Assembly (NCBI GenBank): GCA_014729495.1 | Contig: WJJV01000112.1 | Span: 1-48,136 of the forward strand | From: Candidatus Woesearchaeota archaeon | GTDB taxonomy: Archaea; Nanobdellota; Nanobdellia; Woesearchaeales; UBA12501 | Length of the DNA stretch: 48,136 nt | Direction: 5' to 3' | Shown here: piece by piece, positions 1 to 48,136 of the stretch | Position numbering within the stretch: position 1 is the stretch's first letter | Layout of the letters: each line of letters begins with the position of its first letter | Translations under genes and position numbers: made by a program | Notes under the pieces: generated by a model | What the model was told of the DNA's origin: nothing | What the model saw: the letters and a program-made list of their open reading frames with translations, nothing else | Databases searched by the model: none

Positions 1-200
1 ACTTTCACTCCTTCATATTCCTTTGGAGCCCGAGGAGCCATCCTGAAATGCACATGAGAGACTGAACCTCCGCTTGGCCCATGATCTGTTATTGCTATCA
101 TCTCCATGCCTTTTGCTTTCGCTTCCTTCATGATGTCATAGATTGTACCATAAGCATGTCCGCTGTGCACTGTATGTATATGAAGATCTATCTTAAGCAT
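1..200 (-). CDS. PHP-domain metal-dependent phosphoesterase, N-terminal part (gene continues past the window start)
   Basis: Absent from the ORF track because there is no stop in the window. Manual minus-strand translation from the ATG at 200-198 gives MLKIDLHIHTVHSGHAYGTIYDIMKEAKAKGMEMIAITDHGPS... This is the HxH ... DH ligand pattern of PHP domains. The start lies 1 nt after the gatC stop, suggesting an operon. Confidence 0.6.
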   Translation of the reverse strand, partial: MLKIDLHIHTVHSGHAYGTIYDIMKEAKAKGMEMIAITDHGPSGGSVSHVHFRMAPRAPKEYEGVK

Positions 201-201
201 T

Positions 202-495
202 TTACACTGCCCTCGGCCCCTTGAAATAGCTGTCTTTCTTGTGCTCTGTGTTCTTCAGTGCATCTTCCTGCGAAAGAGATGGCTTCACAACATCCTCTCT
301 GAGAACATTCCTGAGCTCAACAGGCTGCATGCTGGGCTCAATTCCTTTTGTGTCAACCAGATCAATATGAGAGAAGAATTCCAGAACCTCATTCAGCTGG
401 GGAAGAAACTCTTCTATCTCTGCTTCAGAGAGTTCCAGCCTTGCGTTCTGAGCTACTTTAAGTATAAGCTCCTTGTCAACCTTGACCCCTTTCAT
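202..495 (-). CDS. gatC: Asp/Glu-tRNA amidotransferase subunit C
   Basis: 97 aa. KELILKVAQNARLELSEAEIEEFLPQLNEVLEFFSHIDLVDT..IEP is a typical GatC. A TATA-like TATATAAAAG on the minus strand lies about 25 nt upstream of the ATG. Confidence 0.85.
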   Translation of the reverse strand: MKGVKVDKELILKVAQNARLELSEAEIEEFLPQLNEVLEFFSHIDLVDTKGIEPSMQPVELRNVLREDVVKPSLSQEDALKNTEHKKDSYFKGPRAV

Positions 496-548
496 AGGAT
501 TCCAGAAATATTGTGCTTTTATATAGTTTATGGTGAATTAATGCCAAT

Positions 549-580
549 ACATTTATAAATGAGAATGCTTAAACATTCTC
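549..580 (+). promoter_or_regulatory. TATA-like box (CATTTATAAATG) followed by the palindrome GAGAATG-N6-CATTCTC, upstream of the giant surface-protein gene
   Basis: Read directly: 561-567 GAGAATG and 574-580 CATTCTC. The SD GGGGGAG follows at 583-589, before the ATG at 594. Confidence 0.3.
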
Positions 581-593
581 AAGGGGGAGACAT

Positions 594-3500
594 ATGGGCG
601 CTTCTATGAGAATGTTGATTCTGGCAATCATCCTATGCCTGAGCATGATGATTGCTTCATGCTCTGAACATGGCAGTTCTGACCTGATAACAGGCAAGGC
701 TGTGAAAAGCGTATTTAAAGAGAACAATGATGCAGATGCTCAGGAGGATCTTCTAAAAATCAATAATGGATCCCAGGAAGAGCATGATATAACTGAGATG
801 CCTGCACAAGGATCTAAAGAATGCGGGATTATCAGAGGATCAGCCAGCTCCGGAAACCAGCAGGATTCAGACAGCGCACCCAGAACAGATCATGTCACAA
901 AGATTGTTGAGAACCAGAAAGGAAGGATAGAATTCAAACAGGATATTGATGCATCAAAACATGATATCCTTATTGATGATAATCTTATCTCTGTTGAGCC
1001 TGATCCAGGAGTTGGAGCTTTGCTGACACTGAAAGGTGATTTTGACAGCACACCAATCATTGTGAGAGATGGAGAATACTGCTCTGGATGCAGGATCATT
1101 GACCATTCTGGAGGCAGGGTGGTCTTTGAGGTGCCTCACTTCTCTGAGTATACAGTCATGGAATGCTTCAACCTAACCGATGACTTTGTGATAAATAATC
1201 CAGGAGATTACACCATATGCAGGGACTGGACTGTGGCTGACCAGCAGAATGACAGCGTCATCCTGATAAACTCAAGCAATGTGAGCATAGACTGCAAGGG
1301 TCACAGCATGACAGGAGACAGAACAGGCGTCGGAATCTACATAGGAAACCCTCCAGAGATGGATCACTGGATGAACATCACGCAGAACCTTGAGGATCTC
1401 ATGCCGATACTCAATGACACAGCAGGATTTGTGGAGAACCTAACATACCTCCATAGCATATCAATAAAAAACTGCAATATAAAGGATTTTGAACACGGAA
1501 TGAACATCACTGCGATTGAGAACAGTGAAATAGTGAATAACTCATTTGATAATGCCCCCATGTTCCTGGCGATGAAGGATTCTCTGGTAGAGAACAATGA
1601 GATAAAGAACTCTGTCCTGGGAATGATAGTGATCGCCTCAAATGCGTCTGTCAGGAATAACCTTATCCATAACAACAGCGGAATAGGGCTTGGAGTGGGA
1701 GGCCTGAACAACACAGTTGAATACAATGATGTATTCGGCAACCTTAATGGCATGGCCATGGCAGGATTCAGGAATGTATTCAGGTACAATAATGCGACTG
1801 ATAATCAGGAGAACGGCTTTGGCCTGGTGTTCGCAGCAGACTGCGAAGCATATGGCAATATCTTAACAGGCAATCAGGGCAGCGGGATCAGCATAGCAGA
1901 GTCAAGCAATAATACAATATACAGCAACCTGATGATGGGGAATGATGCAGGAATATCCATGAACGGCCTTTTCGGGCCAGGCCCCTCAGACGGCAACATA
2001 ATAGACAATAATACAATGATCAACAATTCAGTAGGCATGAGAATAAAAGATGGCAGCCTCATGGATCTTTTTGCTGCCATAGGAAACATGCTCTCAAGAG
2101 CATTCACAGGAAAGGCCAGGTATGAAGCACCCCCTCATAGGATCACAGACACAGTCATCACAGGCAACACATTCAGCAATCCTGATGACATGATAGTGGA
2201 GAGCAGGGCATTTGAAAGCAACCTGATCATATACAATGAGTTCAGCAGCAAGGATTCCTGGGACATTTCAGGCCTCAGGCAGGAAAACACTGTGATCTCA
2301 AACAGAGGAGAATGTGATACTGACAATGACTGCGATGACAATGATCCAGACACAATAGATATGTGCAGGGCTTCCACATGCGTCAATGAGATCGCAACTA
2401 TCTATGGAAGGGTTGTTGATGCAGAGACAGGACAGCCTCTTGCAGGCAAGGAGGTATCTATAATACCTGCCTCAGAATGCAATGCAGCAGATGATGAGAC
2501 AGGCCAGGGAGACTGCATACCTGAGCCAAAGTCTGAGCCAGAGGCAGTCACTGACTCCCAGGGCAGGTATGCAGTGGCAGCGCCTCCAGGGATATACCAT
2601 GTGGTGGTGAGCGGCAGCAGGGAGGATACCCTGAACAGGTATGTCGGAAACGAGGTCAGCAGCATAGAGATACCATCAGACGGCCAGATAAAGGTGGTTG
2701 TGGAGCCTGAAAGGATAGAGGCAGGCTTCCACTCAACAGCATATGTCAAAGCAGGCAGCATAACTGCCAAGGTTTTTGATGACAGCCATGTGACGCAGAC
2801 ACCTGTCTTTGTTGATGTGGCAGGTACAGACAATCTGGAATTCGTGATAGAGGTGCAGGGCAATTATCCATACAGGTACACCTACAACCTGTCTTCAATA
2901 GATGCCAACAATCACATTTCATTCTCAGACAATAGATACAGACCGGACAGCATAAATGGATCCAATCAGGCGATAATTGACCAGCTGGATGGAGACACCT
3001 GGAGGCTGTGGTTTGAGGATCTTCCTCCTGGGCATCCCTGGCAGGACAATGACTATGATGATGTGATATTCCTGATTGATTTCATTCCGTCAGGCTCAAA
3101 CAGCACAGGCAATGATACTGACTATGACTGCGATGATGACAGCATTCCGAATTATCTTGATGAGGACGACAGCTGGTGCGACAAAGGCGACGAAGAGACA
3201 GAGATAGTCAATGATACTGTCACAGGGCTTTATACAGAAGGCCATATCCTTTATTCAGGAAGATTCAGCGGAAATAATAGGTACATAGCAGGGGACACTC
3301 TGCAGTTTGTGATCTTTGGCACCAATAATCTCTCGACAAGCGAGAATGTCACTTTCCTGATAGAGGATCACACAATCAACACTGGAGTGAATGGAACAGC
3401 AGCCTATGCAGGCAACACTAGCGATATCAATGAAGTGCTTGAGATACAAAATGATGGGACAAGGCATGAGAGAGTATTCAATCTAACCATCCCTCCATAT

Positions 3501-4265
3501 TTCTCAGCAGAGAATGGGGGCAGGCATGATGTGCATATTGTCCACAATGGATCCAAAGTCCATAAGCTCGGGGACTTCTATGCGATTGCGGATGAACAGC
3601 CTCCTTTTATATGGGCAGAGGATAAGACAGGCTACACAAATGAGACAATATCAATAATGTACAATGCATATGACCCGCCTATGGAAGGCACTGTTGTCTT
3701 CCTGACTGGAGGCTCTAACAGCGATGTGACTGTAAATGTTGATCAAGACAACAACGGAGATTTTGATTATTCAATAGATGGAGGGCTTAATGAGATCCAG
3801 CTCAACTTCACTGAAAGCGGCCATTATCAGATCAAGTTCGCTATAAATGATTCAGGCGGGAACTATGTTGAGACATATTCAGATGTCAGTGTGTGGATCA
3901 CTGAGGATGAGGCTGACATTATCGGAATGTCAGTCTATTCCATGTTTGCAGATCTGTACGGCCTGATGGGATATGATTTCAGCCATACTGTCGGAGCTTC
4001 AAATCCCATAGTGTATTCAGAATGGGACAGGTTCAATATCATCCAGGAGAATCTTGGAGATGAGTACATCACACCAGGAAATGGAGATGATCTCACACAG
4101 GCAGAGATTGATGGACTGCAGAATGTGATTGATGCATGCAACGGACCTGAATACGTGAAGACAATACCTCCTTCAACAGCTGAAGAGTTCAACCAGACAC
4201 TCTTTAGCTTCCTTATGCACCTGCAATGTGATTGCGGCATGCCTTTGACAGGCCCTTCTTGTTAA
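594..4265 (+). CDS. Giant secreted or lipid-anchored surface protein with parallel beta-helix repeats and a CarboxypepD_reg-like domain
   Basis: 1223-aa ORF with a strong SD. It has an N-terminal signal peptide with a lipobox-like MIASC. Repeated N-rich ~22-aa turns (NNS.IG..V.G.NN..) resemble NosD/PbH1 beta-helix. IYGRVVDAETGQPLAGKEVSI resembles carboxypeptidase-regulatory domains. There are D/C-rich linkers and many N-x-S/T sequons. Confidence 0.7.
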   Translation: MGASMRMLILAIILCLSMMIASCSEHGSSDLITGKAVKSVFKENNDADAQEDLLKINNGSQEEHDITEMPAQGSKECGIIRGSASSGNQQDSDSAPRTDHVTKIVENQKGRIEFKQDIDASKHDILIDDNLISVEPDPGVGALLTLKGDFDSTPIIVRDGEYCSGCRIIDHSGGRVVFEVPHFSEYTVMECFNLTDDFVINNPGDYTICRDWTVADQQNDSVILINSSNVSIDCKGHSMTGDRTGVGIYIGNPPEMDHWMNITQNLEDLMPILNDTAGFVENLTYLHSISIKNCNIKDFEHGMNITAIENSEIVNNSFDNAPMFLAMKDSLVENNEIKNSVLGMIVIASNASVRNNLIHNNSGIGLGVGGLNNTVEYNDVFGNLNGMAMAGFRNVFRYNNATDNQENGFGLVFAADCEAYGNILTGNQGSGISIAESSNNTIYSNLMMGNDAGISMNGLFGPGPSDGNIIDNNTMINNSVGMRIKDGSLMDLFAAIGNMLSRAFTGKARYEAPPHRITDTVITGNTFSNPDDMIVESRAFESNLIIYNEFSSKDSWDISGLRQENTVISNRGECDTDNDCDDNDPDTIDMCRASTCVNEIATIYGRVVDAETGQPLAGKEVSIIPASECNAADDETGQGDCIPEPKSEPEAVTDSQGRYAVAAPPGIYHVVVSGSREDTLNRYVGNEVSSIEIPSDGQIKVVVEPERIEAGFHSTAYVKAGSITAKVFDDSHVTQTPVFVDVAGTDNLEFVIEVQGNYPYRYTYNLSSIDANNHISFSDNRYRPDSINGSNQAIIDQLDGDTWRLWFEDLPPGHPWQDNDYDDVIFLIDFIPSGSNSTGNDTDYDCDDDSIPNYLDEDDSWCDKGDEETEIVNDTVTGLYTEGHILYSGRFSGNNRYIAGDTLQFVIFGTNNLSTSENVTFLIEDHTINTGVNGTAAYAGNTSDINEVLEIQNDGTRHERVFNLTIPPYFSAENGGRHDVHIVHNGSKVHKLGDFYAIADEQPPFIWAEDKTGYTNETISIMYNAYDPPMEGTVVFLTGGSNSDVTVNVDQDNNGDFDYSIDGGLNEIQLNFTESGHYQIKFAINDSGGNYVETYSDVSVWITEDEADIIGMSVYSMFADLYGLMGYDFSHTVGASNPIVYSEWDRFNIIQENLGDEYITPGNGDDLTQAEIDGLQNVIDACNGPEYVKTIPPSTAEEFNQTLFSFLMHLQCDCGMPLTGPSC

Positions 4266-4313
4266 CTTATTAACCAAAAATTTATAAGTAACTTATTCTG
4301 TTAACCTGTTAAC
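4261..4313. promoter_or_regulatory. Two GTTAA-N4-TTAAC palindromes flanking a TATA-like box, abutting the start of the small ORF
   Basis: 4261-4274 GTTAACTTATTAAC and 4300-4313 GTTAACCTGTTAAC, with TTTATAAG at 4281-4288. The ATG at 4314 immediately follows site 2, giving a leaderless-like geometry. Confidence 0.4.
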
Positions 4314-4574
4314 ATGGCTAAAAAAGAGTCTGGATTCTCTCAGAATTATGCTATCTACACCTATGATATCTCAGATCTTGAACCAAGCAAAAGAGTGAGA
4401 TTTGTCTATGCCCTCAAAGGCAGAGGTGATGAGAAAGGCCTTATAGAAGAGCTGGGAGGCATTTTCCTGGTGCCTGGCTGCTTCAGGATCCCTGCTGCAA
4501 AGAGCAGAGAGATAGACTCAGTATTCAGACTCTGGAAGGTCAGGAATAAGAGATACAAAGCGTTAATGGATTAA
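4314..4574 (+). CDS. Small basic hypothetical protein (86 aa), possible DNA-binding regulator
   Basis: The ORF sits between the two giant surface-protein genes and is K/R-rich. The beta-alpha-beta-like start YAIYTYDISDLEPSKRVRFVYALKG is weakly reminiscent of Cas2/ferredoxin-like folds (unverified). It is bracketed by four operator-like palindromes. Confidence 0.6.
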   Translation: MAKKESGFSQNYAIYTYDISDLEPSKRVRFVYALKGRGDEKGLIEELGGIFLVPGCFRIPAAKSREIDSVFRLWKVRNKRYKALMD

Positions 4575-4614
4575 CACAATAGGATAAAAGGCATAGTTAT
4601 GTTAACATATTAAC
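4562..4614. promoter_or_regulatory. Two further GTTAA-N4-TTAAC palindromes upstream of the subtilisin gene
   Basis: 4562-4575 GTTAATGGATTAAC (overlaps the stop of the small ORF) and 4601-4614 GTTAACATATTAAC. The SD AAGAGG and the ATG at 4649 follow. Confidence 0.4.
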
Positions 4615-4648
4615 AAGAAGAGGCAACAGCACCAAAAAGAGGCAGGAA

Positions 4649-7600
4649 ATGGGCAGTGATGATAGGATAGAACAGCTGATCAAAGAGCATGACAGGACTG
4701 ATGATGAATATGCTTCAGGAAAAGAGAGGATAAGCAGGCTGCAGTATGCTGTTATGTTTCTTGCACTGGCTTTTATGCTCTTTGGATTCTTCCTTATCAT
4801 AGAATACGGCGTGAGCCATACAGGGTATGCTGTGATAGAACAGAGCGGTAAAGTTGAGAGTGATGTTATAGAGGATCTTAAGGAAGGCGGAGAAGCAAGG
4901 GTGATCATAGTCCTTGAAGAGAATGAAGACAGCAGGAAGCAGGATTTCACTGGAATGAATCCTGAAGAGGTGGAAGATAAAATCAGGGAAAAGAAAGAGA
5001 AAGTCAAAGAAGCGCAGAAAGAGATAATAGATGATATCTCTGAGAGACCAGACAAGAAAGTAGGGATAAAACGCGCTTTTGAGCTTACAAATGCATTGAG
5101 CGCCAATGTGACAAAAGAAGGCATAGAAGAGCTGATAAAGAACAACAAGGTAAAAGAGATAATCAGGGACAGGCCAATAAGCATATCTCTCAGCGACACT
5201 ATCAGCATGATAAATGCTGATGATGTGCACCAGATGAGCATAAGCGGGACCAGCATTGAAGGACAGGGTATCAGTGTCTGTGTCATAGACACAGGGGTTG
5301 CTTACACACACTCAGCATTTGGCAGCTGCGCAAACACAACAGATATCAATGATGGATCATGCCAAAAAGTGGTTGGAGGATATGATTTCGTGAATGAAGA
5401 TTTCAATCCTCTGGATGATAATGGACATGGAACCCATGTTGCAGGAATAATCGCATCAGAGGATGCTGCTTACAAAGGGATAGCTCCCAAAGCAGGCATT
5501 GTGGCAATAAAGTCACTTGACAGCAATGGAAGCGGTTTTGAATCTGATGTGGCCAGCGGAATAGAGTGGTGCATCAGCAATTCCACGCTTCTGAACATAT
5601 CAGTGATAAGCATGAGCCTCGGAGAAGGCCAGTATACAGATGACAACTGCCCATCTACTTTTGATTCAGCGATAAACGCTGCCAATGCTCTTGGCATAAT
5701 GGTGGTTGCTGCTTCAGGAAACAACAATAATGATGATGCGATAAGCTCTCCTGCATGCTCTCCTAATGTCACATCTGTAGGGGCAGTTACAAAGACAGAC
5801 AGCATACCCAGCTTCTCGAACAGCCACCCTATCCTTGACCTTCTTGCTCCTGGAGTTTCTGTGGTATCAGCAGTGCCTCCTGAGAGCTACTGCACAGGAG
5901 ATCCAGGAGAGGCAAGCTGCAGTGACTCTCTATTCATGAGCCTGCAGGGAACATCCATGGCAACACCCCATGCAGCAGGAGCAGCTGCTCTGATATACCA
6001 GTATGAGAAGCTTCTGAGCAGCAGGAATGCCACCCCTTCAGGAATAGAGAGAATCCTCAAGAGGACAGGGATCAGCATAGATGACACCAGAAACAGCCTT
6101 TCTTTTCCAAGAATAGATGTGCTTAGTGCAGTCAATGCTGTCCTTCAGATCAATGAATCAGAGAACTCAGTGAATGATGCCCAGAATAATGCAAGAGTGG
6201 TCTTCAGGACAGGCACAGACCTGGAAAGGGCTTCAGAAGCATTTATCATAGAGGAAAATCTCATAAGCCTGAATTCATCTGCATACCCTGAATTCAACAA
6301 GCCAGCAGACCTTATCCTATACAATCTGGACTTTGCCAAGACACCGGTTGTACTGAAGGATGGAGTCGCGTGCGCAATCCCAGACTGCAATGTCACATCC
6401 TATGATGGAAACCTTAGCTTCTCTGTCGCAGGATTCTCAAACTATACCTCAGGAGCAAATGCCAAGCTGAGCATATTTGATGAAGTAGATAATGGGACTA
6501 CAAGATACACGCATGAGAACATAACATTCTATGCCAACTACACCAACATGACATCAGGAGATCCCATAAGCACAGCAGTCTGCAACATAACATTTGATGA
6601 CATGACAAACTCAACAATGACCTATGAATCCTCAACAGGATTCTATAATTACACCAGGGAATTCCTGACAGCAGACCTGTATCATTGGAATGTGAGCTGC
6701 GAAGACAGTGATGCAGAGCCGTTGAACACAACAGATGACATAACAGTCCTGCCTGGCTGCGGCCTGCCCCCTCCAGGCATTGACTGGAACATATCAGATG
6801 CTACTGTCAACTGCAACAATGAGAATCTTTATTTCCAGAATCAGAGCCTTATTGTCCAGGGCAATTCTACTTTGATACTGAACAACAGCCTGCTGACCCT
6901 CAATCAGTCCCCGTCTGATCAGAACATAACAATAATGAACAGCACAAAGCTGATAGCATATGATTCAAGAATACAAAGCCAGGCTGCCCCATACAACTTT
7001 GATATCATTGTGTACGGAAACTGCACTCTCTTCAATGTCACAGGAAACCAGTCACAGTATCACTTCAAGGCCAGTTCAAGCAGAATACAAAATTCTGCTT
7101 TTCAGGATTATATGTATTTTGAGGGCAATTCTGCAGTAGAGGTATATGATTCTGTATTCAATGGCAGGGTGTTCTCGCAGGAATCTGCAGTGCTAAAGAC
7201 AGATAACTCCACATACAATGATTATGTGTTCCTGATGGGATCATCAGACAACACCATAAGCAACTCAGCATTCAATAGCAGGCTGTATTTTGATGACGCC
7301 TCAGTCACAAATTTCACAACACCCGGCTCTTTAGTATCTGCGGCCTATTTCCAGGCAGCTTCACCAGCAATATACGGCCATGCAGATATGCCTGATACTG
7401 CTTCTTTCTATCAGGCCGGGACAATGACCACAAGACACTACCCAATCCAGATCAATTACACAAGCGGAAATCCTGTGAACCGCACGCAGGTAAATATCAC
7501 TAATTCTTCCAGCAGTGCCCTGATGTGGACAGGTTATACTGACGAGAACGGTCTTGCGGATGCTGTGCTTAAGTTCAGCTCAGATAACTACACTGAGAAT

Positions 7601-8509
7601 CTCACAGTATCTGTCAATCCTTCAGAGAACATAAGCCTGATGACAGACACACCAATGATCATGACTCTTCCTGATCCTGAATACTGCGGAGATGGCATAA
7701 AAAATGGTGCTGAGCAGTGCGATGGCTCTGACCTCGGAGGGGCATCATGCGCTGACTTCGGATTTGACACAGGGACACTTGGATGCACTGCTGCATGCAA
7801 TCACAATACAGCAGGATGCTCTGATAATGATGACAGTGGCTCAGGGAGCAGAGGAGGATTCAATTGCGAGATGGAGTGGGTGTGCTCTGAATGGAGCGGA
7901 TGCATTGACGGAAAGAGCACCAGGAACTGCACAGACATGAATAAGTGCACAGGCAGCTATGAGAAGATACAGGAGAAGACCTGCCATGAGATAGAAAAGC
8001 AGGATGAGGATGATGGCATCATGCCTGCATCAGACAGGGCAGGTGAACAACAGCACGCAAGCATGCCTGAAGAAGAGGCTGCACCAAGGACAGAAAATCC
8101 AGGAATCCCAGGATTCAGCTATCTCATCATTCTTCCGATAATCTTCCTGCCCCTGCTGCTTATAGGCCTGCCAAGAAGAGTGGTGTTCGCAGAAGAGGAA
8201 GTGCTCAAGCGCATGATAAGCAAGGGTCATCATAAGAGATACTCAAGGATACACGTGACTGAGGATGTACATCAAAGATACAGCACACACCCCAATATAA
8301 TGCCAAGAAAATTTGATCCAAAGAATCATGGCATCATAATATCCCTTCTAAAGACAGAGTATGGAATGGAGCATGAGCTTGCAGAGCTGACTGCCATTGC
8401 AAGCAGGCATCTTTTTGCCACAGTGCTGACAAACAAGGAAGTTCCTGATGAGCTCAAGCACAGGTTCAGAAGAATAAGGTTCCGGAACCCTGTTGCAAGG
8501 TCCAGATGA
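4649..8509 (+). CDS. Membrane-anchored S8 subtilisin-like serine protease with a long glycosylation-rich stalk, Cys-rich repeats, a C-terminal TM segment and a cytoplasmic tail
   Basis: The catalytic triad contexts are present: VIDTGV, HGTHVAGI, GTSMATPHAAG. There is an N-terminal TM segment plus an I9-like propeptide and dozens of N-x-S/T sequons. The Cys-rich CGDGIKNGAEQCDG... repeat is followed by the TM segment FSYLIILPIIFLPLLLIGL and a ~113-aa tail. Confidence 0.9.
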   Translation: MGSDDRIEQLIKEHDRTDDEYASGKERISRLQYAVMFLALAFMLFGFFLIIEYGVSHTGYAVIEQSGKVESDVIEDLKEGGEARVIIVLEENEDSRKQDFTGMNPEEVEDKIREKKEKVKEAQKEIIDDISERPDKKVGIKRAFELTNALSANVTKEGIEELIKNNKVKEIIRDRPISISLSDTISMINADDVHQMSISGTSIEGQGISVCVIDTGVAYTHSAFGSCANTTDINDGSCQKVVGGYDFVNEDFNPLDDNGHGTHVAGIIASEDAAYKGIAPKAGIVAIKSLDSNGSGFESDVASGIEWCISNSTLLNISVISMSLGEGQYTDDNCPSTFDSAINAANALGIMVVAASGNNNNDDAISSPACSPNVTSVGAVTKTDSIPSFSNSHPILDLLAPGVSVVSAVPPESYCTGDPGEASCSDSLFMSLQGTSMATPHAAGAAALIYQYEKLLSSRNATPSGIERILKRTGISIDDTRNSLSFPRIDVLSAVNAVLQINESENSVNDAQNNARVVFRTGTDLERASEAFIIEENLISLNSSAYPEFNKPADLILYNLDFAKTPVVLKDGVACAIPDCNVTSYDGNLSFSVAGFSNYTSGANAKLSIFDEVDNGTTRYTHENITFYANYTNMTSGDPISTAVCNITFDDMTNSTMTYESSTGFYNYTREFLTADLYHWNVSCEDSDAEPLNTTDDITVLPGCGLPPPGIDWNISDATVNCNNENLYFQNQSLIVQGNSTLILNNSLLTLNQSPSDQNITIMNSTKLIAYDSRIQSQAAPYNFDIIVYGNCTLFNVTGNQSQYHFKASSSRIQNSAFQDYMYFEGNSAVEVYDSVFNGRVFSQESAVLKTDNSTYNDYVFLMGSSDNTISNSAFNSRLYFDDASVTNFTTPGSLVSAAYFQAASPAIYGHADMPDTASFYQAGTMTTRHYPIQINYTSGNPVNRTQVNITNSSSSALMWTGYTDENGLADAVLKFSSDNYTENLTVSVNPSENISLMTDTPMIMTLPDPEYCGDGIKNGAEQCDGSDLGGASCADFGFDTGTLGCTAACNHNTAGCSDNDDSGSGSRGGFNCEMEWVCSEWSGCIDGKSTRNCTDMNKCTGSYEKIQEKTCHEIEKQDEDDGIMPASDRAGEQQHASMPEEEAAPRTENPGIPGFSYLIILPIIFLPLLLIGLPRRVVFAEEEVLKRMISKGHHKRYSRIHVTEDVHQRYSTHPNIMPRKFDPKNHGIIISLLKTEYGMEHELAELTAIASRHLFATVLTNKEVPDELKHRFRRIRFRNPVARSR

Positions 8510-8542
8510 GCATAAGAGAATGCCAGACTGAGAATTCAGGCA

Positions 8543-9241
8543 TCACTTTATGCTGTGCACAACAAGGCCTTTGCTGGTTATCTCCAGAGGGTGGATGTCC
8601 TCATCATTCTTTGTCTTTCTCATCTTTCTCACAAGAAGGCTTCTTGAAAGGTCTCCGCCCATGGACTCATAGATGACATGGATTATTCCGTCGCAGATAA
8701 ACTCTGATATGCTGTCCTTTGAGAGGGACTTGTCATCTGCTGTATGGCTTATCAGCATTGAGGTCACATTGCTGCTCCTTTTGATGCTGTTCACGAAGCT
8801 GTAGATGAACCTGTTCATGGCAGTCTGAGGATTCTGGACAGTATAAGGAGAGTTTATGGCAAGCGTTGAGAGAGAGTCTATCACTACCCTGTTTATCCTT
8901 TCATCCTTGATCATCTTGATTATATCGTTCACTGTATTGTTGCTTATCTCTTCTGCAGGGATGCACAGGAACTTGACAATGCCTTTGGACACATGCTTCT
9001 TGACGTCCAGATTCAACTGCTCTGCCTGCTCTGTAATGCTTTCAGAAGACTCTTCAAATGAGATATAGAGCCCTTTTTCCCCGAACTTCTCTGCACCTCT
9101 GCTGATGAACTCAACGCCGAATATGGTCTTGCCTGTGCCAGGTGTTCCTGACATGAGAATGCAGCTGCCTTTTGGCAGTCCTCCTTCAACCAGATTATCA
9201 AATCCTCTGATTCCTGTCTTTATCCTTTCAATAACAACCAT
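8543..9241 (-). CDS. KaiC-like / RecA-superfamily single-domain ATPase
   Basis: IKTGIRGFDNLVEGGLPKGS, Walker A GTPGTGKT, Walker B RVVIDSL. The C-terminal SRSLLVRKMRKTKNDEDIHPLEITSKGL is near-identical to the paralog at 16023-16775. The ORF track starts at 9286, but a minus-strand TTTATTTATAT box about 25 nt upstream favours the ATG at 9241 (MVVIERIK). Confidence 0.8.
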   Translation of the reverse strand: MVVIERIKTGIRGFDNLVEGGLPKGSCILMSGTPGTGKTIFGVEFISRGAEKFGEKGLYISFEESSESITEQAEQLNLDVKKHVSKGIVKFLCIPAEEISNNTVNDIIKMIKDERINRVVIDSLSTLAINSPYTVQNPQTAMNRFIYSFVNSIKRSSNVTSMLISHTADDKSLSKDSISEFICDGIIHVIYESMGGDLSRSLLVRKMRKTKNDEDIHPLEITSKGLVVHSIK

Positions 9242-9351
9242 TACATAGACAATGTGCAGATATAAATAAAAGGTTTTCGGATTCATACCATCCCTAAACA
9301 GTTACTAAGATTATAAGAAAATGAAACAAATCCATCTATAGCAGAAAATGA

Positions 9352-12327
9352 TCATGTACTGAAATCTATTGTGAACTCATCCTGACCTATCATCTCAATG
9401 CTTGCTGAGTCAATCACCATATCCTCATTTCTGATCCTGAAACAGTAGCAGCCTCTCTCAGGAACAGTGATATGCGATGTCCTCTCTTTCTGCCCGTCCT
9501 GCCATTCAACTGTATCAGTATGCACCTCTTCGCCAGGATCTGAGCACTCACCTTTGAGTATGTGATAGGCTATCCTCAGCCAGTCCACTCCGAGCTGAGC
9601 CCTGAAGACCTTGTCAGGTATGAATGTGACCTCTCCATTCAGGCCGTGCATCCTGATTATGTGGTTTGTCGAAGACTCAATAGAGAGCCCCAGCTTGCCT
9701 GTCCTTACCTCATTTGTCTTGCTTGCTGGATTGGTTCCTGCACACTCAATCTCAGGCTTAAGCTCTTCAGGCTCTGCTGCCTCCACATCAATGACATACT
9801 CCTCAGCTTCCCTTACACTGATATCATCAAGATCAGTATAGACTGCCTCAAGGTCATTTCCGGACATAAAGTATTCATCATGCTCAGCAAGAACCCTTGA
9901 GGCTGCCCTTGTCCCAAGGACATCATATCCAGCAGCCACAAGCCCAAGATTGCCGTTGTTCTCGTAGAGCCTGAGTATTCCTGTATCCGGCCTTATTGTG
10001 CTCTCTTTTCCGCACGCAGGGAAGTCCAGACCCATAAGCTCTGCTGATACACTGTTAACACAAGGGCCTCCTATTGAGATTATGTTCCGGCTTTTCTCCA
10101 TCCCATCCATCTCGCTTGCCAGCTTAGCTGTGCCTGAGTCTATCTCATCTAGTACATACCTCTCTTTCTCCTCTATTATCTCAAGCTCTGAATAATGAGG
10201 AGCTATGAAGAAGTCATCTGTGAGCTCATTGTCTGGATAGTTCATGATGACCCATTGCTTGTCTTCATCATCATACAGAACATCTGTGGAGTATATTGTC
10301 GCTGACCTTATTGTGTCGCTGTTGCCTTCAGATATATCATGCCATCCTGCTTTGAGCAGGAGTGACCTGATATCATATATCTGCTGGAATGTGGAGCCGA
10401 ATGTTCCATTGGCCATGTTTGCTGCATAGAAGGCTTCAGGCAGCCCTCCTGGAATGCCCTGGCCTGCGTAAAGCCCTGCAGTCATAGCGATTATTGAGTT
10501 CCTATAAAGAACAAGCTCGTCTTTGGGACGTTCTATATCTATCTCTTCATTGGCAAGGTCAGGGTATAGCTTTATGCTAATGTTTGTTACATAATCTGAA
10601 GTCTCATCATCTGTCTCCTCCAGAAGATGGAATGTCGCATTCTCTCCCTCTGTATCAAGCGTGAAAGTGGCTCCTTTGCCTGTCTCAGCAGGCTGGTCAA
10701 GAACAGAATCAGTGATGTTGACAATGCCGTTGGTCTCGTCTATTATCATCTGGATATTGCCTATGCCTGAAAGGTATAATACTGAGGGAGCTGTTGTGCT
10801 GTCTGTGTAATCCTCATCATCATGATCCCTGCTGTAAGTCCTGTCATAAATATCAATCTTATCTTTTGAAGTGTCTATGTCTCTTATCTCAAGGATGTGA
10901 AGCTCTTCGCCTGTTGTGACAGCGAATATCAGGCTGCCTTCGCATTCTTTGACAGATGTCTTATTGCAGATATCACCTTCCATGAGGAGCTGTTCATCAT
11001 CATCCTCTCCGAACAGCACAGCTGAGCCATTCATGTAGAGAGGTATTGCCGCTTTCCTGCCGTCATTGTTGTCCAATAATATCTCTGCTTCGTCATCCCC
11101 GTCTGTCTCTATCTGTATTGACTCTATAATATAGTTGACTCCGCCATGCACCATCTTAAAGCTCTGGAAAACAGGATCAAGCATCTCTTCCTCTTCACTG
11201 AGATAAATATCATCTTCAGGCTCATAGCTTATGTTGAATCCTTTCCATTCACCTGCGATTCCCTGGAAGTAGACTCTTGATCCGCTGACATCCATGCCGT
11301 CAATCTCTACTTCATTGCCGTCCTCAAGCGTCAGCTCTGATGCTCCGAGGCTGAGCCTGCATATATCAGTGTCCTGAAGTTCAGAATGCACAGCCACAGC
11401 TTCAGCCAATCCTATGGTGATTCCGTTGATCTCCCTGCTGGAGCCTTTACTTATCCAGAGGATATCTCCATCAACAGATACTCCGCACATGTCCTCATCA
11501 TCATTCACATCCATTACCTCTATCTCATGCTCAGTTCCTTCTATGATCCTGTTTAGTGTCTTTCCCTGCTGGAGCCATAATATGCTGTCGCCTGAAAGCA
11601 GAGTCAGCTTGTTTATCCTGTAGCCTCCAGATGCTCCTGCATCTCCTACATAGGTTATTGTGTAATCCCTGCCCTGGATAGTAAGCAGTGTGTCTTCCAG
11701 GTCATCTGAGGGCCTCTGGCCTGATGCTGAGCTGTTCGTGTACTCAACAGGATCATCGAACTCCAGTGAGTAATCATAGATCAGGTCACTGCTGTCAAAG
11801 AGCACATAAGGTCCTGAATCCCTGCCATCAGGCTGGTGCAGCTTTGCCACGCCTGATTCAGAATCATCTATGAATCGGAGTATCTGCCTGTACCTGTTGC
11901 TGTTTGATGTCTCTCCTTCATCATCCTCATAGGTCTCCTCAGCAAGTATCACCGGCAGTTCATTCTCACCGATCCTCTCATAGACATCAGCCAGGCTGTC
12001 AAGTCCTGGAGTATAATGATTGCCTGGCCGGTCAATCCTGAAAGCCCCTTCCATATCCCTTATGGCAAGATCAAGGGCTATACTCTTCCCTTGTTTCATA
12101 GCATACTGAAGCCCTGTGCCTATATCTATTGCTCCGATGACATCTCCTGGATCAGCTTCATCACCTATCACTATCACTGCATCTAGTGAGCCGTCATCTA
12201 TGAATATCTCTGGGTAGAATTCAAGATCAGGAGGGTTAGCAAGTACGCAGAAAGAGTTTATGATGATGAACGCAAGCGCAACAGGAAAGATGATGGCTTC
12301 AGTCCTGATATTATTGATCTTATACAC
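9352..12327 (-). CDS. S-layer-like large secreted surface protein
   Basis: About 990-1018 aa and acidic. The motifs DAVIVIGDEA..DVIGAIDI and NIISIGGPCVNSVSAEL resemble archaeal S-layer domain ends. The GTG at 12327 gives a classic signal peptide, MYKINNIRTEAIIFPVALAFIIINSFCVLA, and sits about 25 nt downstream of a TATA-like box. The ORF-track ATG at 12408 is the alternative start. Confidence 0.6.
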   Translation of the reverse strand: MYKINNIRTEAIIFPVALAFIIINSFCVLANPPDLEFYPEIFIDDGSLDAVIVIGDEADPGDVIGAIDIGTGLQYAMKQGKSIALDLAIRDMEGAFRIDRPGNHYTPGLDSLADVYERIGENELPVILAEETYEDDEGETSNSNRYRQILRFIDDSESGVAKLHQPDGRDSGPYVLFDSSDLIYDYSLEFDDPVEYTNSSASGQRPSDDLEDTLLTIQGRDYTITYVGDAGASGGYRINKLTLLSGDSILWLQQGKTLNRIIEGTEHEIEVMDVNDDEDMCGVSVDGDILWISKGSSREINGITIGLAEAVAVHSELQDTDICRLSLGASELTLEDGNEVEIDGMDVSGSRVYFQGIAGEWKGFNISYEPEDDIYLSEEEEMLDPVFQSFKMVHGGVNYIIESIQIETDGDDEAEILLDNNDGRKAAIPLYMNGSAVLFGEDDDEQLLMEGDICNKTSVKECEGSLIFAVTTGEELHILEIRDIDTSKDKIDIYDRTYSRDHDDEDYTDSTTAPSVLYLSGIGNIQMIIDETNGIVNITDSVLDQPAETGKGATFTLDTEGENATFHLLEETDDETSDYVTNISIKLYPDLANEEIDIERPKDELVLYRNSIIAMTAGLYAGQGIPGGLPEAFYAANMANGTFGSTFQQIYDIRSLLLKAGWHDISEGNSDTIRSATIYSTDVLYDDEDKQWVIMNYPDNELTDDFFIAPHYSELEIIEEKERYVLDEIDSGTAKLASEMDGMEKSRNIISIGGPCVNSVSAELMGLDFPACGKESTIRPDTGILRLYENNGNLGLVAAGYDVLGTRAASRVLAEHDEYFMSGNDLEAVYTDLDDISVREAEEYVIDVEAAEPEELKPEIECAGTNPASKTNEVRTGKLGLSIESSTNHIIRMHGLNGEVTFIPDKVFRAQLGVDWLRIAYHILKGECSDPGEEVHTDTVEWQDGQKERTSHITVPERGCYCFRIRNEDMVIDSASIEMIGQDEFTIDFST

Positions 12328-12425
12328 CTCTTTATGATCTAAGAATAGGATATAAGTATAGTTGATATATAAAAGTTTTGCATGATAATGCTGATAATGC
12401 ATTACCAATCATAAAGGACTGGCAT

Positions 12426-12728
12426 TCAGAACTCTGACTTGTCAACCATATAGATGAACATTATCTTTGATGCAGACTCTATCCTCTGGCACTGCACCTT
12501 GCCGTTGAACTTCAGCTCATCCCTCAGCTGTCTGGGTATAAGGAAGTATTTTGTTGCCTCATTCTTGCCCCTCTGGCTAAGATTGGCCTCAAGCTGTGAA
12601 TTATGCAGAGAGAAAAGATGGATCTTGTCCATATGTCCCTGAAGCTGCTTTGCTTCATCATAGTCAACAGCAACCTCAAAGACCACTTTCCGGTCATCCC
12701 TTATCCTTGAAGATATTATATTGCCCAT
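12426..12728 (-). CDS. Small protein with an AbrB/SpoVT-like C-terminal half (tentative)
   Basis: 100 aa. SQRGKNEATKYFLIPRQLRDELKFNGKV matches the RGK..x..IPxxxRxxL pattern of archaeal AbrB-type swapped-hairpin domains. It lies directly upstream of the S-layer-like gene on the same strand. Confidence 0.45.
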   Translation of the reverse strand: MGNIISSRIRDDRKVVFEVAVDYDEAKQLQGHMDKIHLFSLHNSQLEANLSQRGKNEATKYFLIPRQLRDELKFNGKVQCQRIESASKIMFIYMVDKSEF

Positions 12729-13054
12729 GATATGTTGCCTCTGTGGTCTGCGTACAAGATTATTGCACTGATAAGACAGGATAAATGCAATTATTTAAAA
12801 AATTTATGGATAAAAAAATTGTTTTTGGGATAAAACAGGAATTGCCTATCCAGCCTGATCATTGCATTCAGTTGAATATCAATTATTGTAGATTGACTAT
12901 AGGAGAAAGCAATCAGTATTCATCATCATTATTTATCCAGAATAAGATTATCAGGATAAGAATTGATGGGTAAAGCTTAATAGTAAAGATATCAAACAAT
13001 CATAAGAGGTGTATTTTTATCAAAGCAAAATATTTTCCGATAATCTCTTATGCA

Positions 13055-14590
13055 GTGCAGTCAAGAGGGCCTGTCCTGAGCGGACTTTTCACTGATAATG
13101 GCCTTGGACTTCTTGCAGCTTATATTGAACGTGCAGGATACAAGCCAGTGATATTTGATTATAACAACACTGAAACAATAAGAGATGTTGCTCAGCATGG
13201 CAAAGAAGGGTTTGTCAAAGGAGCTGTTGATGAGATTGATCAGTTTGTGAAGCAGAAAGAGCTCAGCATTATAGGATTCAAGGCATATGCAAATGGATTC
13301 AGGGATACTGTGAGCATGATAAGCCAGCTTAAGCATAGGAATCCTAAGCTAAAGGTGGTCATAGGAGGCCCGCATGTAGGGTGGTTCGGAAAGCATATTC
13401 TTAATGCGAGCACTGAGGCAGACTATGCAATAATCGGTGAAGCAGAGGAATCGCTTCCTATGCTGATTGATAGTGTCTACAAAGGAGGCACTGTGCAGGA
13501 TATACCAAACCTCATTTACAGGCATGGGAAAGATTTGGTTCAGAACCCCCGGAAGTTCACTAAGCTTGATGATCTCCTCCACCCCATATACAATAAAGAG
13601 GTCTATAGGGATATTGAGAGCAAGATATTCGTGCCTGTTGTTGAGAACAGCAGAGGATGCTGGTGGAACAAGTGCAGTTTCTGCGCATATCCTCTCACTA
13701 ATGGGCTATTCAGGCAGAGGCCGGTTGAACAGGTGGTGGCAGAGCTTGAGCACAACAAGAATACATTCGGAGCAGCATTCTCAAGGCTTGCTGACCCAAG
13801 CCCTTCTCCAAAAGCTCTTCACAAGCTTGTTGATAATCTAGGGCCTGAATACAGGCTCAGCTCATTCATCAGGACAGCAAAAGGATATGATTTTGAGAAG
13901 CTGGCGCGCAATTTCATAACATTCTTTGTGGGAGTTGAGTCAGCAAACCATCATGCACTCAAGAATGTGCTCAACAAGACCAATGACCCTGAAAGATACC
14001 TTGCAGATGCCAGAAAGATGCTTTCTGATGCAGAAAGAGCAGGGATCTCAATGAATGTGTCAATGATCATACCTTCCCCTGGAGAGACAGACGAGACAAT
14101 GCAGGAAAGCATTGATTTTATACTTGAGACCCAGCCCCATTATTTCACCTGCCTTCCTCTGGGCCCGATACCTGGAAGGCCTGTTTCAGAAAAAGCGCTT
14201 GAACAGGGAGAATCAGGAGATCTTGTCCTGAAAGATAGCCATCTGTCTGAAGGCATATTCTATGAGGTAGACCCATTGCTCCCTCATGACCAGTGGATGG
14301 ATCCATTGTGGTATCTAAGGGTGAATGGCGAGCTGCATCCCAATGCTTTTGAGATCACAAAAGAGCTTATCGGGCAGACTATGGAAGCAGGAATACCTCC
14401 ATCTTCTGATGAAGTTGTACTTATGGCATATCTGATGAACAACGGACTGAGTGATGTCAAGGAAGAGAACAGAAGACAAGTGTTTGATTTCATGATGAAA
14501 GCAAGGGCAAGCCTTGCAGAAGGGAACTTTGAAGAGACAGAGAAGCTGAAAGATACTATAAATGCCAATCAGGGAATAAGATGGCCATAA
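13055..14590 (+). CDS. B12-binding-domain radical SAM protein
   Basis: The N-terminal Rossmann-like B12 module contains KVVIGGPHVG. The radical SAM core is ENSRGCWWNKCSFCAY; note the CX4CX2C spacing. The GTG start at 13055 lies about 24 nt downstream of the AAAATATTTT box. The upstream in-frame sequence is also open, so the start is uncertain. Confidence 0.8.
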   Translation: MQSRGPVLSGLFTDNGLGLLAAYIERAGYKPVIFDYNNTETIRDVAQHGKEGFVKGAVDEIDQFVKQKELSIIGFKAYANGFRDTVSMISQLKHRNPKLKVVIGGPHVGWFGKHILNASTEADYAIIGEAEESLPMLIDSVYKGGTVQDIPNLIYRHGKDLVQNPRKFTKLDDLLHPIYNKEVYRDIESKIFVPVVENSRGCWWNKCSFCAYPLTNGLFRQRPVEQVVAELEHNKNTFGAAFSRLADPSPSPKALHKLVDNLGPEYRLSSFIRTAKGYDFEKLARNFITFFVGVESANHHALKNVLNKTNDPERYLADARKMLSDAERAGISMNVSMIIPSPGETDETMQESIDFILETQPHYFTCLPLGPIPGRPVSEKALEQGESGDLVLKDSHLSEGIFYEVDPLLPHDQWMDPLWYLRVNGELHPNAFEITKELIGQTMEAGIPPSSDEVVLMAYLMNNGLSDVKEENRRQVFDFMMKARASLAEGNFEETEKLKDTINANQGIRWP

Positions 14591-15372
14591 AGACAATACT
14601 AGCCCAAACAAAAGAAGAGCTTGAGATGGGAGCGCTCGTGAGATTTAAAGTATTTGCTGATGACGAAGGAAGCCTTATCCCATCTGATTTCCCATCTGGC
14701 AGAGAGATAGATGGGTTTGATATCCATCAAACATCTGCAATGATAATTGCCTTGGATGCTGATGAACCTGTAGGCACAGTAAGAGTGCTTCTTGAGAACA
14801 GAGAGATTGCTGATAGAAATGGATGGGATTATGGCCTTGACATAGAGACTATGTATTCCCTCAGACCCTACAAAGATAGAGAAATAGCTATTGCAGAAGT
14901 TCCCCGCACATGTGTTATTAAGTCACACAGAAGAGGTCCTGTTCTGATGGAACTTTACAAGAAGGTTTACCAGTTCTGCAGGGATGCTGATGTGACTCAT
15001 GTATGCGGGTCTGTATCAACTTATTCTGATAATATAAAGGATGCTGAGATAATATATTACCTGATCAGAAAGAAAGGAATGCTGGGAGATATTGAACTTC
15101 CAAGAAAAGAGAGTCATATAAAGTCAGAGGGTATAAAGATAGACCAGTATCCTGATCTGGATGATTCTTCACCTGACACTATAGAAAAATATCTAAAAAG
15201 AGGCGATGAGCTTCGACTTCCAGGAATTGTAAGAGTCCTCAGTAATCTTGGAGTAAAGATAGTAGGGCAGCCAGAGTATTACAGGAAATTTGACAGATAT
15301 ATTCTGCCTATGTCACTTGAACTCAGCAGTATTCCAGAACCGGCAAAATCTTATTTTGAGAGCAAATCATAA
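14581..15372 (+). CDS. GNAT-fold N-acyl amino acid synthase / LuxI-like acyltransferase (FeeM / exosortase-associated acyltransferase-like)
   Basis: The pattern A.TKEELE....LRFKVF..E.G.....FP.G.EIDGFD..S.......EPVGTVRVLL ... IAEVPR..V matches the Acetyltransf_5 / TIGR exosortase-acyltransferase family as I remember it. The ATG overlaps the radical SAM stop by 10 nt. Confidence 0.6.
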   Translation: MAIKTILAQTKEELEMGALVRFKVFADDEGSLIPSDFPSGREIDGFDIHQTSAMIIALDADEPVGTVRVLLENREIADRNGWDYGLDIETMYSLRPYKDREIAIAEVPRTCVIKSHRRGPVLMELYKKVYQFCRDADVTHVCGSVSTYSDNIKDAEIIYYLIRKKGMLGDIELPRKESHIKSEGIKIDQYPDLDDSSPDTIEKYLKRGDELRLPGIVRVLSNLGVKIVGQPEYYRKFDRYILPMSLELSSIPEPAKSYFESKS

Positions 15373-16011
15373 GCTCTTAGAAATATCCTTTATCCCTGAA
15401 ACAATATCTTTTGTTCTCTGTGCTTTGTAATTGGAATCCTTATCATTCCACTCTTCAACAGGCTTAATCATAAATTCACACTTCTTTTTTCCTGTTGCCA
15501 TACAAGAAGTTTCTACACAAAAAACCTTTATTCCAATAACTTCTTCAATAAAACCTGCACAACTCCCTCTTCCAAAGTGATCAACCTGGTGTTTCTGTAT
15601 CCCAAATATCTTCCGATATTCCTCTGCGTATGTAGAATACCCACTTAATATAAACAGATTATTCTTAAAATCTATGACTTTCCATTCCCATTTCCCCCAT
15701 CCAGCAAGCTCGCCCTGTCCTGTGTTAAACTGCAGGAGTTTTTTCTTGTCTGTGATTGTCTTTGCATACCCAAAATTCTGAGTTATAATCTTATAGACAT
15801 TTTTTGCCTGATATCTTCCCTGTTCATAAAAGAAGGTCATTGCTTCTTTTATACCTAAATTCTTTTCCATAATCCTATTAAGATAAACTGTTGAGAACAA
15901 AGGAAATACATTGCCAGGTGTATTCCAGAGAAGAAATTTTCCATCCTTAATTTGTATGGACTTAAATCTGAGTACTTTCTGCACTATTGAAGGAGGGGCC
16001 CTGAAACTCAT
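15367..16011 (-). CDS. V4R (4-vinyl reductase) domain small-molecule-binding protein
   Basis: The C-terminal GRGSCAGFIEEVIGIKVFCVETSCMATGKKKCEF is the hallmark V4R Cys pattern. This is the last gene of the sensor / KaiC / V4R operon. Its stop overlaps the GNAT stop tail-to-tail (TCATAA). Confidence 0.75.
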   Translation of the reverse strand: MSFRAPPSIVQKVLRFKSIQIKDGKFLLWNTPGNVFPLFSTVYLNRIMEKNLGIKEAMTFFYEQGRYQAKNVYKIITQNFGYAKTITDKKKLLQFNTGQGELAGWGKWEWKVIDFKNNLFILSGYSTYAEEYRKIFGIQKHQVDHFGRGSCAGFIEEVIGIKVFCVETSCMATGKKKCEFMIKPVEEWNDKDSNYKAQRTKDIVSGIKDISKSL

Positions 16012-16022
16012 ATTTATTCATC

Positions 16023-16775
16023 TCACTTTATAGTATGCACTTTCAAACCCTTGCTGCTTATCTCCAGAGGGTGTATATCCTCATCATTATGGGTGCCTCT
16101 CATTTTCCTTATGAGAAGACTTCTTGAATACTCTCCGCCCATTGACTCAAATGTGAGAAGAAGTACACCATCTGCCTGGAACTCAGACACAGTATCCCTG
16201 GAAAGATATTCTCCTTTCTCAGGAGCCTCTGAAGTGACAAGTGTTGTGCAGCCGAGGCTCTTCAGGTCTGTGAGAAATCCATAGATGAACCTCTTTATCA
16301 CAAAATCTCCAAGAACTGGAGGTGAGAAGAATGCCTTGTAGTTCATTATATCTCTCAGTGCTATGTCCTTTATAGGAGTATAGATAGGTGCATTGACAGC
16401 AAGTGTGGACAGTGAGTCAACAACAAGCCTTGTGACTTTTCTTTTCCTGACCTCTGCCTTTATCTCATCTATTGAGTGAGGCCCCAGAGAGTCTGCTGGT
16501 ATGTGCATGAGGGTCAGCTTTCCGCTCTTCTCCAGCTTTGATATATCAAGGCCTATGCCTTTTGCCTGCTCCCTGATGCTGTCAAGGCTCTGCTCAAGGG
16601 TTATGTACATTGATTTTTCTTTGAACTTGGATACTCCATTATGGATATACTCAAGGGTAAAAAGGGTCTTTCCTGTTCCTGGAGTGCCTATGACAAGTAC
16701 TGTGTGGCCCTGCGGTATCCCTCCCTCTATAAGCTTGTCAAATCCCTGGACTCCTGTCTTGATTCTCTTTGCCAT
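16023..16775 (-). CDS. KaiC-like / RecA-superfamily single-domain ATPase
   Basis: IKTGVQGFDKLIEGGIPQG, Walker A GTPGTGKT, Walker B RLVVDSL. Paralog of 8543-9241. Confidence 0.85.
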   Translation of the reverse strand: MAKRIKTGVQGFDKLIEGGIPQGHTVLVIGTPGTGKTLFTLEYIHNGVSKFKEKSMYITLEQSLDSIREQAKGIGLDISKLEKSGKLTLMHIPADSLGPHSIDEIKAEVRKRKVTRLVVDSLSTLAVNAPIYTPIKDIALRDIMNYKAFFSPPVLGDFVIKRFIYGFLTDLKSLGCTTLVTSEAPEKGEYLSRDTVSEFQADGVLLLTFESMGGEYSRSLLIRKMRGTHNDEDIHPLEISSKGLKVHTIK

Positions 16776-16779
16776 TGGT

Positions 16780-17718
16780 TCACCTCTTGGATTTCTTTGT
16801 TTTCTTTGATTTTGCTTGGTTTTTTCTGGATGATTTTTTCTTATATTCCTTGATATTGCCAGACTCTTTTGCCTGCGGAGTTATCTCAATCTTTCTCTTA
16901 TGCACCCCATCTTTAGGCACCTGTATGAATCCATTGGCAGCCCAGTACCTCAGCTGCTCCTCAAGGTCGAATATCTCGCTCAGGTCCCTCAAGAAGAATG
17001 CCTCTCCTATCTGATTCCCTTTTGAATCATGCAATGCAGTCAGATTGCTGACGACTATTATGGTTGAGCCGTCTTTTCTTCTTATGGGCAGGACAAAGTC
17101 CTCTACTTTCCCCCCTTTATTGAACTGCTGGAACTTCTCCTTCACCTTGTCCCTGACCATCTTGGAGGGGAATGCCCTGTCAAACAGCTCCTTCTCTGTC
17201 TGGATATCCTTCTCAGAGTATCCGGTCATCTTAAGGAACTCATTGTTTATTATCAGCAGCCCGTCTGCTCTCTTGAACCCTATTATGGGAATTCCTGAAT
17301 TCTCCAGAACATTCCTCACAAAATCCTCTGATTTCTTGTATTTCTTCTCTATCTCATCCTTTGCCTTCACGATCTCTTTCAGCCCAAGCCCCTTGCCTGT
17401 CCTCATCACAGCCAGCTTCATGCTTATGAGTATCCTGTTGAGTGACTTTGTAAGGTCTTCCAATTCGTCAATCCTGCAGGATTCCATTGATACTGTAAAG
17501 TCCCCTTCTGTTATCCTTTCTATGCCTGAGGATATCTTTGATATTGATGAGCTCATGCACCTTGATACAGCAATGAACAGTGTAAAGGACAGCACCAGTG
17601 TGATTATTATGGTTATGATATGCCCATAAGCGACCTCATCAAGAAAAAGGTACCAGGAAGACAGCACAAGAGCGGTTATTATCAGGAAACCTATTGTTAT
17701 AATCTGTCCAAGCTTCAT
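16780..17718 (-). CDS. Membrane sensor with two TM segments, a HAMP-like linker and a PAS domain, with no recognisable output domain
   Basis: Two N-terminal TM helices are followed by ISSGIERITEGDFTVSMES.RIDELEDLTKSLNRILISM (HAMP-like). The PAS-like region is FVRNVLENSGIPIIGFKRADGLLIINNEFLKMTGYSEKDI. The tail is Lys-rich. The stop lies 4 nt before the KaiC-like start. Confidence 0.7.
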   Translation of the reverse strand: MKLGQIITIGFLIITALVLSSWYLFLDEVAYGHIITIIITLVLSFTLFIAVSRCMSSSISKISSGIERITEGDFTVSMESCRIDELEDLTKSLNRILISMKLAVMRTGKGLGLKEIVKAKDEIEKKYKKSEDFVRNVLENSGIPIIGFKRADGLLIINNEFLKMTGYSEKDIQTEKELFDRAFPSKMVRDKVKEKFQQFNKGGKVEDFVLPIRRKDGSTIIVVSNLTALHDSKGNQIGEAFFLRDLSEIFDLEEQLRYWAANGFIQVPKDGVHKRKIEITPQAKESGNIKEYKKKSSRKNQAKSKKTKKSKR

Positions 17719-17933
17719 TTCTATCCTCTTTTAATATTTTAATGCAATATATGAAGTTTAGTATTATAACAAACCCTCTGTATATAAATGTTTTTCCATA
17801 TTTAGATTAGTATACATAATATAACTATATAATAATTTAACCAGATAATAAACTAATCAAGTGATAATAATTACTACTTAGTATAGCTTATTAGAAGAAT
17901 ACATATCTAAGAGATAGTTAAGCAGGCATCTGA

Positions 17934-18620
17934 TCAGATATGATCAAGGATCTCCCTCAGGTCTTTCTTCTCAATCACCACATCCGCAACCTGTGCCAGG
18001 CTGTCAGACTTGCAGTTGAATGCTATTGAGAGGCCTGCTGCCTCTGCTGCCTGGATGTCATTCTCATGGTCTCCGACAAATACGCACTCGTCTGGCGAGA
18101 TGCTCTCTCTTTTGCATATCTCTTTCAGGGCTGATGCCTTGTGCTCAAAATCATGGGCAGTCGCTTTTCCTCCTGAGATATTGCCGTGCTCATCAAAATA
18201 GATATGGTTTATGAACACATCATCAAAATAATCATTGTAGTCTGGCATCACCTTTTCAATAGCGATGTTCAGGCTGCCTGATATTATTGCGAGCTTGAGC
18301 CCTCTTCTCTTGAGTTCCTTTAGGGCCTCCATGGCTCCAGGCATCAGCTTAAGGGGCTCCAGAGCCTCCATGATCTCCTTCTTTGTTGCACCGACCTCTT
18401 TCCACATCTCAAGATCCCCTGTCATCCACTGCTCATAGCTTATCCTCTTGCTGAAGAAATCCTCAGCAGCCTTCTGCCTTTTTTCCTTGTCTGTCTTCAC
18501 ATGGTCGTGTATTGTCTGCCAGATGAATACTGTCTCATCTATTATAGTGCCGTCAAGGTCAAAGCATATCAGCCTGAACTTCTGTTTCTTATCTTTCTCT
18601 TCTGCCATATCTTCTGTCAT
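17934..18620 (-). CDS. HAD-superfamily phosphatase (SerB/HAD-IB-like)
   Basis: Motif I FDLDGTIID, motif III K, motif IV GDHENDIQAAEAAG. Confidence 0.75.
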   Translation of the reverse strand: MTEDMAEEKDKKQKFRLICFDLDGTIIDETVFIWQTIHDHVKTDKEKRQKAAEDFFSKRISYEQWMTGDLEMWKEVGATKKEIMEALEPLKLMPGAMEALKELKRRGLKLAIISGSLNIAIEKVMPDYNDYFDDVFINHIYFDEHGNISGGKATAHDFEHKASALKEICKRESISPDECVFVGDHENDIQAAEAAGLSIAFNCKSDSLAQVADVVIEKKDLREILDHI

Positions 18621-18632
18621 ATTATCACAAAA

Positions 18633-19484
18633 TCACAATGAAGCTATTATTATTCCAGGTATTATTAAAAGTATCGCAAGTTTCTGGTTCAGTTCTATCC
18701 TCTCGCCGAGCATTATGAATGAAAGTATCACACTTATGAAAGGAGCGCTGCTTGCAAGAGGATATATCAAAGATACTGCTGACTTCTCTATTGCTGAGTT
18801 GAAGAGCAGTGATGCAGCTGCGACGCAGACTCCTGATGTAAGTGAATATTTAAGCGCTCTTCCTGGCTTCCTGATTCCCCTGAATATAAGGGGCACTGCA
18901 ATGAAAAGAGACACAAGAACCTCAAGATAGACTGTCGCGAGCAATGGGCCGAGATCGTCAACAACAGGCTTGACAGCAAAGTAGAATGCTCCCCAACCAA
19001 GCATGGCAATCAGAGCATACTTCACTCCTGGCACTGCATTTGAGAACTTGAGCCTCATGATATCAGAATACCTGAAAGATATCAGTATTGTTCCGAGTAT
19101 CATAAGTCCTACAGCAAGCCACTTCAAAGGCGATATCCTCTCTCCCAGGAATAAGTAAGATAGTATTACTGTTATTATCGCAGCAGAATGCGCAATAGGA
19201 GACACTATTGATACCTTTCCCTCATCCATTGCCCTGAACAGGAATGATATTCCTACAGCACCTATGAGGGCTGCGCACAGCAGCCATATGGAAATTCTTA
19301 TAGAAGGCAGTACAAACTCAGTAAAAGGAATTATGAGAAGCACAAGGAACCCTACAACAATATGCTCGTAGAGAAGAGAATAATAAGGCCCTATGATGCC
19401 CATTGCCTTCTTTGCAGGAATCTTTGAGAATCCCCAGAGAAGCATAACAATAATACCTAAAAGTATTCCTGTTTCAATCGCCAT
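18633..19484 (-). CDS. EamA/DMT-family transporter
   Basis: 283 aa with about 10 predicted TM helices arranged as two EamA-like halves. Confidence 0.75.
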   Translation of the reverse strand: MAIETGILLGIIVMLLWGFSKIPAKKAMGIIGPYYSLLYEHIVVGFLVLLIIPFTEFVLPSIRISIWLLCAALIGAVGISFLFRAMDEGKVSIVSPIAHSAAIITVILSYLFLGERISPLKWLAVGLMILGTILISFRYSDIMRLKFSNAVPGVKYALIAMLGWGAFYFAVKPVVDDLGPLLATVYLEVLVSLFIAVPLIFRGIRKPGRALKYSLTSGVCVAAASLLFNSAIEKSAVSLIYPLASSAPFISVILSFIMLGERIELNQKLAILLIIPGIIIASL

Positions 19485-19496
19485 CAGCAGAAGTTT

Positions 19497-20141
19497 TCAG
19501 TCTGTATATTTAAGTATTTCCCCCAGATTATTTGATTCAATCGCAACATCGCAGTGATTCTTGAGCTCATCAGATTTTGAGTTGAAAGCTATACTCAGGC
19601 CAACCTCTTCCATCATTGATATATCATTCTCATTGTCTCCCACAGCAGCGACATCCTTCAGCTCTATTCCTTTCTGCCTGCAGAAATCTGCGAGTATCTT
19701 TCCCTTGCTGTCCCAGAGTATATTCCATCTAAATCTGCCTGTTATCCTCTCATCTTCTATCTCCATCCAGTTCGCAAATACATGGTCAATGCCAAGCATC
19801 TTCTGAGCCTTTCTTGCAATGTCCTCTACAGCTGAGGTGATTATCATTGTCTCTATTCCTTTCTCTTTCAGATGTCTTATTGTCTCTTCAACACCTGGAT
19901 TGAGCTCAGAACCGCTTATTATATCCCAGTATCCTTCAGCGCTTCTGCCTGCCCACATCTTTCCTATCACAAGCTCGGCAAGCTTATGTGTGTCTGATCT
20001 GAGATATCTATCTTCAATCTCTCTTGTCTGCTCTCTTGTGCCATATTTATCATGCATCTGGGCATAGAAATTATTGTGTCTGAATATCACTCCATCAAGA
20101 TCAAATACCACTAGTCTGAAAGAATCAGTCCTTGCTGCCAT
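19497..20141 (-). CDS. HAD-superfamily phosphatase (SerB/HAD-IB-like), paralog of 17934-18620
   Basis: FDLDGVIF and GDNENDISMMEEVG. The start overlaps the aspS 3' end by 17 nt. Confidence 0.75.
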   Translation of the reverse strand: MAARTDSFRLVVFDLDGVIFRHNNFYAQMHDKYGTREQTREIEDRYLRSDTHKLAELVIGKMWAGRSAEGYWDIISGSELNPGVEETIRHLKEKGIETMIITSAVEDIARKAQKMLGIDHVFANWMEIEDERITGRFRWNILWDSKGKILADFCRQKGIELKDVAAVGDNENDISMMEEVGLSIAFNSKSDELKNHCDVAIESNNLGEILKYTD

Positions 20142-21912
20142 CTTCCTTTGCAGGCTTGAATGTTGATTTTATGTGAAGCTCCTTGAGCTGTGCCTCATCA
20201 ACATCACTGGGCGCTCCGTCAACAAGAGACTCTGCAGCCTTATTCTTTGGAAAAGCTATGACCTCCCTTATGTCGTCGGTCTTTGCCATCAATGCTATGA
20301 GCCTGTCAAATCCGAACGCTATGCCCCCATGAGGCGGAGCTCCGTACCTGAAAGCATCAAGAAGAAAACCGAATTTCTTCTCAGCCTCTGCTTTTGTTAT
20401 TCCAAGTGTCTTGAACATCTTCTGCTGGAGCTCTTCTCTGTGTATCCTGATTGATCCTCCGCCAAGCTCAACACCATTCAGAGTAAGATCATATGCTTTT
20501 GCCTTGACAGATGAGGGATCCTTGTCAAGCTTCTCTATATCCTCCTCCTTTGGAGAAGTGAATGGATGATGTACTGCGATGTGCCTCTGCATGTCCTCAT
20601 CATACTCAAGCAGAGGGAAGTCTGTCACCCATATGAAATTGTACTCATCCTTGCCTATCAGGCCTAGCTTCTCTCCAAGCTTCAGCCTCAGGTTTCCAAG
20701 GGCATCATCAACAATGAAATGCTTGTGGTCTGCCACAAAGAGCAGAAGATCCCCTTTCTCTGCTCCTGTCTTCTTGATTATCTCAGACTGGATATCATTG
20801 GAGAAGAACTTGACTATTGAACTCTCAAGCTTGCCTCCCTCCAGTACTTTTATCCATGCCAGGCCTTTTGCCTTGTATACACCTACAAAGTCAATAAGCT
20901 CATCTATCTCTTTTCTTGAGAACTCAGAGCAGGATTTTGCGTTTATGCATTTTACCTTGCCTCCTGAGCTTATTGCATCAGTGAATACCTTGAAATCAGA
21001 ATCCTTGACAATATCAGTGACATCCATCAGCTGCATGCCAAACCTCATGTCAGGCTTGTCTGAGCCGTACTTGTCCATTGCCTCATCATAGGTTATCCTT
21101 GGAAATGGTATATTTACATCAACATCTATTATACTGAATAATTTCTTCATCATCCTTTCCATTATCTGGTATATGTCCTCTTCATCAACAAAGCTTGCCT
21201 CTATGTCTATCTGGGTGAACTCTGGCTGCCTGTCTGCCCTGAGGTCCTCATCCCTGAAGCATCTCACTATCTGGAAATACCTGTCCATGCCTGACACCAT
21301 GAGCAGCTGCTTGTACAGCTGAGGTGACTGCGGAAGCGCGTAGAATCTTCCAGGATTGACCCTGCTCGGAACAAGATAATCACGGGCCCCTTCTGGTGTC
21401 GCCCTCACAAGCATTGGTGTCTCTATCTCAAGGAAATCTTCTGAAGAAAGATAGTTCCTTACAGCCTGGGCAACCTTATGCCTGAGCATGATCCTGCCCT
21501 GCATTGTCGGCCTCCTGAGGTCAAGGAACCTGTACTTCATCCTTACTTCTTCATTAGCCAGCTTTCTGTCATCAATATCCATTGGCGGAACTTCTGACTT
21601 GTTGAGTATGACCAATTCCTTTGAGCAGTACACCTCAATCTCTCCTGTATGAAGCTTCGGGTTCTCCATTCCAGTCGGCCTTGGCCTGACATTGCCTGTT
21701 ACCTGGATGCAGTCCTCTCTTCTCAGATGCTCTGCTTCCTCAAAACCCTTTGAAGCCGGATCAAGGGCTATTTGTGTAAGTCCGTGCCTGTCCCTGAGGT
21801 CTATGAATATGAGTCCTCCATGGTCTCTTCTTGTGTCTACCCATCCCTGAAGAGTGACCTGGCTCTTGTCATCCTTCTTTGTCAGTTCTCCGCAAGTATG
21901 GCTCCTTTTCAT
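20125..21912 (-). CDS. aspS: Aspartyl-tRNA synthetase, bacterial-type with a GAD insertion domain
   Basis: 595 aa with an N-terminal OB fold, class II motifs (FRDEDLRADRQPEFTQID, GGGSIRIH, GFDRL) and a ~130-aa GAD-like insertion. Confidence 0.92.
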   Translation of the reverse strand: MKRSHTCGELTKKDDKSQVTLQGWVDTRRDHGGLIFIDLRDRHGLTQIALDPASKGFEEAEHLRREDCIQVTGNVRPRPTGMENPKLHTGEIEVYCSKELVILNKSEVPPMDIDDRKLANEEVRMKYRFLDLRRPTMQGRIMLRHKVAQAVRNYLSSEDFLEIETPMLVRATPEGARDYLVPSRVNPGRFYALPQSPQLYKQLLMVSGMDRYFQIVRCFRDEDLRADRQPEFTQIDIEASFVDEEDIYQIMERMMKKLFSIIDVDVNIPFPRITYDEAMDKYGSDKPDMRFGMQLMDVTDIVKDSDFKVFTDAISSGGKVKCINAKSCSEFSRKEIDELIDFVGVYKAKGLAWIKVLEGGKLESSIVKFFSNDIQSEIIKKTGAEKGDLLLFVADHKHFIVDDALGNLRLKLGEKLGLIGKDEYNFIWVTDFPLLEYDEDMQRHIAVHHPFTSPKEEDIEKLDKDPSSVKAKAYDLTLNGVELGGGSIRIHREELQQKMFKTLGITKAEAEKKFGFLLDAFRYGAPPHGGIAFGFDRLIALMAKTDDIREVIAFPKNKAAESLVDGAPSDVDEAQLKELHIKSTFKPAKEDGSKD

Positions 21913-21933
21913 GCACTTGAGGGGATTAAGGCC

Positions 21934-21946
21934 TATTTATAAAGAT
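21934..21946. promoter_or_regulatory. Near-palindromic TATA element (TATTTATAAAG), possibly bidirectional for aspS and the plus-strand structured RNA
   Basis: It lies about 25 nt from the aspS ATG (21912, minus) and about 25 nt from the first base of the long helix at 21961 (plus). Confidence 0.35.
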
Positions 21947-21960
21947 TTTGTGGGTTTGAG

Positions 21961-22436
21961 AGGGGTCTGTCCGGAATGAAGGTCATTGTCAAAATACTCA
22001 TTCCATTCGTATTTTTTCCCCTTTCAGCATTGCATGCTGAAAGCATCAATATGCGAAGCTCTATAATATATATTATTGAGGCTGTTGCAGGGGGAAGCCC
22101 CCTCCGAGGACGCAGGCCTTTAATATAAACAATCAAGAGCTGAGCCGATGCTGACCCGAACTTTTTACGCAGAAAAAAGAAGATTTCGGACAGACCCTTG
22201 GGTTGGAAGGCTTAACACTGGAATTATGCGAAGTTGCCTGAATGAGAGCCTGAAGGGCTTGAATTCAGCAATTTGGGCGAACAAGTGCAACGCAGTGAGC
22301 TGCATAATTCCTGTTATGTTCGTCGCCAGTTACGAGCGAACATCATGGATGTCATCAATTATTTCTGGTAACTGAAATAAGCATATGAGCGGAGTTCTGG
22401 CGACCGAAGCCTCAAAGAGGCGAAGAGTAATTTTTA
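21961..22436 (+). ncRNA. Candidate large structured non-coding RNA (unclassified)
   Basis: No credible ORF. There is a 17-bp long-range helix, 21961-21977 / 22183-22199, whose two G-U pairs are allowed only in the plus sense. Nested hairpins: 21991-22015, 22021-22043, 22090-22102, 22161-22179, 22220-22311 (11 bp enclosing 22234-22271 and 22246-22260), 22316-22343, 22359-22380, 22409-22421. It ends at a T5 run at 22431-22435. Confidence 0.35.
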
Positions 22437-22481
22437 GGGGTGCTCAGGGAGCGTTAGCGGTGCATCAAGTTAAAGGAGTTC

Positions 22482-22498
22482 GGGGCAAAAACAAAAAA
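22482..22498. repeat. Left inverted repeat GGGGCAAAAACAAAAAA
   Basis: Exact reverse complement of 24413-24429. It also serves as an oligo-T terminator on the minus strand for the Lrp-like gene. Confidence 0.85.
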
Positions 22499-22499
22499 C

Positions 22500-23468
22500 C
22501 TAGAATGGATAGTATGTCATCCTATGTTCTTTAATTACTTCTATAATCTCATAATCTTTAATTTCCAAAGCAAATTCTTCTCTTAGTTGTTTAATTAAAT
22601 TATCAAAATCTTTTTTTTCCAAAACTTCGATTTCTAATTCAACATCAAAATCACTAATTACTTTAATAAAAGTAAGAATATTTTTATTCATTTTTGATAT
22701 TGTTTTTATTTTGTTATATTTTTCTTTATCCATTCTTTGGAGTTTCAAAGATAATATATAGAAATTTCCTCCAATATTCTGGAAATTAATTTTTGTACTA
22801 AATCCTATGATAACATTTTTTTTCTGAAGGTTTTTTATCCTATAATTAATAGTATCTGGGCTGACATTTAATTCTTTTGAAATTTCAATTAAGGATTTTC
22901 TTGCATTTTTATTAAGTATAGAGAGTAATCTCTGGTCCGTTTTGTCTAACAATATCTCTTTTTCTTTTCCTCGGCTATAAATGAATTCTTCTGAATTTTT
23001 ATTTGGTAATAAATAAGCTTTAGAATAAGTATAAGCTTCTTCTAAAATAAAGATATTTCTTTCCAGAATGTAATCTTTCCATTTCCCAAATATCCTTTCG
23101 AATTTATTACTAAAATCATGAATATTTTTAACATAAATCGATGCCACTAAATCATATTTGCCTCTTAATGAAGATAACCAGAATACATTTTTTTCTTTAT
23201 TTAATTCTTTAATCATTTCTTGTTCTTTTTTGGGTGTAATATTGTATAATTTGATATAAATTTTAATATGCATAAATCCAAGTAGGGTTGGATTTAGTTT
23301 TACAAAGAAGTAATCAATCACATTTTTCTCCTGAAGATTGATTATTCTTGCAGCAACAGCTTGTTTTGATAAACCAACTTTTTTTGCTATTTTTTCATTA
23401 GTTTGCCTACTATTTTTATTTAGTTCATACAATATCTTTTTATCCTTTAGATCTGTTTTAATATACAT
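22500..23468 (-). CDS. Tandem (double) Lrp/AsnC-family transcriptional regulator
   Basis: 322 aa with two HTH_AsnC-like modules: KKILYELNKNSRQTNEKIAKKVGLSKQAVAARIINLQEKNVI and QRLLSILNKNARKSLIEISKELNVSPDTINYRIKNLQKKNVI. Each is followed by a RAM-like half. Strongly AT-rich codon usage. Paralog of 43877-44839. Confidence 0.75.
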   Translation of the reverse strand: MYIKTDLKDKKILYELNKNSRQTNEKIAKKVGLSKQAVAARIINLQEKNVIDYFFVKLNPTLLGFMHIKIYIKLYNITPKKEQEMIKELNKEKNVFWLSSLRGKYDLVASIYVKNIHDFSNKFERIFGKWKDYILERNIFILEEAYTYSKAYLLPNKNSEEFIYSRGKEKEILLDKTDQRLLSILNKNARKSLIEISKELNVSPDTINYRIKNLQKKNVIIGFSTKINFQNIGGNFYILSLKLQRMDKEKYNKIKTISKMNKNILTFIKVISDFDVELEIEVLEKKDFDNLIKQLREEFALEIKDYEIIEVIKEHRMTYYPF

Positions 23469-23588
23469 ATTAGAATAAAAACTGAAATAATATATAAATA
23501 TTACGGTTTTATTCTGAATCTATTAAGAAGGTTTTAAATAAATGTTCTTATTATTGAGTAATAAAAATAAATTAATTTTATCAAAAAA

Positions 23589-24410
23589 ATGGAAGATATA
23601 GAAATAATAAAAATAGGATATAAAAGTGAACAAATTAACTTGGGATTATTCCAAAGAGAGTGTAGTTTTTTAGATGATTACAAATTTGTTGATAAACTAA
23701 ACTCCAAATATGGAATAGATTTAAAAGTAATTAGGCCTCAAGTTGCTGAACTCTTAGTTAATGATCCACAGGGGGGTAAAGTTGCATCAGATTTTTCTCC
23801 TTTTATGACAAATGTAATAGTTGCCTACACTGGAAGAATGAACTTAAAAGAAACAGATAGGCAACTGAGATCTGAAATCTTTTATTCTGGGGGCGATAGA
23901 TCTTATATCTTACCTACGAAAGTACATGAGGGAAAGCAGGGTATTGCTATCGTAGTTCCAGATGTAACTGCAAGAGATTTTAATGAAGATAATGGAGAAG
24001 TTATACTGGATGTTCCTGAAGAAAGACTACTGGCGGTTGAAAACTTTCCTCCAACAAATGGTTGGTATCATCTTGATTCACTTACAACTATTCCAATAGA
24101 ACCTTGTGTTGCAGAATCTGTTGAAGCGAGATATTTAATAAGGGAACAAAAACCAACTTATCGTACAGGTTTATCATCCCAACTTGAGCCATTAATACCT
24201 TTTTCAGGTGAATATGTAGGTCCATTATATCGATGTGCACCATTAGTTGATGCAGAACGAGCAGGACAAGCTTTGGCACTGCAACCAACAACAACTAAAG
24301 GACTTATTCTTGAAATATCTGATAAGGATCTTAAAACTATGACTGGCGAAAAATCTAGTTTAGAGAGAATTGTTAATTTTTTTAGAAGTAAGAAAGAAGA
24401 CTTGACTTAA
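23589..24410 (+). CDS. Hypothetical protein (273 aa), no recognisable family
   Basis: A long ORF divergent from the Lrp-like gene across a 120-bp AT-rich promoter region. It is followed by the right inverted repeat / oligo-T. Confidence 0.55.
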   Translation: MEDIEIIKIGYKSEQINLGLFQRECSFLDDYKFVDKLNSKYGIDLKVIRPQVAELLVNDPQGGKVASDFSPFMTNVIVAYTGRMNLKETDRQLRSEIFYSGGDRSYILPTKVHEGKQGIAIVVPDVTARDFNEDNGEVILDVPEERLLAVENFPPTNGWYHLDSLTTIPIEPCVAESVEARYLIREQKPTYRTGLSSQLEPLIPFSGEYVGPLYRCAPLVDAERAGQALALQPTTTKGLILEISDKDLKTMTGEKSSLERIVNFFRSKKEDLT

Positions 24411-24412
24411 CC

Positions 24413-24429
24413 TTTTTTGTTTTTGCCCC
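24413..24429. repeat. Right inverted repeat TTTTTTGTTTTTGCCCC
   Basis: Exact reverse complement of 22482-22498. Confidence 0.85.
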
Positions 24430-24519
24430 TTATATTTTTCTAAGCCCTTAAAAATTATTGAACATAACACAGGTTTATGGCAGGTTCTTCAATACCAGCC
24501 CACATCATAAAAATGAGAA

Positions 24520-24726
24520 TCATCTCTTTCCTGATCTGCTTGCTCCGCCTGTCTTGTAAGGGCTGTATCTCTGCTTCTCTCTCTGGGTCTCTCTTTTCTC
24601 AGGGAATGTGTCAATATCCTCGCGCTCGTCATAACCGCAATTGCTGCACACAAGTGCCTTTGCTCCGCGGTAGTGGACCATCTGCACATCCGCTGATTTG
24701 CATTTAGGGCATTTTCTTGCTGTCAT
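24520..24726 (-). CDS. Small zinc-ribbon protein
   Basis: CPKCKS ... CSNCGY forms a four-Cys ribbon, followed by a basic tail. The ORF track extends to 24777, overlapping the SDR gene. The ATG at 24726 (MTARKCPKC) avoids the overlap. Confidence 0.5.
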   Translation of the reverse strand: MTARKCPKCKSADVQMVHYRGAKALVCSNCGYDEREDIDTFPEKRETQREKQRYSPYKTGGASRSGKR

Positions 24727-24751
24727 CAAAAGCTCCACTGGGTTTGCAGCC

Positions 24752-25507
24752 TTATTGTATAGTCCATCCGCCGTCAACTGCGAGTGTCTGGCCTGTTATG
24801 TAATCAGCCTCATCTGATGCAAGGAATTGCACTGCATTGGCTATGTCTGAGGGCTGGCCAGGCCTGTTCCAGGGTATTGCTGCAAGGGTCTGGTTTAGCT
24901 TTTCCTTGTCTTGCATGACAAATCTTGTCATAGGAGTCTCGACAAGTCCTGGCGCTACTGCATTGACATTGATCTTGTTCCCTGCGAGCTCGACAGCCAT
25001 CTCTCTTGTGAGGTTTATTATTCCTGCCTTGCTCGCGCAGTAGGCTGAACCATTAGGATATGCAACCAGCCCTGCTATGGATGCTATGCTGATTATCTTT
25101 CCGTAATTGTTCTTCTTCATCTCTTTTGCTGCTGCCTGAGAGCAGAGGAATGCTCCCTTGAGGTTTATGTCCAGGACAGAATTCCAGTCTTCTTCCCTGA
25201 ATTCTGTAAATGAATCAAGTTTCACTATGCCTGCATTGTTCACCAGGATATCAATCCTGCCGAACTTCTCAACAGTCTTTGCTATCAAGCTGTCTACTTC
25301 ATCCTTATTGCTGACATCGCACTTCACGCCTATTGCCTGGATACTGTTAGCATCTGCTATCTCCTGCGCTGTTTTGTCGCAATCTTCCTGATCAATGTCA
25401 GAAATGACAATATCTGCTCCTGCATATGCAAGCCTCTCAGCTATCCCTTTTCCTATGCCTCTTCGGGCGCCGGTTATCACAGCTACCTTATCCTTTAATG
25501 AGAACAT
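24752..25507 (-). CDS. Short-chain dehydrogenase/reductase (FabG-like 3-oxoacyl reductase)
   Basis: TGARRGIGKGIA, NNAG and the YCASKAG catalytic motif. Confidence 0.85.
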   Translation of the reverse strand: MFSLKDKVAVITGARRGIGKGIAERLAYAGADIVISDIDQEDCDKTAQEIADANSIQAIGVKCDVSNKDEVDSLIAKTVEKFGRIDILVNNAGIVKLDSFTEFREEDWNSVLDINLKGAFLCSQAAAKEMKKNNYGKIISIASIAGLVAYPNGSAYCASKAGIINLTREMAVELAGNKINVNAVAPGLVETPMTRFVMQDKEKLNQTLAAIPWNRPGQPSDIANAVQFLASDEADYITGQTLAVDGGWTIQ

Positions 25508-25644
25508 GATATCACCTCTTGCATGATAGTATGCTCCTGTTCTTTTTAAATATATCCCTGAAAGCAGACCATAGTAAACTACTATCGTAAACTATAAAAG
25601 TCAGGAGCAGATATATAACATCTATGGGTTTGCAGGGGGAGATA

Positions 25645-26247
25645 ATGAATCTGAAGAACAGCAGTATCCAGATTACAGTAGATTCAAGGATAAAGGAATT
25701 CAAGGCATTCCAGTACAGGCCAAGCCATGCATGGTTCACTGAATTATGCTTCTGCATTCTCACAGCAAACTCAACTGCAGAGAGATGCATTGACGTGCAT
25801 ACAAAAGTAGGAAATGGATTCCTCAGTCTGCCTGAGAAGCAGCTGCAGAAAAAGCTCAGGCAGCACTCCTGCAGGTTCCACACAAAGAGGGCAGGATACA
25901 TAGCAGAGGCGAGAAAGCATAAGGGCAGCCTTAAAACTACCTTAAGATCCTTCAATAGCTCATCTGAGGCAAGGGAATGGCTTGCAAAGAACATAAAAGG
26001 CATAGGATACAAAGAAGCCAGCCATTTCCTGAGGAATACAGGATATGATGATGTTGCGATAATAGATTTTCATATAATTGATATAATGGCTGATAATGGC
26101 ATGATAGCCAGGCCTAAGACACTCAACAAGAAAGTTTATGATGATATAGAGCAAAGTCTGAAGATGCTGGCTGATAAGACAGGCCTTACTCTTGCAGAGC
26201 TTGACCTGTATTTGTGGTACATGGAGACAGGCAAGATACTGAAGTAG
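25645..26247 (+). CDS. ogg: Archaeal-type 8-oxoguanine DNA glycosylase / N-glycosylase-DNA lyase (Ogg2-like)
   Basis: HhH-GPD-like KNIKGIGYKEASHFLRN.GY.DVAIIDFHI and C-terminal LDLYLWY. The SD GGGGGAG precedes the ATG at 25645; the ORF-track start at 25624 is the alternative. Confidence 0.75.
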   Translation: MNLKNSSIQITVDSRIKEFKAFQYRPSHAWFTELCFCILTANSTAERCIDVHTKVGNGFLSLPEKQLQKKLRQHSCRFHTKRAGYIAEARKHKGSLKTTLRSFNSSSEAREWLAKNIKGIGYKEASHFLRNTGYDDVAIIDFHIIDIMADNGMIARPKTLNKKVYDDIEQSLKMLADKTGLTLAELDLYLWYMETGKILK

Positions 26248-26324
26248 CATAGCAGGATCAATTAGATAAACCCAGATCATATATAAACAACATGATATTA
26301 GTCACTATCTAATTATATGTACCA

Positions 26325-26340
26325 GATAATAGTGATTATC
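26325..26340. promoter_or_regulatory. Fur-box-like inverted half-sites GATAAT-N4-ATTATC
   Basis: Read directly as GATAATAGTGATTATC. Confidence 0.25.
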
Positions 26341-26466
26341 ACATAGTAATTATGTGCTCTTAGTAAGATTAGTAACAGATAACTTATAGCTATAGATAAC
26401 CACTATGTCAGGATTGATATATGAACAGATATAGATCACAGCCAGCATAAAAATAGAAAACCTTTT

Positions 26467-26483
26467 ATGATAATCATTATCAT
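26467..26483. promoter_or_regulatory. Perfect Fur/PerR-type 7-1-7 box
   Basis: ATGATAATCATTATCAT contains TGATAATNATTATCA exactly, as a perfect 8-1-8 palindrome. It lies about 150 nt upstream of the Fur-family gene. Confidence 0.5.
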
Positions 26484-26618
26484 AAGATAATAATACCAAA
26501 AGTTAATAGATACTAGTCAATATCAAAATACTGCAAAGTGTTGCAAAGATATCCAGCAGTCATTCAGCTTTTCAATAGATATATACCAAATATTTAAATA
26601 CTAGCAGAGCATACCAAA

Positions 26619-26633
26619 TGATAATGACTATCA
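26619..26633. promoter_or_regulatory. Fur-box-like 7-1-7 site overlapping the fur start region (autoregulation candidate)
   Basis: TGATAATGACTATCA, with one mismatch per arm pair. It lies downstream of the TATTTAAATA box (26591-26600) and just upstream of the ATG at 26636. Confidence 0.4.
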
Positions 26634-26635
26634 CT

Positions 26636-27013
26636 ATGCCTTCAATACGGATAACAACCCAAAAGATAAAGATTCTGGAGTATCTTTGGAGCGTTAATCA
26701 TCACCCTACAGCAGATGAGATCTACAGTGAAGTAAAGAAGGATCTTCCTGCAATAAGCCTTGCCACAGTATACAGGAATCTTCACTCGCTTGCAGAGGAG
26801 GGGGATATACAGAAGATTGAAGTCAATAAGGAATTCAGGTTTGACGGAGACATATCACCGCATCAGCACTGCGTTTGCAAGAAGTGCGGAAATATATCTG
26901 AGATATTCAGCAAGGACATAGCCAGACATTCTATGCAGAATGCTGAGACAGAGGATTTTGAGCCTCATTCTGTAAAGACAATATTCCACGGAATATGCAG
27001 GGAGTGCAAGTAG
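26636..27013 (+). CDS. fur: Fur-family metalloregulator (PerR/Fur-like)
   Basis: The winged helix is KILEYLWSVNHHPTADEIYSEVKKDLPAISLATVYRNLHSLAEEG. The metal sites are HQHCVCKKCG ... CRECK. The ORF-track start at 26618 is the alternative. Confidence 0.8.
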   Translation: MPSIRITTQKIKILEYLWSVNHHPTADEIYSEVKKDLPAISLATVYRNLHSLAEEGDIQKIEVNKEFRFDGDISPHQHCVCKKCGNISEIFSKDIARHSMQNAETEDFEPHSVKTIFHGICRECK

Positions 27014-27066
27014 CACATTCCTGATATCCTGACCACACATCCACATAAAAAAAGACAGGAGGTGAT

Positions 27067-27123
27067 ATGATGTCATGCGGAAGTTGCGGAAAAACCAAGA
27101 AAGCAAAGAAGAAAAAGAAATGA
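27067..27123 (+). CDS. Candidate micro-ORF (18 aa) MMSCGSCGKTKKAKKKKK
   Basis: The strong SD GGAGGTGA sits 5 nt upstream of the ATG. The peptide has a CxxC motif plus a poly-Lys tail and is followed by T-rich terminator-like sequence. Too short for the ORF track. Confidence 0.3.
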   Translation: MMSCGSCGKTKKAKKKKK

Positions 27124-27229
27124 TATTCTCTTTTTATTTTTTATATCCTTAAACCAAAGATATCTTTAAGAAACACCATAATACTTATAAAATCTGGGAA
27201 TTTACACCAGACCAAGAGGGGGTAATACA

Positions 27230-27775
27230 ATGACAAAAACCGAAGAAAATCTAAAAGCAGCATTTGCAGGCGAGAGCCAGGCAAGGAACAAGTACACATA
27301 TTTTTCTAAAGTCGCAAGAAAAGAGGGCTATCATTACATTGCAGATCTCTTTGAAGAGACTGCAATGAATGAGATGCAGCATGCAAAAGATGAGTTCAAG
27401 CTTCTGAAAGGTATAGGCAGCACAGCTGAGAACCTCAAAGAGGCTATTGACGGCGAGGATTATGAGACAGTTAAGATGTATCCTGATTTTGCTAAGCAGG
27501 CAGAAGAAGAGGGCAACAAGGAAGCAGCTGCTCTTTTCAAGATGATCGCCAAAGTAGAGGAGCAGCACAGGGAAAGATACAAGAAGCTCCTTGAGATGGT
27601 TGAGAAAGGGGCAGTATTCAGAAGGGAGAAGCCCATAAGGTGGAAGTGCAGCAAGTGCGGCTTCATACACAAAGGAACTGAGCCTCCAGAGAAATGCCCT
27701 TCATGCAAGCATCCAAGAGAGTACTATGCTCCTGAATGCATGTGCTTTGATCCTGAATGCGAAATTTGCAACTAA
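27230..27775 (+). CDS. rbr: Rubrerythrin
   Basis: Diiron four-helix motifs (GESQARNKY, EE..H) plus a C-terminal rubredoxin-like WKCSKCG...CPSC. There is an extra Cys-rich tail, CMCFDPECEIC. Confidence 0.9.
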   Translation: MTKTEENLKAAFAGESQARNKYTYFSKVARKEGYHYIADLFEETAMNEMQHAKDEFKLLKGIGSTAENLKEAIDGEDYETVKMYPDFAKQAEEEGNKEAAALFKMIAKVEEQHRERYKKLLEMVEKGAVFRREKPIRWKCSKCGFIHKGTEPPEKCPSCKHPREYYAPECMCFDPECEICN

Positions 27776-27800
27776 AAAAAGAAATGATGAGGTGAAAAAA

Positions 27801-28085
27801 ATGCTGTCAAAACTTCCAATAAATTTGGAGAAGATTGATGAGAAAGATATGGACAGAGAGATTCTGAGAGCAGGGATAATAGCAGAGCTTGATGCCATAA
27901 ATCTCTACGAGCAGATGGCTGCAATGGCAAATGACAAGAATATAAAGGCCATTCTTCTTGACATAGCCAAAGAAGAGAAGACCCACATTGGAGAATTTCA
28001 AGCCATGCTGTTAAATAGGGACAAGCAGCAGGTTGAAGAGCTTGAGGAAGGAAAGAAGGAAGTCAAGGAAGAAGTAGGTGAATGA
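27801..28085 (+). CDS. Small ferritin-like protein of the encapsulated-ferritin (EncFtn) type
   Basis: IIAELDAINLYEQM ... AKEEKTHIGEFQAML matches the E..(Y)..EExxH pattern of EncFtn-like proteins. The ATG at 27801 is preceded by TGAGGTGAAAAA. The ORF-track start at 27726 overlaps rbr. Confidence 0.6.
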   Translation: MLSKLPINLEKIDEKDMDREILRAGIIAELDAINLYEQMAAMANDKNIKAILLDIAKEEKTHIGEFQAMLLNRDKQQVEELEEGKKEVKEEVGE

Positions 28086-28094
28086 GGTGAAAAA

Positions 28095-28481
28095 GTGGCT
28101 GTAAAAAAGATTAATGAGGTATACAAATGTTCTGTGTGCGGAAATGTCATCACAGTTCTTGAAGTTGGCGGCGGAGAACTGGTCTGCTGCGATAAGCCAA
28201 TGATCCTTCAGGAAGAGAAGACACAGGAGCAGGAAGGCAAGGAGAAGCATGTTCCTGTAATTGAAAAGACAGAAGAAGGAACCAAAATAAAGGTTGGATC
28301 AATCCCCCACCCAATGGAAAAAGAGCATTTCATTGAATGGATTGAAGTCCTTGATAATGGCAAGTCGTGCAGAAAATTCTTAAAACCAGGAGATGCTCCG
28401 GAAGCTTTACCAAAAGCAGATATGTCTAATGATGCTGTCTTAAGAATTTACTGCAATGTTCATGGGCTGTGGAAAAGCTGA
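28095..28481 (+). CDS. dfx: Desulfoferrodoxin (2Fe superoxide reductase)
   Basis: The N-terminal desulforedoxin is CSVCGNV..x..CCDKPM. SOR centre II ligands: KHVPV, HPMEKEHFIEWIE, YCNVHGLW. The GTG start is preceded by TGAGGTGAAAAA. Confidence 0.85.
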   Translation: MAVKKINEVYKCSVCGNVITVLEVGGGELVCCDKPMILQEEKTQEQEGKEKHVPVIEKTEEGTKIKVGSIPHPMEKEHFIEWIEVLDNGKSCRKFLKPGDAPEALPKADMSNDAVLRIYCNVHGLWKS

Positions 28482-28521
28482 TTAGAATGCATCATAGTGC
28501 AGTAAATCATTGAGGTGAAAA

Positions 28522-28674
28522 ATGCCGGAAAAAAGATTCTTCAGATGCAATGTATGCAGTGACATACATTATGGCATTGCAGGGCCTGAAGCCTGCCCGA
28601 CATGCCAGACAGAAAACGCATTCATAGAAGTGCCTGAGAAAGAGGCAAGGATGGTGATGAAGCTTGGAGAATGA
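28522..28674 (+). CDS. Rubredoxin-like zinc-ribbon protein (50 aa)
   Basis: Manual translation gives MPEKRFFRCNVCSDIHYGIAGPEACPTCQTENAFIEVPEKEARMVMKLGE, with CxxC...CxxC. The ATG is preceded by TGAGGTGAAAA. Below the ORF-track size cutoff. Confidence 0.55.
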   Translation: MPEKRFFRCNVCSDIHYGIAGPEACPTCQTENAFIEVPEKEARMVMKLGE

Positions 28675-28933
28675 TCAGATCATAAAGCTGTGGGAGGAAT
28701 TTGCTGAAGGAAAAGATTTCAAGCTCAATCCTGACACAAAGATAGTCCAAGCTCTTGCAGAAGGAGTACTCAAGAACGAGAAGAACAAAGGATTCAGATT
28801 CTGCCCATGCAGGCTAGGCGACGGAAGCCATGAAAAGAATGTTGATCTGCTCTGCCCGTGCAATTTCATAATACACAGCACATGGAAAGATAAAGGCAGG
28901 TGCTGGTGCGGGCTGTTTGTGAAAAGAGAATGA
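28664..28933 (+). CDS. Ferredoxin-thioredoxin reductase catalytic-subunit-like protein (FTRc/FDR family)
   Basis: The CPCR ... CPC ... H ... CWCGLF cluster/disulfide motif. The only plausible start is the TTG at 28664, with GGTGA 7 nt upstream. It overlaps the rubredoxin-like ORF by 11 nt. Confidence 0.75.
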   Translation: MENDQIIKLWEEFAEGKDFKLNPDTKIVQALAEGVLKNEKNKGFRFCPCRLGDGSHEKNVDLLCPCNFIIHSTWKDKGRCWCGLFVKRE

Positions 28934-28950
28934 AGAAGAAAAAGAAATGA

Positions 28951-29583
28951 TTATCCAAGAATCTCAACCCTGACCTGGCATCCCTTTTTGAACCTCTCAG
29001 CATCAGGCTTCTTTCCGACAATGCTTCCGTAATGCATAGGTATTGCCACTTTTGGCCTGAACCTGTTGACAGCATCAGCTGCCTCTTCTGCTGTCATCAC
29101 ATATGTTCCTGAAACCGGAACAAGAGCTATGTCTATATTAGTTAATGACTGCATCTCAGGTATGCTGTCAGTGTCTCCTGCATGGTATATCCTCTTTCCA
29201 TTGACAGTCAATATGAATCCAACCCATTCATTCTCTTTGGGATGGAACTGCTTGTCCTTGTTGTATGCAGGCACTGCTTCTATCACAGTTCCCTGCACAT
29301 TCACCTTGTCTCCTGGCCTGACAAGAGTCACGCTTGCGATCTCAAGATTTGATAGCTTGCTCTGGCAGTCAGCAACTGTCACGATTATGGTGTCCTGCTT
29401 TATTATCTTCTTTATGTCCTCCATGCTGCAGTGATCATAATGCTCATGCGTGATGAGTATGAGATCAGCTTTCTCATTGTTGTCTCCCAGCCTGAATGGA
29501 TCTATGTAGATGACCTTCTCATTCTTGAGAAGGAATCCTGCATGCCCAAGCCATTCTATGTTCACTCCCTCAATCTCTGTCAT
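28951..29583 (-). CDS. Metallo-beta-lactamase-fold hydrolase (UPF0173-like)
   Basis: THEHYDH motif; 210 aa. Confidence 0.8.
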   Translation of the reverse strand: MTEIEGVNIEWLGHAGFLLKNEKVIYIDPFRLGDNNEKADLILITHEHYDHCSMEDIKKIIKQDTIIVTVADCQSKLSNLEIASVTLVRPGDKVNVQGTVIEAVPAYNKDKQFHPKENEWVGFILTVNGKRIYHAGDTDSIPEMQSLTNIDIALVPVSGTYVMTAEEAADAVNRFRPKVAIPMHYGSIVGKKPDAERFKKGCQVRVEILG

Positions 29584-29592
29584 TGCATCACC

Positions 29593-30552
29593 TCATATCA
29601 CAAGCTTTCCCTTGTCCATCACAATCCTGTCATCTAGGTATATGGTCGGCTTCCTGAACACTCCATCAAGATGGCAGGGTGCATATGTGGGGCCGCCCAT
29701 GCCTTTGCTGTTTCCGAGAGCTATGTGGGCTGTTCCGAGAACCTTCTCATCCTCAAGCACTATCCCGCTTATCCTGGAGTAGGGGTTTGTGCCTATTCCT
29801 ACTTCTGCAATATTATAGGCGTTCTTTCCGCACTTCTTGAGTATCTTCCTGAGCTCTGCAGCTGTCTTTCCGCCCTGTATCCTGACAGCATAGCCGTCCT
29901 TGACAGTCACTTTCACAGGCTTGTCAACTTTTCCTTCTATGCCAAAGCTTGCATCCACAACAAATGTTCCCTGAGTCTTCTTATATTTTGGCACAAAGAA
30001 TGCCTCTCCTGCTGGAAGGTTTCCTCTGCTTCCTTTCTTTGTTATCAGGCCGTCATCATAAAAAACTAGATAGTCCTTGCTTACCTCTGCTCTTATATCA
30101 GTTCCTGCTGATGTGATGATCCTTATCCTCTTTGACTTCATTATCATACTGGCCAGTTTTCTTGTGGTTATGCTTATTCCAGTATAATCTGATGTGAGCC
30201 CTCTCTTGAAAGCTCCCTCAGTTATTCCAGGAAGTGATGCCACTCTTGCGCCTTTCTTCATCGCATCGCTAATAGCGTTTGTGTGGGTTATTGACTTTGA
30301 TGTTGGAGCTATTATCACATCATATTTCTTCATCACTTCTGCGACAATTGCAGGAGGCTCTTCACCGCTTACCTCTGCTTCAGGTATGGTCACCAGCATG
30401 GAATTCCTGCATTTGTAGAATGCTGCATAATAGATCTCTTTTGCTATCTTCTTCTTTTTCCTGTCTGTTATTATGAGAAGAGTCTCTGTCTTCTTCAGCT
30501 TGAGGCAGGAGTTAAGTGTTATGCTTGCTGCTTTGTTCATATTCTCATCCAT
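29593..30552 (-). CDS. M29-family aminopeptidase (AmpS/aminopeptidase T-like)
   Basis: GNLPAGEAF, EDEKVLGTAHIALG and APCHLDGV are typical of thermophilic metalloaminopeptidases. Confidence 0.7.
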   Translation of the reverse strand: MDENMNKAASITLNSCLKLKKTETLLIITDRKKKKIAKEIYYAAFYKCRNSMLVTIPEAEVSGEEPPAIVAEVMKKYDVIIAPTSKSITHTNAISDAMKKGARVASLPGITEGAFKRGLTSDYTGISITTRKLASMIMKSKRIRIITSAGTDIRAEVSKDYLVFYDDGLITKKGSRGNLPAGEAFFVPKYKKTQGTFVVDASFGIEGKVDKPVKVTVKDGYAVRIQGGKTAAELRKILKKCGKNAYNIAEVGIGTNPYSRISGIVLEDEKVLGTAHIALGNSKGMGGPTYAPCHLDGVFRKPTIYLDDRIVMDKGKLVI

Positions 30553-30847
30553 ACATATCCCTCAGAGTATCAGATATCACCTGCTTTGTTTCTTCTTCAA
30601 AAAGCTTTTCAATCCTGGCTTCTATCTCCATTCTTTCTTGGGTTGTGATCTTCAGTACCTTGATGTATCCCAGGCAGTTGCAGTCCTTGTCGCACAGCAT
30701 TATGTTTATTCCAATAGGGTATATCCGGTGATGATCCTTGAAGAATGTCCTTTTCTCTCCTTCTCTTATACCCTTTAGCTGTTCTTCATCCTTTATCTTG
30801 AGTATCCAGTTGAACTCCACATTAAATCCCATTGTATCAGTCTCCAA
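30545..30847 (-). CDS. Hypothetical protein (100 aa)
   Basis: The ORF overlaps the downstream aminopeptidase start by 8 nt, suggesting operon coupling. No family recognised. Confidence 0.5.
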   Translation of the reverse strand: METDTMGFNVEFNWILKIKDEEQLKGIREGEKRTFFKDHHRIYPIGINIMLCDKDCNCLGYIKVLKITTQERMEIEARIEKLFEEETKQVISDTLRDMYG

Positions 30848-30885
30848 CTTGTTACATGATGATATTTGATGATGCTATAAGACCA

Positions 30886-31461
30886 TCATCTCTCAATCTT
30901 CTTGAGTCCTTTCCACCAACTGTTAGGGTCTGCTTTCTCTATCTGCTTGAAAAGCTTCTTAGCGCTTGATGTCCTTAAAAGCTTCCTTATGTTTTCTATC
31001 CAGTTCTGGGCATCCTTATAGCCCATCACAAGATACTCTCTTGCCTGGACAGCATTCTCAAGAAGGTCAGCATCCCTGGCGATTATAGATTCCTTTGTCT
31101 TCTGCGCCTGGAACTCCTCATGCATTGAGAATATGCTCTTTCCGATAGTGCCCAGCCCGGAAGTCTGCTCCTTATGAGCCTCTGTCTCTGCTTTCCTGAA
31201 GTCAATATACCTGTGGCCGACCTTATGCAGGTCATTCAGCCTCGCTTCGTGCAGGTCATTGAACAGGCACATCATTGCTGCTCTTGAACAATCTGCACTT
31301 TCCATCTCTGCGAGAACATGGCCTATGATGGCTGCTCTGAAGCTGTGTTCTGCTACACTTTCAGGATCCTTGATTCCCAGAAGCCAGAAGCCGCTTCTCT
31401 TCACTCTTTTCAGCTGGCCTGTCTCAAAAAAGAAGTCTGTTATGTTATCAGTATTTTTCAT
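30886..31461 (-). CDS. HD-domain phosphohydrolase (YfbR-like)
   Basis: ESVAEHSFRAA, NDLHEARLNDL and RDADLLE motifs. Confidence 0.8.
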   Translation of the reverse strand: MKNTDNITDFFFETGQLKRVKRSGFWLLGIKDPESVAEHSFRAAIIGHVLAEMESADCSRAAMMCLFNDLHEARLNDLHKVGHRYIDFRKAETEAHKEQTSGLGTIGKSIFSMHEEFQAQKTKESIIARDADLLENAVQAREYLVMGYKDAQNWIENIRKLLRTSSAKKLFKQIEKADPNSWWKGLKKIER

Positions 31462-31568
31462 CAGTCAAAACCCCCTTTTATTGGTTCTCCAGAGTTAGAG
31501 AGGCTTTTTTTATAAAGTTTTTTAAAACGAAACATTTATATATAAACAACTATTTAATTCAACCTATT

Positions 31569-32147
31569 ATGGCTGATTCAGTGTTTAGAGGTGCACTGGT
31601 TTTCTTGGAAGAGATTGGCATCTATGATGTTGTCCTTCCGTTCCTTCTTGTGTTCGCCATAGTGTTCGCGATACTTGAGAAAACAAAGATACTCGGCGTT
31701 GATGTGATCGAGGGAGTTGAGTATCCAAAGAAGAGCATAAATGCGGTTATAGCATTTGTGATAGGTTTCCTTGTGATAATATCCACACGGCTTGTGGGAG
31801 CCATAAATGAAGCAATGGCTAATATAGTTCTCCTATTGCTTGTGTCTGTGAGCTTCCTGCTCATGATAGGAACTTTCTTCCATTATGAAGAGAAAACCTT
31901 CCTTGAGAAAGGAGGATGGAGGACATTCTTCATGGTCATAATGTTCATTGCAATTGTGCTGATATTCCTGCAGGCAATCAAGACAGATAGTGGTGTAAGC
32001 TGGCTTGAGGCTTTCTGGAATTTCCTGGCCAATAACTGGGCAACAAGCTATACTGCTTCAATAATACTTCTGGTTGTGGTAATAGTGGTCATACTGTTCA
32101 TAACATACGAAAGAAAACCATCAAAAGGAAAAGGTGAAGGTGAATAA
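31569..32147 (+). CDS. Multi-pass membrane protein, tandem paralog 1 of 3 (unknown family)
   Basis: 192 aa with 4-5 TM segments. The N-terminal LEEIGIYDVVLPFLLVFAIVFAILEKTKILG is near-identical to paralog 2. Confidence 0.65.
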   Translation: MADSVFRGALVFLEEIGIYDVVLPFLLVFAIVFAILEKTKILGVDVIEGVEYPKKSINAVIAFVIGFLVIISTRLVGAINEAMANIVLLLLVSVSFLLMIGTFFHYEEKTFLEKGGWRTFFMVIMFIAIVLIFLQAIKTDSGVSWLEAFWNFLANNWATSYTASIILLVVVIVVILFITYERKPSKGKGEGE

Positions 32148-32149
32148 AA

Positions 32150-32734
32150 ATGGGATATTTTGATAATGCTATCATCTGGCTGGATCAGATTGGAGTCGCT
32201 GATGTTATAGTGCCGTTCTTTCTGGTCTTTGCAATAGTTTTTGCTATACTGCAGAAGACAAGGATCCTTGGTGATCCAAAGAAAGTCAAGAATCTGAATG
32301 TGATGATAGCTCTGCTTCTGGGACTTGGAGTTGTCATACCTCATGTCACTGGAAGATATCCCACCCAATATGACATTGTTGAGATAATGAACAGGGCGCT
32401 TCCTCAGGTATCCCTTATAATAGTGGCTGTAATAATGATACTGCTGCTCATAGGCATGTTTGGTGGAGAGGCTAATTGGGTCACAGGCCCTTTTGCAGGC
32501 TTCATAGCAGTTATAGCATTCATACTTGTGATATACATCTTCGGAGCAGCAGCCAACCTCTGGGAGTACATAACCTGGCTCTACTGGCTGGATAATCCTG
32601 ATACACAGGCGCTGATAGTGGTTCTGCTGGTGTTCGGGCTCATAACATACTTCATAGTAAGAGAACCAAAAGAGTCCAAGGGAGAGGGCATGCTCAAGAA
32701 TATCTCTGATTTCTTCAAGAAACCAGGGGAATGA
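32150..32734 (+). CDS. Multi-pass membrane protein, tandem paralog 2 of 3
   Basis: 194 aa. LDQIGVADVIVPFFLVFAIVFAILQKTRILG. There is a 2-nt gap to paralog 1. Confidence 0.65.
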   Translation: MGYFDNAIIWLDQIGVADVIVPFFLVFAIVFAILQKTRILGDPKKVKNLNVMIALLLGLGVVIPHVTGRYPTQYDIVEIMNRALPQVSLIIVAVIMILLLIGMFGGEANWVTGPFAGFIAVIAFILVIYIFGAAANLWEYITWLYWLDNPDTQALIVVLLVFGLITYFIVREPKESKGEGMLKNISDFFKKPGE

Positions 32735-32742
32735 TGTGAAAG

Positions 32743-33315
32743 ATGGTTACTATACTTGATTCAGGACTGCTGGAGCATTTCACGCTCATATTCTCATTGA
32801 TATTCGTGATAGCGATAATCTATGGAATCTTCTCAATGGGAAAGGTGTTTGGAGACAACAAAGGCCTGCATGCGCTGATAGCGCTTGTTGTAGGGCTGCT
32901 TGTCATAATGGTCCCGGACATAACCAATATCATTGCTGTGATGATACCCTGGTTCACGCTGCTCTTCATATTCATACTGTTCCTACTGATAACCTATAAG
33001 ATATTCGGAGCCACAGATTCAGACATCATGAGCGTACTCAGGGTGGACAATGTGGTGATATGGGTCATTATAATAATAGCAATAGTGATCGTGATCGCCT
33101 CATTCTCAAATGTCTACGGCCAGAAGCTTCTTGAATCAGGAGATGGAGAGACTGTGGATGCAGATGACACAGCATCAATAGACTCGACTGCCAGCTCATC
33201 ATTCGGATCAAATGTCAGCGCGACATTCTTCCATCCAAAGGTTCTTGGCATGTTATTCATCCTGATTGTGGCAGTGTTCACAATATCACTGCTGGCCATG
33301 AAGACAAAGGCATGA
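32743..33315 (+). CDS. Multi-pass membrane protein, divergent tandem paralog 3 of 3
   Basis: 190 aa with the same TM layout. It carries an acidic/Ser-rich loop, GDGETVDADDTASIDSTASSS. Confidence 0.6.
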   Translation: MVTILDSGLLEHFTLIFSLIFVIAIIYGIFSMGKVFGDNKGLHALIALVVGLLVIMVPDITNIIAVMIPWFTLLFIFILFLLITYKIFGATDSDIMSVLRVDNVVIWVIIIIAIVIVIASFSNVYGQKLLESGDGETVDADDTASIDSTASSSFGSNVSATFFHPKVLGMLFILIVAVFTISLLAMKTKA

Positions 33316-33440
33316 AGTCATTGTATCTTGGATTCTATTTGTTTGATTACCTTAGATCATTCCTGGCCTTTCTGATAAGATGCTGGTCTTGTGACATTGG
33401 TAAGATAGCAAATCTTATTGTGAATGAATCTGGAATCTCT

Positions 33441-33660
33441 TCCTAGCCTCTCCGATCAGGTGCTGCTATCTCTATGTCGGAGAGGTGGCAATGGCTTTAA
33501 GAGGATTGTATTGCATTTTTCTCCTAGCCTCTCCGATAAGCGCAGCAAATCCGGCCACGGAGAGGTGGTTATTCCTTTTAGTTTATTCTATTGCAACATA
33601 CTCCTATACTCTCCGGTTAGACGTTGCTACCCTGACATCGGAGAGGTGGCACTCCTCTTA
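33441..33660. repeat. Three tandem ~80-bp units, each an 8-9-bp hairpin CCTCTCCG(A)/(T)CGGAGAGG over a 21-23-nt variable loop, followed by GTGG
   Basis: Stems at 33447-33455/33477-33485, 33528-33535/33558-33565 and 33609-33615/33639-33645. The period is 81 then 80 bp. The flanks TCCTAGCC and GGTGGCA..CTTT.AG are also conserved. Confidence 0.85.
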
Positions 33661-33670
33661 GCTTTAGCTA

Positions 33671-33962
33671 GGCAGCAACAACAAGGACGAATATTGAGTG
33701 TAGAGGGAAAACCAGTTACGCAGTTCTGGTTTTCCCTTTACGAATAGGACAAATTGCGAAGCAATTTGGCCGTATATGAGTCCACTGTTGTTGTTGCTGC
33801 CTTATAAGTTATAGTATCTCCTTTTTGGCCGTCTGCTGCCAGTATTGTTGTTGCAAATGCAGAGCTTTTGCAACTAAGAAAATGCAAAGCATTTTCTGTT
33901 GTTGCCGATATTAACTTAAAATATTATCATCGACCGTGTACGAATCCAATGTTGCTGCTGCC
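33671..33962 (+). ncRNA. Candidate structured RNA / repeat module region (unclassified)
   Basis: A 14-bp inverted pair, 33671-33684/33788-33801, encloses a 15-bp hairpin at 33701-33740 (its G-U pair is plus-sense only) and an 8-bp GAA-triloop hairpin at 33750-33768. Further hairpins lie at 33850-33874 and 33878-33896 (AAA triloop). The TCC..TGTTG.TGCTGCC module recurs. Confidence 0.35.
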
Positions 33963-34104
33963 TCCATAAATATATACTAATTTGTCCATCATTGTTTTTT
34001 GTAAATACAATCATTAGATTCTTGCTGCAATAAACATAAGAAGATACTGGGGAGCTGATTCATATAATAAATACTAAAAGCAACAATAAAAGAATTGACA
34101 AAGA

Positions 34105-34902
34105 TTACTTCTTCCCTGCTCCGCCTTTCATCTTGGCGGTTATCCTTGAGAGCTCATTCACATTCTCCATGAATCCTGGAAGTATCTTCTGGAATACCTT
34201 CTCAAGGGCCTTTATCTCTACTCCTATATCAACTATGCCCTTGTCATATTCTGAGATCTTTCCAAGAACTCCCTCATGGAGCTTGTCAAAGCTCTGGCCT
34301 ATATCAGTCATCTTCTGCTCAAGCTTTGTTATCCTGGACTCAGTTGAATCCTTCCATTCAACTATCCTGTTGACATTCTCTATGAGTTCCTGCCATTTCT
34401 CCTCTATGATGGCTTCAGCAATCTCATGGATTCTCTCTTCGCTCATGCTTCCTCCTGCCATTCCTGGAGGGTCCATGGGCGGCATGCCTGATGGAGGCGG
34501 TGGTGACTGCCCAGGTCCTGCCTGACTGTGCCCTGAGGATGGAGGGGGCATATCCGGAGGAGGCATGTTTCCTCCTCCCTGACCAGGATTATCCTGGCCT
34601 GTCTGTGCACTTCCTTGCCAATCCTGTGCTGGCGGCCTCATCTGAGTGGGTGTTGGCTGTTCTGGCATATTATCACCTCTGTTATCATTTGCGTCTAAAG
34701 CTCCTTCTTTCAGGTCAGCCTGGTTCATAGCCTGGCTTATCTGATCCAGTGAGTAACCCTGTCTTTGAAGAGTCTCGTATATCTGGTTGACAGTCATTCC
34801 CTGGTCCTTGAGAGATATTATCTTCTCTGTGGGAACATCTGAAGGAGCTTCAGGGGAAGGTTTTGAAGGCTTCTTTGCGAAAAGATCCTTTAAAAAAACC
34901 AT
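34105..34902 (-). CDS. Coiled-coil protein with an N-terminal two-helix motif and a P/G/Q-rich linker (possibly FlaC-like accessory protein)
   Basis: 265 aa. The low-complexity stretch PPDMPPPSSGHSQAGPGQSPPPPSGMPPMDPPG is followed by C-terminal heptad-like helices. Confidence 0.6.
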   Translation of the reverse strand: MVFLKDLFAKKPSKPSPEAPSDVPTEKIISLKDQGMTVNQIYETLQRQGYSLDQISQAMNQADLKEGALDANDNRGDNMPEQPTPTQMRPPAQDWQGSAQTGQDNPGQGGGNMPPPDMPPPSSGHSQAGPGQSPPPPSGMPPMDPPGMAGGSMSEERIHEIAEAIIEEKWQELIENVNRIVEWKDSTESRITKLEQKMTDIGQSFDKLHEGVLGKISEYDKGIVDIGVEIKALEKVFQKILPGFMENVNELSRITAKMKGGAGKK

Positions 34903-34920
34903 TTTCTGTGATTAGGCTGC

Positions 34921-35418
34921 TCATTCTTTTAAATCTTTTGATTTTTGGGAGAGTACTTCATTGATCTTTTCTTCCACTATCCTGTCCACTTCATTTCTCT
35001 GGACAAACTTGACAGGATCCCACATATTGATGTACTTCTCAAGTATCTTGACTTCCTCTGTCTTTGCGCATTCCATGAGCTCCTTGACTATCAGCCTTAC
35101 CTTGTCCTTGAGGTCAGAGAACTCGCGCCTTGCATCTGTGAGATCAGAATTCAGTGATGACGCTTCCCTATGGAAGTCCTTGTTGAATTTCAGGAGGTTC
35201 TGGTCAGTAAGCTGGGTGTTTTTCCTGAGATTAGTATACCTCTCTTCAAGTATCCTCAGCCTTCTGCTCAGATTGTTTATCTGATTTGAAAGATCAGACA
35301 TTGCTGTGACAGGAACATCTGCCTCATGCTTTCCGAAAAGTGAACCTCCAAAACTATGCTTCTTCGGCTCTTCCTTGTCTTTGCCTGAATCCTCTTTTTT
35401 TGCGAATGGATTTTCCAT
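34921..35418 (-). CDS. Coiled-coil hypothetical protein (165 aa)
   Basis: Charged and heptad-rich (LSNQINNLSRRLRILEERYTNLRK...). The SD GAGG lies upstream, and it is on the same strand as the neighbouring coiled-coil gene. Confidence 0.6.
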   Translation of the reverse strand: MENPFAKKEDSGKDKEEPKKHSFGGSLFGKHEADVPVTAMSDLSNQINNLSRRLRILEERYTNLRKNTQLTDQNLLKFNKDFHREASSLNSDLTDARREFSDLKDKVRLIVKELMECAKTEEVKILEKYINMWDPVKFVQRNEVDRIVEEKINEVLSQKSKDLKE

Positions 35419-35581
35419 GAGCGCCTCTTTTTAGACAATCTGGTTGCTGGTTGGCTGCTGCCTGTGTGCTGTCTCTGTTGTACTGTTACTATTGAGAGTA
35501 TTCCATGATTAATATATAAATGTATTTGAAAACATACTAAAAATCTTATATGGATCATCTGCTTTATTCAATATTGATGTC

Positions 35582-35851
35582 CTATCTCTGCATCCTGTTC
35601 ATGAGCTCTTTCATGGAATCCTCCTCTTTTACCCTGGAATTATCAGAATGCACCTTTGCGCCTACCAGAAACATGACCAGGAAGAACAGGACCATCAGAA
35701 GCACAATGAATGACATCATATATGGAGGTATGCTGTCAGACTGGCTGTCCATCACAGCCCCTCCTGTTATTGTGGGTCTTGCTATAGCGAATACAATCAA
35801 TGCCATGAATAACAGCATTATTATGACCCAGGTAAATGCGAATCTCCTCAT
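35582..35851 (-). CDS. Small two-TM membrane protein (89 aa)
   Basis: The ORF has two hydrophobic helices and a charged tail. No family recognised. Confidence 0.45.
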   Translation of the reverse strand: MRRFAFTWVIIMLLFMALIVFAIARPTITGGAVMDSQSDSIPPYMMSFIVLLMVLFFLVMFLVGAKVHSDNSRVKEEDSMKELMNRMQR

Positions 35852-35990
35852 TTTTTGATAAAGGTGGCCTTATTGATATATAAGCTTTTCGATTTATATT
35901 ATAAAATAATATGATGTAATATAAAAAAACATAAAATATATAAAATAATATTGATTTACATGTCCAAAACAGTTAAATATAGGTCATTAT

Positions 35991-36164
35991 ATGAAAAAAC
36001 CAATAAGTGCCACAATAGACGAGGATCTTATTGAATGGCTCAGTTCTCAGACTGCAGACAAGACAAGATACAGGAACAAGAGCCATGTGATAGAAGTGGC
36101 TCTCGAGAATCTCAGGAAAGAGTCTGAAGAGCAGGAGAACAGGAACAAAAAAAGAGGGAGATAA
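35991..36164 (+). CDS. Ribbon-helix-helix (CopG-like) protein, 57 aa
   Basis: Manual translation gives MKKPISATIDEDLIEWLSSQTADKTRYRNKSHVIEVALENLRKESEEQENRNKKRGR. It has the beta-strand ISATIDEDL followed by two helices. It ends 12 nt before the ATPase gene. Below the ORF-track cutoff. Confidence 0.55.
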   Translation: MKKPISATIDEDLIEWLSSQTADKTRYRNKSHVIEVALENLRKESEEQENRNKKRGR

Positions 36165-36176
36165 GGAGCAGATAGT

Positions 36177-38462
36177 ATGGCAGAAAAAGAGGTTTGGAAC
36201 TATGAGATCATCAGGGAAGGAGAAGATGTTATCCTGAGAGTTGACTGCAGCAACATAATAAGAGCCCCTTCTATAGAAGATGACCCATTATACATGTCCA
36301 AGATAATAGAGACCCTTGCAAAAGTCAAGAATGCCACAAAGATAATACTCTACCAGAAAAGGGACTATGAGTATGGTCTTGAAGAGACAGGTCTGCTTCT
36401 TGAGATAGCAATGCTCTATCAGAAGCTCTCAAGAGAGAAGGACTATTTCTCATACGAAGCCCTGACATTCAACGGAAGATGCACAAAGGATGTCAATGAG
36501 AAATACACATATGTGCAGAACATCATATTCAGAAGGATCAAGGAGGATCCTATATCAGCATTTGTTGAGCTCAAGCGTAAGATAAGGGATCAGAAGATGT
36601 TCATGCAGAAGACAGTGAATGAGAATGACATCTACTGCATAAAGAGATACGTGGGTCTTCTGCAGTACATATACAACCTTCTGGAGAACACAAAGCTAAT
36701 CTCACTTGTAAGGAAGAGGCTTGAAGGATACAGGAAAGGTGACCGGGAGATATACAGGGATATATTCCATCCTACAATAAAGCCTGACTTCATGTTCACA
36801 AAGCTCATGGCAGATTACCCTGCAGAAGGAGAAGAGATAGACAGCTATGTAGTGGGAGACAATACAGAGATAACACTGTTCAAGTTCAACGATGATGTGA
36901 AGTACCTGTACCACATGATGCCTCCTGAGTTCAAGCTCGGCGAGGAGAAATATGAGATACTTGACATGGCCAGGAACATAATGGCAGAACACAAGCCCAC
37001 AAGGGCAGAGTTCGTGAATCCTCAGAGGATGAGAGAGGTCTTCTATAACATAGGACATGACCTTATTGAGGAGCTGCTGGGATACAGGAATGTCAAGATG
37101 AGCCAGAAAGAGATAGACGAGCTCACTCAGATACTTGTGAGATACACAGTAGGCTTCGGCCTCATAGAGGTTCTACTGCAGGATGAGAGGATACAGGATA
37201 TCTCAATAAACTCACCCCTTGGAAGGATCCCTATGTTCATAGTGCATGGTGATTATGCAGACTGCTTTACAAACATTGTCCCCACAATACCTGAAGCAGA
37301 GTCCTGGGCTTCGAAGCTGAGGATGATATCAGGAAGGCCGCTGGATGAGGCTAACCCCATTCTTGACACTGAGCTTGAGCTTCCTGGAGTGAGCACAAGA
37401 GTTTCTGTGATAACACAGCCTCTTGATCCTACAGGAATTGCTTACTCATTCAGGAGGCACAGGGACAAGCCATGGACACTGCCATTATTCATCTACAATA
37501 AGATGATCAATCCAATAACTGCAGGCCTGCTGAGCTTTGTTGTAGATGGTACAAGAAGCATGCTCATAGCAGGAACAAGAAGCTCTGGTAAGTCATCATT
37601 CCTGAGCAGTCTTATGGTAGAGATAATGAGAAGATACAGGATAATAACAGTTGAGGATACCCTTGAGCTGCCCACAAGGCAGATGAGGGATCTCGGATTC
37701 AATATACAGCCTTTGAAAGTTGCGTCTGCCCTGACAAGAGGTTCATCTGAGGTGAGTGCTGCTGACGGAATAAGATCCACTCTTAGATTGGGAGACTCAT
37801 CGCTGATAATAGGAGAGGTCAGGAGCAAGGAAGCTCTTGCCCTCTATGAGGCAATGAGGGTTGGAGCAGCTGCCAATGTAGTGGCAGGAACAATACATGG
37901 TGACAGCCCTTATGGAGTCTTTGACAGGGTAGTGAATGACATAGGCGTTCCAAAGACATCATTCAAGGCAACAGACCTTGTTATAGTGGCCAATCCAATA
38001 AAGAGCCCTGGAGGCACAGAGAGAAAGAGAAGAGTGACCCAGATAACAGAAGTAAGGAAACATTGGGAGAATGATCCTATGCTTGAGAACGGCTTTGCAG
38101 ATCTTTTCAAGTATGACAGCAAGAAAGACCAGCTTGTTGCGACAGATGACCTGATGAATGGAGACAGCGATATCCTTAAGATGATAGCAGCTAACATACC
38201 TGATTTTGCAGGAGACTGGGATGCAATGTGGCAGAACATAGAGATGAGAGCAAAAGCAAAGAAGACCCAGGTTGATTACGCAGTCAAGATGGACAATCTT
38301 GATCTCCTTGAAGCACCATTCACAATAAAATGCAATGACCGGCTCCACATACTCTCAGAGAAGGTCAAAAGAGAGACCGGAACACTGGATCCAAAGAGGA
38401 TATACACAGAGTGGGAGATATGGCTCAAGAGTGAGATGAAGAAGAAAGGCCTGAAAGAATAG
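36177..38462 (+). CDS. Type II/IV secretion-family ATPase (archaeal FlaI/PilB-like) with an extended N-terminus
   Basis: Walker A AGTRSSGKSSF, Asp box/Walker B RIITVEDTLEL and LIIGEVRSKEA, His box GTIHG. 761 aa. Confidence 0.85.
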   Translation: MAEKEVWNYEIIREGEDVILRVDCSNIIRAPSIEDDPLYMSKIIETLAKVKNATKIILYQKRDYEYGLEETGLLLEIAMLYQKLSREKDYFSYEALTFNGRCTKDVNEKYTYVQNIIFRRIKEDPISAFVELKRKIRDQKMFMQKTVNENDIYCIKRYVGLLQYIYNLLENTKLISLVRKRLEGYRKGDREIYRDIFHPTIKPDFMFTKLMADYPAEGEEIDSYVVGDNTEITLFKFNDDVKYLYHMMPPEFKLGEEKYEILDMARNIMAEHKPTRAEFVNPQRMREVFYNIGHDLIEELLGYRNVKMSQKEIDELTQILVRYTVGFGLIEVLLQDERIQDISINSPLGRIPMFIVHGDYADCFTNIVPTIPEAESWASKLRMISGRPLDEANPILDTELELPGVSTRVSVITQPLDPTGIAYSFRRHRDKPWTLPLFIYNKMINPITAGLLSFVVDGTRSMLIAGTRSSGKSSFLSSLMVEIMRRYRIITVEDTLELPTRQMRDLGFNIQPLKVASALTRGSSEVSAADGIRSTLRLGDSSLIIGEVRSKEALALYEAMRVGAAANVVAGTIHGDSPYGVFDRVVNDIGVPKTSFKATDLVIVANPIKSPGGTERKRRVTQITEVRKHWENDPMLENGFADLFKYDSKKDQLVATDDLMNGDSDILKMIAANIPDFAGDWDAMWQNIEMRAKAKKTQVDYAVKMDNLDLLEAPFTIKCNDRLHILSEKVKRETGTLDPKRIYTEWEIWLKSEMKKKGLKE

Positions 38463-38540
38463 ATATTGCAAGCGGATCTGCCATACGCTTATTAGGATAG
38501 GCAGAAGGGAAAAAGAGGTAAAAAGAGGTAAACCCCGCAA

Positions 38541-40823
38541 ATGCCTAAAGATAGTGACACAAAGGACAGGATCAGCAGTAAAGAGATAGAAGACATGATG
38601 CAGAGGTACAAGGAGAAGCTCAACAAGGAGTTCCGCGGACCTCTTACTGCTGAGAGAGGAGAAGCCTCTGTAAGGTCTCTTGATTATCAGGAGTTCAGGC
38701 AGGAGTTCATGCCAAAGAGGCTCAGCATCTATGAGAAGCTCTGCAACATGAGCGAGAAGCTGCTCAAGATAGCTCCTGACAAGAAAAAGACTGAGGATTA
38801 TGAAGAGGCAATAAGGATATGCCACCTCAGCACCACTCCCACAGGTGTTGTGTCATTCGCTGTCATAGCTCCCCTTCTACTGATTGTCATGGGTTCGGTA
38901 ATAAGCTATCTGCTATTCCAGTCCATGTTCTTCATAATGTTCTTTCTTATAGCAGGAGCAGCAATCTATGCCCCTCTGAACAAGCTTCCTATGTTCCTTG
39001 CCAACAGCTGGAGGATGAAAGCCAGCAACCAGATGGTCCTGTGTATCTTCTATGTTGTCACATATATGAGGCACACATCAAACCTTGAGCTGGGCATGAG
39101 ATTCGCCTCAGACCATCTTGCGCCTCCATTATCAATAGATCTCAAGAAGATCCTGTGGGATGTTGAGACAGAGAAGTACGAGTCAATAAAGGAATCGCTT
39201 GACAGCTACCTTGACACATGGAAGAAGTACAACATGGAGTTCATAGAAGCATTCCATCTTGTTGAATCATCATTATACGAAGGTGATGAGGACAGGAGGA
39301 TAAGCCTTCTTGATAAGTCCCTTTCAGTCATACTTGATGAGACATACGAGAAGATGCTTCATTATGCACAGAACCTGAAGTCTCCGATAACCATGCTCCA
39401 CATGCTTGGAATAATCCTGCCGATACTCGGCCTGGTCATACTTCCTCTTGTAGTCAGCTTCATGTGCCAGGTGGAATGGTATCATCTCGCTGCACTTTAC
39501 AATGTAGCACTGCCAATAATAGTCTATTATCTCGGCAAGAACATCCTGTCAACAAGACCCACAGGATATGGAGATACTGATGTATCAGAGGAGAATCCTG
39601 AGCTCAAGAAGTACAGGAACATAATAATACCTCTGGGTCCTTTTGAACTAAAGATAAGGCCTATGATTATCAGCATAATCTTTATAATATTATTTGTGGG
39701 TCTGGGAATAAGCCCTCTTGTCCTGCACATGTTCACAGCAGACTCAAACTGGGATCTGATAGTGCCAAAAAAAGGGGATAATCTCTTACAGACAACTTAT
39801 CAGCTTGAGGATCCTGATGAGAAGTTCGCTTTGCTTGGCTATAGGAAATCTCTTGGATGCCCTCCAGGAGAGACAAACTCTCCTGGATTTGGCGAGGTTG
39901 TGGGGCCTTTTGGCCTGGGAGCAGCGATCTTCAGTCTTCTTCTTATAATAGGCCTGGGAGTAGGAATCGGATTGTACTTCAGATTCAAGGCATCGAATGT
40001 GATAAAGATAAGGGACAAGGCAAAGCAGCTTGAGAAGGAGTTCGCTTCAGCGCTCTTCCAGCTCGGAAACAGGCTTGGTGACGGGCTTCCTGCTGAGATT
40101 GCATTCAGCAAGGTGGCTGCAGTGATGGGAGACAGTGTCTCAGGTTCATTCTTCACGCATGTATCTATGAACATAACCAGGATGGGAATGGGTGTTGAAG
40201 CAGCGATTTTTGATCCAAAGCATGGGGCTCTTGTATACTATCCTTCATCTTTGATAGAGAGCTCAATGAAAGTTCTTACAGAAAGCGCAAAGAAAGGGCC
40301 TGCAATAGCAGCAAGGGCTGTTATAAGCGTGTCAAGGTACATAAAGGAGATACATCGAGTGGACGAGAGGCTCAAGGACCTGATGGCTGACACCATAAGC
40401 TCAATGAAATCACAGATAAAGTTCCTCACACCAGCTATCGCAGGGATTGTGATCGGAATAACATCAATGATAACCACAATACTGGGCCAGCTTGGAGTTC
40501 AGCTCAGAACACTCACTTCAGGACAGGATGATGCAGCTCAGATGGGTGGTGCAGGCGGCATGATCAATATGTTTGGAGAAGGTGTTCCTACATTCTATTT
40601 CCAGATAATCGTGGGATTCTATGTTGTACAGCTGATATACATACTTACAATAATAACCAACGGAATAGAGAATGGATCAGACAGCCTTGGAGAGAGATTT
40701 GCTCTGGGAAAGAACCTGATAACAAGCACTTTATCTTATGCTGTCATTGCTCTGATAATCATGCTTGTATTCAATCTTATAGCAGGCACTATAATGGGAA
40801 AGCTAAATCTAGGTGGGGCTTGA
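38541..40823 (+). CDS. Polytopic membrane platform protein (FlaJ/TadC/PilC-like, tentative)
   Basis: 760 aa and multi-TM, with two cytoplasmic helical domains resembling T2SS-F repeats. It lies immediately downstream of the ATPase. Confidence 0.6.
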   Translation: MPKDSDTKDRISSKEIEDMMQRYKEKLNKEFRGPLTAERGEASVRSLDYQEFRQEFMPKRLSIYEKLCNMSEKLLKIAPDKKKTEDYEEAIRICHLSTTPTGVVSFAVIAPLLLIVMGSVISYLLFQSMFFIMFFLIAGAAIYAPLNKLPMFLANSWRMKASNQMVLCIFYVVTYMRHTSNLELGMRFASDHLAPPLSIDLKKILWDVETEKYESIKESLDSYLDTWKKYNMEFIEAFHLVESSLYEGDEDRRISLLDKSLSVILDETYEKMLHYAQNLKSPITMLHMLGIILPILGLVILPLVVSFMCQVEWYHLAALYNVALPIIVYYLGKNILSTRPTGYGDTDVSEENPELKKYRNIIIPLGPFELKIRPMIISIIFIILFVGLGISPLVLHMFTADSNWDLIVPKKGDNLLQTTYQLEDPDEKFALLGYRKSLGCPPGETNSPGFGEVVGPFGLGAAIFSLLLIIGLGVGIGLYFRFKASNVIKIRDKAKQLEKEFASALFQLGNRLGDGLPAEIAFSKVAAVMGDSVSGSFFTHVSMNITRMGMGVEAAIFDPKHGALVYYPSSLIESSMKVLTESAKKGPAIAARAVISVSRYIKEIHRVDERLKDLMADTISSMKSQIKFLTPAIAGIVIGITSMITTILGQLGVQLRTLTSGQDDAAQMGGAGGMINMFGEGVPTFYFQIIVGFYVVQLIYILTIITNGIENGSDSLGERFALGKNLITSTLSYAVIALIIMLVFNLIAGTIMGKLNLGGA

Positions 40824-40910
40824 AAAAAAGCATTTCTGAAGGATACAAAGAATTCTGTCTCAGAAATAATGCAAATGAAATCCCGACTTCATCTAAAATA
40901 TTAAATGCCT

Positions 40911-41185
40911 TAATAATGCCGACTCCTTTCAGTCGTCTGGCATTATTAAGCATTCAAAAACCAATTTTGCCGACTCAAAAGTTCGTCTGGCAAAATTATC
41001 AGAAGAATGCGTACAAAATTCCGACTCACTTTGTTTGTCTGGAATTTTGATGCATGTAAAAAGGCAAAATCCTATTGTGTAGAAAACATTAAATGCATAA
41101 ATAATCCCGACTCGCAAGCTCGTCTGGGATTATTAAGCATTCAAAAATCAATTTTGCCGACTCACAGGTTCGTCTGGCAAAATTG
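40911..41185 (-). repeat. Array of five hairpins with covarying A/T-rich arms and a conserved core (minus sense: CCAGAC-GA-N6-7-GA-GUCGG)
   Basis: Hairpins at 40911-40948, 40963-40997, 41014-41049, 41100-41134 and 41149-41185. Pairs H1+H2 and H4+H5 form a duplicated ~87-bp unit joined by AAGCATTCAAAAA. The minus-sense T7 run at 40823-40829 could terminate a tRNA-trailer transcript. Confidence 0.8.
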
Positions 41186-41195
41186 CTTTATTGAA

Positions 41196-41297
41196 TGGGA
41201 CAGCCGGGATTTGAACCCGGAACACCTAGATTTCTTATGCCTGGCATTGCCTGGAGAATCTTCAGTCTAGTGCTCTCCCAGGTTGAGCTACTGTCCC
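41196..41297 (-). tRNA. tRNA-Phe: tRNA-Phe (GAA) with a ~28-nt intron at the canonical 37/38 position; no encoded CCA
   Basis: Manual cloverleaf, in order: acceptor GGGACAG/CTGTCCC; D arm GCTC-AACCTGGGA-GAGC; anticodon stem CTAGA/TCTAG with loop CTGAAGA interrupted by ATTCTCCAGGCAATGCCAGGCATAAGAA; T arm CCGGG-TTCAAAT-CCCGG; discriminator A. Confidence 0.9.
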
Positions 41298-41328
41298 AAA
41301 AAGACAATGAAATGAAAAAGTTATAGGA

Positions 41329-41847
41329 TCACTCGATCTTTTCTTCTTCAACATCAAGATCAAGCTGTTCATCCTCAGTCGCTGATGACTCAGGATTGCC
41401 TGTCGGCTTGTTGAGCTCCTCAAGGTCCTGCTCTTCTGTCTTCTCATCCTGACTTAGAGGCTGGGTTGCTTCCTGAGTATCCTGCTCAACAGTGCTCTCT
41501 TCCTTGAGCTCGTCATCTGTCACAGCCTGGACATTGTCATCTCCTGCTGGTCCTATGACCTCAAGGCTTCCGAACTTTCCGGTTGTGAGCTGAGATTCTC
41601 CCTGCCACTCATTAACATAGCCGTTCTTGATCTGGATCCTGTCACCTACCTTCACCTGATCAATCTGCTCATTCCAGAGAGTGAGGGCCATTGTGCCTGA
41701 CTCATCCTTGATCTTTGCATTGCATACTCTTCCCTGTTTCCCGAACTTGTTGAACTCCCTGATGTCGCCTTTCTCGACAACTTCAGCAGCTAGCTCAACA
41801 CTTCCTTGTTTTGGTTTTAATTCGCTTATTTGCATAATAGAGGCCAT
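41329..41847 (-). CDS. OB-fold single-stranded DNA-binding protein (SSB/RPA-like) with an acidic C-terminal tail
   Basis: The OB fold is GRVCNAKIKDESGTMALTLWNEQIDQVKVGDRIQIKNGYVNEWQGESQL, followed by a long D/E-rich tail. The start may be the internal ATG at 41835, given the TATA spacing. Confidence 0.7.
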   Translation of the reverse strand: MASIMQISELKPKQGSVELAAEVVEKGDIREFNKFGKQGRVCNAKIKDESGTMALTLWNEQIDQVKVGDRIQIKNGYVNEWQGESQLTTGKFGSLEVIGPAGDDNVQAVTDDELKEESTVEQDTQEATQPLSQDEKTEEQDLEELNKPTGNPESSATEDEQLDLDVEEEKIE

Positions 41848-41919
41848 TTAGAGGGGGTTTTATATAAAGTTTATGGACAGTTTAGAATATGCTGCTTGGG
41901 GAATATACTGCTTAGGTTC

Positions 41920-42327
41920 TCAGAAATGATGCATCATCGCATCAACCCTGCTTTCCTGCCATCCCTGATGCATGAGAGCGGCCTTCACATCTTCTTTAGA
42001 ATATCCCTGAGCAATGGTTGATTTTATGTATTCTTCAGCTGCACTAAGCTTTTCTGGAGGTATCTGGGATAGTATCCTCTGCCTTTCTTTTTGGTGCTTG
42101 ACAAGGAATACCATGCCGATTATGCCCATAATTATTATGAGGAACACCACTATTGCAAGAACCATATTCTGGGAGAGGAATTCTGCTGCAGTAACTGATC
42201 CTGTAACATCCTCTACAGCACTTCCTGTTATGGGCTCATAAGGAGTCATAAGAATCATGATGCCAAAACATACTAGAATGAAAACACCTATTGCTCCGTA
42301 ATTTAGATCCTCTTTTTTCTTCATCAT
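41920..42327 (-). CDS. Two-TM membrane protein with a C-terminal two-helix motif
   Basis: 135 aa. The C-terminal AQGYSKEDVKAALMHQGWQESRVDAMM resembles the N-terminal motif of 34105-34902. Confidence 0.5.
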   Translation of the reverse strand: MMKKKEDLNYGAIGVFILVCFGIMILMTPYEPITGSAVEDVTGSVTAAEFLSQNMVLAIVVFLIIIMGIIGMVFLVKHQKERQRILSQIPPEKLSAAEEYIKSTIAQGYSKEDVKAALMHQGWQESRVDAMMHHF

Positions 42328-42360
42328 TACCCCTGATGATGCATCAAAGATATATGGTAA

Positions 42361-43827
42361 TCATAAAAGATTTATAATTTTTTCTCTTAACTCAGCTATT
42401 TTTATCCTTTCCTGCTTTGTGGTATCCCTGTCTCTTATTGTTACAGAGTCATCCTCAAGAGTGTCAAAATCAATTGTGATGCAGTAGGGGATTCCTGCCT
42501 CATCAGCTCTTGCGTATCTTCTTCCCACACTGCCTGACTTGTCATACTGGCATGCAAAATCATCCTTAAGGCCATTGTATATCTTCATCGCAAGCTTTGT
42601 GACCTCTTCCTTGTTTCCCACAAGAGGGAATATGCCGAGCTTTACAGGAGCCAGCTTGGGGCTTAGCTTGAGGACTATGTTCCCTCTTTTCTTGTCATCC
42701 TCATAAGCATCAAACATGAATGCCAGCATGGCTCTTCCGATTCCCTGGCTCGGCTCAATCACACTCGGAGTCACTTTCTCTTTTGACTCCTCATCAAAGA
42801 ATGAAAGGTCTTTTTTTGAGTGCTTTGCGTGCTGTTCAAGGTCAAAGCTCTGCCTGTCTGCATTGCCGTGTATCTCTTTCCAGCCAAACGGAAAATTGTA
42901 CTCAATGTCAAAGCATGCTCTTGCATAGTGCGCAAGCTCGTCCTTGACGTGCTGTCTTATTCGCAGGTTTGCCGGATTTATTCCCATGTCAAGAAAGAAT
43001 TTATAGAACTGGCCGAGCCAGTATGCGTGCCACTGGCTGAGTATCTTTTTTGACAGGAGGTCTTTTATCTTTGCTTTCTTATGATCCTTATCATTCTCAA
43101 GCAGTATGTTTATTTCCATTGCCTCAACATCATTTATCATTGGGCAGTCATCTGTCTTCTTTGGATGGATGAAGAACTCTATCTCAAACTGTTCAAATTC
43201 CCTTACGCGAAAAAGGAAGTCCCTTGGAGATATCTCATTCCTGAAAGCCTTGCCTGTCTGGGCTATGCCGAACGGAAGCTTCATCCTTGCATTCTCCTGC
43301 ACAAGCCTGAAGTTAGTGAATATGAGCTGGGCTGTCTCTGGCCTCAGGTAAGCAGTGTTCTCTCCAACAGGCCCGACATTTGTGTCAAACATGAGATTGA
43401 ACTGGTTGGCTTTGCCCAATTCTGACTTGCAGTCAGGGCACTTTATGCTGTTCTCTTTTATGAGCTTGTCAACATCCTCTTTTGATATGCCTTCAGCATT
43501 TATATTGAGCTTGTCCTCAATCATGTGGTCTCCCCTGAACCTGTGATGGCACTTTGTGCATTCAAGCATTATGTCCTCAAAGCAGTCAACATGGCCTGAG
43601 GCCTGCCAAACCTTAGGATTTGTTATTATAGAGCCGTCTATGCCGACAACATCGCATCTTGACCTCACAAATCTCTTCCACAGCTGGTCCTCAAGATTCT
43701 TCTTGAGCTCAACACCAAGAGGGCCGTAGTCAAAGAAACCCGCAATGCCTCCGTATATCTCAGCAGAGGGATACACAAACCCCTTTTTCTTGCAGAAAAC
43801 AGCCATGTCTTCTATTGATAGTGCCAT
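42361..43827 (-). CDS. glyS: Glycyl-tRNA synthetase (alpha2, archaeal/eukaryotic type)
   Basis: FCKKKGFVYPSAEIYGG..GFFDYGPLG, class II motifs and a C-terminal anticodon-binding domain. Confidence 0.92.
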   Translation of the reverse strand: MALSIEDMAVFCKKKGFVYPSAEIYGGIAGFFDYGPLGVELKKNLEDQLWKRFVRSRCDVVGIDGSIITNPKVWQASGHVDCFEDIMLECTKCHHRFRGDHMIEDKLNINAEGISKEDVDKLIKENSIKCPDCKSELGKANQFNLMFDTNVGPVGENTAYLRPETAQLIFTNFRLVQENARMKLPFGIAQTGKAFRNEISPRDFLFRVREFEQFEIEFFIHPKKTDDCPMINDVEAMEINILLENDKDHKKAKIKDLLSKKILSQWHAYWLGQFYKFFLDMGINPANLRIRQHVKDELAHYARACFDIEYNFPFGWKEIHGNADRQSFDLEQHAKHSKKDLSFFDEESKEKVTPSVIEPSQGIGRAMLAFMFDAYEDDKKRGNIVLKLSPKLAPVKLGIFPLVGNKEEVTKLAMKIYNGLKDDFACQYDKSGSVGRRYARADEAGIPYCITIDFDTLEDDSVTIRDRDTTKQERIKIAELREKIINLL

Positions 43828-43876
43828 TGATTATTCAATCCTTTTCCTTTATTTATATAGTTTTTGGAAGTGCAGA

Positions 43877-44839
43877 TTAAAAGGGGAAATAATCATATTT
43901 GCATGTCTTTGTCACCCTAAGTATTTCAAAGTCCCTTATTATTGAGGAAAACCTTTTCCTTATGTCTGTCAGATGCCTGTACAGCTCATCCTCTGTCTCA
44001 ACCTCGAATTCTATCTCAAGATCCCATGATCCTATGAGCTTCAGCATCTGGGGAGCTTTCTTGTGGCCTGCCACATAAGCCTTTATTTTCTTCTCAGCAT
44101 TCTCGTCAAAATTCTTTGTCCTGAATATTATCTTGTAGAGTTTCACACCTATTTCCTCAAGATTGGGATAGCATCTGAAATGGTCTATTATCCTGTCTTT
44201 TGAAAGCTTCTTCAGCCTGTAGTTTATTATGTCTCTGGTTAAGCCTGTCCTTCTTGATAGCTCAACTATGGGGATTCTTGCATCAGTGGATATCTGCTTC
44301 AATATCTTCTTCTCTGCGCTGTCAGGATGATACACCTGTTCTGGAATCCCGTAAATGAATTCTTTAGGTTCTGTTTCTGTCATGTACTCCCTTGCATAGA
44401 TCGGAGAGTATTCAGTGAGAAGCACATCCTTATCAAGTATGAATCCTGAATATTCATTCATGAATCTGTTTAGTAATCTTCCAAACTCAAAGTTTGACCT
44501 TGCAAGGACTGAAACAGCTAAATCCCACCTGCCCCTGAGCTGGGCAACCCACACAATATTTCCTGATTTGTTCCAGTATTCTATTATCTTATTCTCCTCT
44601 TCAGGTGTAGCATTCTGGAACTTGAAGTAGAGCTTGTACTGGGAAAAGCCCAGCCTGGTGAAGTCAATAACAGTATAGTATTCAAATATTATATTGTTCT
44701 TTTCCAGTCTCCTTATCCTGTACTCAACAGCAGGCTTGCTCAGGCCTAGTTTTCGGGCAAGCTGTGCATTGCTTTGTCTGCAGTTCTCATCCAGCAGAGT
44801 GAGAAGTTTCCTGTCCTTGCGGTCAAGTTTGAATGGCAT
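43877..44839 (-). CDS. Tandem (double) Lrp/AsnC-family transcriptional regulator
   Basis: 320 aa with two HTH modules: RKLLTLLDENCRQSNAQLARKLGLSKPAVEYRIRRLEKNNII and KKILKQISTDARIPIVELSRRTGLTRDIINYRLKKLSKDRII. Same architecture and C-terminal Y.FPF as 22500-23468, but with host-like composition. Confidence 0.75.
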   Translation of the reverse strand: MPFKLDRKDRKLLTLLDENCRQSNAQLARKLGLSKPAVEYRIRRLEKNNIIFEYYTVIDFTRLGFSQYKLYFKFQNATPEEENKIIEYWNKSGNIVWVAQLRGRWDLAVSVLARSNFEFGRLLNRFMNEYSGFILDKDVLLTEYSPIYAREYMTETEPKEFIYGIPEQVYHPDSAEKKILKQISTDARIPIVELSRRTGLTRDIINYRLKKLSKDRIIDHFRCYPNLEEIGVKLYKIIFRTKNFDENAEKKIKAYVAGHKKAPQMLKLIGSWDLEIEFEVETEDELYRHLTDIRKRFSSIIRDFEILRVTKTCKYDYFPF

Positions 44840-44947
44840 TTTTAAGGAGAAATATGCCTTTTATTTATTAATTTTACTTAAAAATAAGAGAATAATGTAA
44901 AAAGTATTAAATATATGTAATAACTATGTAACCTCAGGGTGGTAAAG

Positions 44948-45691
44948 ATGAGTAATATGAAAAGAGTCACCTATTCAGTAAGAAGGCATGAAGAAAAAGG
45001 GCCTGACAGTCTGCTCACAGAGCAAGGCCGACAAAGAGCATCACAATTAGGAAAAAGGCTCAGATGGGAGCATCCTTCTATAGAGATGTATTCATCTCCT
45101 GCTGAGAGGGCAGTCCAGACAGGAAAATATATACTGTCAGGATATAAGTCTGACAGAGATATTCTTCCTGCACACATTCTAAGACCTCTTGATCCTCCTG
45201 AACCTGAGGGACTGACAGACAGGGATGAGATTATACAATACTGGCTGGACAATGAGTGGAAAAATCAGGATGGAAACTATGGAGATATGTATACTGCAGG
45301 CAGGAACATAATCATACATCTTGCATCTGTTATGAGCATTGAGGGAAAAGAAGACAATACCAGGATTGAGGGCATAAGCCATGCTCCGCTTGTTGAGGCA
45401 GGGCTTGTGATGCTTACAGGAGAAGGAGATGTAAGAAGATTGGGAGGCAGCTTCAGACCCGGAGAAAGCCTTGACCTGATTGTTGACTGTGATGGAGATG
45501 AGATAAAAAGCATGAAGACAGTATTCAGGGGAGCAGAACAATCAGTTGATGGAGTTATTCCCACTGTCAATGAATGCAGGAAGAGAATGCTTAGATGGCA
45601 TAATCCAGTGGAATATGTGAACAATATGTATGGCTGCCATCCAGGAGAAAGCGACAGGGAATATTTCAGCCATGTGTTTGGCATGGAATGA
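44948..45691 (+). CDS. Histidine-phosphatase (PGAM-like) superfamily protein
   Basis: VRRHEEKG...LTEQGRQRASQLGKRL...SSPAERAVQTG matches RHG...LT..G..QA...SSP..RA.QT. The ORF-track GTG at 44939 is the alternative start. Confidence 0.55.
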   Translation: MSNMKRVTYSVRRHEEKGPDSLLTEQGRQRASQLGKRLRWEHPSIEMYSSPAERAVQTGKYILSGYKSDRDILPAHILRPLDPPEPEGLTDRDEIIQYWLDNEWKNQDGNYGDMYTAGRNIIIHLASVMSIEGKEDNTRIEGISHAPLVEAGLVMLTGEGDVRRLGGSFRPGESLDLIVDCDGDEIKSMKTVFRGAEQSVDGVIPTVNECRKRMLRWHNPVEYVNNMYGCHPGESDREYFSHVFGME

Positions 45692-45753
45692 TGGGCTTCG
45701 CCAATAAGCTTTTTAAATGAAAAGAAGTTATTTGAGGTTATTGGGGGTTTGGG

Positions 45754-47235
45754 ATGGGCCTGATTGAAACATACAAAGACAAGGAATGGTATGAGGAGAT
45801 AGTTGAAGCAGCTCCTGTTTTTGCAAGCCTTGCAGCCCAGTCATTAAGGCATCTTGAACCATTAAAGAACCAATATGCTCTGCTTCTCATGTTCTTCAAA
45901 GGAAAGAAGATATGGTGGATGACACTCAAGGAAGATCAGGACAGGGTATTCCAGGAGATAGTTGAAGATTATCAGAGAGACAAGTCCTGGCTTGAAAGTC
46001 TTTTCTCAAGATGGAAAAAGAAAAGGAGGGAGTATGAAGAATACTTTAAGGATATCAGGGCTGCAGATCTGAGCAAGCTTGATGATGATGCTCTTTTAGA
46101 TCTTCATGACAGGGCATGGAATTCTGTGCTCAGCTGCAGGCAGATAGACATGATAGTTGACCCATTCACATATGGTGCAGAAAGATTCATGCTAGACAGG
46201 CTTGAAGCTTTCTGCAAAGAGAAAGGCATAGAAGATATGAACAATATATACAGCATACTGATAACACCAGAGAAGGATTCTTTCATAAGCCAGAAGGATA
46301 TAGGGATAATAAGGATTGCAAGGAAAGTCAAGGGATCTGAAGACATGAGATCTCTTCTTGAAAGGCCAGAGGAATTCTCCAGAATAGATGATGTGAAAGA
46401 TCATCTTGACAGGTACTGCTGGACAAACTGCTCGTGGGGAGGAAGCAGGGAATACACTGCACAGGATTTGATTGCAGAGATAAAGGAGCTTTTGGATAAG
46501 GACCTGGATGAGATTGAGTCCAGAAAGAAGGGGGCAACAGAAGAGAATATTAAAAGAAAGAAAGACCTTATAGAGAAGCATGGTTTCGCAAGAGACATAC
46601 TTGACATTGCAGAGCTGACTGCGTTCTTCTCATACCTGCAGGACCTGAGAAAAGAGAATGCTTTGATGTTCATCTACTATGAGAACATGTTCCTTAAAGA
46701 ATTCTCAAGAAGATTCAACATGGATATTGAGGATCTTAAACTCTTTGACATAACAGAGATTAAAGACCTTATAAAAAATAATAGAATCAAAGAAGAAGCA
46801 GAGAAAAGAAAAGGGCTTTTCCTTATAGAATACACTGAAGACCGGATCAGAGTATATACTGAAGATGCCAGGAAGTATTTTGACATGATAGTCAAGAAGG
46901 ATGTTGAGGATATAAAAGAGCTGAAAGGAAGATCTGCAAGCTCTGGAAAAGCCATAGGAATTGCAAGAGTCATATATGGGCAGGAAGAGTTCAGCAAGTT
47001 CAAAGAAGGTGATATACTTGTGACAGGCATGACAAGGCCTGAGTTCACTCCGCTGATGAAGAAGGCCAAGGCCATAGTCACGAACGATGGAGGAGTGACA
47101 TGCCATGCAGCGATATTCTCAAGGGAATTTGAGATACCATGCATAATTGGCACAAGAATCGCCACAAAAGTCTTAAAAGATGGTGATAAAGTGGAAGTCA
47201 ACGCAGATAAAGGAATTGTGAGGAGGATAGAATGA
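45754..47235 (+). CDS. Protein with a C-terminal PEP-utilising-enzyme mobile (swivel phosphohistidine) domain and an uncharacterised N-terminal domain
   Basis: GKAIGIARVI...GDILVTGMTRPEFTPLMKKAKAIVTNDGGVTCHAAIFSREFEIPCIIGT carries the TCH phospho-His motif. Confidence 0.7.
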   Translation: MGLIETYKDKEWYEEIVEAAPVFASLAAQSLRHLEPLKNQYALLLMFFKGKKIWWMTLKEDQDRVFQEIVEDYQRDKSWLESLFSRWKKKRREYEEYFKDIRAADLSKLDDDALLDLHDRAWNSVLSCRQIDMIVDPFTYGAERFMLDRLEAFCKEKGIEDMNNIYSILITPEKDSFISQKDIGIIRIARKVKGSEDMRSLLERPEEFSRIDDVKDHLDRYCWTNCSWGGSREYTAQDLIAEIKELLDKDLDEIESRKKGATEENIKRKKDLIEKHGFARDILDIAELTAFFSYLQDLRKENALMFIYYENMFLKEFSRRFNMDIEDLKLFDITEIKDLIKNNRIKEEAEKRKGLFLIEYTEDRIRVYTEDARKYFDMIVKKDVEDIKELKGRSASSGKAIGIARVIYGQEEFSKFKEGDILVTGMTRPEFTPLMKKAKAIVTNDGGVTCHAAIFSREFEIPCIIGTRIATKVLKDGDKVEVNADKGIVRRIE

Positions 47236-48136
47236 ACCTGAAGCAAGCTTTAAAGGAAAAATGGTACGGCCAGGGATTCAATGCCACGCCGATAATGATA
47301 GGAAGTGCAGCATTCTGCTGTGACATAATGGAAAGGAATCTTGGGTTCTCTTACACAAAGTATCTTTATGATTTCAGGAATGATTTCGGTGACATGAGCT
47401 ATTATTTTCCTGACCTCAAAAGGCTTGGAAAGATACTTGAGAACAAACTCAAGGAGAATCCAGAATACTTCCAGAACATCAAGAGCATATATGACAGGCA
47501 CATGGAAGAGTCAGCTGAATTCTACAATAAGATAGAGAAAACAGACCTCAGGAAAGTCTCAGAACAGGAGCTGATAGATCTGCTTAAGAAAGCCTCTGAG
47601 AGGATATCCTACTCTGTCGGAGTCTCCCATATAATAGAGCCTTTTGTGCTCACAACAGATATCAAGATAAAGAAAGAGCTTCAAAAATACGTAAAAGATA
47701 AGAGTGAGCTCAACAGGATATTCACAATACTCATGGCCCCTGTCAAGGAATCATTTGTTAACAGGTATGAGAATGCATTGAGGAACATAAAGACCAAGAA
47801 AGATATTGAGAATGTCAAGAAGGAATTCTTCTGGATAAGGAACGGCTATGCAGGAAGGCACATACTTACAGATGAGGACATCAAAGAAGAGCTTGAATCC
47901 ATAAAGAAGAAAAAGCCCATGGACCTTAAGAAGATGGCTGAAGAGAAGAATAAGATAATAGACAGGCTGAACCTTCCGGATGACCTGATCAGGAAGATAA
48001 AAGCAACAGAGTTCCTAACTTACTGGCAGGATGAGAGAAAGATGCACATCATAATGGCAGTTGATTATGCTGACAGGATACTTGAGGAGCTGGCAGAAAG
48101 GATCGGCTTTGACATCAAATATCTCAGGCAGATGCT
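47232..48136 (+). CDS. Paralog of the N-terminal domain of 45754-47235 (partial; runs off the window end)
   Basis: Absent from the ORF track because there is no stop. I translated it manually from the ATG at 47232 and the frame stays open to 48136 (MNLKQALKEKWYGQGFNATPIMIGSAAF...FFWIRNGYAGRH...). There is an ATGA start/stop overlap with the upstream gene. Confidence 0.6.
   Translation, partial: MNLKQALKEKWYGQGFNATPIMIGSAAFCCDIMERNLGFSYTKYLYDFRNDFGDMSYYFPDLKRLGKILENKLKENPEYFQNIKSIYDRHMEESAEFYNKIEKTDLRKVSEQELIDLLKKASERISYSVGVSHIIEPFVLTTDIKIKKELQKYVKDKSELNRIFTILMAPVKESFVNRYENALRNIKTKKDIENVKKEFFWIRNGYAGRHILTDEDIKEELESIKKKKPMDLKKMAEEKNKIIDRLNLPDDLIRKIKATEFLTYWQDERKMHIIMAVDYADRILEELAERIGFDIKYLRQM

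Follow-up and report, generated by a model that had tools for sequence, protein, structure and literature searches.

A conserved gene module of DPANN archaea that links a cobalamin-binding radical SAM enzyme to a V4R protein and KaiC-like ATPases

On a contig of "Candidatus Woesearchaeota," a tiny archaeon of the symbiotic type, genes for a cobalamin-binding radical SAM enzyme (rSAM) and a GNAT acyltransferase converge on an operon that encodes a V4R protein, a KaiC-like ATPase (KaiC1), and a membrane HAMP-PAS sensor, which raises the question of whether these two gene sets belong together and what they might jointly do. The window is the entire stretch of DNA analyzed, 48,136 nucleotides of contig WJJV01000112.1. 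The original prediction, that these genes make and sense an N-acyl compound, is partly supported.

The layout of the five genes is confirmed. By their ORF coordinates, the rSAM and GNAT genes overlap by 10 nt and are translationally coupled, the GNAT and V4R genes overlap tail-to-tail by 6 nt, and the gaps within the minus-strand operon are 4 nt (HAMP-PAS to KaiC1) and 11 nt (KaiC1 to V4R). All five ORFs are real genes, not chance ones, and about 15 independent loci show the arrangement again. Judged against the Pfam gathering thresholds (GA), the domain calls for all five proteins hold, with HAMP a subthreshold call, because it scores 22.2 bits against a GA of 25. The five-gene extent first described (13055 to 17718) is too small: the module spans positions 8543 to 17718 and includes a conserved 100-residue protein, p100, and a second KaiC-like ATPase, KaiC2 (Table 1).

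Table 1. Features of the module and its immediate surroundings in the window
Feature	Position	Strand	Basis
KaiC2, second KaiC-like single-domain ATPase	8543..9286	-	Pfam KaiC ATPase, 179.5 bits
S-layer-like acidic surface protein	9352..12408	-	Pfam S_layer_C, 50.2 bits
p100, conserved 100-aa protein	12426..12728	-	65% identity to L001 copy
Divergent AT-rich intergenic region, p100/rSAM operon	12729..13018	.	Direct sequence reading
Cobalamin-binding (class B) radical SAM enzyme	13019..14590 (annotated 13055-14590)	+	Pfam B12-binding and Radical_SAM
FeeM/OlsB-like GNAT N-acyltransferase, subgroup A, ~260 aa	14581..15372	+	Pfam Acetyltransf_5 and FeeM
Stand-alone V4R small-molecule-binding protein	15367..16011	-	Pfam V4R, 34.4 bits (GA 31)
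KaiC1, single-domain KaiC-like RecA-superfamily ATPase	16023..16775	-	Pfam KaiC ATPase, 177 bits (GA 26.6)
Membrane-anchored HAMP-PAS sensor	16780..17718	-	PAS families above GA; hydropathy

The p100 gene is transcribed divergently from the rSAM operon and heads a minus-strand string in which the S-layer-like gene comes second and KaiC2 last. The S-layer-like protein is probably not a component of the module, since it is missing from that position in relatives; in loci L001 and L014, the KaiC2 orthologue lies directly downstream of p100. The intergenic region is the presumed promoter region, and a Shine-Dalgarno-like AGAGGTG stands close to its 3' edge (13005 to 13011). A sigma-70-type scan, a model not applicable to archaea, shows no more sites there than in shuffled sequence. 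The annotated GTG start of rSAM (13055) leaves out a conserved N-terminal motif, YFPIISYA, whose codons lie in frame immediately before that GTG, and the in-frame KAKYFPIISYA agrees with the conserved N terminus of the orthologues. The true start is probably upstream, at a noncanonical codon at about position 13019.

V4R and KaiC genes are found within ~3 kb of rSAM in every archaeal rSAM orthologue with usable flanking sequence (~15 nonredundant DPANN loci). These come from Woesearchaeota, Nanoarchaeia/Nanoarchaeota, Aenigmatarchaeota, and further archaea and were reached from three independent starts: rSAM, V4R, and GNAT. The enzyme and KaiC-V4R operons lie side by side in every archaeal relative with enough flanking sequence, so the refutation originally proposed, that they would be syntenic in no relative, decisively fails. 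Identity of rSAM among the linked loci is only 27 to 41% (a neighbor-joining tree was computed without support values). Most loci are convergent, with 3' ends that overlap or nearly touch (-20 to +12 nt), and gene order is otherwise rearranged. The two operons are partly or wholly codirectional in two lineages; in L005, all genes of the series KaiC-V4R-rSAM-ligase-iKaiC share one strand and are at most 10 nt apart, and in L018 a ligase gene sits between KaiC and V4R. The operons of L001 and L014 also incorporate an acyl-CoA dehydrogenase, and that of L014 additionally has a SAM methyltransferase. The flanking HAD, EamA, and AspRS genes are syntenic among the window, L001, and L014, and the flanks are completely different in L005, L006, L008, L010, L012, L018, L055, L058, and L059. 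The module is absent beside more distant homologues of rSAM (L020 and L060) and of the GNAT (L061). The rSAM relative in L060 adjoins a ketosynthase-like gene, identified by reading its N-terminal sequence only, with no profile match. Of the predicted combination of rSAM-GNAT with sensor-KaiC-V4R, the conserved core is rSAM, V4R, and KaiC, whereas the GNAT is replaceable and the HAMP-PAS protein lineage specific.

The rSAM protein matches the B12-binding (50.5 bits; GA, 32.1) and Radical_SAM (44.1 bits; GA, 29.5) families of Pfam, and its cysteine triad C202/C207/C210, a CX4CX2C cluster motif, is invariant in 12 orthologues. A C-terminal region of ~120 residues is peculiar to its family. Comparison with PDB sequences shows that its nearest solved relatives are the cobalamin-dependent C-methylases CysS (58.7 bits) and TokK (56.2 bits), which share the N-terminal B12-binding domain and radical SAM core but are related at only 56 to 59 bits. 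Its substrate would be unrelated to the carbapenems, the cystobactamids, and chlorophyll. It misses all NCBIfam equivalog cutoffs; the best matches, all far under the cutoff, include a RiPP C-methyltransferase (88 bits), ApyD, and the MCR glutamine C-methyltransferase.

The GNAT scores above the GA for Acetyltransf_5 (43.0 bits; GA, 22.4) and FeeM (36.5 bits; GA, 27) and contains the motifs EPVGTVRVLL, EIDGFD, and IAEVPR, as originally reported. Its family comprises 289 representative clusters, mostly full length, with near-invariant R21, D47, R68, E106, and R109; 63 of 71 members pass Pfam FeeM (PF21926), and 55 to 57 of the 71 match OlsB models. The AlphaFold2 (AF2) model (pLDDT, 96.6) is closest in fold to the acyl-homoserine lactone (AHL) synthase BjaI (best match; E value, 5e-9), FeeM, and MesI; the FeeM structure 2g0b aligns with a TM score of 0.74 on target length. 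Profile matches and predicted fold support its assignment to the FeeM/N-acyl-amino-acid-synthase superfamily, so that the FeeM half of the proposed "LuxI/FeeM-like" label stands. Membership in the LuxI family is not supported: the window protein has no Autoind_synth match, and in the alignment Leu takes the place of the Trp in the LuxI SAM pocket. The protein also falls below the cutoff for exosortase-associated acyltransferases (TIGR03694; 35.9 versus 111.95). GNATs of its kind, originally considered unusual for a small archaeal genome, are recurrent in DPANN.

The GNAT family shares the motif set R..R..VF / D..D / G..R / E..R with FeeM synthases, which include the PEP-CTERM/exosortase-associated TIGR03694 group. 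The window protein is ~100 residues longer than FeeM, and its locus is archaeal, lacks exosortase and ACP genes, and couples the GNAT to a cobalamin radical SAM enzyme and KaiC-V4R genes. The ornithine-lipid N-acyltransferases OlsB and OlsF are of a similar length class (250 to 280 aa), and the L012 GNAT orthologue aligns across almost the entire OlsB model. However, the GNAT scores about tenfold under their equivalog cutoffs (31 versus 350 for OlsB; 27 versus 320), it fails every curated NCBIfam equivalog cutoff tested, and no OlsA-type O-acyltransferase is found near the locus. The partner enzyme handles acyl groups at every locus, being either a FeeM-type GNAT (subgroup A or B) or an AMP ligase that resembles PaaK, FlxY, or LuxE. 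The adenylating ligase, weakly resembling the acyl-protein synthetase LuxE, stands in for the GNAT in six lineages; because the two differ in chemistry, the same amide product is an assumption.

Bacterial orthologues in Scalindua (rSAM identity, 37 to 39%) retain rSAM and the FeeM-type GNAT without V4R or KaiC. Catalysis by the two enzymes therefore does not depend on V4R or KaiC, in agreement with an add-on regulatory role. The Scalinduaceae pair of GNAT and rSAM lies in one cluster between KS/CLF-like ketosynthases plus ACP and the MMPL, LolA-like, and DUF1302 export genes, a context that indicates a lipid-like product.

The PDB sequence matches of V4R are MJ1460 and the sensor domains of PoxR, MopR, and CapR, and a homologue with 49% identity is annotated as a "predicted hydrocarbon binding protein." All 10 orthologues compared share E167, C170, and C178. 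V4R is about as long as the whole phenol-sensor domain and aligns to PoxR and MopR with the E..C.......C site included, but its family does not conserve the first Cys of the zinc site. As in MopR, PoxR, DmpR, and XylR, it is encoded with an oligomeric P-loop ATPase; here, however, the sensor and the ATPase are separate proteins, the HTH domain is absent, and the ATPase is of the RecA/KaiC type rather than a sigma-54 AAA+ protein.

KaiC1 has the motifs GTPGTGKT (Walker A), RLVVDS (Walker B), and KMRGT and misses all NCBIfam KaiC equivalog cutoffs. KaiC2 weakly matches PAXNEB/Elp4 (E value, 4.7e-4; under GA), and an ATPase of its type is the KaiC that precedes V4R in L012, L023, L058, and L059, in the order p100-KaiC-V4R. 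The p100 protein is 51 to 78% identical over its whole length across five loci, with an invariant KYFL.P.QLR. In relatives, its gene always lies immediately upstream of one for a KaiC-like protein, and three lineages have the p100-KaiC2 pair at a distance from V4R. The protein matches nothing in Pfam, PDB, or PADLOC, and the AF2 model built from its single sequence has too low a pLDDT (51) to be of use.

The sensor protein matches PAS_9 (34.8 bits; GA, 27) and TIGR00229 (46.1 bits). It consists of two N-terminal hydrophobic segments with a ~7-residue loop between them, a HAMP-like linker, the PAS domain, and a Lys/Arg-rich tail, a layout that hydropathy also shows in the L001 and L014 orthologues, basic tail included. 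Pfam, NCBIfam, and hydropathy reveal no kinase or other output domain in it, nor was a DNA-binding or other output domain identified in the module. Elsewhere, a response regulator and an inactivated KaiC are found instead, and every module variant contains one of these two sets of signaling parts. Archaeal KaiC-like ATPases have been described as "signal transduction hubs" (Makarova, Galperin, and Koonin 2017, as cited in PMC5847659). Single-domain members likewise occur with PAS/HAMP proteins, response regulators, and inactivated KaiC-like (DUF835/DUF7504-type) proteins; the present module adds a dedicated, conserved pairing with V4R, a 100-aa protein, and a biosynthetic radical SAM cassette.

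We tentatively favor the view that the locus is one copy of a two-part DPANN module in which the enzymes produce an N-acyl compound tailored by the radical SAM enzyme and V4R-KaiC, here with HAMP-PAS, is a ligand-gated ATPase switch. The starting point would be a fatty acyl group, or another hydrophobic one, in activated form; once it is joined to an amine, rSAM would tailor the resulting N-acyl amide at an unactivated carbon, with methylation as the most likely change. V4R, made together with the KaiC-like ATPase and p100, would bind the hydrophobic product or a precursor and gate the ATPase, a split archaeal counterpart of the MopR/DmpR logic in which a V4R sensor controls an ATPase. Inputs would be lineage specific, here through a membrane protein with almost no external loop. 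The switch may thus sense the module's own product. The analysis shows which genes are present, which families they belong to, and that their linkage is conserved; we infer the identity of the product, the direction of control, and the role of the compound as a signal or a membrane lipid. The layout is comparable to that of LuxI/LuxR quorum sensing, with a synthase-like enzyme, closest in fold to the CoA-dependent BjaI, beside a hydrophobic-ligand-binding protein. It differs in that the putative receptor is V4R plus a KaiC ATPase, not a LuxR-type transcription factor, and in that the radical SAM enzyme is obligatory.

The main rival, which we consider possible but rather unlikely, is that V4R and KaiC are accessory factors of rSAM, with V4R carrying the hydrophobic substrate or the corrinoid (tetrapyrrole) cofactor and the ATPase driving delivery, loading, or release. 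V4R-KaiC strictly follows rSAM across all partner enzymes (GNAT-A, GNAT-B, or AMP ligase), which suits such a role equally well, and the overlapping or nearly touching 3' ends of most loci agree with it. The short gaps or intermixed genes of L005 and L018 are consistent with a single transcript, and genes cotranscribed with enzymes more typically encode subunits than regulators. There is also precedent for a B12-radical-SAM pathway that includes a V4R protein: one suggestion for BchJ, in the pathway of the cyclase BchE, is that it acts as an intermediate chaperone. V4R proteins also cluster with tetrapyrrole (bilin) genes (PMC10151467). Against this role, the bacterial orthologues imply that rSAM has no intrinsic need of V4R or KaiC, and a chaperone would not be expected to require the dedicated signaling proteins recruited in every lineage. 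The B12 chaperones described so far are GTPases of another P-loop class.

It is improbable that the enzymes modify a macromolecule, either by C-methylation and N-acylation of a protein or peptide (RiPP-like, or on p100, V4R, or KaiC) or by Elongator-like tRNA modification, which combines radical SAM and GNAT with a RecA-fold ATPase ring. The subcutoff NCBIfam matches of rSAM, the LuxE-like ligases, the Elp4 match of KaiC2, and the presence of a conserved small protein are compatible with this idea. Yet by type the GNAT belongs with the long-chain acyl enzymes FeeM, OlsB, and the AHL synthases, not with the acetyl-CoA KAT enzymes; the Scalinduaceae gene context indicates a lipid-like product; and two lineages have an acyl-CoA dehydrogenase in the operon. 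No short variable precursor gene is conserved beside rSAM, and p100, being conserved over its full length, is unlike a leader/core peptide and in three lineages stands with KaiC2 apart from V4R. The Elp3 radical SAM domain is not known to be of the cobalamin type.

A functionally meaningless adjacency, by packing of unrelated operons or inheritance from a recent common ancestor, might be suggested by the compactness of DPANN genomes, the flanks shared with L001 and L014, and the fact that convergent operons need not be coregulated, but it is effectively refuted by the synteny survey, in which the linkage outlasts sequence divergence, partner replacement, inversion to codirectional order, and wholly different flanks, is recovered independently from V4R and GNAT, and is missing beside distant homologues.

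The papers open to searching contain no description of this module, a gene set, conserved across many related archaea, that brings together enzymes of acyl chemistry, an ATPase, and a small-molecule-binding protein.

The cobalamin-binding radical SAM enzyme (rSAM), the V4R protein, and the KaiC-like ATPase encoded in the window belong to a gene module that is maintained by selection across several DPANN phyla. This module was reached from three independent anchors. For rSAM, the contigs of orthologues were inspected (11 of them, at 36 to 41% identity to the window protein in the homologue search) and one genome per GTDB species was scanned with the window proteins as phmmer queries. For V4R, metagenome contigs were scanned with an alignment of ten orthologues, and for the predicted N-acyltransferase (GNAT), contigs were looked up after 1.84 billion representatives had been searched exhaustively. 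The word-index homologue search proved too insensitive, with one weak match for GNAT and one close match for V4R. V4R and KaiC are present at every archaeal rSAM orthologue with a usable flank, over a range of 27 to 41% rSAM identity to the window, and the flanking genes are wholly different between most loci. The named archaeal loci all come from DPANN, and the majority of loci are metagenomic contigs. Thus, the synteny of the two operons in relatives is clear, and the view that their adjacency is meaningless is effectively excluded by the survey. The module is absent at more distant rSAM homologues (L020 and L060) and at a GNAT homologue (L061).

Gene orders of the module in the window and in archaeal relatives. 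> and < give gene direction and >< a convergent junction; divergent junctions are written out. ACAD, acyl-CoA dehydrogenase; SAM-MT, SAM methyltransferase; p100, conserved 100-aa protein; ligase, PaaK-like adenylating enzyme; RR, response regulator; iKaiC, inactivated KaiC.
Locus	Lineage	Type	Gene order
Window	Ca. Woesearchaeota	GNAT	rSAM>GNAT >< V4R<KaiC<HAMP-PAS
L001	Nanoarchaeia	GNAT	ACAD>rSAM>GNAT >< V4R<KaiC<HAMP
L014	Nanoarchaeia	GNAT	ACAD>rSAM>GNAT>SAM-MT >< V4R<KaiC<HAMP-PAS
L012	Nanoarchaeota	GNAT	rSAM>GNAT >< V4R<KaiC<p100
L055		GNAT	rSAM>GNAT >< V4R<362aa<KaiC
L058		GNAT	rSAM>GNAT >< V4R<KaiC<p100
L059		GNAT	rSAM>GNAT'>GNAT >< V4R<KaiC<p100
L021, L028		GNAT	contig fragments with matching layout
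L005		ligase	KaiC>V4R>rSAM>ligase>iKaiC, single strand throughout
L006		ligase	rSAM>ligase >< V4R<KaiC
L008		ligase	RR, iKaiC, divergent from rSAM>ligase >< V4R<KaiC
L010	Aenigmatarchaeota	ligase	gene order as in L008
L013	uncultured archaeon	ligase	fragment
L018	Woesearchaeota	ligase	rSAM >< V4R<ligase<KaiC<KaiC

The original prediction paired an rSAM-GNAT operon with a KaiC-V4R operon. rSAM, V4R, and KaiC are indeed constant, but in six lineages an adenylate-forming enzyme (~450 aa; PaaK/FlxY/F390-synthetase/LuxE type) stands in for GNAT. The conserved core is rSAM, V4R, and KaiC, and GNAT is not part of it. In a neighbor-joining tree of rSAM, built without support values, five of the ligase-type loci form one clade, L018 stands separately, and the GNAT-type loci are paraphyletic, which, in a tree without bootstrap, suggests at least two partner replacements. 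The GNATs themselves split into two subgroups with poor mutual recognition, one consisting of the window, L012, L055, L058, and L059 proteins and the other, which is nearer to a Scalinduaceae protein, of those from L001, L014, and L028.

Coordinates of module genes, convergent junctions, and bacterial clusters. KaiC1, the ATPase beside V4R; KaiC2, a second KaiC-like ATPase.
Feature	Locus	Position	Strand	Remarks
KaiC2	Window	8543-9286	-	KaiC-like ATPase
S-layer-like protein	Window	9352-12408	-	1018 aa, acidic
p100	Window	12426-12728	-	100 aa, 51-78% identical across loci
rSAM	Window	13055-14590	+	ORF; annotated GTG start
GNAT	Window	14581-15372	+	ORF; 10-nt overlap with rSAM
V4R	Window	15367-16011	-	ORF; 6-nt tail-to-tail overlap with GNAT
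KaiC1	Window	16023-16775	-	ORF; 11-nt gap to V4R
HAMP-PAS protein	Window	16780-17718	-	ORF; 4-nt gap to KaiC1
p100	L001	6120-6428		locus look-up
p100	L014	4055-4453		locus look-up
p100	L012	10755-11084		locus look-up
p100	L023	5960-6268		locus look-up
p100	L058	9136-9438		locus look-up
p100	L059	4064-4390		locus look-up
Convergent junction	Window	15367-15372		example
Convergent junction	L058	7761-7780		example
Convergent junction	L018	8516-8533		example
Lipid cluster (candidate)	L011	3257-14716		Ca. Scalinduaceae (anammox-family bacterium), contig CBDCUS010000014.1
rSAM, FeeM-type GNAT, then 499-aa TIR-domain protein	L019	6962-10807		Ca. Scalindua sp.

The five ORFs of the window locus lie where the original prediction placed them, with the overlaps and gaps as measured. 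All five genes are present, but the locus is bigger than was proposed, as p100 and KaiC2 have to be added. The domain calls stand, with every Pfam score above its gathering threshold (GA), except for HAMP (22.2 versus 25), and none of the five proteins is assigned to a curated NCBIfam equivalog. Of 11 loci with a convergent junction, 9 have 3' ends that overlap or nearly touch (-20 to +12 nt). Such an arrangement leaves no space for terminators and implies antisense 3' overlap; it could reflect genome compaction or be a regulatory feature. A sigma-70 promoter/terminator scan, with a model not suited to an archaeon, gave results no better than those for shuffles.

rSAM carries the N-terminal B12-binding domain (PF02310; 50.5 bits, GA 32.1) and the three-Cys Radical_SAM core (PF04055; 44.1 bits, GA 29.5) of a class B radical SAM enzyme. 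The triad of C202, C207, and C210 is invariant in all 12 orthologues, spaced as CX4CX2C in the window and as CX3CX2C in some of the others. This protein falls in none of the characterised subfamilies tested (RiPP C-MT, PhpK, ladderane-cluster rSAM, HpnJ, BchE, and others). Its best subfamily score is with TIGR03975 (88.3 versus a cut-off of 281.85), and the ladder_B12 model TIGR04072 gives 77.6 against a cut-off of 360, so that it is not a ladderane-cluster orthologue. The nearest relatives with solved structures are the cobalamin-dependent C-methylases CysS (59 bits) and TokK (56 bits); the C-terminal ~120 residues are specific to the family. The annotated start truncates the conserved N terminus: the in-frame upstream sequence KAKYFPIISYA matches the orthologue consensus FPLVSYAVQS. 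From the stop at 12971 to 13055, this frame has no ATG, GTG, or TTG, and a Shine-Dalgarno-like AGAGGTG (13005 to 13011) is found 7 nt 5' of an ATC at 13019. A conserved upstream motif lacking a canonical start suggests either a non-canonical start codon or a sequencing error.

GNAT represents a family of 289 representative clusters of ~260 aa, mostly full-length matches in the exhaustive search. The acyl-synthase signature that was predicted for this protein is borne out by its scores with FeeM (PF21926; 36.5 bits, GA 27) and Acetyltransf_5 (43.0 bits, GA 22.4), models passed by 63 of 71 family members. The OlsB and exosortase-acyltransferase models are matched by 55 to 57 of the 71, never reaching the cut-off, and Autoind_synth by only 5. 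An AlphaFold2 (AF2) model from the family alignment (pLDDT 96.6) has as its top Foldseek match the CoA-dependent acyl-homoserine lactone (AHL) synthase BjaI (E value of 5e-9); FeeM (2g0b) is matched with an E value of 1e-7 and a TM score of 0.72 to 0.75 on target length. MesI, TofI, and LasI come next, with generic GNATs interleaved from rank 6. The predicted fold thus appears nearer to FeeM and the acyl-HSL synthases than to acetyltransferases, and the near-invariant residues R21, D47, R68, E106, and R109 correspond in alignment to motifs of BjaI.

The more specific assignments suggested for GNAT did not hold. The window protein has no match to Autoind_synth (PF00765) at E values of ≤0.1, whereas the Scalinduaceae GNAT scores 42.3 with this model (GA 24). 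The conserved N-terminal Trp of LuxI-type synthases, which we take to form the SAM pocket and whose position comes from the BjaI alignment, is aligned with Leu, with “HW” of BjaI (5w8a) opposite “SL” of GNAT in a weak HMMER alignment (E value of 0.18). A PEP-CTERM/exosortase-associated acyltransferase is likewise rejected (TIGR03694, 35.9 versus 111.95), and the window ORFs that were scanned include no exosortase-like gene. Nor is GNAT an OlsB ornithine N-acyltransferase (NF052554, 31.1 versus 350; NF052555, 26.7 versus 320). On its profile and predicted-fold matches, it is filed here as a putative N-acyltransferase of the FeeM/OlsB-type superfamily, outside LuxI, OlsB, and the exosortase acyltransferases. 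In three family members, GNAT is fused with a Haem_oxygenas_2 (“iron-containing redox enzyme”) domain, and a stand-alone gene for this domain is found two genes downstream of a bacterial-looking rSAM orthologue (P0013) in L004 (8001 to 11043). These associations hint that the pathway has a variant with oxidative tailoring.

Genes of acyl chemistry are found next to the enzymes at several loci. In L001 and L014, the ACAD gene overlaps the start of rSAM, and in L014 the methyltransferase gene directly follows GNAT. The Scalinduaceae cluster encodes, in order, a CLF-like ketosynthase with Ser and Tyr in place of the catalytic His, a ketosynthase, an ACP, a FeeM-type GNAT, rSAM (39% identical to the archaeal enzyme), an MMPL transporter, a LolA-like protein, and a DUF1302 protein. 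It is a candidate lipid cluster separate from the curated ladderane-cluster rSAM model. The more distant rSAM of L060 is preceded by a ketosynthase-like gene, as read from its N-terminal sequence, and followed by a methyltransferase gene. V4R and KaiC are absent from L060 and from the bacterial loci L011 and L019. The TIR-domain protein of L019 shows ThsB-like matches in PADLOC and is a defence-like neighbour. A defence role for the module, an idea taken from this neighbour, was rejected, as PADLOC yields nothing specific: on the module components, it returns only a generic rSAM-domain match, PDC-M51A (47 bits), and weak P-loop matches.

The V4R protein passes the PF02830 threshold (34.4 bits, GA 31) and aligns with PoxR, MopR, and CapR over their ligand-sensing domains, as well as with MJ1460. 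It retains the E..C.......C part of the PoxR/MopR-type metal site, with E167, C170, and C178 invariant in 10 of 10 orthologues; the MopR zinc site has a first Cys that this family does not conserve. The entire sensor domain of MopR is similar in size to the window protein. In bacterial regulators of the MopR/PoxR/CapR type, a V4R-containing sensor controls an ATPase domain. There the two are parts of one protein, whereas in the window V4R is encoded by a separate gene, 11 nt after the gene of a P-loop ATPase. That ATPase, KaiC1, scores 177 bits with PF06745 (GA 26.6) and contains a Walker A motif GTPGTGKT, a Walker B motif RLVVDS, and a KMRGT motif. It is a single domain of 250 aa and is not a circadian KaiC (TIGR02655, 109.9 versus 546.25). 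A distant V4R family (~186 aa, 27% identity) is found in L040 (7998 to 10319), L041, and L042, convergent with two KaiC-like genes and with no rSAM orthologue beside it. This second family suggests that the pairing of V4R with KaiC may extend more widely among archaea.

The HAMP-PAS protein has two N-terminal hydrophobic segments (~1 to 30 and 24 to 59) with a loop of ~7 residues; after these come a HAMP-like linker, a PAS domain (PAS_9, 34.8 versus GA 27; TIGR00229, 46.1 versus 22.9), and a Lys/Arg-rich tail. As predicted, the Pfam profile scan reveals no output domain. A HAMP(-PAS) gene is found in the window, L001, L014, and L028, but this is lineage specific: L005, L008, L010, and L013 instead encode a receiver-domain protein and an iKaiC of the DUF835/DUF7504/DUF7090 type. 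The signalling input varies by lineage.

In the relatives, p100 always has a KaiC-like gene directly downstream; L012, L023, L058, and L059 run p100>KaiC>V4R. The window, L001, and L014 have a doubled ATPase, and their enzyme operon is flanked by p100>KaiC2 at one end and by HAMP>KaiC1>V4R at the opposite end. In the window, p100, the S-layer-like gene, and KaiC2 are co-directional, with gaps of 17 and 65 nt. Since p100 and KaiC2 are neighbours in the relatives, the surface-protein gene between them looks like an insertion into the pair. p100 has an invariant motif, KYFL.P.QLR, in its C terminus (KYFLIPRQLR...) and no Pfam match at E values of ≤1. Its only match in a PDB profile search, Top7, was dismissed as due to chance, and its single-sequence AF2 model (pLDDT 51) is unusable. 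The C terminus gives the impression of an SpoVT/AbrB-like DNA-binding fold, a resemblance that the profile and structure results do not support.

Other features of the contig, which is complete at 48,136 bp, include a 102-nt tRNA (41196 to 41297, minus strand; Rfam, 57 bits) that was missed by ARAGORN and probably contains an archaeal intron, which is consistent with an archaeal origin. The G+C content dips markedly to 0.30 at 22001 to 24000, compared with ~0.43 elsewhere; the dip spans a 273-aa ORF and the gene of a protein with a double AsnC-type HTH (22500 to 23468), and a similar double-HTH protein is encoded at 43877 to 44839. The regions 594 to 8509 and 36177 to 40823 encode two very large putative secreted proteins, a β-helix/NosD-like protein of 1,223 aa and a subtilase of 1,286 aa, as well as a type IV secretion/pilus ATPase (T2SSE) followed by a 760-aa ORF, which are typical cell-surface equipment of a DPANN episymbiont. 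A FabG/enoyl-ACP-reductase-like SDR (adh_short_C2, 255 bits) adjoining a 166-aa ORF (24752 to 26012, minus strand) may be a piece of acyl-chain metabolism that lies away from the module.

The functional readings of the module draw on sequence, predicted structure, and gene context. In the one that we tentatively prefer, the acyl-amide-forming enzyme and rSAM, as a tailoring enzyme, would make a hydrophobic N-acyl compound, and V4R would bind this compound or its precursor and gate the KaiC-like ATPase, forming a ligand-gated switch. p100 and the lineage-specific inputs, either HAMP-PAS or RR plus iKaiC, would complete the switch. The compound might act as a signal or be one of the membrane lipids, and control could run in either direction.

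The main rival, which we consider rather unlikely, holds that V4R-KaiC serves rSAM as a chaperone for its substrate or for the corrinoid. V4R-KaiC does follow rSAM rather than the partner enzyme, and in L005 and L018 it shares one strand with the enzymes, with short gaps, or is intermixed with them; a chaperone role has also been suggested for the V4R protein BchJ (PMC7242693). However, the bacterial rSAM orthologues manage without V4R-KaiC, and every lineage recruits signalling proteins to the module. It is quite improbable that the enzymes modify a macromolecule, in a RiPP-like or Elongator-like manner, as both the GNAT type and the lipid-cluster contexts disfavour this; for a RiPP, there is no conserved short precursor ORF beside rSAM, and the contexts favour a lipid-like product.

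A further reading, distinctly unlikely as it stands, would make the module a self-contained DPANN chemical-communication circuit, with a bacterial-type N-acyl amide synthase and obligatory rSAM tailoring on one side and V4R-KaiC as the receptor, with the membrane HAMP-PAS protein as co-sensor, on the other. The acyl signal might be diffusible or membrane-borne, and a V4R that gates a KaiC-like ATPase would be a new kind of receptor. If true, this would be the first archaeal synthase-receptor pair for acyl signalling, in organisms attached to host cells.

Among the papers that could be searched, none connects V4R to KaiC, or V4R to radical SAM, in archaea, and none connects N-acyl amino acid synthases to cobalamin radical SAM enzymes; nothing relevant came up for “hydrocarbon binding protein” in combination with KaiC, and OlsB or aminolipids and DPANN are not co-mentioned among the matches listed. 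The component families are known, and their conserved combination appears to be undescribed. The genomes of DPANN archaea are tiny, and these organisms are presumed to rely on hosts for lipids and cofactors; to our knowledge, very little is known about their sensing and signalling. The module, read here as a small cassette for biosynthesis that carries a putative KaiC-based ligand switch within the cluster, offers a candidate archaeal fatty-acyl amide that might be an aminolipid or a signal, and a new cobalamin radical SAM family common to DPANN archaea and to anammox bacteria, where it is found in a candidate ketosynthase/ACP lipid cluster. Its components are small soluble proteins amenable to heterologous expression, and it gives the proposed, largely untested archaeal “KaiC-like signalling hub” a concrete input that can be tested.

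Follow-up and report, generated by a model that had tools for sequence, protein, structure and literature searches.

A probable pair of mobile DNA elements, a MITE and an integron-like cassette site, beside the aspS promoter of a Woesearchaeota genome

The region between aspS and an AT-rich gene pair of a Candidatus Woesearchaeota genome, previously taken for a candidate large structured RNA of ~480 nt (21950-22436), probably represents two unrelated mobile-DNA elements lying side by side, a MITE and the folded attachment site of an integron-like gene cassette. Coordinates refer to the window, that is, the whole stretch of 48,136 nt that was analysed (contig WJJV01000112.1), which belongs to a fragmented 1.35-Mb MAG of 134 contigs and 91% completeness. 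The observation behind the sequence-only reading was confirmed, all the listed features being present in the sequence where they had been placed, and its interpretation as RNA is partly supported. The idea of a single structured RNA was not borne out, because a MITE, present in several copies, takes up the first 235 bp and the remainder is a separate element; the expectation of a conserved, covarying folded element holds for the second half (22213-22498).

In silico folding, proposed as a check of the RNA reading, beats shuffled sequence, yet does so equally on both strands (z = -3.7 for the plus strand, z = -3.9 for the minus strand), so that energy by itself does not favour either strand. 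Rfam searches of the interval produced no match at the gathering threshold or at E <= 10, and searches of the window and four relatives at permissive thresholds returned only noise (sR58, E = 8; Clostridiales-1, E = 0.33). RNase P RNA and SRP RNA share with the interval their size range and helix-rich look. The region had been described as matching neither, and this is correct: no covariance-model match to either falls in the interval, and the true genes are on other contigs, both above the gathering score (RNase P RNA, RF00373, C10:9778-10125, 121 bits; SRP RNA, RF01857, C88:7207-7480, 148 bits). Candidates suggested by eye from the P2 loops described below, including omega-RNA with TnpB, H/ACA, C/D, K-turn, and sarcin-ricin motifs, were rejected as well, given that there is no TnpB, the neighbouring gene encodes an Lrp regulator, and the motifs do not fit. 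A single-copy housekeeping RNA is ruled out by the multi-copy, arrayed occurrence of the second element. The open reading frames listed in the interval, already regarded as implausible, are short and overlap the MITE and the attachment site. The aspS-upstream region is variable among the relatives compared, and the nearest of them, G001, has a different insert at this locus, not an empty site.

aspS encodes an AspRS of bacterial type in which Pfam detects a GAD domain. On the minus strand, the TATA box of its promoter was read from the sequence as the core TTTATAAA (21936-21943), with 23 nt between this core and the aspS ATG at 21912, a spacing from which the aspS mRNA is probably leaderless. 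The surrounding element, TATTTATAAAG (21934-21944), had been proposed to drive both aspS and the putative RNA; it is indeed present, but the MITE now lies between the TATA box and the second element, which therefore does not share the promoter.

The MITE is an unstranded, noncoding element of ~235 bp (21963-22197), identified by its multiple copies, TIRs, and TSD. A genome search with 21940-22500 showed that the repeated part is 21962-22198 only. The TIRs are GGGTCTGTCCGGAAT and ATTTCGGACAGACCC, and each aligned copy begins with GGGTCTGTCCGGAAT and finishes with the reverse complement of GGGTCTGTCCGGAAT; in the window copy, the TIRs extend to 21961-21977 and 22183-22199 (15-17 bp). These arms are the 17-bp pairing of AGGGGTCTGTCCGGAAT (21961-21977) with ATTTCGGACAGACCCTT (22183-22199) that had been interpreted as an RNA helix. 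The pairing exists, and an inverted-repeat search recovered its 15-bp core, but it is an imperfect TIR of the MITE rather than a helix of an RNA, and the two G-T positions thought to indicate a plus-strand transcript are two transition differences between the TIR arms.

Seven further copies of the MITE were found in the genome, and the total of eight comprises three full, three internally deleted, and two diverged copies. Those on contigs C39 and C36 are full (95-96% identity), those on C16 and C65 share one internal deletion (92-96% identity across C39, C36, C16, and C65), and shorter or diverged copies are located on C16, C130, and C84. Perfect 9-bp TSDs flank the copies C65 (GCATTCTGG) and C16b (GTTTGCAGC), and the TSD of C39 matches at 8/9 positions; the window copy has a probable degenerate TSD, GGGTTTGAG (21952-21960) and GGGTTGGAA (22200-22208), identical at 7/9 positions. 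Coding capacity is limited to short spurious ORFs. No transposase-sized segment between MITE-type ends was detected in the assembly, and the element is therefore non-autonomous in this assembly, the 91% completeness and fragmentation of which mean that the absence of an autonomous partner is not proven. Weaker matches occur in genus and family relatives. All eight copies are located 11-20 nt from a TATA box, on its upstream side, compared to ~2% of random non-ORF positions. The window copy inserted ~19 bp upstream of the aspS TATA box, on its gene-distal side, and the strict placement of the copies, ~15 bp in front of TATA boxes, is suggestive of insertion that targets promoters in archaea. 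Known archaeal MITEs include SM1-SM4 of Sulfolobus and those of Methanocaldococcus and haloarchaea, with which the window element shares the length of ~235 bp, lack of coding capacity, TIRs, 9-bp TSD, multiple copies, and internally deleted derivatives. Unlike these, it has no parent IS with the same ends in the assembly, and all eight copies adjoin TATA boxes.

The second element (22213-22498) is likely to be the larger, 3' part of an attC-like site, of which the missing 5' part would be found at 24413-24470, beyond the AT-rich two-gene cassette. On the plus strand, it starts with TAACAC (22213-22218, read from the sequence), the left direct repeat at the cassette junction and the 5' R box of the site, as well as the putative crossover; the minus strand of this repeat reads GTGTTAAGC, including GTTAAGC, a match to the integron core GTTRRRY. 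The attC-like hairpin P1 (22213-22316, plus strand), the architecture of which is the same in 28 copies from other genomes, consists of the R box TAACA, a 2-nt bulge CT, the L arm GGAATTATGCG (22220-22230), a variable inner domain, the L' arm TGCATAATTCC (22301-22311), and the R' box TGTTA (22312-22316). The nested domain previously noticed at 22220-22311 falls within this hairpin and was retrieved by both repeat search and folding. P1 is followed on the same strand by P2, an 8-bp helix between GTCGCCAG (22322-22329) and CTGGCGAC (22397-22404) that is matched by model R1 with 54.8 bits and encloses the conserved loops TTACGA (22330-22335) and GGAGTT (22391-22396) along with a lineage-specific insert. 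Two competing pairings had been listed for 22319-22329, and both can be drawn; the long-range one corresponds to P2 and is the true one because P2 pairs and covaries across the copies of the family. Family comparison identifies the plus-strand hairpin GCCTC-AAA-GAGGC (22409-22421) as the equivalent of P3, which in most relatives has a 4-bp stem with a GTCC loop and comes immediately after P2.

The remainder of this part is the tail (22425-22498, plus strand), defined by its pairing with the lead, the 5' part of the same site (24413-24470, plus strand), which was itself recognised from this complementarity and from the family lead motif. The lead contains three blocks, TTTTTTGTTTTTGCCCC (24413-24429), CCCTTAAAAATTA (24445-24457), and TTGAACATAACAC, and finishes in the right TAACAC (24465-24470); taken one after another, these pair colinearly with 22482-22498, 22428-22440, and 22312-22322. 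The tail block GGGGCAAAAACAAAAAA (22482-22498) pairs with 24413-24429, and the tail block TAATTTTTAGGGG (22428-22440) pairs with 24445-24457. The T5 run at 22431-22435, present as described, is part of the latter block, which pairs beyond the cassette, and no terminator is evident there. The block ATTGAACATAACA, which is the family lead, is absent from the left site, where TAACA is preceded by 14 unrelated bases and then by the MITE. Both junctions carry the direct repeat TAACAC, at 22213-22218 and at 24465-24470. When the lead was rejoined with 22219-22505, the sequence folded into one closed hairpin with P0, the R and L helices, P2, and P3 (-69.4 kcal/mol and z = -6.2 with DNA parameters; z ~ -7 with RNA parameters), compared to z = -3.7 for the ~480-nt interval taken unaltered.

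The cargo between the two parts (22500-24410, unstranded as a whole) was delimited by composition, Pfam, and protein search, and has a GC content of 23-30% vs ~44% for the window. It includes a gene for a tandem Lrp/AsnC regulator on the minus strand (22500-23468, Pfam) and one for a 273-aa ORFan on the plus strand (23589-24410). The latter was considered as a tracer of mobility and dropped, no homologue having been found among 5.8 billion proteins. The window carries a single cassette, and 22199-22500 is unique in the genome by BLAST, with short stretches matching relatives.

The shared plan of the site was first read from the corresponding loci of relatives, with compensating changes in the long-range helix, and a search pattern built from five copies was scanned over 185,579 species, yielding ~25 Woesearchaeota/Nanoarchaeota MAGs and a few chance bacterial matches. 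From 5' to 3', the family plan comprises the lead ATTG-N4, TAACA, a 2-nt bulge, an 11-bp arm, a variable domain, the complementary arm, TGTTA, P2 (8 bp, loops TTACGA and GGAGTT), P3 (4 bp, tetraloop), and the tail; the lead motif ATTG-N4-TAACA is conserved across the family. In 28 copies, the L-arm sequences of P1 differ while pairing is kept by compensating changes, every copy has its 2-nt bulge (TC or CT) on the 5' arm, and the 5' box is TAACA in 24. The R''-to-R' span, 104 nt in the window, ranges from 84 to 192 nt in these copies, with one of 281 nt. A loose hairpin scan of the genome for extra P1 sites gave numbers equal to the shuffled background. Covariance models A1 and R1, which represent TGTTA-P2-P3, gave 86 matches (76 distinct) in the loci examined. 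In the distinct copies, 96% of the P2/P3 cells are paired, and changes on both sides were observed for all 14 of 14 pairs; all eight pairs of P2 and all four pairs of P3 covary. None of 500 shuffles was as good, and slid controls were far below. The P2/P3 module is suspected to be a recognition site or a site for an accessory protein.

The wobble pairs bear on the identity of the strand that folds. In P1, G·T outnumbers A·C by 14 to 1 across the 28 copies, with G always on the 5' arm, which favours the plus strand; the argument for plus-strand G-U pairing made by the sequence-only reading is thus upheld for P1 and fails at the TIR positions of the MITE. P2 and P3 show no such excess (G·U 22 vs A·C 21), so that the case for strand-specific folding comes from P1 alone. 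Taken together, the multi-copy, arrayed occurrence, the splitting with a TAACAC repeat, and the lack of G·U excess in P2/P3 are a better fit to a recombination site of folded DNA than to an RNA gene.

Among 401 genomes of the order, model R1 has matches in 139 (E values down to 1e-22), and a single genome can hold as many as 11 copies; the genome analysed here has three matches. Many of the matches lie no more than a few hundred bases from the end of a contig, and many are lined up on one strand in series spaced 0.7-3 kb apart. The best array, L097, consists of at least five units, and L098-L104 are similar. Its cassettes encode a CopG-like protein together with a small unannotated ORF, a MazE and ParE pair, and, on the opposite strand, a methyltransferase; others contain several ORFs without a Pfam match, and some are near-empty spacers. 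Inverted repeats, for example GGGGCAAAAACAAAAC ... GTTTTGTTTTTGCCCC and, further inside, TCAGAAATTAGCG ... CGCTAATTTCTGA, frame each of the cargo blocks. At every junction of L097 that was read by hand, the tail was found to pair with the lead of the next unit, across the cassette, and never with its own lead, and neighbouring units can differ in subtype. It follows from this pairing and the mixed subtypes that the co-inherited unit extends from after TAACA, through the cargo, to the next TAACA; judged from these junctions, the unit would be a cassette whose site splits on insertion. Automated scoring of tail/lead complementarity was noisy, with 5' boxes often misplaced and some sites undetected. 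One unit of L097 (~9240-9340) has P1 without P2/P3, which makes P1 the common core. At least roughly one third of the Woesearchaeales genomes sampled carry cassette arrays with a common folded site.

To identify the recombinase, the 401 genomes were searched for IntI (TIGR02249), and none passed the cut-off; a first pass for a conserved neighbour gene also found none. Wider clustering of all ORFs in the element loci brought out one recurrent family, a tyrosine recombinase of 260-280 aa. In each of the six distinct loci that have one, three of which were examined in detail, the gene follows the site downstream and shares its strand. This protein scores as archaeal XerA (NF040815, 214-233 bits), with P. 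abyssi XerA as the closest solved structure, and the array-linked recombinases align to TIGR02249 and IntI4 only in two stretches, skipping the IntI insertion. Arrays L038, L044, and L102 terminate in a lead and a TAAC(A) box upstream of the recombinase gene, 60-90 nt from the ATG in L038 and L044 and ~230 nt in L102; in L038 and L044, the terminal lead pairs with the preceding tail. The paralog copy of the genome analysed here (on C102) has the upstream site GTATAACAC-CTATTAAGCG...CGTTTAATAG, and ATTG-N4-TAACA-N followed by a hairpin, with the consensus TATTAAGCG-N9-11-CGCTTAATA, precedes 28 of the 29 related genes for which upstream sequence is available. Thirteen contigs end 100-320 nt upstream of the paralog gene, as expected beside repeats. 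In at least four of six loci, the more distantly related Xer genes of these genomes are preceded instead by a classical dif, CGCGTATAA-GGTACA-TTATACGCG. In the phylogenetic tree, the paralog clade stands apart from the housekeeping XerA with 99/97 support, and five genomes have one gene of each kind; two array-adjacent Xer genes (L102 and L055) form long branches inside the housekeeping clade. Of the 22 genomes that have a close paralog, 17 contain R1 matches, compared to 139 of 401 overall. Only 2 of 30 paralog loci have an R1 match at a distance of up to 1.5 kb from the gene, and many arrays sit on contigs other than that of the gene, so that the enzyme is assigned by association only. From these patterns, the cassette recombinase of Woesearchaeales is probably a dedicated XerA paralog and not IntI.

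These features can be accommodated in the following scheme. The 2.25-kb gene cassette (22219-24470) would have entered as a circle, through recombination between the TAACAC in the 5' R box of the cassette site and a chromosomal TAACAC. On insertion, the site would have been divided in two around the cargo, with P1, P2, P3, and the tail making up the longer part on the left and the lead (24413-24470) the shorter one on the right. The scheme predicts a circle junction of GAACATAACAC with TGGAATTATGCG, which can also be written as TTGAACATAACAC followed by TGGAATTATGCG, and an empty site in which GGAAGGCTTAACAC is joined to AGGTTTATGGCAGG. The one sequencing run located contained unrelated fragments, this organism being absent from it, and the sequence was found in no RNA run. 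By analogy with integron attC, the plus strand would fold as an ssDNA hairpin with the R duplex TAACA/TGTTA, the 2-nt bulge, and the 11-bp L duplex, and this folded hairpin would probably be bound and cut by a tyrosine recombinase, presumably within the TAACAC. The XerA paralog gene has its own upstream attI-like site (ATTG-N4-TAACA and the hairpin TATTAAGCG...CGCTTAATA), at which some arrays terminate. It is about an even call whether Woesearchaeales indeed possess a widespread integron analogue with an origin separate from that of the bacterial IntI integrons, in which a XerA paralog without the IntI insertion captures cassettes at a TAACA-hairpin primary site, each cassette bears a giant folded site (250-400 nt, attC-like P1 with P2/P3), and the window contains one such cassette at a secondary TAACAC site beside the aspS promoter.

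Part of the evidence could also be read in terms of RNA. If the second half (~22205-22498, plus strand) were a true structured noncoding RNA, that is, a regulatory or stabilising RNA or UTR element borne by cassettes, with the arrays reflecting co-spread, then the strong covariation of P2/P3, the G·T wobble of P1 on the plus strand only, and the conservation of the P2 loop and P3 sequences across an order, which is unusual for attC, would be readily explained, and, with no Rfam family matching, the RNA would be new. However, the nearly equal numbers of G·U and A·C in P2/P3 are not the excess expected of an RNA, and there is no conserved promoter at a fixed distance from a defined 5' end, the leads in the arrays directly following the previous cassette. 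Furthermore, the window site is split around 1.9 kb of genes, so that no single folded RNA could be transcribed from it, the tail and lead, which pair with each other, flank the cargo as the halves of a recombination site do, and some sites, such as the P1-only unit of L097, have no P2/P3. We therefore regard this explanation as unlikely. Ordinary hairpin-rich spacer DNA, with similarities due to chance or low complexity, would account for the equal folding of both strands, which shows that the energy signal alone is not specific, but it is hardly credible in view of R1 E values down to 1e-22 in 139 genomes, covariation above all 500 shuffles and all slid controls, and MITE copies with 92-96% identity and TSDs.

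A different question is whether recombination requires a dedicated enzyme and a folded strand at all. The cassettes could resemble IMEX or dif modules moved by the housekeeping XerA through double-strand recombination, with neither a dedicated integrase nor single-strand folding, given that the neighbouring recombinases belong to the XerA family by NCBIfam and PDB match, that inverted repeats bracket the cassettes as in pdif modules, and that two array-adjacent Xer genes group with the housekeeping clade. Yet that clade has the classical 9-6-9 dif, unlike the TAACA-plus-hairpin site of the paralog, and five genomes hold both Xer genes. The stems vary freely while pairing is kept, which implies recognition of structure rather than of a fixed double-strand sequence, and P1 shows a strand bias. 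This possibility appears to us quite improbable, even more so than a cassette-borne RNA, and we favour the folded site served by the paralog.

These results remove a false lead, in that the interval does not contain a new large RNA, and instead point to a widespread cassette system in DPANN archaea that is apparently tied to a dedicated XerA paralog rather than IntI. Searchable literature yielded no description of Xer-paralog cassette arrays in DPANN archaea. If the system functions as proposed, Xer recombinases gave rise to cassette-capture platforms on more than one occasion, a mechanism would be at hand for the ORFan-rich variable regions of the tiny Woesearchaeales genomes, and current integron finders, which combine an attC model with IntI, probably miss such systems.

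Elements that exploit Xer recombination provide one point of comparison. CTX-phi-type IMEX use a folded ssDNA hairpin as attP for XerCD, and the pdif modules of Acinetobacter are gene modules, often toxin-antitoxin, bracketed by inverted sites; as proposed here, a Xer-family recombinase acts on mobile DNA in both cases. In contrast to the Xer/dif IMEX, the cassette sites are unlike the dif (CGCGTATAA-GGTACA-TTATACGCG) upstream of the housekeeping xerA, and, compared to Xer-exploiting elements in general, there is a putatively dedicated paralog with its own site, and the arrays are integron-like rather than resembling phage integrations.

The similarities to integrons are more extensive. In both systems, small cassettes, often ORFan or toxin-antitoxin, form same-orientation arrays with imperfect-palindrome sites between them, and solitary cassettes are found at secondary sites. 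The attC outer boxes RYYYAAC and GTTRRRY correspond to ACATAAC and GTTATGT in the rejoined site (6/7 each); TAACA and TGTTA are near-invariant in the family, and many members match the attC boxes fully, for instance, with GTTAAAC or GTTAAGT. An inner L''/L' helix (11 bp here), a variable terminal structure, and a one-sided bulge are common to both, the R''-to-R' span of the window site (104 nt) is within the attC length of ~57-141 nt, and the strand-specific folding of attC may have a counterpart in the G·T bias of P1 (14 vs 1), not in P2/P3 (22 vs 21). The crossover of integrons is in the AAC box, as it would be here, and, in an arrangement reminiscent of attI, some arrays have at one end a tyrosine recombinase gene accompanied by a primary site of its own. 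Archaeal integrons and CALINs, including those of six Woesearchaeales MAGs, have been described, and the archaeal IntIs bear the IntI-specific domain (Ghaly et al. 2022, PMC9668308); the supplement of that study includes no site sequences of this family. Here, by contrast, no IntI with the IntI-specific insertion was detected in the 401 genomes, and the linked enzyme is the XerA paralog of 260-280 aa. The site is also far larger than attC, 250-400 nt including lead and tail, with the sequence-conserved P2/P3 module, and the cargo genes, which can face either way, possess promoters of their own. In classical attC, the extrahelical bases are on the R''-L'' arm, the crossover is in R', and the central spacer is unpaired (Bouvier 2009, PMC2727003), whereas here the 2-nt bulge replaces this spacer and is on the same arm as the putative TAACAC crossover. 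With bulge and crossover on one arm and no spacer, we class the system as integron-like in its working rather than as a strict member of the IntI/attC group.

Every one of the eight copies of the MITE, a ~235-bp non-autonomous transposon, in the assembly containing the window has a T[TA]TATAAA box 11-20 bp away (mostly 15-16 bp), whereas the probability of a random non-ORF position having such a box at a MITE-like distance is 0.023. The MITE/TATA-box intervals are located at 21936-21962 in the window, C39:3180-3204, C36:~120-142 and 376-400, C65:925-949, and C16:4833-4856, 5033-5053 and 7790-7812, with further copies on contigs C130 and C84. Wherever a gene is visible, the MITE lies on the upstream (BRE) side of its promoter, and some copies are flanked by back-to-back TATA boxes, with the MITE between the two. 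This spacing suggests either promoter-proximal targeting or that such positions are the sole tolerated spot in very short divergent promoter regions.

The spacer between aspS and the zinc-ribbon gene may be a recurrent insertion spot. In the same-genus relative G001 (contig C3, locus L112), a different insert of ~0.75 kb occupies the same place, with AACATGGCTT repeated on either side of it, and terminates in a lead-like ...TTCCATAACA adjoining the same chromosomal flank. The 68-aa zinc-ribbon ORF (CPKC...CSNC; 24520-24727, minus strand), flanked in the window by the cassette on one side and the SDR gene on the other, has a conserved counterpart in G001; the listed 66-aa ORF at 24489-24689 is in another frame and appears to be spurious. 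On the other side of the spacer, aspS (20125-21912, minus strand) encodes a 595-aa bacterial-type AspRS with the GAD insertion, in an archaeal genome. The sole Rfam match in the window is a tRNA gene (41196-41297, minus strand), whose length of 102 nt leaves room for an intron.

A second copy of the recombination site is present in the window's own assembly at the start of contig C123 (C123:1-360; L107). An ORF-less 'cassette' of ~170 nt bracketed by TTTTGATTTTTTCC and GGAAAAAATCAAAA comes after it, and beyond this lies a site that has P1 only and lacks P2/P3. Near-empty cassettes are likewise found in L097, the best cassette array.

A classical dif-like palindrome, CGCGTATAA-GGTACA-TTATACGCG, occurs within ~100 nt upstream of housekeeping-type XerA genes of the order, as at L157-L160 (G157:C46, G161:C12, G034:C5 and G033:C3), where it lies just upstream of the Xer gene. 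In the G000 assembly, which contains the window, no housekeeping-type XerA gene was found, only the XerA-type paralog, on contig C102. In streptococci, xerS and difSL form gene-plus-site modules, which the placement of a dif-like site beside the housekeeping-type XerA gene in this order resembles.

Follow-up and report, generated by a model that had tools for sequence, protein, structure and literature searches.

The window, by which we mean the whole 48,136-nucleotide stretch analysed here, is the entire contig of a Candidatus Woesearchaeota MAG. Between two of its converging genes lies a gene-free gap of 790 bp (33316-34104). Direct reading and repeat finding confirmed that this gap is real, and all the features that an earlier note had described within it were recovered at their coordinates and above chance. 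The gap adjoins a conserved cell-surface gene cluster comprising membrane paralogues, coiled-coil proteins and a PilB-like ATPase, and its two flanks are:

32743-33315, plus strand: third of three paralogous genes for multi-transmembrane proteins of ~190 aa, the trio spanning 31569-33315
34105-34902, minus strand: gene for a 265-aa coiled-coil protein

The ~190-aa membrane paralogues match no Pfam family, and a 'pilin' label for the three genes was dropped, as the proteins are multi-transmembrane. The coiled-coil protein belongs to a family of at least 802 proteins, in which the members with a source name all come from Woesearchaeota/Nanoarchaeota; an exact-protein look-up returned no recorded gene for its exact product.

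A non-coding locus of 790 bp is unusual here, since the genomes of DPANN archaea are very small and contain little non-coding DNA. Counting between ORFs of at least 110 aa, the gap is the longest in the window, though the claim that most gaps there are tens of bp was overstated, as others of 646, 605, 587, 469, 383 and 341 bp exist. Structure in the gap is locally exceptional. Five other large gaps of the window contain merely 0-3 short inverted repeats each, the folding z-score of the whole gap is -6.0 on the plus strand and -5.5 on the minus strand, and a scan of the full 48 kb with sliding 150-nt segments was most extreme at 33601-33750 (z -11.5). The gap contains the following elements, where P denotes a paired region of the core and U a tandem unit:

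33361-33440, plus strand: U1, a degenerate first copy of the unit
33441-33668, plus strand: tandem units U2-U4, each made of TCCTAGCCTCTCCG, a loop of 22-23 nt, CGGAGAGGTGGCA and a conserved spacer
33447-33454/33478-33485, 33528-33535/33558-33565 and 33609-33615/33639-33645, plus strand: stems of U2, U3 and U4
33671-33801, plus strand: conserved three-way-junction core of ~131 nt, from covariance model R1 and covariation
33671-33684/33788-33801, plus strand: P1, the 14-bp closing stem
33784-33787, plus strand: 3'-strand bulge of the core
33685-33688/33780-33783, plus strand: P1b, GGAC/GUCC
33689-33690/33778-33779, plus strand: tandem GA/GA of the core
33691-33694/33774-33777, plus strand: P1c
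33695-33699, plus strand: junction strand UGAGU
33700-33741, plus strand: P2 hairpin
33742-33746, plus strand: junction strand GAAUA
33747-33771, plus strand: P3 hairpin
33822-33854, plus strand: T5 run followed by an orphan 3' half-core, TTTTTGGCCGTCTGCTGCCAGTATTGTTGTTGC, from direct reading
33850-33874, plus strand: hairpin GTTGCAAATGC-AGA-GCTTTTGCAAC with one T x T mismatch, from inverted-repeat finding and folding
33874-33905, plus strand: module of CTAA, a hairpin GAAAATGC-AAA-GCATTTTC (33878-33896) and TGTTGTTGC
33906-33932, plus strand: AT-rich hairpin CGATATTAAC..ATTATCATCG, from folding
33934-33962, plus strand: second orphan 3' half-core, CCGTGTACGAATCCAATGTTGCTGCTGCC, ~75% like 33770-33801
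33963-34104, no strand assigned: AT-rich spacer of 26% GC, with T6 at 33995-34000

The three tandem units of ~80 bp reported earlier are present, starting at 33441, 33522 and 33602 (a spacing of 81 nt and then 80 nt), but the full stem pair, CCTCTCCG/CGGAGAGG, is found only in U2 and U3, with loops of 23 and 22 nt. The stem of U4 is just 7 bp (ACTCTCCG, the outer pair being A x G) and encloses a 23-nt loop. U1, which had been overlooked, is 64% identical to U2 and scores 19 bits (E 0.1) with the unit model R3. With at most 3 mismatches allowed, the 16-mer TCCTAGCCTCTCCGAT has 4 copies in the gap and a single one elsewhere, with 0.45 expected. The loops are non-random and have in common the pattern (A/G)U.AG..G(C/U)UGC...GAC.U. 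A CRISPR array was rejected because the 'spacer' part is homologous too, across whole 80-nt copies of the unit, and there is no cas gene.

In the core, the inverted pair previously given as 14 bp is actually 15 bp and perfect (33670-33684/33788-33802), and the '15-bp hairpin' that it encloses, our P2, has arms of 16 nt (33700-33715/33726-33741) with one G.T pair. The plus-sense G-U pairing noted for this stem is kept in all three genomes that have the full core. The TCC..TGTTG..TGCTGCC module has, as described, two direct copies (33780-33801 and 33944-33962) and one inverted copy (33671-33689). To the right of the core, the half-core at 33822-33854 resembles the P3 3' arm, junction and P1 3' arm of a core of the type found in the related genome L001, which keeps 22 of the 23 positions of its TCTGCTGCCAnTATTGTTGTTGC. 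Many of the gap's hairpins are near-perfect palindromes with 3-nt loops, a point that counts against the RNA reading. The two triloop hairpins at 33750-33768 and 33878-33896 are both there, with a third at 33850-33874. The 'compensatory' difference between the first two compares paralogous palindromes and is no proof alone; orthologous comparisons give real covariation. One such comparison involves a fifth MAG, GCA_964397315.1, in which the module at 33874-33905 occurs twice, at contig ends, as CTAAGAAAATAT-G(A/G)A-ATATTTTCTGTTGTT, with two compensatory pair changes relative to the window. Another is the orthologous unit of the fourth genome, L042 (508-559 of that locus), where the stem CCTCGCC/GGCGAGG represents a compensatory change from U-A to G-C. 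The tandem units are present in just two of four carrier genomes.

A single-sequence model of the core (R1) recovered this architecture from the corresponding gap in two other genomes, L034 (76 bits, E 7e-17) and L001 (35.9 bits, E 3e-6), and no match beyond these two in the ~1.1 Mb of DNA searched. Searching with the raw gap using nhmmer missed L034, which was found by reading long gaps and confirmed by the covariance model. The fold is conserved and covaries: across the cores of the window, L034 and L001, 96% of pair cells are paired, and the junction strands are kept while the stems vary between genomes. Changes on both sides were seen for 25 of 48 pairs, against 2-7 in slid controls and 9.0 +/- 2.4 in shuffles, none of 500 shuffles reaching the observed value, though with three full cores only and an alignment fitted to the model the counts lean towards structure. 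The fourth genome, L042, keeps the closing stem with a 3-nt 3' bulge.

The novel structured RNA that the earlier note had proposed is supported by this covariation, by the kept junction strands and by the lack of an Rfam family, while the two other readings offered there, a protein-binding array and a replication origin, have lost ground. Sites bound by a protein as DNA should conserve sequence, yet 9 of the 14 closing-stem pairs are changed on both sides, and so the array is disfavoured; the wobbles, moreover, are all G.U on one strand. A DNA-level element, whether an origin or another protein-binding array (centromere-like or regulatory), would account for the inverted repeats that adjoin a 142-bp stretch of 26% GC, but we consider it very improbable, given stems that covary without conserving sequence, strand-specific G.T pairs and a conserved bulge. 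The AT-rich stretch of ~140 bp with T6 at 33995-34000 does exist (33963-34104 is 26% GC, against 42.6% for the window), but it is absent in L034, and part of it matches the normal spacer of an element-free relative, L003: the right part (34018-34104) has ATTCTTGCTG in common with that 54-bp spacer. A Pfam scan of 39 ORFs found no orc1/cdc6 in the 48 kb and no partition gene is present in the window. GC skew shows no turn at 33-34 kb and in the 48-kb contig mostly follows gene orientation. The whole element is also missing in close relatives, which would be unlikely for an origin.

The distribution of the element is syntenic but patchy. Four to five carrier genomes are known, all of them uncultured Woesearchaeota/Nanoarchaeota; the assemblies are the window's MAG (locus-tag prefix GF345), GCA_018812465.1, the MAGs with contigs DATDWE010000088.1 and JANQNH010000006.1, and GCA_964397315.1. 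The element is accessory, since the gap measures just 0-90 bp in some 45 relatives, three close ones among them. Those three, L003, L157 and L158, lack it although their membrane protein is 80%, 70% and 71% identical to that of the window, while in L034 the core is 80% identical and the flanking proteins are just 39-49% identical (the membrane protein 39%). On these sequence comparisons, absence in close relatives together with a well-kept core in a distant one suggests mobility over an ordinary host RNA gene. A metagenome scan seeded with the proteins gave only distant relatives (up to 52% identity) and no new copy. The arrangement varies too: in L042 the order of the two inner hairpins is reversed, and L001 has an inverted copy of the hairpin module. 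Rearrangement at the DNA level would typically give such a pattern, more so than a single fixed RNA.

The main rival explanation arises from this pattern. The element could be a non-autonomous selfish repeat of the MITE, BOX or Correia type, in which the closing stems are terminal inverted repeats, the units and half-cores are debris of insertion and duplication, and the structure is a by-product, possibly co-opted once transcribed. We regard this as unlikely but as a serious rival. It fits the varying presence among close relatives, whose element-free spacers are just 54-87 bp, and a core far more alike in L034 than its flanking proteins, as well as the modular build with tandem sub-units, orphan half-copies and the inverted module of L001. 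In one MAG both contigs end at a repeat within the gap, and a modular build, structure, an intergenic position and co-transcription are also features of pneumococcal BOX elements (PMC3049150). On the other hand, every copy sits in one syntenic gap: no extra core or unit was found in the 48-kb window, in ~36 kb of other carrier genomes or in ~0.8 Mb from ~100 related genomes. The terminal three pairs differ between the window and L034 yet remain complementary, the opposite of ends recognised by a transposase, and the core has neither a flanking target-site duplication nor a transposase nearby. Viral contigs contained no copy, scans with the conserved motifs giving none or chance-level matches, all of which the model rejected. 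A Pfam scan of the window implicated no transposase, reverse transcriptase or cas gene.

It is also conceivable, though rather improbable, that the core represents a new class of RNA module, self-contained and either mobile or catalytic, which moves between distant Woesearchaeota into the same convergent gap. This idea derives from a core that is 80% identical where its flanks are 39-49% identical and is missing where the membrane protein is 70-80% identical, and in that case the surrounding half-cores and hairpin units may be traces of repeated arrival. An accessory and patchy element, a gap built in large part of duplicated half-copies of one core, and a MITE-like origin as a serious rival are features that the earlier note did not foresee.

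The gap is non-coding. No conserved ORF was found in it in the four genomes under standard or reassigned codes, its 107-aa ORF has no Pfam match, and a hidden gene with a reassigned stop codon was rejected for want of a consistent frame. A remnant of the 290-aa gene that L005 has at the same position was also considered and rejected, tblastn finding no similarity. Decay of a gene, or functionless junk made by slippage, might explain why the stem arms are 3-nt periodic (GGC AGC AAC AAC; GGC GGT GAT GAT) and why an ORF of 107 codons (33424-33747) crosses the units. It is nevertheless highly doubtful: open frames lie on differing strands and in differing frames in the four genomes, units spaced 81 and then 80 nt apart do not keep frame, nothing resembles the L005 gene, and neutral decay would not keep pairing through 25 double changes. 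The locus is most likely a new non-coding RNA, rather than junk or a replication origin.

With regard to the strand, all 6 pairable cells that are not Watson-Crick are G.U on the plus strand and none is A.C. The plus-strand model beats its mirror by 6.8 and 2.3 bits, and within the gap T5 and T6 runs occur on the plus strand, while U-runs of at least 5 are missing from the minus strand. Once composition is controlled for, the two strands have roughly equal folding z-scores, and the strand call therefore rests on a few wobble pairs. A functional structured RNA of some kind is probable, and if there is such an RNA it is quite likely to be read from the plus strand. The full reading, in which the plus strand of the gap gives a structured RNA element that is non-coding and restricted to a lineage, is the one we tentatively adopt from the sequence comparisons, with a confidence slightly short of even.

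No evident promoter-like TATA element was seen upstream of the structure on the plus strand, and the nearest strong U-tracts on that strand are T5 at 33822-33826 and T6 at 33995-34000, so that the RNA would most likely be a 3' extension of the three-gene membrane-protein operon. If the plus strand is indeed the RNA, a role in cis as a 3'-UTR seems about as probable as not. Its functional heart would be the domain of ~131 nt at 33671-33801, in which the 14-bp closing stem, the 3'-strand bulge, the GAC/GUC helix and the tandem G.A pairs would lead to a three-way junction bearing two hairpins. Local duplication has heaped related modules round this core, with four ~80-nt units on its upstream side and, downstream of it, the two orphan 3' half-cores along with three small hairpins. 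The RNA would then act as a stable 3'-terminal structure, shielding the membrane-operon mRNA from 3'-to-5' decay and/or insulating the two converging transcription units, and the conserved nucleotides of the junction may offer a platform for protein binding. Archaeal terminators depend on U-tracts and aCPSF1 and do not need hairpins (PMC8716108, PMC7515710), and acting as a terminator would thus not by itself account for the structure. Since 33963-34104 is U-rich on the minus strand, this stretch is likely to be the terminator region of the coiled-coil gene, in keeping with the role of U-tracts in archaeal termination (PMC8716108).

A different outcome would be that the gap yields separate small RNAs, one or several, which are driven from a promoter of their own on either strand and act in trans, for example as a protein sponge displaying the repeated motifs UGAG(U/C), CGAAU and GCUGC, or as an antisense regulator. 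Short motifs do recur in the loops and junctions of all modules, TATA-like AT-rich boxes to the right of the structured part could drive minus-strand transcripts, and L034 has a AATTTAATT box ~25 nt before the closing stem on the plus strand. We nonetheless judge it improbable, for the wobble pairs argue against the minus strand and no promoter is position-conserved across the four genomes. The related motif that had been noted in a leader is real (GGCAGCAGCC at 35453-35462), but TGCTGCC occurs 10 times in the window and L034 has no matching leader site, and for these reasons we treat it as chance. Trans pairing of the element with this leader was rejected, the site not being conserved.

To our knowledge almost nothing is known of the regulatory RNAs of DPANN archaea, and we found nothing relevant in the literature on non-coding RNAs of Woesearchaeota or DPANN. 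The covarying three-way-junction domain beside a cell-surface cluster is thus a concrete candidate for a new class of archaeal RNA, and the mismatch between RNA and protein conservation makes it a test case for horizontal movement of structured non-coding elements in these lineages. Were it only a selfish repeat, it would be, as far as we know, among the first BOX/Correia-like elements in DPANN archaea.

Comparison with Rfam 15 gave no family for the element, and in the window only a tRNA (41196-41297) lies above the gathering threshold. Between 33000 and 34400 the best match at E up to 10 was sRNA162, with 22.6 bits against a threshold of 78, and the loci in L034, L001, L042 and L118 gave no match at E up to 1. 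The P2 strand GAGGGAAAACC loosely recalls the conserved GAGGAAAGUCC of archaeal RNase P RNA (RF00373), and in L030 a bona fide RNase P RNA is convergent with a homologous coiled-coil gene, with tandem hairpins between them. RNase P RNA was rejected all the same: RF00373 gave no match at E up to 10 where the positive control, L030, scored 141.8 bits, the window gap and its three homologues were unmatched at any threshold tried, and the GAGGGAAAA strand of the window, unlike in RNase P, is part of a plain hairpin and is missing from L001. A C/D box sRNA (RUGAUGA and CUGA at the ends, 50-70 nt) was rejected as neither strand of the gap contains TGATGA; a GUGAUGA does occur in stems of L001 and L042, but as helix sequence, and the equivalent position of the window reads GCAACAA. 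Reading the junction by eye as a hammerhead, K-turn, bulge-helix-bulge, H/ACA or C/D motif presumably fails in each case on the defining nucleotides or geometry.

Among regulatory RNAs built of tandem repeats are the type III antitoxin ToxI arrays and the CsrB-type sponge RNAs. The element shares with them head-to-tail hairpin units and a short motif recurring in the loops, but no toxin gene lies downstream of it and no partner protein is known. At archaeal origins, ORB or mini-ORB repeats flank an AT-rich unwinding element beside orc1/cdc6. Inverted repeats adjoining an AT-rich stretch are common to both, but here both orc1/cdc6 and repeated ORB-type sequences are missing, the AT-rich part is unconserved and the whole is dispensable in close relatives. 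Correia/NEMIS of Neisseria, ERIC of enterobacteria and REP/BIME are interspersed structured repeats that resemble the element in the same ways as BOX does. In the case of BOX (boxA-(boxB)n-boxC), the likeness extends to modular tandem sub-units, extensive secondary structure, an intergenic position, likely co-transcription and a patchy distribution (PMC3049150). Where BOX, Correia, ERIC and REP elements are dispersed in tens to hundreds of copies whose ends are conserved, this one occupies a single syntenic locus in the DNA searched, has covarying ends and belongs to an archaeal host. Like orphan structured RNA motifs (e.g. the candidate sets of PMC2864571), it is intergenic and ORF-free, with covarying stems, conserved junctions and a fixed neighbourhood, though unlike them it has few carriers and is ringed, in the window, by duplicated fragments of itself.

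The reading that best fits the gap is a structured non-coding RNA, new and restricted to its lineage, whose three-way-junction core is well supported. It is flanked as follows.

33316-34104: the gap, between two converging genes
31569-33315, + strand: three paralogous multi-transmembrane proteins of ~190 aa, the last adjoining the gap; no Pfam family
34105-34902, - strand: gene for a 265-aa coiled-coil protein

Beyond the coiled-coil gene are a second coiled-coil gene, small ORFs, a PilB-type ATPase and a 760-aa protein, and the same gene order is seen again in many Woesearchaeota and Nanoarchaeota contigs. The three tandem membrane-protein paralogues have a conserved FFHPK(V/I)LG motif near the C terminus, and are kept beside coiled-coil genes and a PilB-like ATPase across many Woesearchaeota. 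All of the features listed for the gap in the earlier note were found, at or within 1-2 bases of the coordinates it gave. The three ~80-bp units are present, the third good one having a stem of 7 bp, and a fourth, decayed unit lies at 33361-33440. The unit motif occurs four times in the gap against 0.45 expected for the whole window; the supposedly related motif in the minus-sense leader (35453-35462) turned out to be a common low-complexity word. The size of the gap is less unusual than had been thought, as several further gaps of 340-650 bp exist in the window. Inverted repeats are almost absent from the other large gaps. On each strand the gap folds better than shuffles by ~6 standard deviations, and in a 150-nt sliding scan of the whole window 33601-33750 ranks first of ~640 windows (z -11.5).

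The gap is non-coding and is not a catalogued RNA. No Rfam 15 family matched the homologous loci, or the gap even when E up to 10 was allowed. A 107-codon ORF across the units matches no protein family and is ruled out as a repeat protein: the units are spaced 81 and then 80 nt apart, which breaks the reading frame. No consistent open frame was found among four homologous gaps, where strands and phases differ, under the standard code or any single-stop reassignment. The extra 290-aa gene at the same position in the homologous locus L005 is unrelated to the gap.

Homologous neighbourhoods (L-numbers) were gathered from public genomes and metagenomes. In most of the ~45 loci with a readable gap it measures 0-70 bp, and related elements were found solely within this syntenic gap, in the first three entries below (percentages are identities of the adjacent membrane protein to that of the window).

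L001/L006 (GCA_018812465.1): gap 391 bp, element present, 80% (L001)
L042 (DATDWE010000088.1): gap 524 bp, element present, 78%
L034 (JANQNH010000006.1): gap 330 bp, element present, only 39%
L003, L157 and L158: AT-rich gaps of 54-87 bp, element absent, 80%, 70% and 71%, respectively

Given this distribution among relatives, the element is dispensable. In a fifth MAG, GCA_964397315.1, two contigs (L156:10583-10740 and L007:4781-4858) both terminate inside the gap, in near-identical copies of a 45-nt module, CTAAGAAAAT-hairpin-TGTTGTTGC; it seems that a local or dispersed repeat broke the assembly there.

Comparison of the window with L034 delimits a core of ~131 nt (33671-33801), which from the outside inwards consists of the following.

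P1, the closing stem, 14 bp
a bulge of 3-4 nt in the 3' strand
a GAC/GUC helix
a tandem GA/GA internal loop
a short helix between this loop and the junction
the three-way junction, with stems P2 (33700-33741) and P3 (33747-33771)

Its conserved strands are UGAGU, GAAUA and CCGU..UGAGUCC. A covariance model made from the window core alone scores 76 bits on L034 and 35.9 bits on L001, with no other match in ~0.8 Mb of sequence from related loci or 0.3 Mb from viral ones. In an alignment of only these three sequences, itself fitted to the model, the stems covary: standard pairs fill 96% of pair cells and both sides change at 25 of 48 pairs (9 of 14 in P1 alone). None of 500 shuffles reached these values, and with the partners slid by 1-3 columns only 34-55% of cells remain paired and the double changes fall to 2-7. 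L042, which the core model fails to reach, has the closing stem GGCGGTGATGAT/ATCATCACCGCC as in L001 and a 3-nt 3' bulge, with the inner hairpins in reversed order. The novel structured RNA proposed in the earlier note is supported, though by few sequences. Its other proposal, a protein-binding DNA array, is disfavoured, as covariation in the stems, alongside conservation of the unpaired strands and of a bulge, indicates a single-stranded fold rather than double-stranded binding sites.

Around the core are pieces of it. Two orphan 3' half-cores lie downstream.

33822-33854: half-core that part of L001 matches almost exactly
33934-33962: second half-core

Because of these, the recurring module of the earlier note, present as described, is the 3' arm of the core with its partial duplicates. 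L001 has the P2-P3 module inverted as well; occurring once per orientation, the module makes the L001 gap (L001:873-1069) an imperfect palindrome of ~200 nt (opposite-strand self-match E 4e-8, nhmmer). A model built from the three good units matches only those units, the decayed first unit (19 bits) and one orthologous unit in L042 (32 bits), whose stem, CCTCGCC/GGCGAGG, carries a compensatory U-A to G-C change relative to the window stem. The gap is thus one conserved domain amid pieces of the same material that have been locally duplicated and rearranged.

The three cores hold six cells that are not Watson-Crick but can pair. Each is G.U on the window + strand, never A.C, and a G.U in P2 is common to the three genomes, although the P2 sequence of L001 is otherwise unrelated. 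Compared with its mirror image, the + strand model also comes out ahead, by 6.8 bits for L034 and 2.3 bits for L001. Whole-gap folding z-scores fail to separate the strands, however, so the + strand assignment is suggestive only. On the + strand lie two T5 runs (33516-33520, 33822-33826) and one T6 run (33995-34000), while the - strand has no U-run of at least 5 inside the gap; archaeal terminators are defined by U-tracts with aCPSF1 (PMC8716108, PMC7515710). On the + strand the units have no TATA-like box ahead of them, so a + strand transcript would most simply come from the membrane-protein operon by read-through, and a putative cis-acting role at the 3' end of this operon is the mechanism we prefer.

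The inverted repeats and AT-rich stretch had also raised the idea of a replication origin, which is very unlikely: orc1/cdc6 was sought among 39 window ORFs and not found, GC skew makes no turn at the gap (though over 48 kb it mostly tracks gene orientation), L034 lacks the AT-rich stretch, and the right end of this stretch has ATTCTTGCTG in common with the plain spacer of L003. The stretch is U-rich on the - strand, as would be expected of a terminator of the coiled-coil gene.

Other arrays were seen. At 40870-41195, between the end of the 760-aa gene and a convergent tRNA, is an unrelated array of five tandem hairpins (8-10-nt AT-rich arm, CCGACTC, 4-6 nt, (G/T)TCGTCTGG, complementary arm), with outer arms that covary between copies, four exact pattern matches against none expected and the second most extreme folding in the window (z -7.7). 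Rfam has no match for it, 120 related loci hold no copy, and it is not in the syntenic gap of L002. The tRNA gene (41196-41297, - strand, Rfam 57 bits), missed by ARAGORN in bacterial mode, presumably contains an intron because it is 102 nt long; the syntenic tRNA region of L002 appears longer still. In another Woesearchaeote (L030:4170-4822) a bona fide archaeal RNase P RNA (L030:4508-4822, - strand, RF00373, 141.8 bits) is convergent with the homologous coiled-coil gene, and the 340-nt interval separating the two holds three tandem ~47-nt units with GGATTTCA(A/G)C-TTCG-(T/C)TGAAATC hairpins; different lineages therefore fill the space downstream of the coiled-coil gene with unrelated hairpin arrays. 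In L118, a relative with 61% identity to the window in its coiled-coil protein, a 206-bp gap (L118:1477-1682) has two stem-loop domains with asymmetric loops, UGA-[mini hairpin]-GAA(U/C), recalling UGAGU-[P2]-GAAUA in the core of the window, yet there is no match to the core model there. Elsewhere in the window, 22000-24000 is strongly AT-rich (GC 0.34 at 22001-23000 and 0.27 at 23001-24000, 0.43 overall) and covers a double AsnC-type HTH regulator gene (22500-23468, - strand) and its flanks.

The locus would be a credible new RNA motif, drawn from few sequences, in a poorly known archaeal group and with an odd evolutionary pattern. It is either under strong constraint where it occurs or horizontally exchanged, and the main rival to a structured RNA is a selfish, mobile structured repeat. 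The main argument for the latter is that the L034 and window cores are 80% identical despite 39% identity of the membrane proteins, while close relatives are without the element. Every copy, however, lies in one syntenic gap, with none dispersed across the related (~0.8 Mb) and viral (0.3 Mb) loci searched; the stem termini, though complementary, are not conserved, and no transposase is nearby. Such an element would be BOX/Correia-like, by analogy with the bacterial repeat described in PMC3049150.

What the first reader, a model, noticed from the sequence alone, without database searches (positions are those of the whole stretch)
40824..41195. Five covarying hairpins with a conserved bulged core and tandem G-A potential, directly downstream of tRNA-Phe
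Five hairpins (40911-40948, 40963-40997, 41014-41049, 41100-41134, 41149-41185) share the core CCGACTC-N-TCGTCTGG. Their 8-10-bp A/T-rich arms differ between copies but stay complementary. For example, TAATAATGCC/GGCATTATTA versus AATAATCCC/GGGATTATT shows a G-to-C change compensated by a C-to-G change.

Read on the minus strand, the strand of tRNA-Phe, each hairpin is arm-CC-A-GAC-GA-(6-7 nt)-GA-GUC-GG-arm. That gives a bulged A and a loop closed by 5'-GA/GA-3', which could form tandem sheared G-A pairs (K-loop/K-turn-like). In the plus sense the same positions are U/C mismatches.

The array begins 10 nt past the tRNA 3' end. It finishes at a minus-sense T7 run (40823-40829) abutting the platform-gene stop. 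It could therefore be a ~370-nt tRNA 3' trailer or an independent sRNA array.

Inference: these may be repeated binding sites for an L7Ae-like or other RNA-binding protein, or a new REP-like element family.
Basis: partly seen in the sequence, partly recalled or inferred. Interest (0 to 1): 0.6.

Follow-up and report, generated by a model that had tools for sequence, protein, structure and literature searches.

The report
tRNA-end-targeting palindromic repeat in Woesearchaeota
The five hairpins are real copies of a small, non-coding, hairpin-forming repeat that has spread through a group of tiny (DPANN/Woesearchaeota) archaea and almost always lands exactly at the end of a tRNA gene; it behaves like selfish mobile DNA, not like a K-turn protein-binding RNA.

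Summary
Observation confirmed. All five hairpins exist with the core CCGACTC-N6-7-TYGTCTGG, and arm complementarity is maintained by compensatory changes (65 distinct copies, 96% paired, 0/500 shuffles).

They are not a locus-specific RNA. The core occurs about 20 times in this genome, in 7 of 17 genomes of its family, and in about 12 further Woesearchaeota/Nanoarchaeota MAGs.

Two flavours exist:
- **S-type:** hairpin plus a second hairpin, inserted at TAA inside other repeats. Empty sites are preserved.
- **D-type:** a roughly 100-nt dimer, hpA-A5-hpB. Its end abuts the last base of a tRNA gene in about 41 loci. Two exceptions abut a tRNA 5' end.

The window holds three tandem D-type dimers (one truncated) plus a decayed remnant. 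The orthologous stop-codon-to-tRNA-Phe spacer in three congeners is about 40-125 nt and has no hairpin.

Best reading (0.6): a REP/PATE-like non-autonomous mobile element that inserts next to stems, mainly after tRNA ends of the form SCA. An unidentified protein would recognise the asymmetric core. Each hpB carries a T4-T6 run in tRNA sense and may have been co-opted as a terminator.

The K-turn/L7Ae reading fails because there is no 3-nt bulge. No RNA data were available, so transcription remains untested.

The parts
40823..40829 (-). T7 run in tRNA sense, abutting the TGA stop of the platform gene. Probably the ancestral oligo-T terminator of tRNA-Phe, now ~370 nt from the tRNA.
   Evidence: G003 keeps a T7 two nt after the tRNA-Phe end.
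40868..40900 (.). Decayed remnant of a short-variant hairpin (AATGCAAATGAAATCCCGACTTCATC...). The left arm and CCCGACTTCATC are kept; the right arm is lost.
   Evidence: family D3. Compare the intact short variant ATAAATAATCCCGACTTCATCGGGATTATTAGA at G000:C71.
40904..40955 (.). Hairpin 1 = hpA of the distal dimer (core 40919-40940, arms AATGCCTTAATAATG / CATTATTAAGCATT).
   Evidence: -23.1 kcal/mol, z -6.7. CM R1 46.6 bits.
40958..41000 (.). Hairpin 2 = hpB of the distal dimer (core 40970-40990).
   Evidence: CM 54.8 bits.
41006..41057 (.). Hairpin 3 = hpA of the middle dimer (core 41021-41042, TTGTCTGG variant).
   Evidence: CM 46.3 bits.
41053..41072 (.). Truncated hpB of the middle dimer. 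The linker CATGTAAAAA and left arm GGCAAAATCC are present, then the copy breaks off.
   Evidence: Compare the full units CATGTAAAAAGGCATAATCCCGACTC... at G000:C126 and G003:C126.
41092..41142 (.). Hairpin 4 = hpA of the tRNA-proximal dimer (core 41107-41127). It is the best match to the family model.
   Evidence: CM 63.5 bits..
41138..41197 (.). Hairpin 5 = hpB of the proximal dimer, with ~20-nt arms (CATTCAAAAATCAATTTTG / CAAAATTGCTTTATTGAATG; core 41157-41177). In tRNA sense it starts right after the discriminator and is followed by a T5 run.
   Evidence: -21.8 kcal/mol, z -5.3..
41196..41297 (-). tRNA-Phe(GAA) gene with a ~31-nt intron. Its 3' end is the insertion point of the array.
   Evidence: Rfam RF00005, 57.2 bits.

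Best explanation
The array is a pile-up of copies of a non-autonomous, hairpin-forming mobile DNA element (REP / PATE / MITE-like) specific to some Woesearchaeota.

Each unit is a stem whose arms are free to vary as long as they pair. The arms enclose an almost invariant asymmetric core. On one strand this reads CC-GAC-TC...TC-GTC-T-GG. On the other it reads CC-A-GAC-GA...GA-GUC-GG.

- **Inferred:** the core (one bulged base plus a 2x2 internal loop) is the recognition site of a trans-acting protein that moves or copies the element while it is folded as a single strand.
- **Shown:** the element is inserted next to existing stems.
  - The S-type sits at TAA inside other palindromic repeats.
  - The D-type dimer sits exactly at the end of tRNA genes, with repeated insertions there.
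- **Inferred:** each new insertion pushes older copies outward, which then decay.
- **Inferred:** the target is a short sequence, roughly (G/C)(C/T)A, just 3' of a stem. In AT-rich intergenic DNA this occurs almost only at tRNA ends.
- **Inferred side effect:** in tRNA sense every hpB brings a hairpin plus a T4-T6 run. The element probably now terminates transcription of the tRNA it sits behind.
For: **(1) Multi-copy, extragenic and patchy**
- About 20 copies in G000, on both strands and all intergenic.
- Present in 7 of 17 family genomes with 2-30 copies, and in 0 of 44 sampled genomes of other families in the order.
- The core also occurs in ~12 further Woesearchaeota/Nanoarchaeota MAGs.

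**(2) Gain and loss**
- The orthologous stop-to-tRNA-Phe spacer is ~40-125 nt with no hairpin in G002, G003 and G004, against 372 nt here.
- At another tRNA the unit is present in all four congeners checked, but in four different forms.

**(3) Preserved empty sites**
- GGGTT-TAA-TACCCC is empty in seven G000 contigs. It is filled as GGGTT-TAA-[AGATAATC..core..GCAAG]-TAA-TACCCC in four.
- A second host repeat shows the same pattern: CATC-TAA-AATGC empty versus filled.

**(4) Nested copies**
- Copies sit inside the loop of another copy in G001 and G007.

**(5) Structure under selection**
- 96% of cells are paired and 8 of 13 pairs carry double changes. 0 of 500 shuffles reach this, and slid controls give 22-53% paired.
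- The core helix GAC/GTC changes to GAT/ATC in at least 3 copies.

**(6) Targeting**
- All 8 D-type loci in G000, and ~41 overall, have the hpB end at the tRNA discriminator.
- Two loci abut a tRNA 5' end on the same strand instead. This points to a DNA-level geometry rule, not a trailer function.
- 7 of 8 element-bearing G000 tRNAs end in SCA, against 1 of 11 element-free ones. Hand-computed hypergeometric p is about 0.001.

**(7) Array order**
- The tRNA-proximal dimer scores best (63.5 and 57.2 bits). Distal copies score lower, are truncated or are decayed.

**(8) A single-strand HUH transposase exists in the lineage**
- A single-copy IS200-like Y1 gene is found in G001, G007 and G013, the three most complete element-positive relatives.
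- It is flanked by CTTTAG-loop hairpins. The same module occurs in the G000 repeats that host S-type insertions.
Against: - **No mobilising enzyme identified.**
  - G000 (91% complete) has no Y1 transposase, no TnpB and no multi-copy ORF family.
  - The Y1 genes of relatives are flanked by a different hairpin type. Y1 genes also occur in two element-negative genomes.
- **No insertion polymorphism within a population was seen.**
- **D-type units show no target-site duplication.** Their left boundary could not be fixed.
- **Some features fit a host-maintained function.** These are the near-invariance of the 21-nt core across families, the retention at one tRNA across the genus, and the constant tRNA-sense T-run.
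- **The strand that folds is undetermined.** Wobble counts are 5 A.C versus 2 G.T.
Confidence: 0.6

Rival explanations
1. Host-maintained tRNA 3'-end module. The D-type cassette is transcribed with the tRNA. The long hpB stem starts right after the discriminator and is followed by an oligo-U tract. It would serve as a terminator, a 3'-processing or stability platform, or the source of a small hairpin RNA bound by a dedicated protein through the bulged-A / tandem G.A core.
For: - About 41 loci share one orientation relative to the tRNA, with zero spacing.
- A T4-T6 run follows hpB in tRNA sense in 24 of 26 copies, and the plus-sense counterpart is interrupted by a bulged base.
- The cassette is retained behind one tRNA in all four congeners, with compensatory arm changes.
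- The core is invariant across families.
Against: - Two loci sit at a tRNA 5' end in the opposite transcriptional sense.
- S-type copies lie far from tRNAs, in both orientations relative to genes, with TAA junctions and empty sites.
- tRNA-Phe of three congeners works without the cassette.
- Arrays contain truncated and decayed copies.
- No transcript data exist.
Confidence: 0.2
2. Folded recombination sites (attC-like or att-like) used by a tyrosine recombinase that targets tRNA ends. The array would be a string of empty cassettes or integration scars.
For: - Hairpins with an extrahelical base, an unpaired central loop and a variable apical part loosely recall attC.
- A few loci are bounded by 12-23-nt direct copies of the tRNA 3' end: G007:C51, DeMMO3_27, G013:C29 and MFD03726.
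Against: - 27 of 30 D-type loci have no duplicate of the tRNA end within 600 nt.
- No ORF lies between hairpins, which are ~50 nt apart.
- There are no RYYYAAC/GTTRRRY boxes.
- The same unit sits behind many different tRNAs, which a sequence-specific att core cannot explain.
Confidence: 0.1
3. One reading: repeated K-turn/K-loop sites that bind L7Ae, or an independent small-RNA array.
For: On the tRNA strand the internal loop reads 5'-GA/GA-3'. It could form tandem sheared G.A pairs, and these positions are invariant.
Against: - There is no 3-nt bulge next to the G.A pairs. The single bulged A is three base pairs away.
- Rfam finds no family at E<=10.
- Short variants lack the GA/GA loop altogether yet occupy the same positions.
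- Orientation relative to transcription is not fixed.
Confidence: 0.04

Closest known systems
REP / BIME / REPIN elements mobilised by RAYT (HUH Y1) transposases in bacteria
   Same: Short imperfect palindromes with a bulged base. Extragenic, tens of copies, clustered in arrays and lineage-specific. The stem is maintained by compensatory change around a conserved recognition core. A possible secondary role as terminators.
   Different: No GTAG/CGTC tag. Units in a cluster are direct, not inverted. No RAYT gene flanked by these hairpins. Strict placement at tRNA gene ends.
PATEs and other IS200/IS605-derived miniature elements (haloarchaea; own knowledge)
   Same: No terminal inverted repeats. 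Different subterminal hairpins at the two ends (S-type: core hairpin plus a second hairpin). Insertion 3' of a short target without a true duplication would give the observed TAA...TAA junctions. IS200-like Y1 genes exist in relatives.
   Different: No tnpA or tnpB in this genome. The Y1 genes of relatives carry a different (CTTTAG-loop) hairpin. Units are much shorter, 40-100 nt.
Elements that target DNA stem-loops: group IIC introns (after terminator hairpins) and IS1111/IS110 members (in REP or attC) (own knowledge)
   Same: Insertion a few bases 3' of a stem, in fixed orientation, giving tandem accumulation at the same site.
   Different: Those are autonomous, with a ribozyme plus RT or a DEDD transposase. 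Here no coding partner is known and the target stem is the tRNA acceptor stem.
tRNA-gene-targeting integrative elements (tyrosine integrases)
   Same: Preference for the 3' end of tRNA genes. Tandem accretion.
   Different: Those regenerate and duplicate 15-50 nt of the tRNA. 27 of 30 loci here show no such duplicate, and one unit type serves many tRNA species.
K-turn / K-loop RNA motifs bound by L7Ae
   Same: Potential tandem sheared G.A pairs on the tRNA strand.
   Different: The 3-nt bulge that defines a K-turn is lacking, and the loop is symmetric.

Membership tests
K-turn / K-loop (L7Ae site) | A three-nucleotide bulge immediately 5' of tandem sheared G.A pairs, between a canonical and a non-canonical stem | tested here: not met
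   Structure CC-A-GAC-GA-[mini-stem]-GA-GUC-GG. It has a symmetric 2x2 loop and a 1-nt bulge three base pairs away.
K-turn / K-loop (L7Ae site) | Binding by L7Ae | not testable with these tools
   Needs EMSA or structure probing.
REP/REPIN-RAYT | Short extragenic imperfect palindromes in many copies | tested here: met
   About 20 copies, all intergenic.
REP/REPIN-RAYT | Conserved GTAG or CGTC tetranucleotide at the 5' foot | tested here: not met
   The flanks are AATGC / AAAGATAAT, with no GTAG or CGTC.
REP/REPIN-RAYT | A cognate single-copy RAYT (Y1) gene flanked by the REPs | tested here: not met
   PF01797 is absent in G000. The Y1 genes in G001 and G007 are flanked by CTTTAG-loop hairpins, not by this core.
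MITE (DDE-transposon derived) | Terminal inverted repeats plus a fixed-length target-site duplication | tested here: inconclusive
   S-type has TAA on both sides with empty sites, but its ends are not inverted repeats. D-type is itself a palindrome, with no duplication seen.
MITE (DDE-transposon derived) | A parent IS with matching ends | tested here: not met
   No multi-copy ORF in G000. Repeated units in other MAGs are 170-270 nt and non-coding.
IS200/IS605-type miniature element (PATE) | Subterminal hairpins, no TIR, no duplication, insertion 3' of a short target | tested here: inconclusive
   The S-type anatomy and the TAA|...GTAA| junctions fit. The enzyme and the cleavage sites are unknown.
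Integron attC | R and L boxes (RYYYAAC/GTTRRRY) closing gene cassettes | tested here: not met
   No such boxes. The hairpins are 50 nt apart with no ORFs between them.
CRISPR array | Identical repeats with unique spacers of uniform length | tested here: not met
   The arms differ between copies. Spacing is 51, 51, 86 and 50 nt, and the linkers are themselves repeated.
Any Rfam family | Covariance-model match | tested here: not met
   Only the tRNA matched at E<=10 in 40000-42000.

The most novel reading that the evidence does not exclude
The D-type cassette is a portable tRNA 3'-end module that the host has come to depend on. It would install itself precisely after the discriminator base of tRNA genes. 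There it would provide the terminator and a protein-binding hairpin (bulged A plus tandem G.A) that feeds into tRNA 3' maturation or quality control in these reduced archaea. A dedicated, still unknown protein would recognise the same core in both DNA (for spreading) and RNA (for function).
Probability: 0.2. Interest if true: 0.7.

Novelty: new variant of a known kind. Interest (0 to 1): 0.5.

Why it matters
Small palindromic repeats are well studied in bacteria, but almost nothing is published for DPANN archaea. Their genomes are tiny and yet, as seen here, full of modular hairpin repeats.

This family has an unusually sharp rule: zero-distance placement at tRNA acceptor-stem ends. It also has a very simple, invariant structural core.

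Together these make it a tractable entry point for three questions:
- Which enzyme moves such elements in archaea.
- How a mobile element can recognise the end of many different tRNA genes.
- Whether such insertions have been co-opted as tRNA terminators.

Practically, these repeats break assemblies and confuse tRNA and sRNA annotation in Woesearchaeota MAGs.

Tried and rejected
- **ARAGORN** found no tRNA in the window. Rfam did.
- **Rfam at E<=10** gave nothing for the hairpins, nor for the host repeats.
- **TnpB (PF07282) and Y1 (PF01797)** are absent from G000. tblastn with the G001 and G007 Y1 proteins was negative.
- **An all-against-all ORF search for multi-copy transposases** found only contig-end duplicates of ordinary genes.
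- **The wobble-pair test for the folding strand** was uninformative, 5 versus 2.
- **The bacterial-type terminator scan** found none.
- **RNA evidence was unobtainable.** Only two runs hold related sequence. Both are stored as contigs of relatives ~90-95% identical to the window. No RNA run was found for loci of G001 or G013.
- **Literature searches** found no description of tRNA-end palindromic repeats in DPANN.
- **Rejected readings:** CRISPR, integron attC, BHB intron motif (the bulges and helix have the wrong sizes), H/ACA or C/D guide RNAs (no pocket, no boxes), and a large integrated island (gene order around tRNA-Phe is conserved in congeners).
- **Homology between part of the array (40991-41013) and the G003 spacer** was suggested by MAFFT. 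I could not decide whether it is real.

Full report
**1. The observation**

The region 40824-41195 lies between the TGA stop of a 760-aa ORF (38541-40823, +) and a minus-strand tRNA-Phe(GAA). That ORF has no Pfam hit and follows a T2SSE-type ATPase gene. The tRNA lies at 41196-41297 and carries a ~31-nt intron (Rfam 57 bits). ARAGORN missed it.

Five same-strand hairpins share the core CCGACTC-N6-7-T(C/T)GTCTGG. Their cores start at 40919, 40970, 41021, 41107 and 41157. None is expected by chance. All fold well on either strand, with z-scores of -3.5 to -6.7.

Hairpin 5 has ~20-nt arms at 41138-41197, which reach the tRNA discriminator.

**2. It is a repeat family, not a local RNA**

The core occurs 15 times exactly in the 1.35-Mb, 134-contig genome, and about 20 times with one mismatch or by covariance model. 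It lies on both strands and is always between long ORFs.

A covariance model built from 26 copies (A1, R1) gives this distribution:
- It finds the hairpin in 7 of the 17 species of the GTDB family, in 3 of 11 genera, with 2-30 copies each.
- The plain pattern is absent from 44 genomes of other families of the order.
- A scan of all GTDB species representatives finds it in ~12 further MAGs. These are labelled Woesearchaeota, Nanoarchaeota or 'archaeon'.

On 65 distinct copies, 96% of cells pair. Eight of 13 pairs show changes on both sides. No shuffle of 500 reaches this, and slid controls give 22-53% pairing. Even the core helix GAC/GTC is replaced by GAT/ATC in at least three copies.

Five features stay constant:
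- the CC/GG pairs
- G-C
- A-T
- one bulged T (A on the other strand)
- a TC/TC (GA/GA) 2x2 loop

The apical part varies. It is G-CAAG-C, GG-CAAG-CC or AC..GT. In 'short variants' the whole upper part is replaced, as in CCCGAC-TTCA-TCGGG.

**3. Two flavours**

*S-type.* The unit is AGATAAT(C/G)-core-(G/C)ATTATC followed by a second, unrelated hairpin such as AGACTTGCGAAC..GTTCGCAAG. It sits inside other abundant repeats.
- In one host repeat the site GGGTT-TAA-TACCCC is empty in seven contigs and filled in four, with TAA on both sides.
- A second host repeat gives the same picture at CATC-TAA-AATGC.
- In G001 and G007 an S-type unit sits inside the loop of another copy of the core hairpin.
- Orientation relative to flanking genes is not fixed.

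*D-type.* This is a ~100-nt dimer:

(G)AATGC-hpA-GCATT(C/T)-A4-6-hpB-TT(A/G/C)TT..AATG

The outer parts of hpB pair to give a ~20-bp stem.

**4. The tRNA rule**

Every D-type unit I could examine ends exactly at a tRNA gene. The last bases of the hpB arm are followed by the complement of the discriminator and the acceptor stem.
- This holds for 8 of 8 D-type loci in G000.
- It holds for 13 of 13 dimers first inspected in seven genomes.
- Across all loci fetched the total is about 41, with tRNAs confirmed by Rfam for many.

So, on the tRNA strand, the order is: tRNA, discriminator, hpB (reading CCAGACGA..GAGUCGG), a T4-T6 run, then hpA.

Two loci break the transcriptional rule but keep the geometric one. 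In SAG AM-311-I03 and in SI073_bin58 the same end of hpB abuts the 5' end of a tRNA on the same strand. What is constant is 'element end next to the foot of the acceptor stem'. That is a property of the DNA.

In G000, 7 of 8 element-bearing tRNAs end in (G/C)CA, against 1 of 11 element-free tRNAs (from; hypergeometric p about 0.001, computed by hand). The two S-type sites read, on the same strand..GTA| and ..GCA| just 3' of a stem. I infer a short target of this kind, but the numbers are small.

**5. The window's array**

Read with the dimer in mind, the array has these parts:
- an intact proximal dimer (41092-41197)
- a middle dimer whose hpB is cut off after its left arm (41006-41072)
- an intact distal dimer (40904-41000)
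- a decayed short-variant remnant (40868-40900)

Model scores fall with distance from the tRNA: 63.5 and 57.2 bits proximal, against 46-55 bits distal.

In G003, G004 and G002 the same stop-codon-to-tRNA-Phe interval is only ~40-125 nt and has no hairpin. In G003 a T7 run follows the tRNA by 2 nt. In G000 a T7 run survives next to the stop codon.

The simplest history is repeated insertion at the tRNA end, pushing earlier copies and the old terminator outward. Tandem duplication cannot be excluded.

Contigs of relatives ~90-95% identical to the window, held in two public runs, also carry hairpin 5 next to tRNA-Phe.

At another tRNA (5' end GCGCCGG) the unit is present in G000, G002, G003 and G004, in four different forms:
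- short hpA plus full hpB
- full plus full
- one chimeric hairpin
- full hpA plus short hpB

The arms carry compensatory changes. Similar arrays of 4-6 hairpins behind tRNAs occur in G007 and in OS_PC_MetaG.mb.26.

**6. Who moves it?**

Unknown. G000 has no Y1 transposase, no TnpB and no multi-copy ORF.

The three most complete element-positive relatives (G001, G007, G013) each have one IS200-like Y1 gene. G001 and G007 are 51% identical to each other, and G013 is 26-32% identical to them. Set against that:
- Two element-negative genomes also have a more distant Y1.
- The G001 and G007 genes are flanked by CTTTAG-loop hairpins (ACCCCAACCTTTAGGTTGGGG), not by the CCGACTC core.

Those CTTTAG hairpins are a module of the G000 repeats into which S-type units are inserted. 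So single-strand (HUH) transposition is present in the lineage and linked to the surrounding repeat landscape. Its link to this family remains an inference.

**7. Function**

No RNA data could be found. In tRNA sense hpB is followed by T4-T6 in 24 of 26 copies. Oligo-T is the archaeal termination signal (established knowledge), so the cassette probably now ends the tRNA transcript. This is inferred, not shown.

The K-turn idea fails on anatomy. The G.A positions form a symmetric internal loop, and the only bulge is a single base three pairs away.

A few loci are additionally bounded by 12-23-nt copies of the tRNA end, but 27 of 30 are not. An integrase/att mechanism is therefore not the general explanation.

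**8. Verdict**

The best interpretation is a REP/PATE-like mobile palindromic element with a striking specificity for tRNA gene ends, possibly co-opted as a terminator. It is a new variant of a known kind. The enzyme, the strand that folds and any RNA role remain open.

Noticed in passing
G000 contigs C10:7647-7826, C18:16450-16700, C55:7330-7600, C123:2440-2720 and dozens more (often at contig ends): A much more abundant modular repeat, TTATTGAAAATGGCACC ... AATTTTTATTAT, built of nested stems with swappable hairpin modules separated by TAA. It is the 'host' of S-type insertions and probably the main cause of assembly breaks.
   Followed up: partly
G001:C20:6959-7306 (L115 1462-1872); G007:C25:9110-9460 (L114); G013:C30:45-389: Single-copy IS200-like Y1 transposase genes flanked by CTTTAG-loop hairpins (for example GATACCCCAACCTTTAGGTTGGGGAG). 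The same hairpin module occurs in the G000 host repeats, although G000 itself has no Y1 gene.
   Followed up: partly
G007:C51 (L062 ~330-640); DeMMO3_27 (L098); G013:C29 (L068); MFD03726 (L091 ~2400-2540); AlinenSediments bin-2373 (L097): Some hairpin cassettes behind tRNAs are bounded by a direct copy of the last 12-23 bases of the tRNA (att-like duplication). This feature is absent from 27 of 30 D-type loci.
   Followed up: partly
window 41196-41297; L041, L042, L049, L056, L057: tRNA genes of this genus carry introns at several non-canonical positions, including the T-loop. ARAGORN finds none of them in the window, and the quick Rfam screen finds only 18 tRNAs in the genome.
   Followed up: no
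G001:C3:43854-43954, G001:C1:38572-38674, G007:C4:17428-17528: A core hairpin with a ~60-nt S-type unit (short-variant hairpin plus second hairpin) nested in its loop. The composite is itself multi-copy in two genera.
   Followed up: partly
L088 (JAPLJP010000057.1); CAYNHV01 records (= G001): One S-type copy lies on a contig of a MAG labelled Deltaproteobacteria, and G001's public record is labelled Methanosarcinales. Both labels look like binning or naming errors for Woesearchaeota DNA.
   Followed up: no
window 33512-33804: BLAST of another repeat family (upstream of the C8 and C127 hairpin loci) also hits this gene-free stretch of the window, so that gap too is built of dispersed repeats.
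   Followed up: no
L042 ~2150-2260 (G002:C40): Between the platform gene and tRNA-Phe, G002 carries an extra tRNA-like or fragmentary element (gtggggcaggtgggattccc...ccccactccatgcg) instead of hairpins. A related piece follows the tRNA in G003.
   Followed up: no
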